In this document: one piece after another, positions 1 to 64,000 of the stretch | Layout of the letters: every line of letters begins with the position of its first letter | How positions within the stretch are numbered: the stretch's first letter is position 1 | DNA from: Phallusia mammillata | Lineage: Eukaryota | DNA: 64,000 bases | Direction: 5' to 3' | Assembly: GCA_965637545.1 (NCBI GenBank) | Contig: OZ281497.1 | Location: 12,648,001 to 12,712,000, forward strand | The notes under the pieces: generated by a model | Databases searched by the model: none | Seen by the model: only the letters and a program-made list of their open reading frames with translations | Told to the model about the DNA's origin: nothing | Position numbers and translations under genes: made by a program

Positions 1-585
1 AGTGACTATGGACGACCTAACACAAACAGGCTTGCTAAAAAGGAAACTTCAAAAAAGGCTGCACTTACTGAAGAATTAATTTTGTGGCCATAATGTGATC
101 TTAAAATTTGCAAACTGGAATGGCGTGTATTTTTATGTTGTTTTTGTGGGTCTGTATTTCTGGGCAGGAAAGGACGTGTCTCTTGTGTAAAAAAACAAAG
201 GCAAGAGCTTTTAATGGATTGAATTCAAAGTACATGTTACTTTTTTTACCAATTTATTCAAAAATAATCACACCATTTGACCATGGGTACTGTTACTTAT
301 TCACTGGGCAAAAGTGTGGGGACCTATTGCTAATGGTGTATGTGCCCAAGCATAAACAAGACAAACTACACAGATAGATTGGGGACAATTAGGAAAACCA
401 TCTTTCGTGTCCACAAAAACATTCAACTGACACAGTGTTTTTACACTAAATTTGATAGCTGTACTGCACTTATGTCTAAATCTGCTGATCTCTCAAGGTT
501 ATGTGAATCAATTATTTATTGTCTCACACAATGTTTGCAGTATGTTTATGATGAAAGCCATAATGACCACAAAAGCTCTCATAGC

Positions 586-3500
586 ATGATTCTAGAACCA
601 CTTCTGTTGAAAGAAGAAAAGCTTACTCCAAACTCAGGTGCAATATTTAAAACTTTTTTCAGTGGCAAATACAGCAGACAAATAACAACTGTGTTAATAC
701 TTATACAATGACCAATACATATGAATTATTTTAAACCCTGTCCATAGTTGAAGCATCAAACAAGAAGTTAGCTGATAATGAAACACCATGTATGCTTTGC
801 CAATATACTGAGAAAGATTTGGACTCAAAAGCTCATTACGATGAATACTTGTGTCACCTGATTGTAGAACATAAGATGGTTGTAGCTGATGTCAAGCTAA
901 TTGCTGACTTAAGAAAGTAAGTCGCCGGCAATACATGAAAGTGTGTCTTTTGACTGTCTAGTGTGGGGAAATTTTGATAATTAAATTCTGCAACACTTTT
1001 TTTCCAGATATGCAATATATTGGAAAAAACGTTTCCAAGAAGGTCCTCTTGATGAATTTTGTTCAAAGATAAAAACAAACACAGGACGTAAAGATATGGG
1101 GGAATCTGAAGAATACTTTTTACTTTGTGATGCTTTGCCAGAAGACAAAAAAATTCGTGAGGAATTGCAGTTGTCCAAATTGGTAAATGTTGTGCTAATA
1201 GGAAATACCACAAATCTAATTTTTTTACCAACTTTGTTTAATAATTGATGTAGAAACAACTTTTACTTCGACAAGAGTTTGAAAGAAAAGACAACAATTT
1301 CGAAAGAATGTGCCCTTTTTGTACAAAACACTTCAAGGTATTTTTTTTACTTGTGGTATAACAACAATCATGGAAGACCCCTTTTTGGCTGTGTATATAT
1401 TATTACAAACAAAACCAATAAAATCTGTAATTTCAAAAACAATCATGATGGTTTACCCTAAAAGGTTTTGAGGAGAAGGTTTCAAAATCAATGTCATTAA
1501 AATAAACTTTGTGAGAGTATCAGTTTTTGGATTGTTTCCTTTTGCAAACAATGTTATAACTATTATTATGTGCCTCAGGGTAATCGAATTAACTTGTTCA
1601 ATCACATGACAGAAGATCACAACTTCAACATCGGACATCCAGATAATATCGGTTAGTAAAGTTGGTTCAGGGGTGTCATACAACCAGATTTGAAAAAATC
1701 TATCTGGTACTTTAATATGTTGAAACCACCATCCCGCTAAATGTATGACACTAATAATAGTTTGCTGGTTCAAAGCAAATAAACCACCCATTGCAAGCTG
1801 TGTATTGCAACATAATGATAGAACTGTAAATTATATTTCCAGAAAAATCTTCATTGCCTGCATTGTTTTACATACTTGTAAAAATGCCATCAGGAAAGGT
1901 CTCAACGGATTAATTGATTACAAGATCTAAATACAAATCACATAATATGTTTCATACAATGTAGCTGATATGTTTTGAAAACAATATGTAGCTTTAAATA
2001 TTGCTCTGTTAAAAAGGATTCTGCCAACAAAAACTTCTGCATCAACAGACATAATCGCGTTGCAATTGCGGGCGCGCGTGTTTCCCGCTATGTTCACCAA
2101 ACTAATGTGCCAAAAAGATGGTTTAAAAGCACGTGACCGCAACACATTTTATAGTTTGTTCAATATTAAAGACAGGCAACAGGGTGAAAAACCCGTTTAC
2201 CTTAAAATAAACATGTGTTTCAGTGAACGTGCGGGAGTTTTTAGACGAAATACATGCAAAGTTGGATGCGTAAGTTTTTTGTGTTTGTCCTAATTCTTTC
2301 TTTAATTATGTTTAACCTTTACAGACTGCAATGTCTCTTTTGTGAGAAACTTTTCAAAGATCGGGCATCTTTACGTGAGCACATGCGCAAGAAAGCACAT
2401 CGCCGACTCAATCCCAAAAATAAGGACTACGACAAGTATTACATCATAAATTATCTGGTAAATTTTTGCACTAATATTTTTTGCAAAACAATATAGTAAC
2501 GAGTTTTTGCGCTTGCAGGAACTCGGAAAGAACTGGGAAACTTTGCAAAATGAATCAGAGAGACTTGACTCAAACGAGTAAGTAAACTGTCAGACAGGTT
2601 TCAATTTAGGTTTGTTAGCTATTTATTTTATTGCTTTCTATTTATTAATAAGCAAATAATGTGCCTTCGTACATATAGCTCTGTGAGAAACAAAATAATC
2701 CTAATCGTTTGTTCGATTCAAATCGAATCGTGGTGACGTGGTGAAGTGGTGAAGTATACCTAAACGTGGTTTTGCTGCTTAAATTTTCTTTGAATAGTTA
2801 TAGGTTTATAGTGACATATGACTCTTTGTCGAAACGTTTGCTGTGAATGCAAAACTTAATTGATACAACATGGTAGGATTTGACAGGATGAATGACGTAC
2901 AACCGGTTACAACTATAAACAGATCCGTCAAAATTAGCTTTATTTTTTGGTAATTATTTGTCACCGGTCAAGTTATGGTTTTGTTATGTTAGCTCCAATC
3001 TCTTTTATAGGGATATTACCACGTCTATCTGGTGTGTCACGAAACGTGTGATTTCTATGGCAACTACCGATGCTTTTGCTTTCTTGCAAAAATTTTGGTC
3101 TGGCCGTGCATTTAAACACATAGCTGTAGCTTTAGTACTTTATTGTCATATTAAAGAAAGCGTTGGTAGAATGCAGAGAAATGCGAACAATATTGTACAG
3201 AGATGCTTGCTTTTTCTTGAGTTTCATTCTATTTTAATGAGATAGGACAAAAGAAAGACTGTACAAAGTAATGCAAAACAATAACACACGAAATACGTAC
3301 CGATATACAAGAATACTGGAAGTTGTACAGAATTGTTGCAATACATTGGCGCCGAGGAATAGAAAACGGACACGACCGTGTACATGGATTGCGTTTCAGT
3401 GACGGGCAAGACGCATAATATAGGCAGGAAAGAACGCGTAAAAGTGAAAATGTCAGGCAACTGTTTTGTTCCTACCACACACACAGCCGCTAAGTTTCTC

Positions 3501-6500
3501 CAGCCTGAAATCAAACGCACAACATTGCATAAATCGTTGTCAAGTCCCTTTCCCCCGCCGGCCCATCTCGACCGGGCTCGCAACTTCGTAATCCGCGGCA
3601 GTTCGTCTTTTAGCTTAAAGGGCAAAGCAATTTATGTTCCATTCACGATCCCCACGATCGCCTGATCGTTGGACGCGGGAATTTTACCCGAATAAGACAC
3701 CTTTCCACTGCTGCTGCTGCTTAAACTTGTACTGCTTCCGTGAATTCCGTTCGGCGTTACAACCTCGTTTGTTTGTTGTGCAACTGGTGTGATGTGATTT
3801 TGTGGTGACGCGACTGGTTGCAACACCGAGGTCAAGTCACTATCACTAGACGAGGATTTTTTGCTGGTTAAGCTTCGGTTGGGTTTTGGGTGGACGTTAG
3901 ATGTCGCTATTGTGTTGTGAATGCCGTTCACTGCAACACACAAGATTTATCTTTTGTTTGATCCTTGTTTTAGGTTGTGTAATTATTTGACATCTTCTTA
4001 CTACAATGACCAAATTATTTAGAAATATGGAAACATATCGTGGTCAATTTCTTTAGGCATTTCATTTACAGAGTACGTGTTAGGCACCTATACCTGTAGC
4101 ATTGTTTCACGTCAAATCTACAGTTTTGTTTGTTTACTTACTTTGTTGGTGATCCGAATCGTGATGGTTTGGTGAGGTGAGCCACCATGACACTTTATTA
4201 CTAAGCAAGTTTGGCAAATCGAACTGTCCAGCTAATTGGTCAAAGTCTGGTATCAAGGCAGTTGGAGAAATGATTTCTTCCATGGACGACATTGATGAAG
4301 AGTTGCGATATTCTGTTGTACAAATGTAATGGGTTAGTGTGAAAACAACGTGTACGATTTTGTGTGATCAGGCGTCCATCGGTTTGCACGTGCATACCTG
4401 GAAGTTCAAAAACTTTTACAGACCAGCTGTAATCTTCTGACAGAACAAGTTTGCCGTTGGTTGTGAGTGTGATGCACCATGGAAAATGGAGACTGTCTGC
4501 TCCTTCAAACAAATAAATAATTTACATTCTTTTGGTAAGAAGTTTGGTGGAACTTATATAATGTTACGTTGCTATGTCCTAAAACGATTTGTCGGAGATA
4601 CCATAAACGGTAGTTAACAGTTTGCATCCAACCACTGTACCTGTGGCGATGTGACGCATGAAGCAGCCATCTGGTGTAAATATATCAACTCTGTGGTTCC
4701 AACAATCCGCCACCAATATGTTGTCATGACGATCGGTGCAAATTCCCCTGGGACCTTGGAACTGTCCTCGTTCAGGTCCCTCCGCTCCGAAGCTTAATAG
4801 GAACTCCCCCTAAACATACAAGTGTTACCAACTAAATGCAAAACAAATCATGCTAATGCAAAACTACAACACAAAAAAACAGTCTAATTCTCGGTCCGCT
4901 AAACCTACGACGAACCGTAAAATGTAAATTATGTGACAAAACAATTGACCAGTTGCTCAAAGAAACATAGGCCTACTTGTGCTGTGAACTTCTTGACACT
5001 GCAGTCACCCCCGTCTGACACAATGACATTGCATTGCGAGTCGCTGGCAACGTATCGAGGTTCCACTAACTTGCTTTCACCCTTTCCTTGCGCACCAAAC
5101 TGCGTCACCAACTTTCCGTCGTCGCTGCATGAACGAAAATGGGATTTACTTGGTATGATGGGTATGTTGAAAAAATTAGAAACTCTACTAAACGATCATG
5201 AAAACTTACGTGTGAATGAAAATGCAATGTTTTCCTACATCAGCCACGATTATTCGGTTCTCAACGTCCACGGCAATGCTCGAACAGTTTCCGAATAACC
5301 CTTTTCCGAATCCGATCACACTCTTTCCTTCATGAGTCCAAATATGAACTTGATCTTCACAGCATACAGCAATATCGTCGTTGTGCAGAATGGCAATTCC
5401 AGCAGGTTTGCACATTCGTTTGTTAACCTGCGTTTAGAATTTGCCTTGAATACCCGTTTACGGGGCTGTATGTTGTTATAAAGGATTTTATCAACAGAAA
5501 CAAATAGTTCATTAACCTGCCTGAATCCCCTTTTTAAAATGGTTTAGTAAAGTTTAGCTCTGGTATCGTGTGCGCTTAGGGTTGGATTACTTGCACAAAC
5601 TTTAGGCTTGGTGCAGCTTCTAGAAAGATAACAGACCCGTGACCAAGTTTGTGCAATGAAGCGGTGGGGCAGCGGTTAACTTTCAGAAAGCCGTATTGTC
5701 TATAGTGCGGTTCCCTTTCATGGGTCGTTGGTAGCGCTGTCCGCTTGATTCGCAGCGAGCACTCGCAAAGTCACATTAACTCAGTGTGTGTCTCAAAATG
5801 TGGGATAGACAAACAACTGCAGGAGATCGTGAGCTGTTTATTTTTACGCTCGGGATTTCACCAGTTCAGATTGCTCGCACTTTTCACCCGAGTTATGCGC
5901 GAGAATCCAGCAGTGTCACGAGGCGTGAATTTGAACGGCCCCTTGATCACACGTCGTCGTTACTTTGGTGCGACATTCAAACGGGGCTATCCATACTTAC
6001 TTCGGTGACGAATGAGTCTTTGAAGTTCCCTTGAGGGTCAAATATTTGAATCTTGGCTCCATCGTAATCAGCGGTGATAACCTCATTCACTGAGTTAACT
6101 GCAAGGTTTGGTGTCGATTCAAACTCGCCTTCCGCGATTCCTTGTTTACCAAGCTAAACAATATGGCAAACGTATTAATAAATACTAAAATGCTTTTAGT
6201 AGCACAGACAGGTTAATAAAAAGGACATAAAGAAGAAAATTGCCGAAAGCTTAACGCTACAAATTTATAGTTTCGTTGTGGCACAGATTCGTTTTAACAA
6301 CAGACTTAGGTAAAATCAGCTAGTTCGACCAGTGCAAAACAGAAGGTCTGCCACAGCCAACAACACTATCACGATAATATCTAAAGTATGTTTGGGGCGT
6401 ACACACCCAACAACTACACCCCAGTTACGCTCGCCACGTGATGTGAGATTCCAATACCTCCGCCATGATTCACTAAAGCGGCTGCACATACTTGCTTTAC

Positions 6501-9500
6501 TTAATTTGCTGCACGTCTGACAAGTTCACCCACCTGCAAAACAAGTTTTGTTTCGGTTGATTCCTCCCGATGAAAGTGAACTTTGCCGTTGTGCTTTAGC
6601 ACAAGTGCCGAGTCTGAGGCGCAAAATGAGTCCAACTGGCGCAGAACCTGCAAACGCAAATGTCGCGATACGGTTTAACTGTTTATTTTAAGTTTCGGCA
6701 GCAATTCTGACTTATAAAACTTTAGTTATATCTCAATGTGACTTAACGGTCTGGATGATTTTTATAATACAAATTTCCTGTAGTAGGAGCATTACCTTGT
6801 TTACTTGTTCGTCGAACGCTGTCTTCAGAATGTGAAGTTTTCCCAGGTTGTCTCTTATTACTCGTACACTAGCATCGGCATTTGTATCGAAATTGATCGT
6901 GTCAGTTTCTTCTGTCTTATGATATGTGTGGGCTGGATGTGTCTCTAATAGTTGGTGAAGAATCTGTGTCATCTGGTTATTCAACCCCAACACTTCTTTC
7001 GGCGTCCCGTACTCAAGAACCTGCCAAATAAGAATATAGAACTTTTCGAATGATAGTTCAGTTTTACGCTAAACCATTGATTTATACCCATGTGTAAATA
7101 TCCTTATATACCAAGTGTACAAATTTATACCCATGTGTAAATAATGAATAAAAATGTTCTTAACTGTCGATTGGGTCTTTTATTTCTGACGTGCAAACTG
7201 TGAAACTCTAGTTGTACGCAGTTAATGTAATACAAGCTTTTACAACAAGTATCATATTTGGCTGAAATACGTTGAACTGTCGCAGGGCTTGAGTAAAATG
7301 TCAAGTTACAGCTCTTGCAAACGATATTACGTTCATTTGGTCTGCTGACCTTTCGCGAAAATTCCATGCAGGAAACCAAAGAGCTCAATTGCATTTCGAC
7401 CGAATCTTCATCCGCGTTTATGTGCTTGATTTCAGTTGCGTGCATGTTGTGTAACTCATCGATTAACTCCTGCTTGCGCTTTAAATTGAGAAAATATTAT
7501 AATAAACCAAATAAAATTGTTATTGGTAATCTTTACCAACTTCTTTACCAAAGTCTTTGCACAGAGTATAAAAAAGTATAAACTTCATCATTCAACCATT
7601 TTTTTTTATTATACACTTTTTTCTTCTTCAGTCTTCATAAGTCTCGTTTGCAACCTGTGCTTGTGGTGGACATGTTTACCCGCATATTCAGTCTGAAATA
7701 CGGCGGTTTTCATGATCTATCACCCACGATTCGACGGCAAATAATTGCACGTTTGTAGCTAGAATATTTGATTGGCACTTTTGATTGGTTTAGCCTTCAG
7801 GAATTCAATATTTTCACTGATTTCAAACATACACGTCAGCCATGGCGTGAACTGCTGATTGTGGTCAGTGCAACTGGATATAATTGACACGCAAACATTT
7901 GCGAACGCCGTTAAGGCGCCATGTACTCCTTGTTAAAAGCTTGATGGAGTTTGAAATTTTTTGAATTTTAAGCGCGTAATTACATATGTGTGGGCATTTT
8001 AATTCTGCTCCGTGAGCTATAATCGTCGGATGTCTCGTTTAAACCGGATGAAAACGACATAGTTCCAGGCGTCAATGCACCTGTCTGATTTAATAGCATA
8101 TAGGTAAGCGGTTTGAGCGCGCACAATGCAATGTATAAACGTTCTTTAAGAATTATTTTGGAAGAATGAAAAATGAAAAATATGTACCTTGCGAATGGCG
8201 TTAACAAAAACTTCGCAGGTCTTCTCGATTTCAACTTCCACGTTTTCCCGGTCATTCTTTTTTACTTGTTTGAGGTCTTTTAAAGTTGTTTGCAGCGTTC
8301 GTAGCACGTCTGTCTTCTCCCTTGCTGTCTTGAGAAGGTTTTCGATCTGCGGCACAACAAAGCGAATTTCAATAACCAAGTGAATCCCGATTGTTTGCTT
8401 GCAGCTCACTGATGTTTTTTTTTCCTGCCCCGTTTTAGCAAGGGTCGACAGACAGAAGTCAAGATTTAATTCGGTTGAGCAAATGCTAGTCATGTGTAAA
8501 AACAGTTCTTTTGGGGGATCAGTCACCTCAACCGGTTTTTAGTTTCACATCCATTTGAATTTTTTAAGTTTACCTCCAGTAATATTTACCTGGTGCCCTT
8601 GGTTTAGCACTTCCTCTTTTAATGAGCATCGTCTGTGCCGGGAGTGACCGCATTCCACACATTCGTGGCAGATTGGGCATTGACATGATTGACAATAGAT
8701 TTTGGCTACCTCCCCGTCATGTATCTGTAGAGATAATTTACATTCACAGTTTTTTATGCAGCAAAGAGAAGTATAATCTTGATAGATTTTGCTTTTTTCG
8801 CATCATTGTCAGTGACCTTTCACTATACTGTAACACACGAGGCGCGTAATTGCTTTCTTCTGTTCCACACCACAGTTTGACTGGCGGAACAACATTTTGC
8901 CACTATCTTTTTGTGGATAATCTGTTCAACTGTCACCCTGTAATCCCCTTGCACAGACCTTATAGCATAATTACTTTCCTCGTCAGTTAAAACTACACAA
9001 CTTACCATACAATATATCTTTGCTCTGCTCTTCAACTCCTGGTTGTGGATTCCAGATTCAAACTCTGTGAGCGAGACGATCTTGTGATGTCTGGTCAACT
9101 TGGTGCGGATGTGCCATGTCGAACATTCCGTGCAAAGAAAATCTGTGCAATCCAAACAACGCGAAATCGCCACCTTGCGGTTGTCGTGGTCGCAAGTGTC
9201 ACACATCAGAGAGGTGCCGTCCTTGTCTTCACTGCGAATTTCCTTCACTGTTTTCAGCATGTCTGACATACTTGAAATGAAGAAATTGTCCTTCAGGCCG
9301 TTGATGCCTTGTGGGGTAAGCGGTTGTTCGCATCGACAGGTGGGACAGATCACTTCCGTGCTGTTGGGCGGCGTGTACTCTTCAAGGCACTTCAGGCAGA
9401 AGGTGTGCTGGCAGTTGAGGCTTTTCGGTCTAGTGTACGTCTCGAAGCAGATTTGACAAGTGAGAAACTCATCGTTGATCTTGGTCAGCAAGTCGATTGA

Positions 9501-12500
9501 ACTCGCCATCATATGTCCGGCAAACCTGGTTGAAAGAATAACACTTTTTCATGCGTTCATTCTCACCACAATACAAAATCTTTCTTTTCAATGCACAATA
9601 CGAGGTTTAGCTCGCTATTGTCATTTTCAACCCCATTGAAGCTTCAAGTAGGGGCAACTTGCGCGCCTTCGCATCTGCCTATTGAATTACGGGCCTCGAA
9701 TTTTCCGATTGCCACTTACGTGCTGCCACAGCCGAGTTTCAAGTAAATACAAGGGGCGAGTTTTGGGCAGACATTGACCCGGAAATCTGTGGGTGAGCGG
9801 CCTTGCTTGCTTTTCGTTTCAACGATAGGCTGCTCACATGTCCACCCTGATATTTACCGTGAGAAATAGAATGCGCGGGTGCTGAACTATACGGCCCTGA
9901 TTCATGACCCCCCTTATTTAGGGCACGAATGTAGATTAGGGGGCTTTTGTGCGGTGTATGTGCATATTTTTATGTTGTTCTCAGACGGATAAGCCCTCAG
10001 TTGGAAAACTAGTCTTAAGTTGGATGCCGATTAGCTTTTTGTCCAATCATCTCACATACGCAACATGCGCCGCAATGTGTGTGGTCTTGAAGCGAACTTC
10101 TGGCGTCCTTGTTGACAAAATAAGATTCCTTTTGCCTGACACTTTACGAATCGAGTGCAACCTGTACCTCGATCGTGGGAGGTAAATCTCAGGTGTAATT
10201 TTGCGTGGATGATCGAACAGCGGCGCTTACCATGCAGAAATCGCGGCAAGCAACGAACCTGATGTTTTCCTTGAAGATATTGTAGTCTGGTGCCGAGCGC
10301 GTTCTTAACCTCGTTGGACTCATGAGTGCTGGCGGTTAAACTCTGAAAATCACTGAAGCAGCTATTTGCCGCCCCGCGATTTCTGGCAAGTTGATATGTT
10401 TTTCGAAACGTTTGTCAAAACCACAGTCCTATACTATTCCACGATCCTGTGGTGAAACCAAATAAGATATCAAGCTTGGTTACGCCTCAGGGTGAAATTC
10501 AGTAAACACGTTTTGCTATTTGAAAACAAATTCTATGGTTGCCGCCACTATGCAGAAATTCTGTGCTTAAACATTGCTACAGGTTTTCTGTAACCACAAA
10601 TCACCACTGGCCAACTCTGAGTTGGATTGTCATCCTGCCTCACTACTTTTTAGCTTGGGTCGGGTGATTGCGTGGGAAACGATTTTCGTTGACAGCCACT
10701 TGAAATTCGTCGAACCGCGACAGATTATAATTTCCAAATCTTTACCGCAGTTACAAATATTCCATCCGCTTATATCCGCACCAAAGACGCAAACGCTTTG
10801 TTGGTGAAATGCCACCCGAAGCAATTAGATATTCCTGCTTTTGCTATGTAACCCTGCGCACACTTTATTAGTTTACTTTCCTTCTCACGTTGTCCTACAT
10901 TTGTCTCCTATCGCTGCTGTTCCTGCAACCAACTGTTGTTACAGTTCGTTAAACTATGTCAGAGCGCTTGTAAACTGACTAGTTTCCAAATAGCGTGTTT
11001 GTTTGATTAGATGTTGGGCCCTGTGCACTCGGGGGTGGCGCGACCAGTAAATCAATTTCAACAGTCATTTAAAGAACTTACCGAAAACATTCGGATATTA
11101 CTGGAAACATTTTTGGTTACCTGTATTCACTCCCAGCCTATGATGTCATGATTATTTTTTACATATGCGAGCTTCCCTGTGTCTGGGAATCGCGGGCAAA
11201 TGTTTTGAGTTACGCAAATAGCGTTGCGGTATGGCGTTTCCGTGCCTTGCCGCATAAGAGGTCACGTTTTGAGAGCAAGCTTTAATGATTCACCTGTAGC
11301 ATTCTGTTCTATCAAATTAAGCTTTTGACAAAAGTCTAGTTTTCTGCGGATACTTGGTTATTTTTTCTGATATATCTGACACTTGGGGCTGCGTAGGTTG
11401 TATGCATGACTGCATTCAAATATCTGCGAACAACATCTGAAAAAACCTCACCCACTGTGCGGACGAAGCTATTTTATGCCTGGACGATTTTCGGTTAGAA
11501 CCGATCTTACATATTTGCGGGTGACGGCAAGCTGGCAGAACTCCCACGACTCTACTTCCATAAACTGTGCGGGAGTTATCACGAACGTGCGAAATCAACT
11601 GCATTTCGCCATCACACTCTTTCTGGTCAAATCCTCATTCTAAACTGTAATGAAACACTTATCTATTAGTTTTAGTTAAAACTTTATATGATACTGAAAA
11701 TGTATGTCTGCAGTCTGCACATTACACAACTTCTTCACTGGGTATGGGCTACTTCATTTTTCTGATCTTTGGTTTTCCTAAAACAACCTTTTCTACGACC
11801 CTTTACTTGACTCCGACAAATAGCTCACCCATTTTTAACGAGATTAAAGTTTCCGTTCTACGATGCCAAACCCAACTACGCAGATGTGCGCTCCTTCTAC
11901 AGGTTGAGCAACCTCTCGCCTGTTGTATTGTCATTGCCACAGTCAGCAATCTGCGCCCTTTTTTCCCGCCGATCGCCGGGAAGAGACAGAGCTGCACCGT
12001 TGAAAGAGAAAGAGAATGGACGGCGGTGGTTTTACAGAAAGACAGAAAAGACAACAAATAACTGGCGTAGCTTGACCTCGCCCACCATTTCAGCGGATAG
12101 GGGATCAAAATAACTTCAAACAGTTGTTGGACCGCTCATGAATTCGAGCGAACCTAATCGTGCCTTATTACACCACAGCACGCCTCCAGTTCAAATCTCG
12201 TCCAAGATTGCTGTAGTTTTTTGCAGGTAACCCGAGGTTGCTGCTGCGCAAAATTCTTTGTCGAGTTAGTCGCAGTTTTAAAAGGTGCTCGGCGCCAACT
12301 ACTGTTTACATCACTTGACTTGCGACAATAGGTGAGTTCGTGCTGCGACGTGGAAACCACGTGTGTTGAATCGTTCCGCATTTTGTGATGTTTGTAGATG
12401 TGCGGTTTAATGTCATGTTATCCTTGCAACCCGATTTCCGCAAACAAACGTCGGTTGTAGTAGAATTGATTCCCCATGGAGCCTAGTTGTGTTGCCATAA

Positions 12501-15500
12501 CGTTATGCCGCGTGGTTTGTTATGGGATAGCAGGTGCGGGGATTAACAAGGGATCTATTGTCCTGGGCTCGACCTAAATAACTCAAGCGACCCAAACCTG
12601 TGGACACGAATGTGCACCAACAAAAACAGATTTCGTGTCATTCCACTTAAGCTGTGTGGGGTTTTGAAAACGTGTAATTTTTGTGACGAGAAACGTTATT
12701 TATTTTCTCCTTCAATATGTAAAGCAAGGGATGCGTTTTTCTACCTGGCAGTCACAGAAAGTTTTGATGAGCAAAAGTGCTATTAAAATTGTTGCACCAA
12801 TAAAAGTCTGACATGTTTTAAATCAAGAACATTTTTTTGATTTTTCATTCATTTTGACCCACCAATGGCAACAATTTAAAAGGATGAAAATACTTTTGTC
12901 AACTCGAGTGTCGAAAATATGTGGCCCGCGGCGAAGCGAGCGATTTTATCGTGATCGGACTTCGCAGCTTGATCGATTTGACCCGGAGTGTGATAAGGAG
13001 TGTGCGGAAGCGAGTGAAATGTACATGACAAACACTCCAGCGTTCATCTTTAATGTTTGTTTGTTGGCGCAATATTAATGATCAACTGCCGAAACGCGGC
13101 AGCTCAAACAATGGGTCAGCGGTCATTTTTATACTTACATGGGTCACCTTAATGTTAAGCACAAACCACAGGAATATCAGTTGTTAATATTCGCCTTTGT
13201 TCGTGACTGAAACGGTTAAATTCCAAGTAAATGAAATTTGACATGTTGTTTCCGGATTGTTCATTATTTTGTCATCGGAATTATCGTTGGTAATGACGTA
13301 TTTTCCCCACGCTTTTTTGTGGACGAAGATGTTTTGACACGCGTTAAGAATCACAGTGTGACGTGGGGGGTCTCATGAGATCGACGGTTTTGAACAGAAT
13401 ATTTGGTTTCACATTTTAAATGGCCGTGGTTTTAAAAATGGCACCTGGATCAAAAAGCTACTTACATGCAAATTTTACCGAATCGAAAACTTAACAAGGT
13501 TTTAATTCTCTGGTATTGTTTGTTGTTTTGAAAATTTGATTGTGGCAATAATTCGATCACGTTGTTTTTTGTCATTTTTTTTTATTTAATCAAGATTCGT
13601 GCATGCATGGTGTTTGCAAATTCTCCACGTTATGTATTGCAAATGCGGAACAGTGCTGGAATACAAACTTAATAGCTCCACCTCGTGTACAAGATATTTA
13701 AAGATTGTCTCCGCTTTGCGTCCGTTTTCTGTCAAATTAAGTATGATTGATTTGTTAAGCGCCGCGCGACAATCCGACGACATTAAAATATCAAGAATAT
13801 TGTGCGCAGTCACTCTAAAGCCCTACTTGTTTTTGAAAACAGGTTAAATGTTTTTAACTTTACCACCACAACATGTAATTGAGCAAAGTCGTTTTGTGCG
13901 GCAGCAGCTTTAAACAGATTATTCCCGCCCACAGCGTATAAGTGATGGTGACGTGTTTGTTTATCGGATGTTAGTTAGGTAATGCTGTTTGTGTGACTCA
14001 TAAACCCTACTTTAAGGTACAGTGTGTTATTCACGTAAGTTTGCGGCTTTGCTTGCTTTCTTCCTATTTACTCCGCTGTTTTTTAACAGTATTTTTCTCC
14101 AAAACAAAGCGACGTGCCTGATGTTTATGCTGTTGATTTAGTGACGTATGAGTTGCAAAACTAACTTTGAATAAAAAAATTACTAGTTTTTTGCGTTACA
14201 TTTTCACTGTTGTAAATTTGTTTGTTAAATCTTAGGAAATATTATAGACACTGACTTTAAAATTATTGAACGGTGTAACAAAAACAAATTTGTAACAGCA
14301 TATTTTTTATCGTTGCATATATTTTTACTACGTTTTATACTTTCGATTTTGTTACTTAAAACCGCGTTTCAAAGTTATGGTGGAAAAACAAAAGGGTTAT
14401 TACTTCGCAGATAATTTTGAAGTCACTTACCGGTCGTCTTCTTCTTCGTCCAGTACACACAAATTACGGTTCATAATATCAGACATTATTTCACACACCA
14501 CAGCAGTCTGTCATCAGAACTGTTGAGATTTAATTTTCATAAAAAGTGCTTAAATTCTGTGACAATATTAGGTTGTAAATTTGCGATTACGAGTTCCATA
14601 TCCTTCACTAAATGTTGCAACTGCACCTAATTTGTTCTCCAAACCGCAATGTCACTGAGCACCTAAGTCGATTTATCTACAATTTCTGTGCATACTTAAG
14701 TAATAATTGTTGAACGGCAAACGATACGATTAGACACACAACTATGGTCAAGGACCGAGTGTCAGCTCTCGTTTGTCTTCCTCTCCAAACTTAAACCAGC
14801 TGAAGAATGTTTTATCCTTCGCTCGCATAGATGACGTAACGTCATGCAACGCTCCACTGCGTAACGCGCATCAGTGCACGCAGTCTGGAACACAAAGAAC
14901 GTCTTTGTTGACCAATCACTGTATTATCTCTATCCTCATCTTCAGACGTGTCTTCCGTGTTTATGTGTTTCTCGTGCTAAAGATCAACTTGTCCTAATCC
15001 GTAACTTGGACAGACTGCGGTTGTTCTAGCCTCCGGCTAGTGCTTGTAGGCAGGGTGTCATACTAGCGCGGTTCTTGAAAATGCTTACAAAAGTGCGATA
15101 TTTGCTAATTCACCAAGAAGGCACGCAATTGCTTTTTTTGCAGCAAATATTACCATCGAACGATGTTTTTTCTTGGGATTAGAGCGGCACGTTTTATCGA
15201 AATTCTACCTTTCTAAGCTGCTCGTTCTCCTTATCTCGCTTTCTAGCTGGTAATTGAAAGCCATTGTCGGCTACACAAAGTATTTGCAAACGAATTATGC
15301 ACTGCGGCTCGACGTGCAGAGGCTGCACATAGGACAGGAGACTGCACCGAGCCTTGTTAGAAAGCGCCGGTTATCGCTCCGTCATGCCTGGCTAATCCCG
15401 GTGATCCGGTGCGACAAACGTCGGCTATAAATATCCTATGACGTAAATCCGCTGATGGATTACGTGATATTTCCTGTTTCAGAACTTTTGACATGACGTG

Positions 15501-18500
15501 TTCAGTTTTTGTATAAATGACATTTGATTTTTTTTGGAAATTAGCCCATTTGTCTGGAAGTATTTTTCCTGTATAAATTTAACAAAAAATGGGATTGTTG
15601 ATTTCCTAATCCTGATTTAAGTTGTGGAACGAAGTTGCGAACGTGGCATTTATTATCTTTATGTTATCACTCATATACAATTACATTTGATATTGAAGCC
15701 AAAGTATTGGGTCAAATTTTACAAATACACTGGTCGACTGTTGGATGCTGTACGTGGTAATTTAAGGATGAAAAAATACAACATGTTTTATCAAAATATG
15801 TGCTGGTATTCTTTTTTTAGTTTATCTTGTAGCTGATGACCAATTTCACAAGTGTGTTATTGTTGTGTGGCAACCACCCTAACAACGGGAAAGTGTTAGA
15901 TTAGAGTCTCTGAAGATTTTAAAAGCTTGTGTTTTACACAATGTGTGGTTTGTTGTCTGTCTCGGCATCGCCCTTCCTACGTGTTTCTAATGCATTCCAC
16001 CCTTTTGCATTCGTGCGAAAAGCCCCCAGCACTTCGTTTCCCACCCGTACTTTGATCATTAGTTGTCCCCAGTGCCAGTGAACCGCATATTTTGGTCGTT
16101 TTTGTGAGCGCCAGTCGAGTTGTGTCACTGAGTTTAGACGTTTTGCTGACTTGGAATTATTTTGCACAACCGTGCAATTTCCCGCACACAAGTATTGTTC
16201 GTTTCCGCCATCTAGCGGTTTGACTTATCTTATTTGTCGAGTCACAAGCAGTCGATTTTTTTTTCTTGAGTCGATTATTGTTGCTTGATATCTTTAGTTT
16301 GGGTTGTTGTTTTTTAGGAATAATTTATTAGGAAGCAAAATATAATGGTGATGTAAAGTAATTGGCGGGGGGTGCAAATCACATCTGTTTGCGCATTATT
16401 TGAACACATTCGTGTGTCAGCATAGTTGCTTTGTCTTTGAAAAAATCATTCTTAAAAGCATGTCTTGTTCAGCAATTATTCGCTGACCAAACGCTTTTGT
16501 GCAATACAGTTTTCAAAATTCTCTATCTGTTAATAAAACGTTGCACCGCGCCACTCGTATTATCTTGTTTATTATTGTTATCCGTTTCTTAAAAGTAATG
16601 ATTAATTGAATTTGTGATGATAAATGGCCTTACCTTATATCTTCGTTGCAAGTAGCGAATCCCTGCCCCGAAAAATCGTCGTCGTGCAGAACAAGCTAAA
16701 AAATAAAAACATTGCATAGAATCCTCAAGTCGTGATTAAATTTTTTTTTAAAAGTTGTTCTTGTGGTTCTCAGACAAATGCCTCGTACATGTCGGCAAAG
16801 TTTTTACGACTCGTCATCTAGAAATCATCACCGAACCACAAACTTAAAGTTAGTCAAATTGAAGATTAAAACGTGTGTGGAAATTTTTCGTTTGTGGTGC
16901 GTGATCGCAAAAACGAGCAGAAGCCTTGTTTGATTTATTGCGGAAAAAAAGCTGTAAACGCATCAAACTGGAAAGCTTATTTTATTTTACTGGTTAATTT
17001 CGTGTTAAAGATGTTTTTAGCTTTTATTTAATATCTTTATTTTGCGACTTTTTGTTGCGAATTTTCTTTGCAAGTTCTTATCGCTAGAATTGAAATGATC
17101 CAAAAATGCATATTGTTATACCTACTGGCACTTTGAAACAAAACAGTTTTTTTATGTACTGACTATAATTGGTTGCACTGGAAATCCGCTGGTTTGTTCG
17201 GCGAATGATAAACGCCACACGATCTCGTCCGACATTGTTCTGTAGCTAAGGGCGTTTATTTTCATATCCGGTCTAACTCGACTATCGCGGTGGAACACTG
17301 CGAAATCAGTGGTAATGTTGCTGTTTTATCGCAGATCAACTCCAAACTTTCCCTTCGCAACTGATCCAATAGTAACAGGCCAGTCGTGGACATTCGCTTT
17401 ATATACCCCATACACACTCAGGGAAACACCCCGAATTCACCTCAAATTACACATATTGTGGTGACAAGATGTTTTTGTGGTGCCTGTCGGTGCTCTGTGC
17501 AGCTTGTTGTTGTCAGCGCTGGACAGTGCACTGTGCTCGTTTCAACATGCAGAGACATCGCCTGATTTAATTGCTTGGTAACTCTATCTAACGTGACGAA
17601 TGAAAACAAGTTGGTGCAAATACCCCCAAAATAAGATACAATAATAAGCAGTAAAAACAGATATAATGGATTTTTGAGAAGGTCTGCCGTTGCGTCGTTT
17701 GGGAAAGTTTGAGAAGGAAACTTTTACTACACTAATTATCTTTACAAGATAGCCAAGCGCTAGTCGTTTGTGGACCATACTTAATTTTCACACTCTTAAT
17801 GCAATAATTATAATTCCAAGCCAGTTGATAAAAACATTTTTAAACGTCCGGTATTTTTTTGTTTTTTGAACAAAGTGGCTGAGTTTCACCTCTCTCTTTC
17901 TCGTAGCAACCAGTAAACTGTCACTTAGTAAAGTTGTAGAAGGTGAAGTGGCTCAATCGCGACTTTCGCTCTGACAGGAAACCGTGAATCGCAAACTATC
18001 TGTTTGTGACGCACAACTTGGCGTATTTGTTTGTGTGTGACGTTTGCTCGGCACTTGTCATTCTCTCTGTGTGTTGCTGGAAATTGCAGAAGGCCATCTT
18101 TGTGACAAGAGTTGTTCGCTCAGCACGTTTTACACAAAGATAGTTTAGCAATGTCTGCCGTCGTAGCCGCATCTCCGTTCTCGCATAATTTACTCTTTAC
18201 CGAATCAGCAAGGGCAAATTTTTGTGGGCAAAGTTTTAATAATTGCTTTAAGCGCAAGCGACGTTCTTTTGTTTCAGTGCAAATCGGTAAGCCATGAGCG
18301 TGACGCCCGCAAAGGATGCGTTCGCCTGGGGCAAGGCTCTCTTACTTGTACCGAGACTGTCAAGCTCCTTTGTTTTTCGCTAATTCGTGCCCAACGACCT
18401 TACCCAACTATGTTCCCTTAAAATACAAAACAAAATTACACCAACATTTACACGCCCTTGGGAGACAATGTCTTTTTCACCTGTTGTTAACTTGCAATCG

Positions 18501-21500
18501 GGGTATTAGCGGTTAGTGTCAATAGTAAATTATCTAGTTCAAAGTTCAGATCGGTTGTCGTGTTTTGACCATGTTATACATTTGATAAAATTCCACGCCA
18601 CTTAAAATATCACTTAGTACGTATTGCTTCCGCATCTAATTACAAAAACATTGCATTTAAAACCAACAGGAGCCGTTTTCACGACTTTGCAGTGCATTAA
18701 AACGCTGTTGTTTAGGGTTTATGTTATTTGACTTCTTTGTTTTGTCACAATTCGAAGACTACAGAAAACAGTACAGGTGTTTCATTTTTAGGAATTATAG
18801 TGTTTTTAAATGGGTAATATCTTTATTTTGCGCATCTTAACAAGTATTATTCACATTTTTTTACGCAGAGGTGTATGCGGTACTACCCATTTGCTTACAT
18901 ATTTATAATGCGTACATACGTTAAGGCATAAGTTTGTTTGATGAAATAAAAGAAAATTTATAGTGTTAGATATTTCAACCAACATATAAAAATGTAATGA
19001 ACAGAAAAACGCAGTCCTTATGGCCCTCTGCCTATATTTTTTTAAATTACAACAAAATACCTATTCAACTGATCGTCTTTGTTCCATCATTGAAGCTGTT
19101 TGTAGATTAATCCACGACGTTCCGGCCACCAGCACGATAAGTTATTAATCTACCTATTGACACGCCTGTTCGCCCTAAGCTATATTACAAGTATAATGTC
19201 AAAAAAGTATCTATGCCAGCGTTTAAAGCAATAAATGCACCTTCGTTATTAGGATTGGTCTTGTGAATATGCGGATTTAAACTGTCCGTGTAAAAATTTC
19301 CGTCAAATAAATCAGGTTCCACATGAATTGACTTGCTAATTCCTTGCTTACGTTGCGAGCTGACTTAGGCAGTACGACTTGACAACCGAAGTTTCTTTCC
19401 GAAAACCGCTCACAACATTCTTCATTCTTCGTTCAAGAACATTTTTAAAGCTAATCTGGTGATCTGCCGAACCCCTGTATCTTAGCTGTGCTGTAGTTTG
19501 GATCAGTCGTTTCTTTGAAGATAATTGAGCCTTGTGGCCAAACTTTTACAGTTCTGTAAAGTAAACTTCAAATCTGAAACTTAGTTGATGCTTCTTTTGT
19601 CAAAAATTTCCGATGGGTTGTACTTTTGGTTAGTCGATACCTATGATCCTGTGTTTTAAATTGGTGTTGACTTGTTGTCAGTTTTATCGCATTAAAGGAC
19701 CTTTTTCATGTAAGGTATCTGAAATTCGCATTCTTTCACTATACCTGTGCTGCCGTACGAGCTAAGGCAGGTGATACGTCCTCCACCTCCTCTCTCACTC
19801 TTCTCCATGAATTCTCTTTTATTACAGCGCACATTTTCCCCTTGAGTAAGTACGAACAGCTTCTCACTTTTTGCGCAGTAAAGCGTATCGGCGGGACGTT
19901 CTTATCAGCACGACACTAATCCTGTTACCTTCACACCAACTTCACCGAAATTCAAGTGAATAATTTTTGCCCTAAAAGTTGTCAATATATCTGTATGAGA
20001 TAAATCCAGAGAATGCCTTAAAATTGGAACCCTTTTTTATCAGAATATTTTATGCTTTCGTAAAATTTATCACATCTTTCACTGGCAAATTCTGTTGAAC
20101 GGGCTAACAATCGTAAAGTTTATTACACGTTCACTGTCGACAAAACATGTTGCATTAGCAAAATAACTCGAAAACTAAAGCTTTCAAATTCCTCACATTG
20201 GACACAAACTGATAATGTCAACAAACTTTTGACTGGTCTGCGAAACGTTTGGACCGACACGCGTGTATTCACCTGGTTTATGTGTCTTTGGTTAGCCAGA
20301 ATACATTAAAAAAACGGGAACCCACAAGCAAAACACGTTCTCACCCTTCGATGCGCGCGAGTTAACCTTTGATTTTTTTCTAAATGTAATTGCTGAAAGT
20401 AGTGCAAAGCATTCTAAGTTACGGTGCAAACGCCGGACTACAGTTCAAATGCTGCGATTTAAATCCGTACAACTTCACATAAATACAGAAGGCGACTGGA
20501 ACGTGGCGAATCTTGTTGTGCGTCCGCGCCACTCGCATAATTACGGCTTTGAGACAAACCTTGCAGCCATTTTTTCAATTCTGAGGAAAAATGTGAAAAA
20601 TGCGGCTGGGGCTCTCACCTTACCTTGTATCTCATTTCGCAGCGAACCAACAGAGGTTTTGTGCCTGCGCTACACTCAAATGTTTACACGTTTCATGGAA
20701 CATACCGTTCGTCTCGTTTTCAATCCATGTTGACTGTTTTAGTATTATACTAAAATGCTACGAATCGTAAACCTAATTATGTTGCAGTTTTCGGTTTACC
20801 CGGTGAAAAGTTTTCCGTAGAGCTAAAAAAAAATTGGCTAATTCGGCTGTCGGTGTTATTAAACAACAAAGGCGATTGCAAAGGCGATAGCAGAAGATAC
20901 ACCGCAAGCTAAAAAAAGTCATCTCAAACACGTTCTATACTGTTCGATTTTGCTTAGTGTTTATACGACGAAAACAACCAAAAAAATGCTGTTTATTGGG
21001 TTTGACCTAATTTGGTTAGTAGCTGTAGCTTTTGGAGAAAGTGTGTGTTGAGTTTGCTAGCAGCACCTTCTCACATCCACGCACGCTGGTTCACCTTGCA
21101 TCGATGCCACTCATGAGTGCGCGTCTAACATTTCTGCCGTCGCTGCGGTTGCACGAACTACCTTGCTTGACGTCACAACACACGTAGGATAAGTCTGCCA
21201 CGCCACAGTAAGAGGTAGCTTACAATGAATGCTTCACACGAGCTAAGCCACCCCTCACACTAACACTAAAGTTTGCTGCTTTTTGACCATGAGTATGTTG
21301 CTGCTACCGTAGAAGTTAGATAGTGAGCTGGATTAAGATGAAAGGATACTAATTTTTGTAGCTACTTCGAACACTGCATGTATTGATAGCAAAGCCAAAC
21401 CACAACTATTTAAAATTCCCGTGTTGAAACCCAACGCCGACCACCAATTATGTTATCGTGCTTGGAAGAATCGTCTTGTGGTATTTTTTAAAAACTACCC

Positions 21501-22255
21501 TATTGTATAAACTGAAGTGCAAACTTTTCTGGATCGGCAGATTTTCTGGATCGATTTAAGTATAATTGGTGTTGATATAATTTCTAATGTTGCAGAGACT
21601 GGTCAGGTTGGAACGAGGAAAGTCAAAATTCCGTTTGTTTCTTCTGCGAGTCGTCATTTGACCAAGCGGAAAATGTTTACAATCATATGAAGGTCGGTTG
21701 TGTTATTTTCAATTAATATTCACACGAATTGAAACAAACACTTGTATGGTGTAGTTTTACAAATAACGCTAATCTTGTAGTTTTAAGAATAACCAATTGC
21801 CGCAAACATGTTTTTAGGACGAACACGATTTTGACTTTGTGTCAATCAGGCGTGATATGCAGATGAGTTTTTACCAACAAGTAAAAATGATCAACTTTAT
21901 TCGACGTTTGGTTCACATAGAATTGTCTATGTTAAAAACGGAACCTTCCGAAGTCGCCAAAAACGTTTCGGGCAATATTAAATCATCGACTCAGTGGAAC
22001 CAACCGCAGTACGTGTATTTTTTCAATTCGGCAAAATAAGCACAAATTTGATTTACGCCATGAGTTTTGCTTTTTAGGTATTATTTTCCTACGTACGAAA
22101 ATGACTCACTTCTCTGTCAGCTCGAAGATAAGGACGGTTTATTCGAACCGGAGGACACGTTTGTCATTGGCGAGGACGGGATGGATTGTCGTGCTATTGT
22201 CAACGACAGTGTTTTAACCGATCTTGTAGTTACTGGATATTTCGAAGTGCCCTGA
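586..22255 (+). CDS. ZNF277: Zinc finger protein 277 (C2H2/C2H2-like), multi-exon; 5' end uncertain (in-frame ATGs at 472 and 586, acceptor at 540/541)
   Basis: Hand-spliced exons, all GT-AG and phase-consistent: 586(or 541)-637, 748-916, 1008-1182, 1254-1337, 1579-1651, 2224-2269, 2325-2457, 2519-2577, 21596-21692, 21818-22008, 22078-22255. Peptides match recalled ZNF277 motifs: MILEPLLL, EHKMVVADVKLIADL, YWKKRF, YFLLCDALPED, GNRINLFNHMTEDHNFNIGHPDNIV, LQCLFCEKLFKDRASLREHMRKKAHRRLNPKNKDYDKYYIINYLELGKNW, DWSGW, FYQQVKMINFIRR, YYFPTYENDSLLC. Confidence 0.93.
3632..9525 (-). CDS. TRIM-NHL E3 ubiquitin ligase (RING-Bbox1-Bbox2-coiled coil-6 NHL repeats, Ser-rich tail; TRIM2/3/56/71-like), nested antisense in the ZNF277 intron
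   Basis: Exons (minus): 9525-9006, 8724-8590, 8346-8188, 7478-7350, 7020-6796, 6153-6001, 5427-5210, 5124-4977, 4809-4641, 4502-4398, 4246-4142, 3930-3632, all phases consistent. Domains: C3HC4 RING CQICFETYTRPKSLNCQHTFCLKC...CPTC; B-box1 CDTC...CLDCTDFLCTECSTWH; B-box2 CMIHDGEVAKIYCQSCQCPICHECVECGH; coiled coil; six NHL repeats, e.g. FGAEGPERGQFQGPRGICTDRHDNILVADCWNHRVDIF. Confidence 0.9.
7080..7143. repeat. Short direct repeat in a TRIM intron
   Basis: ATTTATACCCATGTGTAAATA occurs at 7080-7100 and 7123-7143. Confidence 0.7.
14431..14486 (-). CDS. Probable first coding exon of the TRIM-NHL gene (MSDIMNRNLCVLDEEEDDR)
   Basis: Strong donor CCG|gtaagt at 14431/14430. The phase-2 end joins the acceptor at 9526/9525 in frame to give ...DDR-FAGHMMASS. 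A promoter-like motif cluster lies upstream at 14831-15499. Confidence 0.5.
14831..15499. promoter_or_regulatory. Candidate promoter/enhancer: CRE/ATF-type TGACGT cluster and a TATA-like element
   Basis: Near-perfect palindrome ATGACGTAACGTCAT (14831-14845), TATAAATA (15426-15433), and TGACGT at 15439 and 15494, in CpG-rich sequence upstream of the putative TRIM first exon. Confidence 0.35.
16205..16218. promoter_or_regulatory. CTCF-like core motif CCGCCATCTAGCGG
   Basis: Reverse complement CCGCTAGATGGCGG fits the CTCF core consensus CCASYAGRKGGCRS with one mismatch. Confidence 0.3.
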
Positions 22256-22298
22256 AGACCGTTTGCTGTCACAAGCTTTCTCAAGCAAAAAAAAACTT

Positions 22299-22349
22299 AG
22301 ACTGCTTATGATTTATACATCACCAAGACTGCTTATGATTTATACATCA
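22299..22349. repeat. Direct duplication of 24 bp (period 27) in the ZNF277 3' UTR
   Basis: AGACTGCTTATGATTTATACATCA occurs at 22299-22322 and 22326-22349. Confidence 0.8.
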
Positions 22350-23522
22350 TGATTTTCAATTAGATATATGTTTGGGTGATGACTTTTCTTTTCATCTTTG
22401 TGTTTGGGGCCCATTTTCTTGTTGATACACAGTATTATTTGATTTTTTCTTTGCTTTTGAAAACTTTGTTCTCTGCTTGACTAACCAGCGCCATTTTAGT
22501 TGTGGGTGTCATTTTCGTACGTAATAAATCGAAAACTTAACTCACTAGTTTTCATTAGAAAATTTATGTTTCATATAAAATCTACACTGAAACTATGTAG
22601 CTACTGTTTAACAACGTAGTTTTACCATCCTTGCAGTGTTTAAATCAAACCAACCGGAATACTGCAGATATTGCAATGTAACAAGGAAACCAATTAATGT
22701 TTCGACTCGTCTTTGTGGTTGTTAATGGCAGTCTCGTGACCCCGGAAATGATGTTTACTTTGGTGAAAAACGATTTGAATTTTGCTTCATCATGACGGTC
22801 ATGTTGCTAATTAGATGTGAACAAAAAATGCGAGAACAAATTCTGGGTACTGCCACATAATGAGGCCCATTTTCTTAACAGAATTCTCAGAAACGCTAAA
22901 TACGGATATGCTGCGCTGATTAATTCATTCATGAAGAAAGGTGTGTTGAACCGTTCGATGTGCAAAATGATGCTACAAAGCAACGTGACGTGACTCAGTC
23001 TGATCTTTACAAACATAATTCATTTTGACAAGCAACGTTCTTGTGTTGTAAACTTCGTTTCCAAAAAGGGTCTACTTGTTTTTAGGTTTACGTTAATGGA
23101 TAAAGCAAACACAAGTCGCGTCGCAAAACTCGAAATTGTATAAAAGTTGTAATTAAATAGAGGCAAAATGTCCGTGCAGCCAAAACACCCTTTGGAAAAT
23201 TGACAATCGCAAAGTGCATTTTAGTCCGCTTTTCCACTTTCCGGGGTTACGTGCCAACAGTCAGTGATGACTTGTCATTTAATTCTCGGTTCGGAACCAA
23301 AACAGTTTTTTTCCGCCATGCAATCGTTCCTCGAACATCACGCATTTTCGCTTCGTCACCTTGCGACAAACAGTCTGGGACGCATGTTCCTAATACCAAT
23401 CTGCTCAAACGCTGATGAACAGTCGCCTCTTGTGCAACGGTTGCGACAATTTCTGTTTGTTAGGATTTTCAGTAAAGAGTGTAGCAAAAATAGAGGTGAA
23501 TTGACAAAGCTGAAACGGGCTT

Positions 23523-24614
23523 ATGGAAAAGATGCAAATGTTGAAAAATGTTTCTAGGCAACATCCATATACTGCAGCGGAGAATACATCTCAGTTACAA
23601 ACATATTTCGTCAATTCAACGATGAATATATCAGAAACAGAACGGAATTTAGAAATACCACTTCTTGTCGCTTCAGCGTTTTTAGCACTCTCGGCATTAT
23701 ACCTTGCAACTGCGTTGTGTTATTACATGAATTTGACAGAAAATCTAAGCTTAGCGAAACAGACGAATACGAAACGTGGTGGTGTTGGTGGCAGTCGGCA
23801 AACAGAGAAGTTCGGAAGGTTTTTGAGATGGCTCTGTCTTGCAACCGCCGTGTTTACGTTGATCATGACGTTGTTTGGATTATCAGGAATCACCGCGTAT
23901 TTTTTTCATGCTGATATGTTGTTTTGCGTTCGTTTTGCAAAGTCACATCACGCGTTGCGTTCGTTTAATGAAATTTTGCTGAATTCAATTTTGTGGCTTC
24001 GCCAAAAGATATTCTATATGCACCCAGCGATGCGACAACTTTCATCTACTATTACCGGGATTGTCAGTTGGCTTTTCTACGCCACAATGATTGTTGCTAC
24101 TCTACTGACTCTAGTGGTTTTCATCGTTGGCGGTGGGGCACACCGAAGCCCTGCAGACGGAATATGTGTTGTGAATGCCATCCATATTTTTAATCAGAAA
24201 TGGGATATATTGCTTCTCGGCATAACTCTGGCACTCATAATCATTTATCGTGTTTTGTTTCTGTCTTTGCTGTTGTATCCCCTCATAAAACATCATCGAA
24301 ACACTTTGCATAGCCGCGACATTAAGACCAACAACTTGATAATAATTATTCGAAGAATCCTGATAGCAGACTGCCTTTGCATCGGCGTTTTTGTAATTGT
24401 AACAGTTCTTAACAACCATCTTTCTAATCAGTCTATCTTTTTGCGAATGGTCATTTGGGAGACAGAACTTATACTTGGATTCATATTTGTTATGTTGTCT
24501 TTCACCGACTGTAGATGTCGGCTATTACCGTTCCTCTTTAAACCTATCAGAATGATAAGTACTAGGGGACAATCATTTACAGGGCGTGTAAGTGTATGGA
24601 GTACCGCAAACTAA
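23523..24614 (+). CDS. Intronless orphan 7TM receptor-like protein 1 (363 aa; true start may be Met at ~23622)
   Basis: Seven hydrophobic segments, N-terminal N-x-S/T sites, Cys at the top of TM3 (LFCVRF) and in ECL2 (DGICVV). Family motifs LWLRQKIFY, LLYPL and SFTDCRCRLLP are shared with the three paralogues. Confidence 0.82.
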   Translation: MEKMQMLKNVSRQHPYTAAENTSQLQTYFVNSTMNISETERNLEIPLLVASAFLALSALYLATALCYYMNLTENLSLAKQTNTKRGGVGGSRQTEKFGRFLRWLCLATAVFTLIMTLFGLSGITAYFFHADMLFCVRFAKSHHALRSFNEILLNSILWLRQKIFYMHPAMRQLSSTITGIVSWLFYATMIVATLLTLVVFIVGGGAHRSPADGICVVNAIHIFNQKWDILLLGITLALIIIYRVLFLSLLLYPLIKHHRNTLHSRDIKTNNLIIIIRRILIADCLCIGVFVIVTVLNNHLSNQSIFLRMVIWETELILGFIFVMLSFTDCRCRLLPFLFKPIRMISTRGQSFTGRVSVWSTAN

Positions 24615-25461
24615 AACTATTTACTATAGGTTATGTCGAAGATTTTTTTTACTGTTGCATGAACACGGTTTAATTCTAAACAACATGGGAGAACAAAAAA
24701 ACATCTTCGTGACTTAACATATAGTTCTGAAGTTTTTAAACCTGTATTTATCTGGCTTTTTACTTTGTATGTACCGTTGCATACAGTTTTATCATCTACT
24801 ATAGAATTGCTTATGGCTATCCTCTTACAAAAGAATCCATTTGTTTTGCTATCCTGTGTAGAAAGTTTGATTTGAATTACTGTTTCAAGTCGCGCATTAT
24901 TTTAATTTTGAAATATGTATTATAGACCAAATACCGATGCAGTCGCTATTTGGATTGGATGAATTACATTTTTTGTGTAACGCATTGTGTATAGTATGTT
25001 ATTGTGAAATATTATTTAGCTATACCATGGTCATGCGACCAATATACGATTTTTAAAGTAGTAGCAGGACTTAAGCGGGTTTCATTGATTTTTTTTAATG
25101 AATTTCTTTTTTCTAGATGTTTTTACGTTTCTCAAAATATGCAAATAAAATTGTTTCTCTTTCAACCGATAAGTTCATTGTGACAAGGGATTTGCTGTCA
25201 TAAAATATTTTTCTAAAACATCCATTATTTGAACTTGAATAATTAAAGAAGAAAAATGTTTAAAAAAAACAGTATAAACGAGATTTCTTTTGGTGTGGAA
25301 CCGTGGATGTGAAGCTAGTTACGTAAAAAATGCTACCCCTCATGAGGTTTTTTTTCCATTTAATCGCGGTAGTTTCCCTAAATGGGTACATTTTATATTA
25401 TTGTTTCCTCTGAGTTCCAACTGCTAATGGAATATTGTTTGGATTGAAAATTAACTGTTAT

Positions 25462-26592
25462 ATGTTCACTATGGCATATGGGTTTCAATGTAGTGGTGGC
25501 ATATGTATTGACCATTATGAATATGTAAGACATGTTTATCAAAAAACGAAAATTTCTGCTCAAGAAGAGTTTCAATCTTTTGGTTTTCAACACACACTAT
25601 TTTTACTCGAGAATCCATACATAAAAACAGCAGTAAGAGACGAAGATGCACCTGATTCATCCCAGAGAAAACCTGTGAGAAAAAGACATAAAAGAAAACG
25701 CAAGTGCCCATTTACAATTGAGGAAACATTGGCGATTGAACTCCATGAAAAGATTAAAGTCAGGCTCCAGGCATCTTATGATGCATTAAGACATGTTGCA
25801 AACGATCATTTTGGCTTTAGAAAATCAGGACAATTTAAAAAGGAACTAAATTTGTTACAGAAAGGAACACATTTTCCTCTTGACAGAATGAATAAATGTG
25901 TCATTTCAAATAAAAGCCCATTTGCGTTGCTAACTAAACATGAAAATCAACAGGTACTTATACCTGCAAACTGCAGGTTTATCGAATCCGATGTTAAAGA
26001 ATTGTTTCTATTGTTGGATGACTGTAAAACGAACAAGATGAAGTTTTCATGTGTACTAATGGACCCCCCTTGGAGAAACAAGTCTGTAAAGCGAGGCTCA
26101 AAGTATGAATGGCTTGATTTTGAGCAAATTAAAAACTTGCCTGTTCCAGCAATGACTCGCGACCATGGAATTGTAGCAGTTTGGGTTACCAACAAAATTT
26201 CAGTGATTAGATTTGTTACTGAGGAATTATTTTCTCATTGGAATGTCAAGACGTTGGGAAAATGGTTTTGGCTAAAAGTAACATCAATGGGTGAACTGAT
26301 TTATCCTTTAGAAAGTTTACATAAGAAACCTTATGAGATGATAATTATTGGGGAGTACTTAAGTAGTACATCCAATTCAATACTGTCATGTAAACACTTT
26401 AAAGAGGAGTATTTTTGCAGTATTCCATGTAAAATTCATTCGCATAAACCACCTATATACAGGTGGCTAGAAGACTTGGCATGTCAAGAAAATCCGCAAT
26501 ATTTGGAAATGTTTGCTCGAAACTTGACATCTAACTGGACGAGCTGGGGTAATAATGTTCTTAAGCTGCAAGACACAAGTTTGTTCAAATGA
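25462..26592 (+). CDS. METTL4: N6-adenosine methyltransferase METTL4 (MT-A70 family), single exon
   Basis: Uninterrupted ORF with catalytic MDPPWRNKSVKR, VAVWVTN, WFWLKVT, HKKPYE, HSHKPP and LEMFARNLTSNWTSWGN, plus a basic NLS-like RKRHKRKRK. The first in-frame ATG is at 25462 (alternative 25471). Confidence 0.92.
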   Translation: MFTMAYGFQCSGGICIDHYEYVRHVYQKTKISAQEEFQSFGFQHTLFLLENPYIKTAVRDEDAPDSSQRKPVRKRHKRKRKCPFTIEETLAIELHEKIKVRLQASYDALRHVANDHFGFRKSGQFKKELNLLQKGTHFPLDRMNKCVISNKSPFALLTKHENQQVLIPANCRFIESDVKELFLLLDDCKTNKMKFSCVLMDPPWRNKSVKRGSKYEWLDFEQIKNLPVPAMTRDHGIVAVWVTNKISVIRFVTEELFSHWNVKTLGKWFWLKVTSMGELIYPLESLHKKPYEMIIIGEYLSSTSNSILSCKHFKEEYFCSIPCKIHSHKPPIYRWLEDLACQENPQYLEMFARNLTSNWTSWGNNVLKLQDTSLFK

Positions 26593-27102
26593 CACATTGC
26601 ATGATTCATTTTTTTCAATTAAATGGTTTTTATATCAAGGCACTTGTTTAAATGGATTAGGAAAGTCATAGAAAAATAATACCTTTTGTACACTTATTTC
26701 AGTCTGCTTTTTTAGACTAAAAGTGTAATAATAGTGTTTTTCACTGCTACTAGCGACATCCACTTCGAACAAAAAATATAGTTTTAGTGTGTGTTAAACA
26801 ATTATGTACAACACATGACCAATCAACTGTTTTACACCTTTCATGGAGTGCAATGTGAGGAAATAAAACACATCAGTTTTAAGTACATTTGTATAAAATT
26901 TACAGCGAGTGTAACAAAAAAGTGACTATAAAAAAGCAATTTTGTTAGTCCCAACGTTGTGTTTTTACACAATTGGTTGTTTTCTTGCCAAACCTTCAGG
27001 TCATTTAAAAACATTTGTTGTACATTTATACATCCAAACCTGGTTCTCTCAAATAGTTTTAGGTTTGGGATAATTTTTTTTCTTGAACATGTTAATCAGG
27101 TT

Positions 27103-28125
27103 TTACGCCACATTTTCATCAACGGTGACGATTTCCGTTTCCGTCGATCGGTGAATGAGGTTCACACGTTTTACAGTCCCAGTTACTTCCCGGGTGTCAG
27201 TCATGCAAGGGTAAAGCCGTGTACGCCAATCAACAAAAGACACTATTATGCAGAATAAAGACATTAACATGTCAAAATCATAAAGTAGTGGACGAAGTGC
27301 ACTGAACGTTTTTGACAGGACGGTTATTGATAATAAACCACAAATTCCGTCAGTGGCCACTGTAGCAATAGCTGCAATGGTAACCCGGCGAATCAGCATA
27401 ATTTCCTTTTTATGTGGGCTCGTTATGTCCTTCATAGCCTTGTGGTGTATGTAAAGAGGATATATTAACAACCCTAACAAGATCACCTGGAACGTCACTG
27501 TAGACAAAAAAAGAAAAAGACCTGGGAGTTTATTCCATATTGTGCTCCAGTCTACGATGCATCCACGACTTGAGCTTGTGTACTTTCTTGTTGCGATGTA
27601 AAGCAAAATTGTAACGACATCAGCGGTGACCATAATAACTATAATTGACCAACTAAGGAAGCGGATAAATTTGTTTACCAAATGTTCCATTACAGGCAAC
27701 TTATAAAACTTTCGCTGTCTCACCCAAAGTACGAGGTACACGCAGGTTATGACCCCCGAATGAAGAACTGCCTTGAATGGTCGAATAACTGCACATGCTG
27801 CAGCGACATTTTGACCGAATGTGATCTCAAATAGTTCACAAATCAAGCGAAGAACCAGCAAAACACTTCCAATTAAGCACAGTTTTCTCATCCAGTCTGC
27901 CAAAGCGTCTTTTACATATCTGGACTGCCCTCTTGATCTTGTCAGGCGCAAACTTTCCTTGTTTTTGAGTTTGACTTTATATTCATAAACACTTAAAGAG
28001 GCAACAATATAGACTACAGCTGTCAATAGGAGAGAACAAATGACGATAGATCCAACAATATACCCATAATAATCGGAATTGTCTTCAGCTTCATGTAGTG
28101 TTTCACCAAAAGTTCCGTTTTCCAT
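27103..28125 (-). CDS. Intronless orphan 7TM receptor-like protein 2 (340 aa)
   Basis: Seven TM segments, AACAVIR (TM3 Cys), RGCIVD (ECL2 Cys), LWVRQRKFY, LLIYPL, SFVDWRTRLYP. Close paralogue of 30365-31384. Confidence 0.85.
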   Translation of the reverse strand: MENGTFGETLHEAEDNSDYYGYIVGSIVICSLLLTAVVYIVASLSVYEYKVKLKNKESLRLTRSRGQSRYVKDALADWMRKLCLIGSVLLVLRLICELFEITFGQNVAAACAVIRPFKAVLHSGVITCVYLVLWVRQRKFYKLPVMEHLVNKFIRFLSWSIIVIMVTADVVTILLYIATRKYTSSSRGCIVDWSTIWNKLPGLFLFLSTVTFQVILLGLLIYPLYIHHKAMKDITSPHKKEIMLIRRVTIAAIATVATDGICGLLSITVLSKTFSALRPLLYDFDMLMSLFCIIVSFVDWRTRLYPCMTDTREVTGTVKRVNLIHRSTETEIVTVDENVA

Positions 28126-29854
28126 CTTTAAATCAACCGAGTTGTGTTATTCTTCTCCTTGTCAACAGGCACAAAACGTTTTTTACTGAGTTTTAAATCT
28201 TTTATGTCTGTAATATAGTTTTCGCCACAAATTTATATTACCTCACGTTGGTGACCGTAATCATAGCCACAAAGTACTTGCTGACTAGCATCTAAAATCT
28301 ATCAACATTATACTGCATGAATGAACGCAACAAGGCTGCGGTAGTTTCCTTGCATCAGAAAGTTGTTTTGGCAGGGACGCGAAATACACAAAAGCTTGTG
28401 AGTGGGAACTGTGCTTAGACCATCGTGTTGTGCGTAATGATATCATCGTAAGTTGTGCCAATGTATCATTGGTGATTGTAGAACTACACATTTTTCTGTT
28501 GCTGTAAAACTATGCTTTGTGGAAGGCACCCAAGCAGTATATCGAGAAAAAACTTGTTTAGCGATGATATGTCACAACTCACAAACCCCGATATTGAATT
28601 TCATTTAACACATCTTCTTGGTGACCAATCTTTTTGTTTACTGCTGTTAACCGTCATCAGTTGCTTCCGGAAAACACCGCCAAGACTAATTATAGCAACC
28701 CAGTCATACTAACACGCAACTAAATGACACCCTTTTCCTTACCTAACCCACAACAAAACTAACGTAACACCGATGACTATCGAATCCCCGAGAGTACCAT
28801 GATTTTTTTAACGTAATACACAGGTGGCACGATCAAGAATCGTCGCTTTTTTAGACGCCTTACTTAACACAGCGTTTTGCAAAGCTTTTAGTACAGGCCA
28901 GCAAAAGGAGACCTCTTTGAAATAGAAAATCTTTATTTGAAGGTTTACATTGTAGAGCTGTTTGCCATCGTGAAACCTAAATACAATAAAATCCCAAAGG
29001 GTAAAATTGATTGTCGCAAACAAACGCATATTTTTGAATGTGTGTTTTGCACTCGTATTTCCCACGCCATTAGAAATGCATCTATTGTTTAATTTTCCAA
29101 TTTCTTTTTGCCCAGTTTTTGCAATATATCACAAAAATAATGTATAATATGATCAAAATCGCAAGGTGGGTAACTAGATTGATTGGAACTTGTGTTCTTT
29201 CGAAAAACAGCTGTCGTTTAATAATATACTCTACGTGGCGCTAAAAATGCGTAGGCCTATAGGCTATGTTAACACTTAACCTGTGTTTCAAAATAGGCTA
29301 CGGTATTGAATATAATAAAAACGTGTTTGGACACTTTATACATTTTTCTGAAGAAATGATCTCATACACTTTGTTTATGTAATAATACACATGTCATTCT
29401 TTTATGCCACTCGCCATGTTTTTTATGTACAAGTTTTATTTTTATTTCCTTGTCGATTTCGGTCTGAAAAGATGGTCGTGACCACGACAAACGTAAGCTT
29501 TGATCACACATGATCGTGCAAACAAAGAAAAATGTTTGTAAAATCGTCGCGATAATTTTCCACAACGACAAAGTGTTTTAAAAACTGTCAACATTATCTT
29601 TGATTTAGTTTTCAACTATTGGCTGAAATAATAAGCATCACTGTCTATGAGTTCAATCTTGTAAAATATGCAAATGTGTGTGAACAGTATTACTTTTTAA
29701 GCACACGTAAAAAGCAAACCAAGATTTTCGGGTTATAGCAGACGGGCAGAAGTTAACACTTCTGGGTACAGAAATTACAATGTAAAAAGCAATAGATGAC
29801 GGACAAATTAATGCATTTGAAGTAAATTTGTACACTGTTAGGGTTGGTCTAGAA

Positions 29855-30082
29855 CAGGGGTTCCCAACCTGTGGTACGCGTACCACTAGTGGTTCGACCG
29901 ATTGATGGACAGTAGACGAAAACCTAAATCTCATTAGGTTTAGTTGTGGTGCTTTAGTTTTATTTCAGTAGGCCAATGTTATTCTTCTGAATAAAATATG
30001 ATTCGATCAAATGAGTTGTTCTGCAAGAAGTGGTACAGAGCGTCCAAGTGGTACGGGATCGTAAAAAGGTTGGGAACTGCTG
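29855..30082. mobile_element. hAT (Charlie-type) MITE, 228 bp
   Basis: TIRs CAGGGGTTCCCAACCT / AGGTTGGGAACTGCTG. Perfect 8-bp TSD GTCTAGAA (29847-29854 and 30083-30090), matching the NTCTAGAN preference of Charlie/Buster elements. Confidence 0.88.
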
Positions 30083-30364
30083 GTCTAGAAGTAATGCTCT
30101 GGAGATGGCGAACTGAAATTTATCTTGTTTTGGCCACGGAGTTAAAATACGAACAGTATCTTTTTTACTTGTCAAAAAAACATTGCCAACCGGTGTGTAC
30201 CAACATTTCTTTTGTGGATGGTTGATAAATTGACTTAAATGACCAATTTATTTGTCAGCAAAATAATGTACAAACAATCCTAGGTACAATGAATTGAGCA
30301 ATACATTTTTTTTTGAATTTTGTACAGCTGTATACATGATGACCAATAATGATAAAAAGGTACA

Positions 30365-31384
30365 CTACATTGCAGTTTCATCTACTCTGTGATTTTCGGT
30401 TTCATTCGAACCCAGGCCTGGCCTCATTCGCCTCACAGTCCCAGCCACTTGTGTGCTTTTAGTCAAGCGGGGATAAAGTCGCATGCGCCAATCCTTGAAT
30501 GAACATATTACGCAGAAAAGCGACACAATCATATCTATGTCAAAAAATATGTGGGTAAGAACACTAAGTGACTGTATAAGCAAAGTGATTGTCATGAGGC
30601 CACAAAACAAATCGGTTAGCACTGCGACAACAGCTGCGATGGTGACACGACGAATTAACAAAATGTCTTTTTTATTGGGATTTCCGATGCCTTTCATTGC
30701 ACGGCGGTGTTTGTAAATGGGGAGTATTAACAAACCCAACAAGATGATCTGAAGTGTTATTGTTGTCACAATTAGCATAAGACCAGGTGCAGCTTTCCAC
30801 ACCAGACTCCAGCCCACGATGCACCCTTGGTTTGAACTTGTGAACCGCACTGCAAAGATGTAAAGCGCAACTCCAACAACAGCCGCAGAAATCATAATTC
30901 CTATTATGGCCCAACTTAAAAAACCGGTACATTTGTTCACCAACGGTTTCATTACTTCTGATGTATACAATTTCCGTTGTCGAAGCCATAACACACAGTA
31001 GAGGCAGGATAGTTGAACTGTTTGCAGAATAACTTTTATTGGTCGAATAACTGCACATATGACATCCAGATCTTGGCCATATTTGATTTCAATAAATTCG
31101 CAAACCAACCGAGGCAGTATAAATATGCAACTAGTTAAACACAGATGTCGCATCCTGTTGGCTGAAATATCTTTTACCAACCCGAACTGCCTTGTACGTA
31201 TAAGTCGCTTGTTCTTTTTGTTCTTGTGGTTGACTCTGTATTCATAAATGCACAATGCGACAACCATGTATAGGTTGACAATTAAGAGCAGAGAGCAGAT
31301 GACGTAGGACAATATCGCTTGTCTTGAATAATCTTTGTTATTCTTTGTCAGTTCTGTGGTTTTGTTAAATTCTTCTCTATTCAT
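30365..31384 (-). CDS. Intronless orphan 7TM receptor-like protein 3 (339 aa)
   Basis: Seven TM segments, VICAVIR, QGCIVG, LWLRQRKLY, LLILPI, SFKDWRMRLYP. Colinear along its whole length with 27103-28125. Confidence 0.85.
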   Translation of the reverse strand: MNREEFNKTTELTKNNKDYSRQAILSYVICSLLLIVNLYMVVALCIYEYRVNHKNKKNKRLIRTRQFGLVKDISANRMRHLCLTSCIFILPRLVCEFIEIKYGQDLDVICAVIRPIKVILQTVQLSCLYCVLWLRQRKLYTSEVMKPLVNKCTGFLSWAIIGIMISAAVVGVALYIFAVRFTSSNQGCIVGWSLVWKAAPGLMLIVTTITLQIILLGLLILPIYKHRRAMKGIGNPNKKDILLIRRVTIAAVVAVLTDLFCGLMTITLLIQSLSVLTHIFFDIDMIVSLFCVICSFKDWRMRLYPRLTKSTQVAGTVRRMRPGLGSNETENHRVDETAM

Positions 31385-33888
31385 CTCAATAATCCTTTTT
31401 AGAAGTTTACAGCAGGTATATACGGGGTATTAACGATAAGTTATGTACAGTGAAACAAGTACCCAGCAGTAAGCAGTTGATATAAACCACCACGTCACTC
31501 CAACATGGTTTGATGCACGAATTTGCTGTTGTAACTTAAAAAATCTGGATTAGAAGATGTAGATTGTAGAAAATGCAGTTTTCTGTACGGATTGGCAAAA
31601 ATTTGCATTAACCGAAGCGTTTTGTTAAGAAGTTTTATTCGAATTGGGCAAAGATCTGGAAAAAAAGAATCCGGTTTAACCGAAGTTTGCTGTATTTCTA
31701 AAATATATAAAGTAAAAAAAGACGAACTTTAGTAAAAAAGGTTATCTATTCCCGAACGCCAAACAGTTGTTGTGGTTTAAAGGAAAACAGAAAGATTTTT
31801 GTAAGAATAACGTTTCTACTGTCACGTTTTTGTTTATGGAACTTTATCCATCAAGTGAGACATCGGAAACCGAAGGCAAGTTGCTTCATAAACGCGATGA
31901 GTTACTGTCCTTTCTGATTTTTCCAGGGATCGTCTTAAAACCCATTTCATCGATCATGCATAAACCAGCCGGATATTCTGGAGTTCAGGCAAACTCTGTA
32001 TGTGTTCTGATTTAATTGTGCTAAATATGCCAAATAGCCTGTATTGATTGCACAGTTGCGGATTTTTTTTATTAAAAAAATCCTTAGCGGTTACTCTTAA
32101 ACTGGGATGTTTGCTTCGTTTGTTTAAAAGTTTACCAACTTGTGCAAACGTGTATTTAAACTCACTGCATGTCACTCTGCGCACGGTGTTACAAGACTAT
32201 AGGGCTCAAGCAACTTGTCTTTTAAAAAAGCGTGATGTTACCAATCAAAATCTAATTTTAATCATCAAGCAAAAATTTTTTTTAACACGCCAGAGCTCAA
32301 AGCTAATATCTAACTGCCGGCTGAAATGTCAGTTTTTCCCCACCAATTTTTAAGTAACACATCATACTTAAATTTTTCGGCGTATTATGAAATCATGAAC
32401 ACAAAATCACTGCCCATATACCCTCTGTCTTCATTATTACCAAATATGCGACTGGTATACCAGCTCCAAACAAAAACCGACCACAATTATGGTTTCACTT
32501 CCTTGAAATCACGTGTGAAGTTTTATTCAATGTTTAACATAAACCTTTTGTGAAGCAATTTTTGTGACCTCAGGTGCGAAAGTTCACAAATCTCCAGAAT
32601 GACTTTCACTCATACATCTTCCATTCTCTTTTTGAGGCTTTTTCGCAGCCAAAAAAATCGTGCATTTTTATTTTAAGAACTATAATGACATAGGTTTTAA
32701 TAAATGGACTGCAATGTTTGTTTGACTCCAACTTTATAATTATTGACCCCTATCAGATTGGAAGTCCGTTTTCAGTGGGTTTAATCTTCCGGTAATAAAA
32801 ATCGGCCAGATATTTTCGGTTGTTTTTTGTCAAACCTTAGCTGCACTCCAAAAACAACCTATGTAATTTGCAGACAACACGGTTGGTGTTTTGTAAAGAC
32901 GATAATTTGCTAATTAATTACTCATTCATTGATTGGATGTTAAACTGTAGATGTAGAGGTTTATTTTATACATAAATAAGTTCGGACCAAATTTCAAAAA
33001 AGTTTGGGCCAAAACCAAAACCAAAATTTCCCAAAAGGCATCTTCGACCGCAATAATTCGAATTTCCAGCCCATTACTAGTGGTCAATTACAAATCAGTG
33101 CAGGATGTGGATACTGTTGTTGCTATGATAAAATAAGATAAATAACATTGCCTGACTTTCGGTTGTGAATCCCGTTATTGTACTTTAAAGCTTATTGCGA
33201 AAACTAGCTAGTGTTTTTTGCTGATGTGAGGCTTACCATATTTGGAAAGTCACTTGCCGATAATTTAGCGCTTGGCAAACAACAAGTGTGAAGTTCAGCT
33301 TTGGCACATAAAACACGGAATATTGATTTGATCAAAGACCTACAGATCCTCATGAAAGTTAGTGTTATTTTCATTTTAAACTTTTGGCTTTAACTATTTC
33401 ATATTCGAATTATTTCATCGACAAGATGGTCTCCATGCACAAAGTAAAATACAATTTATGTTCGATTTTTCGGCAGTACCCAATCGTTTACGGTTTTCAA
33501 AAGTCTGTTGAAGTATAAAAGGCAAACCATAAGTTTGTTCGTGTAGTTTCCATGTTGTGTACGGCACTTTTTGCTCTTACTGCAAAATCATGTTCCTTTT
33601 CCTAAAATGTGGAAAATAATGGCTCGGAATATCTATAGCATTTAGCTTATTGTGTGAACCAAATGGGGGCGCTGCTGAGCAAAGCAGCTTTGAAAGATAA
33701 AAGTGAAAAACGTAAAGTTTTGTTGTTACTCACAGATAAGCCGCATGCACGCGATTGCACTGGGCATATTTGTGCGCTAGTGTTTCTGGAATGTTGTTGA
33801 TACGCAGACTTGCCTAATTAGTGCGTTTTCACGTTTTCTGACAGCTGTATAGCAACTACCTCAACGAATTTTCCCACCAAGTTGCAGA

Positions 33889-35043
33889 ATGTCCACAACG
33901 CAAAGTTACAACTTTACGACTTCAGGTGCAAGTAATGCTAGTCATTATGACTTGACAAGATTTGTAGTCCTTGAAACTACAGTCTCAATTTTCACTCTTA
34001 TCGATGCTTACATCATTTTGTCTTTTCTGGTGTATGAATCCAAAAGACCGAAACGAAGCCGGGTTAGGTCGACAAGAAAATTGAAAGCCAAAGGACAGAT
34101 TTCAACTAGCACGTATGGAAAGTTGATGCGATTGGAAACTTTGTTAGCAGCATTTTTTCTTTTATTACGATATATTTGTGAACATTACGAGTTATTATCT
34201 CAATACGTTGGTTCGACTTCGTATGATTACTGCGATCTGGTGATGAAGCTAAAAATCGTACTTTCCGCGATTTGCCTCTCGCTAGTTTACGGATTTTTGT
34301 GGACTCGTCAAAACTTTTTTTACTCCGACAAATCCATGAAGCATTTGTCATCATGTACAACGAAGATAGTCAGCTCACTGTCCTTGATTTTTATGTTTTT
34401 TGCTGAAATCGTCTGCACCATCTTGTTCACCGTAACGCGATTTTATGTGATGACTCCCACTGGTTGTTTACTGACGCGGAGCACAATCCCAGATTACATC
34501 GCCTGGGTATGCCTCACTATTTCTACCGTTGTTTTCCAGGGCTTATTGTTTGGACTGTTTATTTACCCAATTCTACAGCATCGTAACGTGATGAACTCAA
34601 ACACAGCTCGAACCAAGAACTTTATGCCTCTTATTAAAAGGGCCACTGTGTCAGCAGCAGTTTGTATTTTGTCCGATATTTTAGGATCACTTCTCATCCT
34701 TTTGGTCAAAGACAGTCACAACATCGTACCTACACTGGTGTACGACTTCAGCATCCTGATTAATGTGATAAGTTTGATCGGTTCGTTTCGCGACTGGCGC
34801 CCACGGGTATGTGCATTTAGTGTTTGTGCAACAGATTGGGTACGAAAATCTGGTGACATCTCGGACTGTGAAACCTCGGGTTGGAGGCGTTCAACTTTTA
34901 ACAGAAGTGTATCAAGACCAGCAGAAACTGTTCCTGATACAACTGTGTGGTCAATTACAAGTTCTCAGAAGTCAAACCAGTCAAATGAACAACAACCCAA
35001 TGGGGTTTACAGCAATTTTTCAAACGTCGACGAACAGTTGTGA
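33889..35043 (+). CDS. Intronless orphan 7TM receptor-like protein 4 (384 aa) with Ser/Thr-rich C-tail
   Basis: N-x-T/S sites, seven TM segments, YCDLV (TM3 Cys), TGCLL (ECL2 Cys), LWTRQNFFY, LFIYPI, SFRDWRPRV. Acceptor-like TTGCAG lies immediately before A-ATG. Confidence 0.85.
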   Translation: MSTTQSYNFTTSGASNASHYDLTRFVVLETTVSIFTLIDAYIILSFLVYESKRPKRSRVRSTRKLKAKGQISTSTYGKLMRLETLLAAFFLLLRYICEHYELLSQYVGSTSYDYCDLVMKLKIVLSAICLSLVYGFLWTRQNFFYSDKSMKHLSSCTTKIVSSLSLIFMFFAEIVCTILFTVTRFYVMTPTGCLLTRSTIPDYIAWVCLTISTVVFQGLLFGLFIYPILQHRNVMNSNTARTKNFMPLIKRATVSAAVCILSDILGSLLILLVKDSHNIVPTLVYDFSILINVISLIGSFRDWRPRVCAFSVCATDWVRKSGDISDCETSGWRRSTFNRSVSRPAETVPDTTVWSITSSQKSNQSNEQQPNGVYSNFSNVDEQL

Positions 35044-36355
35044 TATTTGGTTTTATCTTTTATATTGTACAAAAACATTTTGTACTATTTTTCGATTCTA
35101 ACGCATATTGCACAATATAAGCTTAGTTACTTTGCCTATTTTGTGTCTAAACGTTTTTCAGAAGCAAATTTGACAATGTACTAACAAATGTGGTCGCTCT
35201 ACACCAAATGTTATGATTTAATAACAACAGGGCGAGACAATAGCCTACATTGGATATTGAGTAATGATTAACAGACAGGTATCGCATGTTAACACCCGCA
35301 TAGTTGTTGATTGTGGACGGTCGGTGATCCATCACAGTGTGACATGCAAACAAAGACGTCAAATCTGATCCGTGTTTGTTAATATGTGGGTTGGCGACTT
35401 GATGACAGGCACATTTCCGCTCTTCCACTTCTTATTCACCCGAACAGATTTGAAAAGAATATGTGCGTGCTCAGTGCGTCGAGTTTTAGATTCAAACAGC
35501 AACATTTGTTTGACAAGAATTTCCGGGACCGTGACTGTTGTCTCTTATATAAAGGTCCCTTCCGATGCTAACATATGCTTTACTAAAATACACAAATGGA
35601 GTAACGTGTGTAACGCTCACTATTTTTAACACCTTCTTATACCCAATAACTGACAACGTACCCCAGAACTTTTTAACGATTAAACGCAATTACAGTTTTC
35701 ATGGGATATCTGACAAGATTTTTTAGTTCAGAACAATTAAGTAAAAAGTTACAGAATCTTCGACGACAAACTGTGACAACCTCGCTAACAAGCATCCCAT
35801 AGTGCTTACCCCAACAAATACATATTTAGATGTATAACTCCATAAGCATGCGGGTTTTCGTTTGTGAAGAGATATATTTTATTTGAATTATGTGCAGTAA
35901 CCTTATGTCGATCAATATAGTGCAAGACGAACAACAGTAATTACAAGTAACTTTACAAAACAAGGGGTTCAAAAATGATAAAAAAATGCTCATGTAGAGC
36001 ACCGCTCCATTTAATGAGAAAAACAAATCAGGTGAAGAAAGATAAATTTCAAATACTAATAAATTTCTACAGCAGGCATGTTCACAAGTGTTCTAATCTT
36101 AAATCTCCAATGAAAAGTCTTTGATGCTTTAACAGAAAAGATTGAACACGGAAAAATACATAATCAACAGAAGAGAAACAACGCAATGTCCTTGTGCAAA
36201 AATTCGAAAGGTCCACAATGAACAAACCAACATAATCTATGCAGAGCTAAATAGGCAGGGAAGCACAATTTATTACACATTTTACACTGCATGGTTAAAT
36301 ACCAGCTAGCGCCGACGGTTATTGCAAATCAAGTCATGGTGGTCACTACTACACA

Positions 36356-39300
36356 CTACTGTCTGTGGTACTGCACGTGGTTGTGGGGATTGATGATGTT
36401 CAATCGCTGTTGCTTGCGACGTTGTTCTGTCACCTGATCTTGTAGGTCCTGCATATTTTTTAACATAGATATAAATATAAAAATCGGTAGTGTATGGAAT
36501 TATACAAAAACAATGAGCTGTCAATAACGCCAAAAAACATTTTAGTGTTTTTTTGCGGCATCCGTAGTAATTTAATTGGAGTCTTTGTAGAGGGTTATTC
36601 GGCATCGCAGCGTCATGTTTCTCATTTGAAACGAACCCGCACGCTTTTAGCATAATCAAATACCAAATCAGTTTTGTACATATTTTGACATATCCTCATG
36701 TGAATTAAAGCATAACGTGTGAAGAGTATGCACATTTTTGGCCATCTTTTACACACGTACATGTCATAAATATCTCGCAACATCACATGCAATGTTATAT
36801 GTCAGGTTTATTTGCACATACAAAGTGCATCACTTTCGTTGCCATAAACAGGGGTATATACAGCTATTTCCTATTGACTCGACATTTATAATGTATTATT
36901 TACAATTCACTGTTCACTTTGTGGTTTACTAGGTGTTGGGAGTCGGCAATTACAAAATGTAGCAATAAATATAAACTTGCCTGCAGTTGTCTGGAGAGTG
37001 TGTGGACCAAATTTGAAGTGCTGTCAAGTTGGAGAAGCAAACTCCGCATGTCGTTATTTTCCACAGCTTCATCGTCAGCGGCAAGTGACATCGCCTGCAT
37101 CCGAGGAAACCATTCCAGTTTTCCGAACTAAAAATTAAAACGAAACAAGGTAAGTTGCAAAGCTGACAACCAATATGATTGATGAATTCATTATTCATGC
37201 AGATACAAATTGCCGTCACAAAATACCATACACTCAGTTATTATTTTATCTGCAACACTTGCACCACAAAATCCGCAAAACTACCACGTACGACCCAACA
37301 AGTCAAGATGACGATTCGTGTGTGAGCATAACATAACAATAATCGCATTAGCAAAGCAGATCGGTTAAAACGCGTCGCTGCCATGAAACTCACCTTGACT
37401 TGGTTGTAGACGTAACTTTCCGGACCTGTAAACTCTGTCGAATCTTTTACTTTGACAAGCACGATAAAGTAGAGATAGTGCCACATGTTGTGTTCTTCCT
37501 TCACGTGCGTTTCGAACGACACAGTTTTGTTGTCAAATGATTTCCTTTCCAACCCTGTAGAAGATTACATAAACAATTGCCCCGTGTTACACGTATTTAT
37601 TGCAGGTGTTTTTCGTTTTTACCGACTTTTTCAACGTTTTGTTTGATTTTACCTGATAGATTTTTCAAGGTTACTCAAATTTCTGTATAGTAAATCCACT
37701 ACATCTAACCACAAGAAAAACATACCACATATGAAGCATGTGTTTTTCAAGATATCGTCCTTCTGTTGCTTCTCAGAACGCAAATCAGCAAAAGTGTCGA
37801 TAATTACACCGAAGATTAGGTTGAGAACAATAATAATGAGGATAAAGAAAAACAACAGATCGTAAACCACCCTTCCCATAAAAAGAAGACCTTCCTGTAA
37901 AAGAAATGTAACGAATGTCCACATAATGAACTTAAATAAAAATCCTAAACTTTATTGGAAAAAGAACGCGAAGTGGTAAAAATGTGTGCATCAAATTTTT
38001 TTTACAGTAAAAATTTAACCGAAGTTACTAGGGATGTGCCAAAATTGCAAATGTTCTGTTTGGTCGAGCACCGAGCATCTCACGTTAATGCTCGGTGCTC
38101 GGCCGAGCACGCTCGGTGCATTATGACGTCACAAAAAAATCCCCTTTCTACGTTTTAGCTCTGCAAGGCCTCTTACGTCACCAGCGGTGTATTAAGCTGT
38201 TACAGGCCTCAAAAGTACACGTTTTTCCACAATCTAATACATTTGAAAAATAATTTGTTTTTGTTCATAGACACCCTTTCGAACACTAGTTACCTATGTT
38301 AGCAGGGCATGAATATGCAAATTTAATGCTCGGGTCAGTTTGTGCAACTGCTCGGCCGAGCACCGAGCATAAAAAAAAAGCGATGCTCGGTACCGAGTAC
38401 TCGGGTTCTGGCTCGGCTCGGCGCATCCCTAGAAGTTATCACAATCTGCTTTTAGTTCCCAAAACAAGTGATAACAGCTCCGATATTTACTGACCGATTG
38501 TGATGGTTTTCGAAGAATGTCACCAATCCCACCACCGTTCCGCAGCCCCTCATTCAGTGTGGTAATAATGCACATGAGCAGGGATTCGCAGTGATTCTCC
38601 TCCACAGATTCGCTTCCATCACATAAATACCTTTCCAGCACCTCACTCGACACACGGGACGCGAAATCCGATGTGTTTTGTTGTGTTTCATTCACGGGAA
38701 GACTCCATAGATTTGCTACTGTGATTAAACATACAGGGTATAAGCCATGGAAAATATAGGTAGACAGCACATACATTGATCTGATTTAAAATTGGGTAGA
38801 CGAATAACTTAAAACGTTTCAAAACGGTCATATTTGCATTGAATTATAGAACTTACATTGCAAATATGTCTACAGGCTTTAAAAAAAAACAGATTAAAAT
38901 ATGGCTGGATCCACTTCAACACAGCTTGGGGGACGTTTTTCATATGGTTGCTTCCTATATTTTCTAAATTTACAAACTTGCTTGAGGTATAACTTTGTAA
39001 CTTCACTAACCGATTTTTTGAAAAAAACTTCTCTGCTGTTTGTACACACGTAAATAACAGAAAAAGCAAATTGGCGCATTCAGTTTTGACTGATTTGTCA
39101 CGGAAGTAACGTCACTACATGAAACAAGTGCTTTTGTAAACACATCGATCACGATGTTTAATCAAAGGATGCTGAAAGTTAACGTCCCAACCCGTATTGT
39201 TGCAACTTCCATCATCTTGTTGACAAACTTGTGCGTTTCGAATCTGTGTGTCCAACTTCTCCTTGAGAGCTCTCAGTTTGTCGGGGTCATCCGTTACGCA

Positions 39301-42300
39301 ACGCGGGTTCACGCTTACCTTGAAGTCTTGTTTCAGGAAGAGATAGCCGACAATGCTGCAAGGATAATAGATAAGTTAGTTATATAACAGATCCAGGGTT
39401 GTCATGAAATTAATAAAATATGAAAGCAAACGGAATACATCTCGGATCAAGCCTATCATTTTCCAAGCCATTTGGTATTTGGTCAACACAACGAACGTTT
39501 CGACAAACAAAGACACACAGCAATATGTTTTGATTCACAGTACTTGGTCGAAAACGTGATGGAAAATGTGCCCTAAAAATGCGAAACGTGCCAATGGTAC
39601 TTAATTCAGTCGCATTTTATCTCGAAGCTGGCTTCCTAATACTCACGGGCCTAACAAACGCGGTGTGCATTTACGATTTCAACAATGTCCCTGTCTAAAC
39701 GTTACAAATTGAGAGGTCAAATGCGAAAGTATTCCCATTCGACAAATGCCAAAGCTAAGGATCACGTGATCACTTGATCACGATTACTAAAGGTTGTCCG
39801 TAAATATTGTGGCGAAACGTGCACAGACGGAGTGACATTGTAAGGTGTGTCGTTATATGCAGCATGCAGATTTTATAGAAGAAGAAAGAGGGCAGAAGAA
39901 AGGTTGGCGTGGTTGGTTGTAGTGATGCAGCAAATATTGGGCAATGTTTTGGTTTTAACCCAAACTACTTCAAATACAGCCGAAATTTCTTTAACACGTG
40001 AAATCAATTCATAAAGTTTTGCGACCAGGAAATAAAATTTAACTGTCCAACTATTTAATGTACCGTGTCACGTTCTCGGTCAACAATAAGATTTTTGTGC
40101 GGCTTGTTTAACACAAAATGTGTGTGGTAGTGTCGCAAATGAGTTTATTTGCATTAGCACGCTATGACTATTTCACATCTATTAAGTTTTATGGTTCCGC
40201 TTCGGCCGAATAATCGTTTTTGGCACGAATCTTGTAAGACAGGTTCGGTGCATAGCTAGTTGAGTGTTATATACATTTTACCTGAATATGTAGACAAGTA
40301 TTAAAGCCAGCATCGCAGTGAGAAGTAGAGAACGAACATTCCTCGTTACACTTCGAATCACATTCAACAAAGTTTCCTCCCCATAAATCAAGTCGAAAAA
40401 CTGAAAACGAAATGTTTGTGTAATTATATATTGAACTAACCAATAAACATTTAAGCAAAATTTTGTTGTACTTTACACCTACAACAACATAACAAACGTA
40501 AAACTTGGTTACTATGTATATCGTGTGTAATTTCTACATCCAACCCAATAGGTGGTCGTCTTATCCCGTTTTCAAAACTGTAAAAAAACATTTCAGGATA
40601 ATATATTGCATTTACCAAAATACTGTAACACAGTTCGTCCCAGAATAATCCCATAAAACAGAACATTATGTGGAAGACGTGAAGAATGAACTGGGATTCG
40701 AACAGCATTTGAAATATTCCTTTGTCTTTCATTCCCTTATTACCGATGTAACTCAAGAGATAGATGAAACGATTCAGCAGCTGAATAAAATAAATAGGGA
40801 TTTATAAACTTGTCCATTCTTTCCCACCTGTACTAAAATGTAGTTTGACGAAATATAAAAAATAAACAGATCCATTCGTACTTATCTTAACATGGATAAG
40901 GGTATCTTACGTTTAGAACTCCAAGCATGAGAAGAGCGTTCTGCACACCAACCCAGAATATTGTTTTCACCATGACGCATAGCGCCAGACATCTGACAGC
41001 AAATGGATTTGAGATGGCAGCAAGTGAAACCAACATGATGGGCCACAACAAAAGATGGACCTTATCACTCCAAGCTAAAAGTGAGTTATATGTTGAATGC
41101 TGTAATTATGTGACACGCAAGGACGGATATTCATACACCAACCTTTGTAGTCGACAATTTTGAATGGATAAAACAAAGCCACAAGCAGGTTGACAATAAT
41201 GATGAAATTTGTTGAGATTGTGCTCCACAGCGAGATGTGACGACTGAACCAATAAAGACTCTTGAATTCTTAAAAAATAAACTTTATTGCGTAAAAATCA
41301 TAGGAAAATAATGTCAAGCCAAGCTTTTAGACCCCCTATAGTTCTTAGACGAGTTCTGCGTCAATTTCTACAAATAACTTCAACTGTATCGAGTCACACA
41401 TGAATAAATTACGTTAATACCTCTCATTTTTTTCTGCCACACCATCTCCCTGTACATATCCTCAACTTGTGAAAAGAAGTTGCCCACTTTACTTCCCTGG
41501 TCGTCTCTGTCGGTTGTGTTCCAAATTCTATCCATCGTTTCACGGGTCAAATAACTGCACACATGAGGCACGGGAAAGACAATTTGCTCCATGGTTCGGT
41601 CCGCTCGCACAATCTAGAGATTAAACTCAATATTTTATTTCGTTGGCATAAAAAAAATTAAATTGTCCCAATCTTGCACAGCTAATACAACTAAATCGAA
41701 ACAATGGCTAGAATATCGGAACTACGATTTGACTTGTTTGTACAATAGGGTTATCTTGACAAGACACCTGCCACCAGATATGACTTATCGCTTACTCATT
41801 TATCCTAAGCATGGTGGGGATTGGAATGTTTGGCAACAAACATTATGTGAAGGAAAGGTGATGGATATGCTTACCAGACAAAAAAGTGGCAAGACAATTT
41901 TGCTAACCTACACGCCGCACTTTCACGAGAACTATTCGTTTCTGTTGGGCAATAACATAAAGCGAGATGTTTCGCTGAGTCAATGCTGAATGTATAATGT
42001 CAGTAAACATTACTCCACGCTTGCAACCTATCATGCGGTAACTCGTAAACACTGCTTACAATCAATCCGTGACTCATAACGCGCTACGACGCCAACGGAA
42101 ATCCCCTCCGCAATCGAGAAAGCAAAGGAAACCGTCAACGTTTTGATTGCGTCATAACTCATAACCCCTATGACATCAGACGTACCTCGATCTGCGCGGT
42201 GTGTTTCTTGTAATACTGCAGCGCCTCTGTGCCGGAGAGTGAGTTGTCAGGTCTGAGAGCTTGTGCGAGAGCCTGGTTGTGTTTTGCGAGCTGATGAGCA

Positions 42301-45300
42301 AGGATGTAGATGTTGTGGCCGACAGCTCGTGGTGACCCGTCTCCTGTCATGTCAAGCTGCGAACTTTCCTCCGATTCCTGTTCGTTGTTTGCTGAACTTT
42401 CACCATCTGCCAACCCTTCCTCCTCCGCCATTCGTTGACCCTGCAAACAATCGTGACGTCTCAATGTTAAACAACTCTTGAGTTTTTATTGCAAACTAAA
42501 CAACCATCAAGATTTTGACAAAGAACACGTTTAAGCAAAGTTTTACTGGACAGAAACCGCCAGTTGTATGGTATATCATATATGTACCTTAAAAGATCAA
42601 TACCCACATAGAAAAGGCATTGAAAAACAATTTCACAAAACCTTGGCTAAAGTTGAGTAGTAAATTTGAGAACAAAGGTCACAAATCAAAACCTGTTTGC
42701 AAATTTATCGACATTTCACAAAATACGTGTTGGTCTGGTGGTATTACGAATTAAGTTTGACATTTATCCACTTTTGTTTCCAAACTTTTTAAAAGGCAAC
42801 CTTTGTTAATACCACAAAGCGACACCGTTGTTTTCCAAACTGAACACTCACCTTTGTGTATGCGTGCTCGATCACAGAAACCAGTTGAGTCGGGTTTATG
42901 TTGCGGAGAATTCTTTCCGCGTTTTCCGAATCGTGGCGACTTTCCATGATTGCCAGCAGAAGTTTGCTCGCATTGTTCTGAAATTATTACCACAATAAAA
43001 GCGCATTTCCTCACATGACCCACGACAAAACTATGACCATACCTTAAGTTGCATTACCAAGTCCATTCTTTGACGTCCGAGTGGATTGATGTCGTTTAAG
43101 ATAAGAGCAATAATTATGTCGATTCCGTTTGATTCGTGACTTGCAATTGCGTTCTAAAATATACAATAAAAACCGTATGGGAAAAACGCTATGGAAGTTT
43201 CACGTATGGACTGTTATAATAGTGTTCATCAAGTCGCATAATTGCAATCTAGTAACATGAATCCCTCGATTTCAGCTGCGGGTCTTTATTAAACATTCAC
43301 ACAATACGATGCTTGAGAGGGAACATTATGGCATTTGGTGTTGCAAAATGCACAAATTGACTGTTACCAATTATAAACTTTAATAATATACCTGGTTCTC
43401 GTGGCAAGGTCCTTGGCAGTATTCAGTCAAACTTTCCAATGTTTGGTTGACGAGATCGACATTGTTTTCATTGATGTATAGACCGAGCAATCCTAGACCA
43501 CCGGTCGTACTTCCACAAATACAATCCAAAAATTTCAAACCATCACAAACGAGGTTGTAACTGTTTTTGTTCGGTTGACATCTCAAGAATTTCTGCAATA
43601 CAAATTGCATTTGTCATGAGTCTACGTTTGAGAGCGTTTCAAGATAGTAAGTGTTTATGTTGGCGTTGACAAATTTGGACTATTTATTTACCCTTGCTTC
43701 CAACATTGGTAGTCAAGAAACACAACTTATGAGTAAATGCATAAACCATTTTCTCCCTTCGTTTATAAACGAATGCATACATGCATCAAATGGACAATAA
43801 GAGGTTTTCGATAAGACGAAAGGTTTATCATAAAGCAACATAACATTTTGCATTAACCTGTAACTGGGCGTTGTGGTTTTCACATAGAAGTTGAAGAAAT
43901 CGTAAGATTGGTTTCATGATGCTAATCACGGGGCTCGGCGCTCTGTCGTCATCACGCCGTTCATTTTCACCTTTCACAAATTAACAATATTTTTACGTTT
44001 TAAATCAAAAGTGACAAATAACAAAGTGGTCATCGTTATTAACTTTGATGATTTAAAACACTGCATGTACTTTTACTCCTTTAGCGCATTCGGACTCGCT
44101 ATTGCCACCACGCGGACAACTAAACGCTTAGTAACGTTCCATACATTTAATACATGTCACAAAAAATTTTCGAATCCATAGTATTTAACCCACAGTGAAT
44201 ATAATACTTACCAGCGGCAGCAACAGATTGGGCTTCAGCAGCAGATTTGCTTGCAGCATGAGGTTTCTGAACATTCTGAAATGCTCTTCTTGTTTGTTCT
44301 GCAGCATCAACCAGTTCGTCTTTTAATTCGCTTGATAACTGTTGACAAAATTAGATATTGGATTATATACATAAAGATCAAAACAAAAAAAGTATGATAA
44401 AGACACTGCAAAAAAACAAAAATGCATTGCTCCTAAAAGGGTTCTTACTAGTCCACATAAATAACAAACCATAAAATTTAATATTAAAATTATATTTTTT
44501 TTTACCTTTTTTAAACCGTCTCCTCCAATGTCCAAACCACTTCCATGTAAGCCTGAGTTGGGATCAACTGCTCTGGTTAAAAGCTCACCTGCATGCAAAT
44601 CAGTGAAAATAAATAAATGAAATAAAAATAAAAAACCTAATGCTTACCTGCATTGACAGTGGAGGAATTTTTTAGTTCAATTTGGGCTGACTCCATTTTT
44701 TCGTGAAAAACTTGGAAAAACTTTTCTGATCCCTTTTCACCAATTAACTGATTGAAGAAGGCCATCTATAGAAGCGAACAGTTAAAATTTCCATCAGAGT
44801 GCAAAACACTATTTAAAAGCTTACCTGGTTGTCATGGTTACCCCCTTCTAGAAGTGCTATTCCAAGTAAAACACTTTCATGGAATATTTTTTCACTGTAG
44901 TTGCCAATAATGAGGTTGATAACAAGGTCAGTAGCACCTTCTTTTTTCAGATGATCTTGTACTTGTTCGAGGGATAACTCTGTCCTTCGAAAAATGCTAC
45001 AAAAAAGAACCATGTTCGCAAAAAATGCATGGCAGAATATTGAGACTGAATCACTTTTAACCACGTTATGTTGCACAAAACATCTAACAGTAACAATATA
45101 ACTAAAATGATCTGCAGTTAGAACCTTGTACTGTTGTTAGAAGAAGAACTTCCACGTTGAGCCAAATCACGCAGATGAAGATAGTTTGAACCATAATATC
45201 TTGAAAGCAAAATTTGACGAAGTGCTTCACCCTACAAAACACAAAATTGCTAATCATTTTACACCATTAAGTTTTTAATTTTCGAATTATGAGCTTACCC

Positions 45301-48300
45301 TTCTCCGGTCCTCCAAACTGGTGCCACGAATCTGTGTTTCAGTTTCCTAAACATAAAAGTACAATAAGTTGAAGTTAGGCAAATATAAAATACTAAGTAT
45401 AGATGGAATCAAAATGAAGCAATAACCAGCATCTGAACATCCAACTTAACAACATTTACCAACAAAGAACAGGCAATTTAATTTTAGCTTGTCATCACCA
45501 TTCAATTCACAGTGTGTTATTAAGATGTTGTGAAAGTAAAATTTAACACATGGAATGACAAACATAAATCAATCAACATTTCAGTTGATTATATATTATC
45601 ACCACAATTCACCATAAAACATTGTACTATTTATGCTTTCAATGACATATTTTACAAATCATATTCAATCGTTGCTAAAAATATTTAAATCAAGTCCATT
45701 TTAGTCATCTTTACACGATTCCACTTCTTCAAAAACAAAGTGTTAACATATTAGTGTAGAAATAACTGTGTTAGATGGATCAGTTAGCTCTGAACATTCA
45801 GAATTTTGAAAATAAGGAAGTATCAAAGAAAATATCACATAAAGATGCAAAAGTTTTATCAGCCCTCTACAGGCCATGCAGCAGGCCACTATTTGATTTC
45901 AGAATAGATCAGGCGCCAAATACATGCATTGCATAGATATTTTAACCAGGCAAAAACACCCGTTAGTTGTATGAGAAATTTCAGCAAACACCAGCAAGTT
46001 ATATTCCATTGAGGAAATAAGGAGGCAAACATAAAAGTGCAATTAACCTCTTCCCAGATGCTGTCATTGTACACGCTATTGCTCTAAAATAAAATAGCAG
46101 AAGAAATTTATTAACTATTGATACATAGGCATTATTGTTTCACTTTAGATGTCAAATGTGCAATAGCATGGTTCACAAGACAAGAATTACAAGCGCAATT
46201 AGTTTGTTTAATTGCTATTAAACTTAAAACCATGTCAAGCTTGAAATAGTTTGTAAATCAATTTATCAGCTCTTTAGAATTGTGATTAGTGAAACAGCAT
46301 GCTAGATACAAAGCACTTTTGCTTTAAAACACGCTTAAAACATTAACTTTCATTCAGTTTTATAAACCTTGTTTGTGAAGTTGATGTGTACTGTCATCAT
46401 CTCACGAAGAGTCTGCAAAACCTTGATGCAGAGTTTTTCCTCACGATCCTCGAGCAATCTTTCGGTGTGCTTTATCAACCTTCACAAATATGGAGAATTC
46501 ATTTTCTGCCAATACTTAACCAACTGACTTCCAGAAAGTTGAAAGACAAAATTTTATTTCTACTGGGGTTTGCATCAAACTAAATCAATAAAGCTAATTT
46601 AACAAATGGCTTTCAAATCTCAAGCAACCATTTAGCAATGTTTCTTCTCAGGTTAATGGAACCTTATAATTATTGAGGTATCTAATTTGTAGTTGAACCT
46701 AACAAAAAATCAACAGATTAAAAAAATGCAAGAGTAAAAATTGCAGCAAAGTGTTTAATTAAGATTTTAAAAATATGGATTTCTTACTTGGATATAAATC
46801 CTCCACCTTCACATTGTTTTCTTGCATCTGTGTCAATTGGAAATAGGAGCTCTGGCCTGTGTAATATATCAACTAGCACTGAAAGCTCAGCTTGTACTAA
46901 TGGATGGAGTTGATTTTCCAACACAGATACAATATCCTGTAAACCTTCAATGATGTCTCTGTAACTCTGAAATAAGTTAAAAAACATACATGTTTTTTTA
47001 CACTAGTGGGTCACAGCCTTAAGTGACTCTGATTATTGCGTGAATCCAGAATAAAAATGCAGGCTAAAAAACACTTTTAACAGACAACTATATTATTATT
47101 ACTATTTAAAAAAACTACAAACCACAAGCTAGAGCAAGTAAACCTACTACTGTAGTAATGAATACACATCTAGGGCTAACTTTAACCAACACAATTAGAA
47201 TTAAGTCTTGCAATGAAGCATAGCACACAGATTTATATTTGAAAAAATACCTGCAGATAACCTATCTATTTACATTATTTTTCAATTCATAATCTATATT
47301 TTTAACAATGTAAGCTATTGTGTATCTTTGTCCAAAACATAAATAGGTGTTTTTCATGACGGAAAATGCTGCTTGACTATTAAAACAATAAAGTAGAGGT
47401 TCTTGTGTTTAAATGAGCCCAACAAATACATCTGCCACAACCACAAAACCTGAAGTGATGTTTTTTTCTCCAAAACGCGTTTGTTGTTGTGTGATCGTAT
47501 AATGTATTTTTGTAGGTTGGCAGTAAGTGGAAAAAAGTTTTACAAAAATATTCATTTTCTTAACAAAGATATGAAAAATCTTTCGTTATTAAATGACTGA
47601 ATTGCAATTAACTAGTTCAGGTCAGGGTTAGATTAGTGACAGGCAAAATGCAATTTTCATGTTGTTTGTTAAATTGACCTCTTTTGGAGTAATAGCCCGC
47701 TAGTTTTTGGTCAAGGGTACACACACTTTTTTCAGCAGTCGAGCTACTTTTAAAGTTATAGTGATCCACTCACCAAACATATGCAAAACATATATTTATT
47801 TACAAATAAACTAGTGATTCTTCACATATATACACTTGTTAAAGTACCTTGCATGATAGTTTTTGGTAGGAAGCAAGTTGGCAACCCTGGCCCTGTATAT
47901 CAATCAAGTGATAGGATTTATGATAAGCTGACATCCATTTTGTAATGTCATATGTTCTACCAATACTACAATCAACATCCTTAGCACCTCTGTTTTGGGA
48001 GGTTATGGGCATACAAAAATAACCAATCCTATTTTAAAATTGCACCACCATTAATGAAAAACTAAAACTTACAGTGATTTCAAACCACAAAAGTTCATTA
48101 CCACTTAGTAGATGTGGATTGCCATTGTTTGTTCCATTTTAGTTATCCCTAGTAGTCGAACCATGTCTCATTGTGTTATGCTTAAAATGAGTCCCACCTG
48201 ATTTGCCTCATTGCAAGTCTCTTGAATCATGTTTATTTGTTTGTTTTATCTTTGTGAGCTGGTGACAATTTAGTTAAAGCGGTCTGGTTTTACTTGGTTT

Positions 48301-51300
48301 GAGCACTGTCGCTTTCTGAGGAGACAGCCAGAACAGAATTAAAACCTACAACCTTGTGAACAAAAGGCACTTGTCCGCACCACTCATGTGTGGAAATTGA
48401 TCCTAAATCAGTGGTTTTCAACCAGGGTTCAATAAAGCCCTATTGTTTTGTGAAACCCTGACAAGAATTCCAGAAACTTTTGGAGCTCCACAAGGATTAT
48501 TGTAAGAATTCAGGGATGATTTAAATGAATATATTTTGTGCTGAGAGTATAAAAGATTTCATGATGCCAAAAATCTGAGTGGGCACTAAAATTTAACCGG
48601 TGCACTAAAAAACATATAATACAACCCTAGTAAGAGTAGGAAATAGTTGTTTTGTGTAACTGGAAATCTTTAAAAGAGATGTGGTGTCCCTACTGTTGTT
48701 TTCAAACCTGGCTGTCATGGGACTCAGTTCCAGCCTTGAAGAGATGACGCCGTGACAAGAATCGACGCATTGCCTTCTCGACATTGCTCATTTTTGATTT
48801 CCCTATGTCACTCTGCAACTCGGATGTAATGGCAACACCTTTTTGGGATGCTGGAAATTTGTTTTAGACAATTATGGATCAACTGATTTTACTATGTAAA
48901 CATTCGCGGAATGTTTTTTTCAACATAATATTGGTTACATCAAGTCATCATTATCACTGTGTGTTAATTGTATCATAACATTCCACATAAGAAATTAATT
49001 GAACTAAATTGAAGGGAAATCATGTCCAATAGAAAAAGGAGAAAGGTAGTGCAGGTAATAATTGAGTGCTCAAAATGAAAACAGCCAGTGCCAGTACCAT
49101 CGCAACAACAACACCCATCTTTGCAGTGATGCACAAAAACAGTGGATTCATACAGCATTCAACCTGGTGTTGTTCTTTTAAGTGCTTTGCCAAAGCCTTC
49201 TAAGTGTGCTAAGCTTCATTGCAAGCAATACTACTGACATGTAAAATGTTTCAAATTACAGTTTGATTTAAAAGTAGTGGAGCATGTATTTTGGGGGAGA
49301 TGACTGTCCAAACGAACCTGTCCGGCAACTGCTTCAGCATCTCGTCTGCTAATTGTAGCAGATCTCAAACTGCGGAATCTTTGAATGGCTCCCATGACAT
49401 TGGGCCTGTTAACCACCTCATTTACCTTACCCTCTAGGTTTCCTGGCATAGCGATGCTTCTTTCTTTGGCTTGAAATCAATGTGGACAAAATTAGAGTCC
49501 TTATCTCAGCTGCAGTAATTACGGCGACTTTTGCAGTGCCACTTATGCCAGTACTATGAAATAAGCCAACACTTTCAGACATGGGGTTGTTAATATAGCA
49601 GAGCAAATATTGCTTCAACATGCAATGCTTCTATTTAGTCATGCTGGTGCAAGCGTGCTCATGCAATAATACAAAAGTGAATCCTGACCAAGAATCTTAA
49701 TGCTATTCTGCAGTCGGATGAGATTTATGATGTCCTGCGGCAGCACAACGTTGCAGGTCTTGGCTGCAATAATGAAGCAAACAAAAGTAAGCACCCACTG
49801 GGTTTGCATGATGACCTTGATCCATTACATGATAAAACATGAGCATGCTTTATAGTTAATCACTTGTTAATTCTGTTGAGAAAAATCTCAAAACAAAAGC
49901 ATTTTTCAATGACAGTAATAAGGGTTAGTTAAGCTGTTAGTCATGCCTCAAACATTGAAAATTCGGCAAACAATAGCAACATTGTTCGCGACAAAAACTG
50001 CACAAACAAAACTTACCAACTTCAGCCATTTTTTTAATTGTTTCTTCAAGTTTTGGTTTGTACTGAGTTAGTAAGTTTGGACTTTGGTACAATGAAACAA
50101 TCGCTCGAAGCAACTGTACATACGTTGTCTGGCGTGTCTAATAAAAAAATAATGTTTTCTAAATCAACTTTTCAACTCACAAAAAAAGTAATGCATAAAT
50201 ATGAAACATTAAATATATTCAGATGTGGACACTTGATCTGTTTTTATCAATGCAAAACTGAAAAAAGGTTCACCTGAATGAGGGTAGTAGCATCAGAAAA
50301 TGGAGAATTGAAAAACATGGTAATAATTTCCATTACAGTCGTTGCAAGGTACTCTTGAGTTTTGCGGTTCAATTCATTATCTGCAGGTTCTGATTGAACC
50401 TGTTAATGAAGCAATAGTGATGATTTCTGACAAACCACAACTTGATCAAATAAAACACTAAAATCTGTATGATATGTTACTATTGTTTGTGTTGCTGTTT
50501 TATTGAACTAATACGGGGGCGTGCAACATAAGGCCGCGGGCCGGATCCGGTCCGCAATGGGATTTCGAGTGGCCCGCAGACAGTTTTCGGTCTTACCTGA
50601 TAATGTGGCCCGCAGCCACAGTCTGCCGCAATCCCCCCACTACTTGCTTACTACGTTAAGTTATAGTTGTAACGGACAGTAAAGCTCCCCAATAGCAAAA
50701 AACCTTCCCGCCGTTGTTACCATTGCACCATATGCCCATTGTTACGACATAACTGCCAACCTTGTGTGTGGCCTACTTTCACGGTTTCCTTTGTTTCCAC
50801 ATGTGCACCCTAGTTAGTGTTTCAGCAGTATCTAAGTCTGTGGTGTATGCATTAAATTTGCTGTGGTGAATAATTTTATGTTATATTGTTTGGACTGTAT
50901 TGTAATTGTGACGTTCTTGATTGTATTTGGTTTAGGTGGTCAAAAATCCGTTTTAAATCACTGGATAAATACGCGATTAATGTAGCAATTCAGGAATCCG
51001 GTCCGCCAAGTATTTCATTTTCCCATATCAGGCCCGCCGACTGGAGAAGTTGCCCGCCCCTGAACTAATAGCTACTCTAATTTAACTTTGTTCTCCCACC
51101 AAACCAAAAGCGAGTGCTAACAAAATCACAAATATTTACATGTCTTTTGCTCAAATTATCGTTACTTTAGGCAGGCATTTTGAAGGCATTGAAAAAATGA
51201 GCGTAAAGCAAATGTTATAAGTTGTTTAAAATAAAGCCACACAATAACCTTTTTCATGTCGATCATAAAATATTCAAAGAGTTCCCAAATATGCGATGAT

Positions 51301-54300
51301 GAATAAATTTCCTTCATTTCAACCTCTGTATCCACATAACAATGATTGAGAAAATTGACATATGCATTTTTCACTTCTGGTGTGCAGGCCTCATGTGTTA
51401 CCACCTACAATACATGAAACAATATATGGTTGAAGCATAAAATTGCTTTGTAACATGGGTGTTGCATAAACTGTTTTTGTTGACCTGTCTGATATCATCA
51501 AGCGGAAGAAGGCTGTGGCATTTAATTTCTGTGTAGACATTTTTTCCTTCTGTGCAGTATGCTGAAACAACCATATTAAGTTAAAATAACAACAATAAAA
51601 CATTCAAAATTGTCTAATAAAATGTGTTTATTAGATATTCACAAAATATCTCATATTCATTAACATTTGGTATATATTGGCATTTTATGCAAACATTTAG
51701 CATTATTTATTTTAAATGTGGATTTAGTTTGTAAATTGAATTCAAATGTTTATGCAATTCTAATGTTGTTCAGTTATAAATATTTTTATGTAGTTTTATA
51801 CCCAGAAGCTGAACAAGTTCAATGTGATACAACAATGGACTAAGTTCATCATCATCCATGTCTCCTTTGTGGAAAGAAGAGTCAAGTTCTTCTTGAAGAC
51901 GACTTCTTCTTGCATGTTCCTTCATTAACTCAACCAAAAGCTTAAATGACGCTTGGTCATTGTAAAACAACAAGACCTGGAAAAGAGTACAAAACTGAGG
52001 GCTGAAAATATGACAGTTTTCAACCTAAAGGAAACATTGGCAATCCAAAAATCATCCGCTTATTTTTGTTTGTACAGACAAATGCTTTTAATCTTAAACC
52101 CAATTTGCCAAGAACTCTTATGTGATTACCCGTTATGTAATATACTGACATTTAACCAGAGTTACATTGGTTTTGATGTGATTCGATGAACACATTTAAG
52201 CAAAAACATCATAAAGAGCTTTTACCACATATCTATTTACACAATAGCCAAGTTTAGGGATCCATAAGTAACAAATACATAAGTTTGGTAAAATGTCAAA
52301 CATTATTCAAAAGTTTATTTATGGGGAAGGGTGGCTATAATTAATACCTCTTCACCAGCTTGTGTGTTTACCAACTCAGCCATCACCATATCTTGACATC
52401 TTCGGTTGTGACCTTTGCCCTCTGACTTAATGATAGCCTGCAAAAACTTCAGATATTCTGTCCTCCTACCATGGCTTTCTGTTCAAATGTAAGCTAGTGT
52501 TAATGACTGACTCAAGACACAAGATTAATTAAGTAAAAGGACCAACCGATACAGTGAACAAAATGTTGAATTACTGCATGCGTGACTTCATTGCACAAAG
52601 CCACATTGTCCTGGAAGATTGCTTGCATGGTTTGAGCTTCAAGTATCTGAAATCAAAACACAACATTTAGATATATTTTGTAAGCAGGAAATGTTCGATT
52701 GGCAGAAGGAGTTTACAGATATCTTTTCATACCCCTGGAGTCATAAAAAGGTTGAGATTTTTGTGCAGAAGAACTTGATTCTGGTGATTTCCTTTGCAGA
52801 ACACTTGCAGAAATTTGTGAGCACGCTTCATAATGGAATGCATTTGGCTGTCGCTGTTTCTTTCATAAGATATCTGGGTAATTTTTGCACACAATAAACA
52901 TATTTGTATTGTAGTTAGTTTGATAATAAGCAGCAATTATCAGATAACCAGTCTACCTAAATTAACCAAATGAGTCAATCAATAAAGCATCAAACTGTGA
53001 TACAGGTTTCTTGTGAGTGTATACACATGCTCTATGGGTAAAAACATTTTTGACATTGCTCCTGTAGAAATTTAACATTGCATTTATTGTGGAAACATGT
53101 TGTCAGGACTAATGATTTGCAGTCCACATGTACTGTTTCACTGAAATGAGCTGGATAGAAAATATCAAGAAATCAAACATTGTAACAATCAACTTTTTTT
53201 GTGTTCATGCAAAGAAGTCATGGTCAAAAGGTTTTTAAATTTTATATTTTTATGTTCTTTTTTAGAAGTACAAATTAGTAGAAAGTACAAATTAGTACAT
53301 CAACGCAAACTTCAAAAGTTTTGTCCATATCGAATTTACATTATATTGTCTTATATTTATAAAGGTAGTAAAAAAACATAAAAATACTCCCAATCTGAGA
53401 ATTGAATCTCTAGGTTTAACCTCGAAAAAGCTGTGCAAGGCCAGTTTTGAAACAGTTAAAACTTTTCCTAGAAAACCTAGACAGTATTACAGACACTGAC
53501 AAAATAGAAAGATATTTTGCAGCAAAGGTATTGATAACAAATTGTTGTTCAGTGGCCGCTGAAGATCGCTGTGTAATCGCCGAATGACCGTTTAATGGCC
53601 TTTTGACACAGTTTTCAATAGCATGCAGTTCCTAGTGTTCAACAATAATGTTTCTCTTAATTTACACATAACTCACCAATTGTTTCTGGAGTACATAAAT
53701 AAGTAGCTAGATTGTGACCAAAAATCATTCTCGACTGTGTTCTGCACTACCTACAAGTTTAGGACTTTTCGTCGCACGGTGGCAAAACTAACAATGACCA
53801 TTTAATGACTCTTTATTGCATCTTTGGAAAGCGTCCAGTTTTTACATTCATGTTAATCAACAATGGTTGCCTGATATGTATGAAACTGAAATATCATTAA
53901 TAAAACTACATAGCATTATTGCACTGATGTTTTATCATCAAAAAGACTGCCCCGTAAAATGTCCATTCATGCATCAAGCAGCAATCTCCCATTATACATT
54001 AAATTGCCACAATTACAAACCAGTGAATTACTCCCTTGGTCCTTCCAGTGTACACATATTATGGGCTGCAAAGGTAACCATTTGGTCGATTGAGCCAAAA
54101 TATTAAATACTAAACAAGTAACCCACCACAAACAATTGTTTAAAATTTTGTATTTCAGACCTGAAGGAATGGGAAAGCTAAAACCGAATATTTCGAGGTT
54201 TAGGGGTGAAAAATGGGTGAATCTCATCAAAAGTTACAATATTCTTTGGAATACCTTACATTGCACAAACAAACAAAGCAAGAAACTCCTAGACCATGTA

Positions 54301-57300
54301 CTTTAGTAAGTACAGCCGTTTTAAAAGTTTACGTTTTGGGGAACTGTGGGTGAACCGCTGGGTCATTTCAGGTCAAACTTCAGAAAGATCAAATTTGGAT
54401 CAACAACTAACATCTGTGTAAATTTGATTAAATTTGAAGCACTCTTTCTTGGCCAAACACTGGACACAACCAGCGTTAGACGGAAAAAAGAAAAAAAAAT
54501 CTGGACAAAAACAATATGTGTCTCCTTCAGGGAAGGGGACCCATAATAAACAGAGTAACATTAGTATGTATAATATAGTCATTCACCAATTTTCCTGTTA
54601 TGGCAAAGTCAATGAAAATCTGTGTAAGAAGGATGCTTAGTTACTTGTGTTAAAGTTACCTGCAGTAAATCAAGTACTGCACTGTGAGCATCCATGTTTC
54701 GCAGTAAACGTTGTTGTTCCTTGCATGGAAGCTCATTTTCTCCAGACACACAAAGTTCTGTGAGCTTTTTTAGTATCTAAAAATAAACATGCACCCATTA
54801 AAAAAAATTATCTTCCAGTCACACATAAACAACAATTATTTATACTTTATTTATTGTGTTGTAGTTTTTGAAGGATGACGATGATATGACTGGCTTGTGA
54901 GTATCAGCCACACCAGAATCAATACTTTCATCTCGACTGGGAAACTGTAACAAAAAGTTTGGGTAAAACTCAACACAAAGAACTAGATGATGCTTATTAT
55001 CAAAATATTTAAACATGAATATGACATATGGTATTAGAGTCAGGAAATTCACAAGTAAACACATGAAATGAGACAATTCACAGCAGGAGTCTCCAATGTG
55101 CGGCCTGCGGGCCACATCTGGAGGCAATTTTCTGTGGCCCGCAGCGTTCTAAGCAAATGAAAAAATATATAATTTCTTGGCAAATATGACCAAGTTTTCT
55201 TTGGTTTTACTCACATCGAGTGTTCAACAAAGGAAAATTAATGAAACGTTTACCCAGACCCACACCCATCAATATCACTACATTAAAAATTACAAATTAA
55301 ACCTTTGTGATACATTAAATGTACAATAATTATTATGATAAAATAATGCAAACCAAGTCTGATCATCAAGTAAACTTCAGAATCTGTTGAGTTTTGGGAT
55401 TATTGTATAGCAAGGGTGGGCAGCCTTGCAACACAGTATGTAACAGTAAGTTTTGCATTTGTACCGAACAAAGCCTTTTGTTATTACTTGTTACGTACAA
55501 ACGCAAAATTGTTGGGTGTATGTGAGCTTGCCTTAAAACAATGTGATAAAGTTGTGTTTGAAACTGTGAGAGTGTGCATGATTGTTAGTATCCTAAGCAA
55601 AGCTGTTTAAACGTAAACTTGCTTGGAGGAAGCCAGTACTGTAGTTTACTTTATATTGTACATATTCATTTAGAACAAATATATACAAATTAAAGTTGAG
55701 TTACACTATTTTATTATTGCATGACAGCATGAGCATAGTTGTGGCCCGCCCCCCCGCAATATCTCTACTTTTTTGGCCCACACATGCAAAAAGTTTGCTC
55801 ACTTTTGCTGTATAGGTTTAGCTTAGGGATGGGGAACGTTTAAGTTCAAGAAAGCCTACCAACAATTTATTTGACACTTGTGTAGGCCGCATAGACTGTT
55901 TGGAGACCCCTGATTTAAAGCTTGTGTAAAAATTAGGGAAATTACAGTTTGTTTGATTTCATGACAGATCACATTGTAAAGTTGTGAAACAAAATCTGGA
56001 TGAAGTTTTCTCAATTTCCAATGCAAAGAACAAAACTGTACATTACACATAAACTACAAGCAATTGATTCATACAGGCAAAATGCTGTTGTTCCAAGCAC
56101 AAATTGTTTTTCATGCAGTGAAAACTAGGTCAAGTTCCAAATAATTTCAAATATTGGTTTTTTTTTTGAATTTTCATGACAGTTACTTACACTTGCTTGC
56201 TGACTAAGTCTGGAGCGATGCAGGCGGGGAGGCAAAATGCAAATATCACCCTGCATCATTGCAAATGGCAAGCATACGAAGTTTGTAAACAAAACATCAC
56301 CAAAGAATTGGGCTTAAGCAAGGTATTTACATGCCATAAAATAAGCTCAAAACAGTAGGCAAATAAGTGAAAACATAACCAGTATGTTTGAGGAATATTT
56401 TCAGCAAGACAAAATTACAGAAAAAACTAAACACGAGGAAAGATCATTATTCATTAATAATAAAATACTCAACATTATTCATTAATAAATAATAATAAAA
56501 AAGTGAAAATTTTCGGTCATATGCTGGAAATAAGAAACGGCCATTATAGGCCAAATGTGCGTTTAGAAAACAATATCTGGTAAATTTAAAAAAGGGTTTA
56601 AGAAGACTAAATCAATAAGCTTATTTACACAGGTAAACAAGTATCTAATATAATATTAGCACCAGCATTCAAATTTGACACGCAATAAAGGTTAGCCAAA
56701 CTTGTATAATTACTTTTATCAAGAGCCACTCAAACATATTTGCCTTTCAGTGCTTTGTGTGACAATAGAAGCTTATTTAGAGTGACATTTTCATGCTTTT
56801 GAATAATGATTTCTTTAAACTTTTGTTGTACAATACTTTGGATTGTGTGGGCAACTTGGCACTGCGGCAGTGTTGGCATTTTAAGTGTAGATTGACCATC
56901 CTTGCAATATGGTTTAACCAAAAAAACCTTAATTAAGCAATAAGCTGAATTTCTGCTACTTACCGCAGGCATGCTGGATACAGAGCTGCTAGTTGAATCT
57001 TCCCTCCGTGCATCCCGTGATGCAGGCTCATGTGATGTTTGTGAGCTGGATGATTTTCCTTTTAGCACCCACAATTCGCTTTTTTCCACAAGCAGTCTAA
57101 GTTGGTCAAGATTGGATTTGATTCCCTTGTAATTTTCATGTTCATCCTTTGTGACAAGCAGCTGCACCTAAAATAGTTGCGAACATTCAAACAGACGGCA
57201 AACAATGCAAATGATGTTTTTTTGTAGTTTGTAAAATTGCGACATAACAAGGTGATTCCTGACGAAAACATACGTAAGTCTACTTTATAATTCCAGAACC

Positions 57301-60300
57301 AACAAAAAAGTGATCAAACACACCACCAAAATCTTTCTAATACACTAAAATAGATGCACCATACCAGCCTAAAAAATACAGGTTTATATTGAATATGCAG
57401 CCAAAACTCTAAGGAGTTTCAGCAAGACAGTCAAATCGTAAACCTGTAATAATCATGATGCCAAAGCTTTTTATCCAAAGACCAAGGCAGGGTTTAAAGG
57501 AACTCCTAACATAGGAAATTAATATTGCTGTGCAGTTAGAATAAAGGTTTTCATTCAAATTAAAGTTTATGAAGTATATTTTTGTATGATTTCAACAAGG
57601 CATTTGTTTCATAGTTTTTATGCGCTCAGTGCATGGATTTCAGACCTTGGTAGGAAAGAAGTTCGGCCCACACATCTCTCTCTACCTAAAAACTTTTAAA
57701 GTGATACATCTTCTGGTCCCTTTTACAAAAAAATGTGAGAACAGTTTTTGCTTTGTCCTTGTAAAGTTTTGTTCAGCTGTCTGTATCATCAACATTACAA
57801 ATTTCAAGACTATTGTGATCTGTCCATCATTAAGCTGTTTAGAAGTTGTTGCAGCTTTCTATGATTTGCCTTCACAAAGACGGTAGTAGACAGTGACAAT
57901 ACATGACCATCAACAGTGCTTGATCAGAAACAGGTTCAGAACCACTGGTTTAATACAACTTGTACATTAAAAGTCAGCAAAGAACAATAACTGTCCAGAG
58001 TTTGACCAGTGGCTGATAACGATTAGGCAGTAATTTGTTTGTGGTGCGGTTGTCTATAATGTGACTTTATTCTGATGTTGCTGTGCTAGTACGCATACCA
58101 TGTGTGAGTTTTATTTAGCGATGTAGATTGTTTCTAAATAGCAATTCTATTAGTTCACTTTGACTTACATTTTTGAAAGCCTGTAGCACCTCCTGTCTTT
58201 GACTAAAATGTCGAAACAACAGTTGTAAAGCACCAGACACTAAAGGTGGGTAGTCATGCATGACCAGGTGAAGTAAAACTCTGAGAAACATTCGACCACC
58301 ATCATCATCCAAATCCAAACCACTGCTTTCCAACGAACCATCAAATATGCCTTCAGCTTTTGCTGATATAATGCTTAAGTTGATCAATGGTGGAGGATCT
58401 ATAAAATGTCACTGTCTGTTTAAAGTAATATTGAAAGGAATTGCATTAACAAAAACAAACACATAAACCTTAAATGTTTAGGTTCTAATAAGGTATTTGG
58501 GACAAGCCTCCATTTAATGTTCAGTGTATGATACAAACCACTAAAAACATCATTGAGTTTTTACTTGAGGGATAACATTAACACCACAAATGTTTTAAAA
58601 AATCTAAAGTTGCTGTAAATTTTTATTAAATATGAAGCAAAATATACTTTGTCCTTGGTTTGTCATATTGTTGTTTCTCTCGTTTGCTTCATTTCTTTCT
58701 GCTTTGTTTTCATCAAACTCTCTTTTGAAGATAGATAAAAGACTTGAAATTCTGTAGTCAAGCCTGACATCCAAAATAAACTGTAACACAAAAAAAACAT
58801 TTGAAAAAAATTCAGAAAAACAAAAAAAACTACTTCTGGGGCAAACACTTACATGCAAAATTTCAATAATCTTCAATTTAGTCTCCAAGACATGTTCATC
58901 ATGTGAGTTAGCACTGAGTGATGCTGGGGCCATTGAACTGTTTGATGATGAGTCCCCTCTATTGGTTGCTTGTTGGTCGAGGGAACTTCCCATAGCCAAG
59001 GTACTAACCATCACAGCAATACTACCAACACCCCGGCTAATAGAATCAGGATCTGCAAAAAACACTTTTGTTACGCAATTCATATGCAGATAACAGGCTT
59101 GTCAAGTCCTTGAAACCTGTTTGTTACACTGACATGTTCCATACAAAAAGTATTTATGGGTCGATATTTTAACTAATGTTTAGAGACATGATACCAGTTT
59201 ATGATAAAGATCCAGGCAGTAAAAAACTGGTCGACAAAGCTTGTAACACCAAAACTTTCCAACTCAATGGAGAAAGTAAGCCAGGAGATTATTTGCTGCT
59301 CTGTTCACATCAACTAAAACTGGATCACTATTGCAACGAACTGGAGATGAATTTTGAAACCCTTACATCTTTTTTATTTATTTCTTATTTGAACCAAAAT
59401 TTTTTTTATTCGAGTTTAAAATGTGAGACGTACTGTTTTGCATCATTCGTCCTTGGCCGAAGACATTATTTGCTGACACACCATTGATACAATCAAGAAT
59501 TTGAAGCAGAGTTCGTGTGAGACTTAACAGATCAGCAAAACTGTAGAAGCCAAAGTATATGAGATGTCTTGCCAAGTTTACCACCTGTAACATATATAAC
59601 ATGACATCATAATGCTGCAATTATGTGAATCAAGGATTGTTCTATTGCTGCTGTAAAAGGAACATGAGATAGATCAATAAATACTCACATGAAAACTAAA
59701 CTTGCATTGATCCTTGGAATCAGCCTTGCAGCATTAAGACAGAAAAAATAGACTATAACTTATCACTGTTTAATTTAAGCAAATGTTTTTAAATCCATTT
59801 TTACAAAAGAAATACACACCTCATATGTCAACTTGTTTTCTTCCCGGTTTTTGAAAATCCAGGCATTGTTGACAAACCCATTGAGATATTCTTCAACAAA
59901 TTGCATAGTTGGAACAAATTTTGCACAGTCTCGTCGACTTTCTGCATTATCGTATCTAAAAATAAAAATGTAGTTCAATTATCCACAAAATAAAAATGGT
60001 AAAACTTGGTAAAATTTCAAGAATGGTAGAATTTCTTACCCATTAATTGTAATTTGATTTGAAATTTCAGACCAAAGTCGTGCATACTGGACAGGTATGA
60101 CAGATTCCTGTGGATCTCTGTCTACATGCATATGCAACATCAACTAAAATCAATCAAAACAACTTATTGACTTATTTAAGTTTAATGATGAAAAGGCCCA
60201 TGGGAAGTGATGTGGTGCTTCCTTTGGCTGATTGTTTTTGAACAGGTCAACAATTTTGATATAAAGTGTACACAACAAAAGGAGTGATGATATCACCGCT

Positions 60301-63300
60301 GACCAAAAATCAGCACTACTATGTCTGCTACTTATTCATCAACCAATCATAACACAAAAAAGCACAAATTAATTATTTGATAGCACCAATGTAAATCATC
60401 TTTAAACAATGAAGTTATGTGATCTGCATTAAAAATGATTTAATACCAAAACAAATTATCGTACAGTTTAAATGCTGGTGTAAAATGTACAAAATATTCA
60501 TCGCTTAATTAAAATAATGTGTACTAACTAATCGACTGTGCAGAAAAATCAAAACCCTACAAAAGTCAAACCTGCACAAAGGAAGCACGCAGGTCATAAG
60601 GAAGTTGTGTGTCTGCCATACATTTGAGAATTATTGGAATAGTAAGTTCCCCTGAAATTGGATTGATGGCTAAATATTGTCGGTCCAGGCACATTTTGCT
60701 GAACAAATCCAGTTGATGCCTAGACACAAAAATGATCACAATATCAACACAAACATTGCTGTATTGATTCAATAAACAACTTACCGATAATATTTCAACC
60801 ATCTTCTATCTTCTGTTTCCTTGGAAGAAGCCAAATCTCTAATTCCTCTCTCCACCACTTTTCCATCACCATACTTTAAAACAACTGTCTCCCCCTCATC
60901 AACATCAACAACCAGTCTGCACAAACCAGTTGGAAATGAAACTACAAGTTCCAAAGGTAACATGAAGCAGACACATGTTGCTTACATTGTTTCGATGAGA
61001 ATGTCTTTGTTTTTGTCAGCAAGAATATTTCTACAAATTAGTTCCTGGGTTTTCGGAATTGCTTGCTTGTTTGTGACACACAGATCAGCCAGATAATCTA
61101 GAAACCTAAAAACAGACTTTAAAATAGTTTGTTTGTTTTTATTTTAAGATTTTCTTATATATATTTGTAACACATCAACTAGAAAAGTGGCTTTCTGATA
61201 TACTTCCATTTATATATTCTATACGATATTTACCAATTTACTATACTATACACAATTTCATCTACATATATGATTGTTTTTGCAAGCAAAAACGAATGGG
61301 TCCCCACACGCGTGTTTATGCAGATTTACGGTAAACAAATGTTGCGGTTATTTTTAGATTCTCAAGGACAAATTTTTCACAAAGCATTAACTTAACTTTA
61401 CAAAGCATTTAGTTTTTGTCCGTATTTTTTTTTGCATCACAACACACATTTTCCTAGAAAGCCTTAACTGTTATATTAGACATTATATATAATAAAAAAA
61501 AAAAAATTTATAAAAAAATTATAAAAAAAGTCGTTTGCTACAAAGGTATGCATAACAACTTGTTTTTCACTTAACTTTGTTTCGCAAAAACGACCGTTTA
61601 ATAACCTTTTGACACTGTTTTTTAACCTTAGTGTTCAACAACACCGTTTAGCCTAATTTATACATGACTTAAGTACTGATTCTTGAATTGATTTGTCAAA
61701 AATAAAGAAGATACGTTATGACCAAAAATTCTTAACTGTGCTGTAATGCCTACAAGTTCATGTTTAGTGACCCGTTGTTATGCAACGGCCAAGCTGACAA
61801 TGAGAATTTAAAGACCATTTATCGCGGCGTTAGAAAGAGTTAAGTTTATTTTTTCATATTTATGTTGATCAACGACGTTTTGCCTGACATAAACGAAACC
61901 GATGTACGTTTATCGAGTTTAAATTACGTCTTAGGTGTAAAACCTTCGCCAAAACAGAAAATGCACATGATAAGTCCATAAAACGACATAGCATTGCTGC
62001 ACAAAAAAACAGCTGATTTCTAATCACCCAAATGACTGTCTCGTAAAACGTCTGTCCGGACGTCAAGCTGAGCACTCCCGCTCTGCCGCCTTAATCGTGA
62101 ACCAGTGAATTCCTCCCTTGGGACTTATATCTGACTGATAGCGTACACATATTATGGGTAGTAAAGGTAGCTGGAAAAATTTTCAATACTAAACGAATAC
62201 TCTGCTTAAACAATTGTTAAATTTTTTAAATATTTCTGCACCATAGGGCTTGTATTTCTGGCCTAAAACTAAAACCGATTATTTCAGGGTTTAAAGGGTG
62301 AAAAATGGGTAAATCCGTAAAAAAGATACAAAATTCTTTAAAAAAACCCTACATTGCACCAAACAACAAAGCATAAAACTCCAAGATGCTGTTCTTTAGT
62401 CAGACAACCGTTTTAAAAAAGTTACGTTTTTGGGGCCCGTGGGTGAACCGCTGGGTCAATTGGGGTCACACTTCAGGAGGATCAAATTTGGATTATTAAC
62501 TAACATCTCTGTAAATTTGAATAAATTTAAAGCACTCTTTCTTGACCAAATGCGTCTCACAAACCAGCGTTAGACAGAAAAAAAAATACGGACAAAAACA
62601 ATACGTGTCCCCTTTAGGGAAGGGGACCCATAATTAACAGGGCACAGGTGAACAACCTTTGGACAGCTTGAAAAGAATTTCTATTGAAGGCATAAACAAA
62701 CCTAGGTTCTCGATTTTTTCTCACAAGAGCCACAAAAGTTTCTATTTCTGTGCCAGTGATATGTTGTTCCAGTAGCTTCCTATTGTTGTGCAATAGTGCA
62801 GTGATTGTGTCTTCAGCCAAAATGTCATGGCCAATTTGCTGTTGCATTAATCCGAATGACTTTGCAATATATTCCTAGAATGATGCATCAAAAACTGGTT
62901 TAAAATATGCTTTTCACAAAAAAACCTTTGTTTTTTGATACCTGGTTCTTTCTGTAATCCTGTGTGGAGTGTCTTAAAAGTCTGTAGCACAATTTTAACA
63001 TGTGTTGGAAGTGAACATTTTTCTTATCGCGCAATTTCTCCAAATGAAGAAGAGCTCCATCACCAAAATCCTTAAATGGTGTCTAAAAATGTAGACACTT
63101 GTGTTGGCTTGGAGTTATGTACAAAAAAGCAAATATTTAAACAATATCATTTTAACATTTGGACAAGCCCTTGACTTTTAGATGTTTATCAGGTGCTAAT
63201 TTCATAAACTTTCCAACATGTTATTTATGTCACTGACAAATATATCTCAGCTTATGATTTATTGGCTCGATGCTTTTACATAAATATATCTCAGATCAAC

Positions 63301-64000
63301 AAATTGTGGATCACCTGAAGAATTTTAAAAACTTGCTTCAAAATGTTTTGTTCTCGAAGCAACTTTTGCCGTTCTCTGTCAGGATCAGTGATCATGACAT
63401 CAAGTGCATCCATTGCACCACGCGGTTGCCGAGCAACAAAGAATATTAGATCTTCCAGTAATTTGATGACAAACCTGTGAAAAACCTTTTAGTTTTTTGT
63501 CGATTTGCTTAAAGTAATTGAAACAAATACTAACCTTCGTTCATTGACATTAAACTTTTTAACTTCCATGTTTTTTGAGCAATCACCCAAAACCTTACTG
63601 GCATCATTTGCAAAATCCAAGTCCCTGACTTCTTCTACATTTACGTTGACAATTGCAAATGCTTCCTTGTCTTCTTTGTATTTGCAAGTTCCAATCTTAA
63701 TTAATGTGAAAAAAACATCAAAAATCATGATGTAACATTATTATGGTTATTGCCTGATATCTTTTTAGTAACCTCCAGTGATTATTTGGAAAAGTTCAAT
63801 TTTCAAATTGATTATACATAAGCTTAAGTGTAAAAATTCAACAAAAACATAGTTACACACTTGTTTGTAATTTGTTGGATTTTTTATGTTTTGTATCACC
63901 TAAATAGGCAACTAAGCAACAAAAATAAACCTTTAGCATAACAGGTCGATCTTCCTCCTTGTCAATAGGAATAGCTGTTGAGTGAACCCAAGTATCAGTG
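36356..64000 (-). CDS. ITPR1: Inositol 1,4,5-trisphosphate receptor (IP3R; similar to vertebrate ITPR1/2/3), 5' part lies beyond the window
   Basis: About 50 phase-consistent exons (minus): >64000-63931, 63695-63535, 63474-63315, 63082-62942, 62874-62702, 61105-60986, 60916-60785, 60719-60572, 60143-60040, 59955-59820, 59584-59434, 59052-58853, 58780-58648, 58398-58169, 57167-56964, 54944-54846, 54776-54660, 52873-52733, 52646-52547, 52478-52348, 51976-51802, 51561-51485, 51404-51249, 50399-50274, 50137-50017, 49469-49318, 46966-46788, 46479-46392, 46083-46048, 45346-45299, 45231-45125, 44996-44825, 44765-44648, 44588-44506, 44338-44212, 43970-43858, 43592-43392, 43153-43043, 42977-42852, 42440-42186, 41613-41421, 41268-41143, 41074-40911, 40780-40616, 40400-40282, 39355-39192, 38718-38495, 37894-37726, 37554-37394, 37127-36981, 36448-36356. 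Motifs: IP3-binding RERQKLLRE and [30 protein letters not shown], pore GGGIGD, TM6 [14 protein letters not shown], zinc finger CFICG...HVKEEHNMW. Confidence 0.97.
38029..38431. mobile_element. hAT MITE, 403 bp, in an ITPR intron
   Basis: TIRs TAGGGATGTGCC / GGCGCATCCCTA (1 mismatch) and 8-bp TSD GAAGTTAC / GAAGTTAT. Arrays of CCGAGCA/TGCTCGG subterminal repeats occur at both ends. Confidence 0.85.
50514..51062. mobile_element. hAT MITE, 549 bp, in an ITPR intron
   Basis: TIRs CGGGGGCGTGCAAC / GTTGCCCGCCCCTG and perfect 8-bp TSD AACTAATA (50506-50513 and 51063-51070). GGCCCGC-type subterminal motifs; CpG-rich within CpG-poor flanks. Confidence 0.88.
53201..54547 (+). mobile_element. Dispersed ~1.35-kb repeat, copy 1 (Helentron/HINE-like non-autonomous element, 5' end eroded)
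   Basis: Colinear with 61282-62634 throughout (shared GACCGTTTAAT, CTAGTGTTCAACAA, GACCAAAAAT, ACCAGTGAATT, GTACACATATTATGGG, GGGTGAACCGCTGGGTCA, AAGCACTCTTTCTTG). Ends with ACAATATGTGTCTCCTTCAGGGAAGGGGACCCATAAT. Confidence 0.75.
55084..55807. mobile_element. Degenerate hAT MITE related to the 50514 element
   Basis: 5' end CAGGAGTCTCCAATGTGCGGCCTGCGGGCC...GTGGCCCGCAG and 3' end TGTGGCCCGC...TTGGCCC...AAAAGTTTGCTCAC mirror the 50514 architecture. No clean TSD. A further TIR fragment GTTTGGAGACCCCTG ends at 55912. Confidence 0.5.
61282..62634 (+). mobile_element. Dispersed ~1.35-kb repeat, copy 2 (Helentron/HINE-like non-autonomous element)
   Basis: Subterminal inverted repeat ATGGGTCCCC (61296-61305) / GGGGACCCAT (62622-62631). 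Inner 20-bp IR at 61413-61432 / 62579-62598. 3' hairpin GTCCCCT-TTAGGGA-AGGGGAC followed by CCATAAT. No TSD seen. Confidence 0.78.

Follow-up and report, generated by a model that had tools for sequence, protein, structure and literature searches.

Four intronless genes of Phallusia mammillata probably encode receptors of a large, divergent seven-helix family seen so far only in tunicates

In a 64 kb stretch of Phallusia mammillata DNA (the window, by which we mean the whole stretch that was analysed) we find four intact single-exon open reading frames of 363, 340, 339 and 384 aa, referred to here as R1–R4. In our judgement these are probably functional genes for seven-helix cell-surface receptors, members of a large, previously uncharacterised family, found so far only in tunicates, in which the GPCR fold has diverged beyond sequence recognition from the described classes. 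The four genes are as follows, with coordinates in the window:

R1, 23523 to 24614, plus strand: single-exon ORF, 363 aa, R1 subfamily
R2, 27103 to 28125, minus strand: single-exon ORF, 340 aa, R2 subfamily
R3, 30365 to 31384, minus strand: single-exon ORF, 339 aa, tandem paralog of R2
R4, 33889 to 35043, plus strand: single-exon ORF, 384 aa, R4 subfamily

A preliminary description of this DNA had noted a cluster of four single-exon ORFs of 339–384 aa, and its coordinates and lengths proved exact. It had also given each protein seven transmembrane segments, which agrees both with hydropathy (seven hydrophobic segments in each of the four) and with two AlphaFold models, each of which has seven helices. 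Besides R1–R4, the 64 kb of the window contain a single ORF above 230 aa, an MT-A70 ORF, and tblastn of the window did not find additional receptor copies. A METTL4-like gene sits between R1 and R2, and R4 lies tail-to-tail with an IP3R gene, the 3′ end of the latter being at about 36359. The four receptors are paralogs with pairwise identities of 21–50%, and their Clavelina counterparts are likewise single-exon. The N-terminus of R1 carries four N-x-S/T sequons, and LWLRQKIFY, LLYPL and SFTDCRCR are its forms of the motifs; R4 has a longer, Ser/Thr-rich C-terminal tail.

The non-canonical motif set that had been described for the cluster was confirmed in full by regular-expression checks. The pattern LW.RQ..[FL]Y, standing in place of DRY, and the pattern SF.D[WC]R.R at TM7 occur in all four window proteins, TM5 ends in Y/L-P, and none of CWxP, NPxxY or [DE]R[YFH] was found in R1–R4. 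The TM3/ECL2 cysteine pair typical of class A, which had also been reported, holds across the 105 family members that we aligned, in which the TM3 cysteine (C111) is 97% and the ECL2 cysteine (C189) 99% conserved. In the numbering of R2, the key residues are C111 at the top of TM3, R136 25 residues on, C189 in ECL2, P223, R247, F297 and W300. The arginine at R136 is 92% conserved, and 93 of the 105 members have the TM3 cysteine, an arginine exactly 25 residues on and the ECL2 cysteine together. By established numbering, 25 residues is the C3.25-to-R3.50 spacing of rhodopsin-like receptors. The context of the 3.50 arginine is W-x-R-Q, the acidic residue at 3.49 and the aromatic residue at 3.51 being substituted. 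Elsewhere in the alignment the conserved residues are Y39 in TM1, R93 in TM2, S158 (not W) in TM4 and D259 in TM6, and in TM7 66% of members carry N289 and no proline; the conserved N in TM1 (N1.50), D in TM2 (D2.50) and W4.50 are absent.

Both the positive-inside rule and the N-terminal sequons would place the N-terminus outside the cell and the C-terminus inside. In particular, K+R residues are denser in the inner loops (0.21) than in the outer ones (0.09), and 96 of the 105 members have an N-terminal sequon. Conservation is also graded across the membrane, with inner helix halves scoring 0.472 and outer halves 0.331 over the 105 members (Mann-Whitney p=8.6e-8). Note that the outer-versus-inner claim is based on this family-wide gradient only; within subfamilies, only one pair out of five showed a significant outer/inner difference in substitution.

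The size and range of the family were examined with a nine-sequence profile, which was compared with 1.84 billion proteins clustered at 50% identity. At E<=1e-3 this search returned 1,097 clusters, 824 of them with E<=1e-10, a distribution that argues for a bounded family rather than the tail of the class A superfamily. When 30 clusters were sampled from the top hits, all of the 15 that carried names were from tunicates (Clavelina, Styela and Ciona), and orthologous groups occur in these three genera. On these 30 sampled clusters, the family is so far known from tunicates alone. (A word-based homolog search with a 105-sequence profile gave only five matches, because transmembrane words are unspecific, and offers no view of the edge of the family.) Pfam had no match for R1–R4 at E<=1, no family common to the 105 members and nothing for ten longer members; the few weak matches of single members include 7tm_1 (5.6e-5), Sre (7.3e-4) and Srd (3e-3), each in one of the 105. 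One family member is named in UniRef from the PROSITE family 1 profile, and the family's own cluster in the ESM Atlas bears the automatic name ‘Serpentine receptor class gamma’. Searches of PDB sequences with two profiles and two single proteins found no receptor and nothing below E=1. The family does not appear in the parts of the published Ciona GPCR catalogue available to us, and a literature search on the NCBI LOC identifiers of relatives found no paper.

Structure prediction points to a GPCR-like fold. An initial AlphaFold model of R1, made from four sequences only, had seven helices, a pLDDT of 66.5 and Foldseek E-values of about 0.01, and on these figures was dropped as a basis for classification. 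The model of R2 reached a pLDDT of 89.3 and a pTM of 0.88. Each model also has a short helix 8 and a beta-hairpin in ECL2; in the R2 model, C189 falls in the hairpin's second strand, and it would form a disulfide with C111. When the R2 model was compared with the PDB by Foldseek, GPCRs made up all 32 matches at E<=1e-3, with modest TM-scores to solved GPCRs of 0.45–0.6. VIA-align gave Z-scores of 14–17.5 against Ste2, TAS2R14, mGlu/GABA-B and class A receptors, and 16.0 for TMEM87A, 15.2 for AdipoR2 and about 14–15 for microbial rhodopsins, none of them GPCRs; such scores are only a few units above the level that unrelated helical bundles can reach. Structural neighbours in the Atlas are 7tm_1 or 7tm_3 proteins at a TM-score of about 0.6, and among its feature neighbours the named clusters (fungal DUF7703, THH1/TOM and Ste2) reach no more than 0.82–0.85. 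The confident R2 model thus has a GPCR-like fold that is roughly as far from class A as from classes C, D and T.

In a tree of the family, R1, R2/R3 and R4 fall into three deep subfamilies, the R1 clade having five rows (support 100) and the R4 clade nine (support 97); R2 and R3, 50% identical, are the sole sister pair. The nearest relative of R1 is Clavelina LOC143460339 (40% identity); R2 is 52% identical to Clavelina LOC143460335 and 48% to Ciona LOC113474457, and R4 is 43% identical to Clavelina LOC143460832 and 45% to P0014. For each of the R1, R2 and R4 types, Clavelina has a counterpart beside the same flanking gene, a ZNF277-like gene adjoining the R1-type gene and IP3R the R4-type gene in both species. 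That every subfamily has such a counterpart argues that the cluster is old and not a young lineage-specific burst. In the window, R1 and R4 would then each represent an old subfamily, while R2 and R3 would be a recent tandem pair from a third. At these loci the R1 and R4 types seem to be single-copy. R2-type copies number two here versus at least six in Clavelina, one of those frameshifted, and form species-specific clades, so that the R2 type alone shows birth-and-death change in copy number. Between species the receptors are 40–52% identical, versus mostly 60–95% for the adjacent ZNF277-like and IP3R genes in their true-frame matches. Across paralog pairs dN/dS is 0.22–0.47, the lowest value being that of R2 versus R3, with dS saturated. 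The idea of fast-diverging, clustered, intronless genes thus stands as to clustering and the lack of introns and fails as to uniform recency, since only R2 and R3 are sisters; the suggested lineage-specific expansion stands in that the family is large and tunicate-only so far, but not as a young burst.

Topology and conservation were computed here, and it is from the conserved cytoplasmic face only that we infer coupling to G proteins. We envisage a receptor with a short glycosylated N-terminus outside the cell, in which a disulfide from the top of TM3 to the second strand of the ECL2 hairpin would shape a ligand pocket within the variable outer halves of the helices. Binding of a ligand would be passed on to the strongly conserved cytoplasmic face, comprising W-x-R(3.50)-Q-x-x-F-Y at the end of TM3 and ICL2, Y-P-L-x-K-H closing TM5, I-K-R opening TM6 and S-F-x-D-W-R-x-R in the TM7/helix 8 region. 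This face may engage a single shared transducer, for which a heterotrimeric G protein is the likeliest candidate.

As for ligands, it is possible, though short of an even chance, that the receptors respond to endogenous ligands (peptides, lipids or hormones), in which case the orthologs would have conserved physiological jobs and the size of the family would reflect many tunicate-specific signalling molecules. The Clavelina counterparts with the same flanks (ZNF277-like for R1, IP3R for R4) and the single-copy appearance of R1 and R4 favour such ligands, as does the resemblance of the ECL2 hairpin and of the top Foldseek matches (C3aR, SSTR, FPR, NTSR and chemokine receptors) to peptide-binding class A receptors. 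Against this, identity between species is low beside that of the neighbouring genes, R2-type genes are gained and lost in tandem, the family is very large, and a dN/dS of 0.44–0.47 looks high for a hormone receptor, by our own estimate and with no reference value compared. Slightly less likely, in our estimation, is that the family is the environmental chemoreceptor repertoire of tunicates, filling the gap left by the missing OR, TAAR, V1R and T2R genes. Large size, tandem arrays of intronless genes, lineage-specific duplication and a variable outer half over a conserved inner half are what such a repertoire would look like, TAS2R14 is among the top structural matches, and tunicate chemoreceptors have been reported as not yet identified (PMC7776563; PMC12922724; PMC2396169). 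Nevertheless, R1–R4 are old syntenic orthologs, the hallmark motifs of TAS2R are absent and the structural ranking is tied among classes. Moreover, in four sequencing runs (three presumed to be RNA and one of unspecified type) no assembled contig lay over R1 or R2; the METTL4-like gene between them was covered by contigs of the runs examined. Taken over the whole family, environmental chemoreception is a plausible role among others, and the conserved synteny fits conserved receptors at least as well as it fits environmental chemoreceptors.

The closeness of TMEM87A, AdipoR2 and microbial rhodopsins to true GPCRs in structural score, the low similarity of the named feature neighbours (DUF7703, THH1/TOM and Ste2) and the loss of most class A switches could also be read as signs of a 7TM protein without G-protein signalling, of a GOST/TMEM87-like, PAQR-like or transporter/scaffold type, that shares only the helical bundle. 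We regard this as quite improbable: GPCR hallmarks are present (the TM3/ECL2 cysteine pair, the spacing of Arg 3.50, the ECL2 hairpin, helix 8 and an external N-terminus), the Foldseek matches at E<=1e-3 are all GPCRs, and the few weak single-member Pfam matches include 7tm_1, Sre and Srd, alongside the one UniRef name from a PROSITE family 1 profile. That R1–R4 are non-functional ORFs or pseudogenes, to which the missing transcript contigs over R1 and R2 might point, is hardly credible. Four ORFs of 339–384 aa are intact in DNA of about 37% G+C, synteny is conserved, and motifs are conserved over three ascidian orders and 105 sequences; with dN/dS below 0.5, this conservation led us to reject the pseudogene reading, which the evidence already largely refutes.

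If R1–R4 are indeed receptors, the family bears on a group of animals, the tunicates, that is sister to the vertebrates and that, to our knowledge, has no OR, TAAR, V1R or T2R genes. According to reviews and to work published in 2026 on taurine chemotaxis in larvae, tunicate chemoreceptors are still to be identified (PMC2396169, PMC7776563, PMC12922724). A family with a GPCR fold that lies outside Pfam and the Ciona catalogue provides a concrete set of candidates, among them Ciona members such as LOC113474457 and LOC144745713. An unlikely but consequential outcome is that the family would include receptors for larval settlement cues and for the chemosensitivity of the siphon. Independently of its function, the family illustrates how strongly a GPCR can change when nothing but the TM3/ECL2 disulfide and Arg3.50 is retained, and it merits a profile model of its own in genome annotation.

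Class A receptors, above all the peptide and chemokine types of the gamma group (C3aR, SSTR, FPR, NTSR), share with the family seven helices, an external N-terminus, a cysteine at the top of TM3 paired with one in an ECL2 beta-hairpin, an arginine at the 3.50 spacing, a short helix 8 and a conserved cytoplasmic face. Their best Foldseek E-values are 5e-5 to 1e-3, with Z of about 15–16 and TM-scores of 0.45–0.6; two class A receptors would, we expect, match far more closely than this. Moreover, unlike class A, the family does not have the N of TM1, the D of TM2, D/E before the arginine, W4.50, CWxP or NPxxY, and the Pfam model 7tm_1 matches none of R1–R4 and just the one member of the 105.

TAS2Rs resemble the family in being intronless, clustered in tandem and about 300–340 aa long, with a short N-terminus and without the class A motifs, and TAS2R14 is a top or joint-top structural match (Z 17.1–17.5, rmsd 3.8–4.2 Å, 259/285 residues aligned). 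A similar stretch, L-L-I-x-S-L-x-K-H, stands where TM5 ends in TAS2Rs. However, TAS2Rs are not known to have the TM3/ECL2 cysteine pair that the family has. Nor did the family consensus or the list of conserved positions contain any of the TAS2R hallmark motifs NGFI, LAxSR, KIANFS, LLG, PF, HxKALKT, YFL and PxxHSFIL (10.1101/2020.10.23.348706), and TAS2R (PF05296) was not among the 25 Pfam families listed, out of 58 that the 105 members matched weakly. Because these motifs are absent and the lead in Z over classes C and A, about one unit, amounts to a tie, we do not file the family under TAS2R.

Ste2, the fungal class D receptor, gave the highest single Z of the unbiased structural search (17.5, rmsd 3.7 Å, 253 residues) and is an Atlas feature neighbour at 0.82, but its score is tied with those of other classes, there is no sequence similarity, and the taxonomic distance is very large. 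The nematode Srg, Sre and Srd receptors are, like this family, large, fast-evolving and clustered 7TM sets beyond the reach of the 7tm_1 model; one member of the 105 matches each of Sre and Srd weakly, and R1–R4 match none. Nematode serpentine receptor genes are intron-rich, and these families are not known outside nematodes. Finally, clustered, intronless and fast-diverging 7TM genes are the architecture of vertebrate ORs, TAARs and V1Rs, and the family shares with these and with T2Rs a single coding exon, tandem arrays and, in the R2 type, lineage-specific gain and loss; the R1 and R4 types seem to be single copies in conserved positions.

Four single-exon open reading frames (ORFs) lie exactly where the preliminary description had placed a cluster of 7TM receptor genes, and a METTL4-like gene sits between R1 and R2.

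Receptor genes R1-R4 and the METTL4-like gene
23523-24614, plus strand: R1, ORF of 363 aa
25359-26884, plus strand: METTL4-like MT-A70 gene, single-exon; ORF at 25435-26592 with a DPPW motif; Pfam MT-A70, E=1.1e-34
27103-28125, minus strand: R2, ORF of 340 aa
30365-31384, minus strand: R3, ORF of 339 aa
33889-35043, plus strand: R4, ORF of 384 aa

The G+C content of the window is 33-44%. Because only 14 ORFs of at least 120 aa occur in it, and because only R1-R4 and the one MT-A70 ORF exceed 230 aa, chance does not account for R1-R4. They are paralogs of one another, with R2 and R3 sharing 50% identity and every other pair 23-32%, and tblastn detected no additional copies or fragments of the family in the window. 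Hydropathy analysis found seven hydrophobic segments in each protein, as had been claimed, and each carries N-x-S/T sequons at its N-terminus. Regular-expression checks likewise bore out the motif set of the preliminary description: LW.RQ..[FL]Y and SF.D[WC]R.R are present in all four proteins, Y/L-P closes TM5, and neither [DE]R[YFH] (at the replaced DRY) nor CWxP nor NPxxY was found in any of R1-R4.

Transcript evidence over 23400-29399 was sought in assembled contigs from four runs, each of a different study (three guessed to be RNA, one of unknown kind). The only cover was at 25359-26884, where the METTL4-like gene appears as one unspliced piece; no contig in the four runs lay over R1 or R2, a result that, coming from contigs, cannot prove silence. 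Note that one METTL4-like contig has an unmatched 18-letter 5' end, which we take to resemble a cDNA template-switch oligo.

None of the R1-R4 proteins has a Pfam match; a word search turned up sequences at 42-52% identity in Clavelina lepadiformis and Ciona intestinalis, all annotated as "uncharacterized". When a profile built from nine sequences was scored against 1.84 billion cluster representatives, it matched 1,097 proteins at E<=1e-3, 824 at E<=1e-10 and 155 at E<=1e-30. These counts describe a large yet bounded family rather than an outer edge of class A, a superfamily of much greater size. In 30 clusters sampled from the top 150 matches, all 15 that were named are tunicate and come from Clavelina, Styela clava and Ciona intestinalis, members of three ascidian orders; the proposed lineage restriction thus holds for the named clusters of a sample that reaches the top 150 of the 1,097 only. 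The nearest ESM Atlas clusters also carry the label Chordata. The hallmark strings of the family occur in none of 169 GPCR sequences that were published for Ciona in 2008 (the controls DRYLA and NPIIY do occur in the same file), and no mention of the NCBI gene identifiers of family members was found in the literature searched.

An alignment of 105 family members was used to define positions conserved in at least 90% of sequences (R2 numbering). These are Y39 in TM1; C111 at the top of TM3 and L133, W134, R136 and Q137 at its bottom; Y141 in ICL2; S158 in TM4; C189 in ECL2; L219 and P223 in TM5 (P223 in 100%); R247 at the start of TM6; and F297 and W300 in TM7/helix 8. C111 and C189 correspond to the TM3/ECL2 cysteine pair reported previously. 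In 93 of the 105 members the ECL2 cysteine is present and an arginine follows the TM3 cysteine by exactly 25 residues, the spacing of C3.25 to R3.50 in class A receptors, which argues that W-x-R-Q stands at the DRY site with its arginine retained; the family lacks the other class A switches. The inner loops are richer in Lys+Arg than the outer loops (density 0.21 versus 0.09) and an N-terminal sequon is found in 96 of 105 members, which together fix an N-out orientation. The cytoplasmic halves of the helices are far more conserved than the outer halves (0.472 versus 0.331, p=8.6e-8) and ICL2 is the best-conserved loop, a sequence pattern that would be expected of receptors whose ligand pockets are diverse but which share a single partner inside the cell.

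The AlphaFold model of R2, made with the 105-sequence alignment, is confident (pLDDT 89.3, pTM 0.88). It predicts seven helices, with residues 180-194 forming a beta-hairpin in ECL2 and a short helix following TM7. Foldseek agreed with a receptor assignment, in that 32 of 32 PDB matches at E<=1e-3 were GPCRs, mostly class A peptide, chemokine or complement receptors together with GABA-B, at low TM-scores (0.43-0.52 normalised on the model, 0.46-0.62 on class A targets). The unbiased VIA-align Z scores were 17.5 for Ste2, 17.1 for TAS2R14, 16.8 for a designed GPCR-like fold, 16.0 for both mGlu1 and TMEM87A and 15.5 for AT2R, and a second ranking placed TAS2R14 (17.5) above class C (about 16.5) and class A (16.1), where gaps of about 1 unit are ties according to the tool's own note. 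An Atlas shape search returned the family's own cluster (TM 0.71), then 7tm_3 and 7tm_1 clusters (about 0.6). By sequence, the 105-member profile matched no PDB receptor at E<=10, Pfam gave scattered one-member matches only across the 105 members (including 7tm_1 at 5.6e-5, Sre at 7.3e-4 and Srd at 3e-3), and one Clavelina member is named in UniRef via the PROSITE family 1 profile. We read the fold as GPCR-like and the family as, probably, a distant branch of the rhodopsin-like clan that fits no GPCR class so far described; class A, TAS2R and the nematode serpentine families were each rejected as its home because defining features of each were tested for and not found.

In the R2 model, a short strand in the basic ICL1 (residues 70-72; about 27910-27918, minus strand) pairs with one in the tail at the C-terminus (residues 318-320; about 27166-27174, minus strand) formed by the V-G-T-V-K-R motif, which is conserved within the R2 subfamily. 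The predicted small cytoplasmic beta-sheet is unusual for a GPCR.

The maximum-likelihood tree joins R2 and R3 as sisters (support 95) within a 23-row clade whose other members include a Ciona gene and a distinct subclade of Clavelina genes only (support 100); R1 falls in a 5-row clade (support 100) and R4 in a 9-row clade with a Clavelina gene (support 97). The window cluster is flanked by ZNF277 3' exons (about 21560-22250) and by IP3R (36359-47000, minus strand), both from tblastx matches. Two genomic stretches of Clavelina, L003 and L004, share this microsynteny (L003:1-4171 and L004:12119-21191): they present a ZNF277-like C2H2 gene, then an R1-type gene, then at least six R2-type copies (one of them frameshifted), as well as an R4-type gene tail-to-tail with IP3R, just as R4 of the window is tail-to-tail with an IP3R gene ending near 36359. 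All annotated Clavelina copies are single-exon; the stretches of the Clavelina cluster that were examined gave no MT-A70 match. The ZNF277-like/R1-type and IP3R/R4-type pairs are contiguous in the window whereas in Clavelina they lie on one chromosome with protein accession numbers about 570 apart. A gene arrangement common to both species points to an origin before their lineages diverged, and gain and loss are seen in the R2 type only. Between species the receptors are 40-52% identical, against mostly 60-95% for true-frame matches of the ZNF277-like and IP3R genes beside them; dN/dS for paralog pairs is 0.47, 0.44 and 0.22 (the last saturated, dS 1.7). By these comparisons the receptor proteins are constrained and have diverged further than their neighbours.

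Three further observations concern individual copies. A Clavelina R2-type copy (L003:12508-13484, minus strand), for which no gene is called, is split across two reading frames at about 12936, which marks either a pseudogene or a misassembly. Clavelina P0167 (CAK8688686.1, 505 aa) seems to combine a C2H2 zinc-finger part with an R1-type receptor; it shares a 90% cluster with a 351-aa RefSeq model of the receptor alone and is probably a gene-model fusion. On L005 (ENA contig ctg8688_16x_l), the near-identical paralogs P0004 and P0005 (89%) are separated by about 60 kb, with hAT transposase, ZBED-like and reverse-transcriptase/endonuclease genes within 10 kb either side of P0005, and mobile elements may have had a part in their duplication.

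We consider it likely that R1-R4 are divergent GPCR-fold cell-surface receptors. As judged from the alignment, they would signal through the conserved cytoplasmic face, in all likelihood by coupling to G proteins. Tunicate chemoreceptors are stated to be unknown (PMC7776563, PMC12922724), and the architecture of the family as a whole fits chemoreceptors: it is large, intronless and arranged in tandem, its duplications are species-specific and its outer half is variable. For the four genes of the window, endogenous ligands fit about equally well, since R1-R4 are old, positionally conserved representatives of their subfamilies and have an ECL2 hairpin that, in the model, resembles that of peptide receptors.
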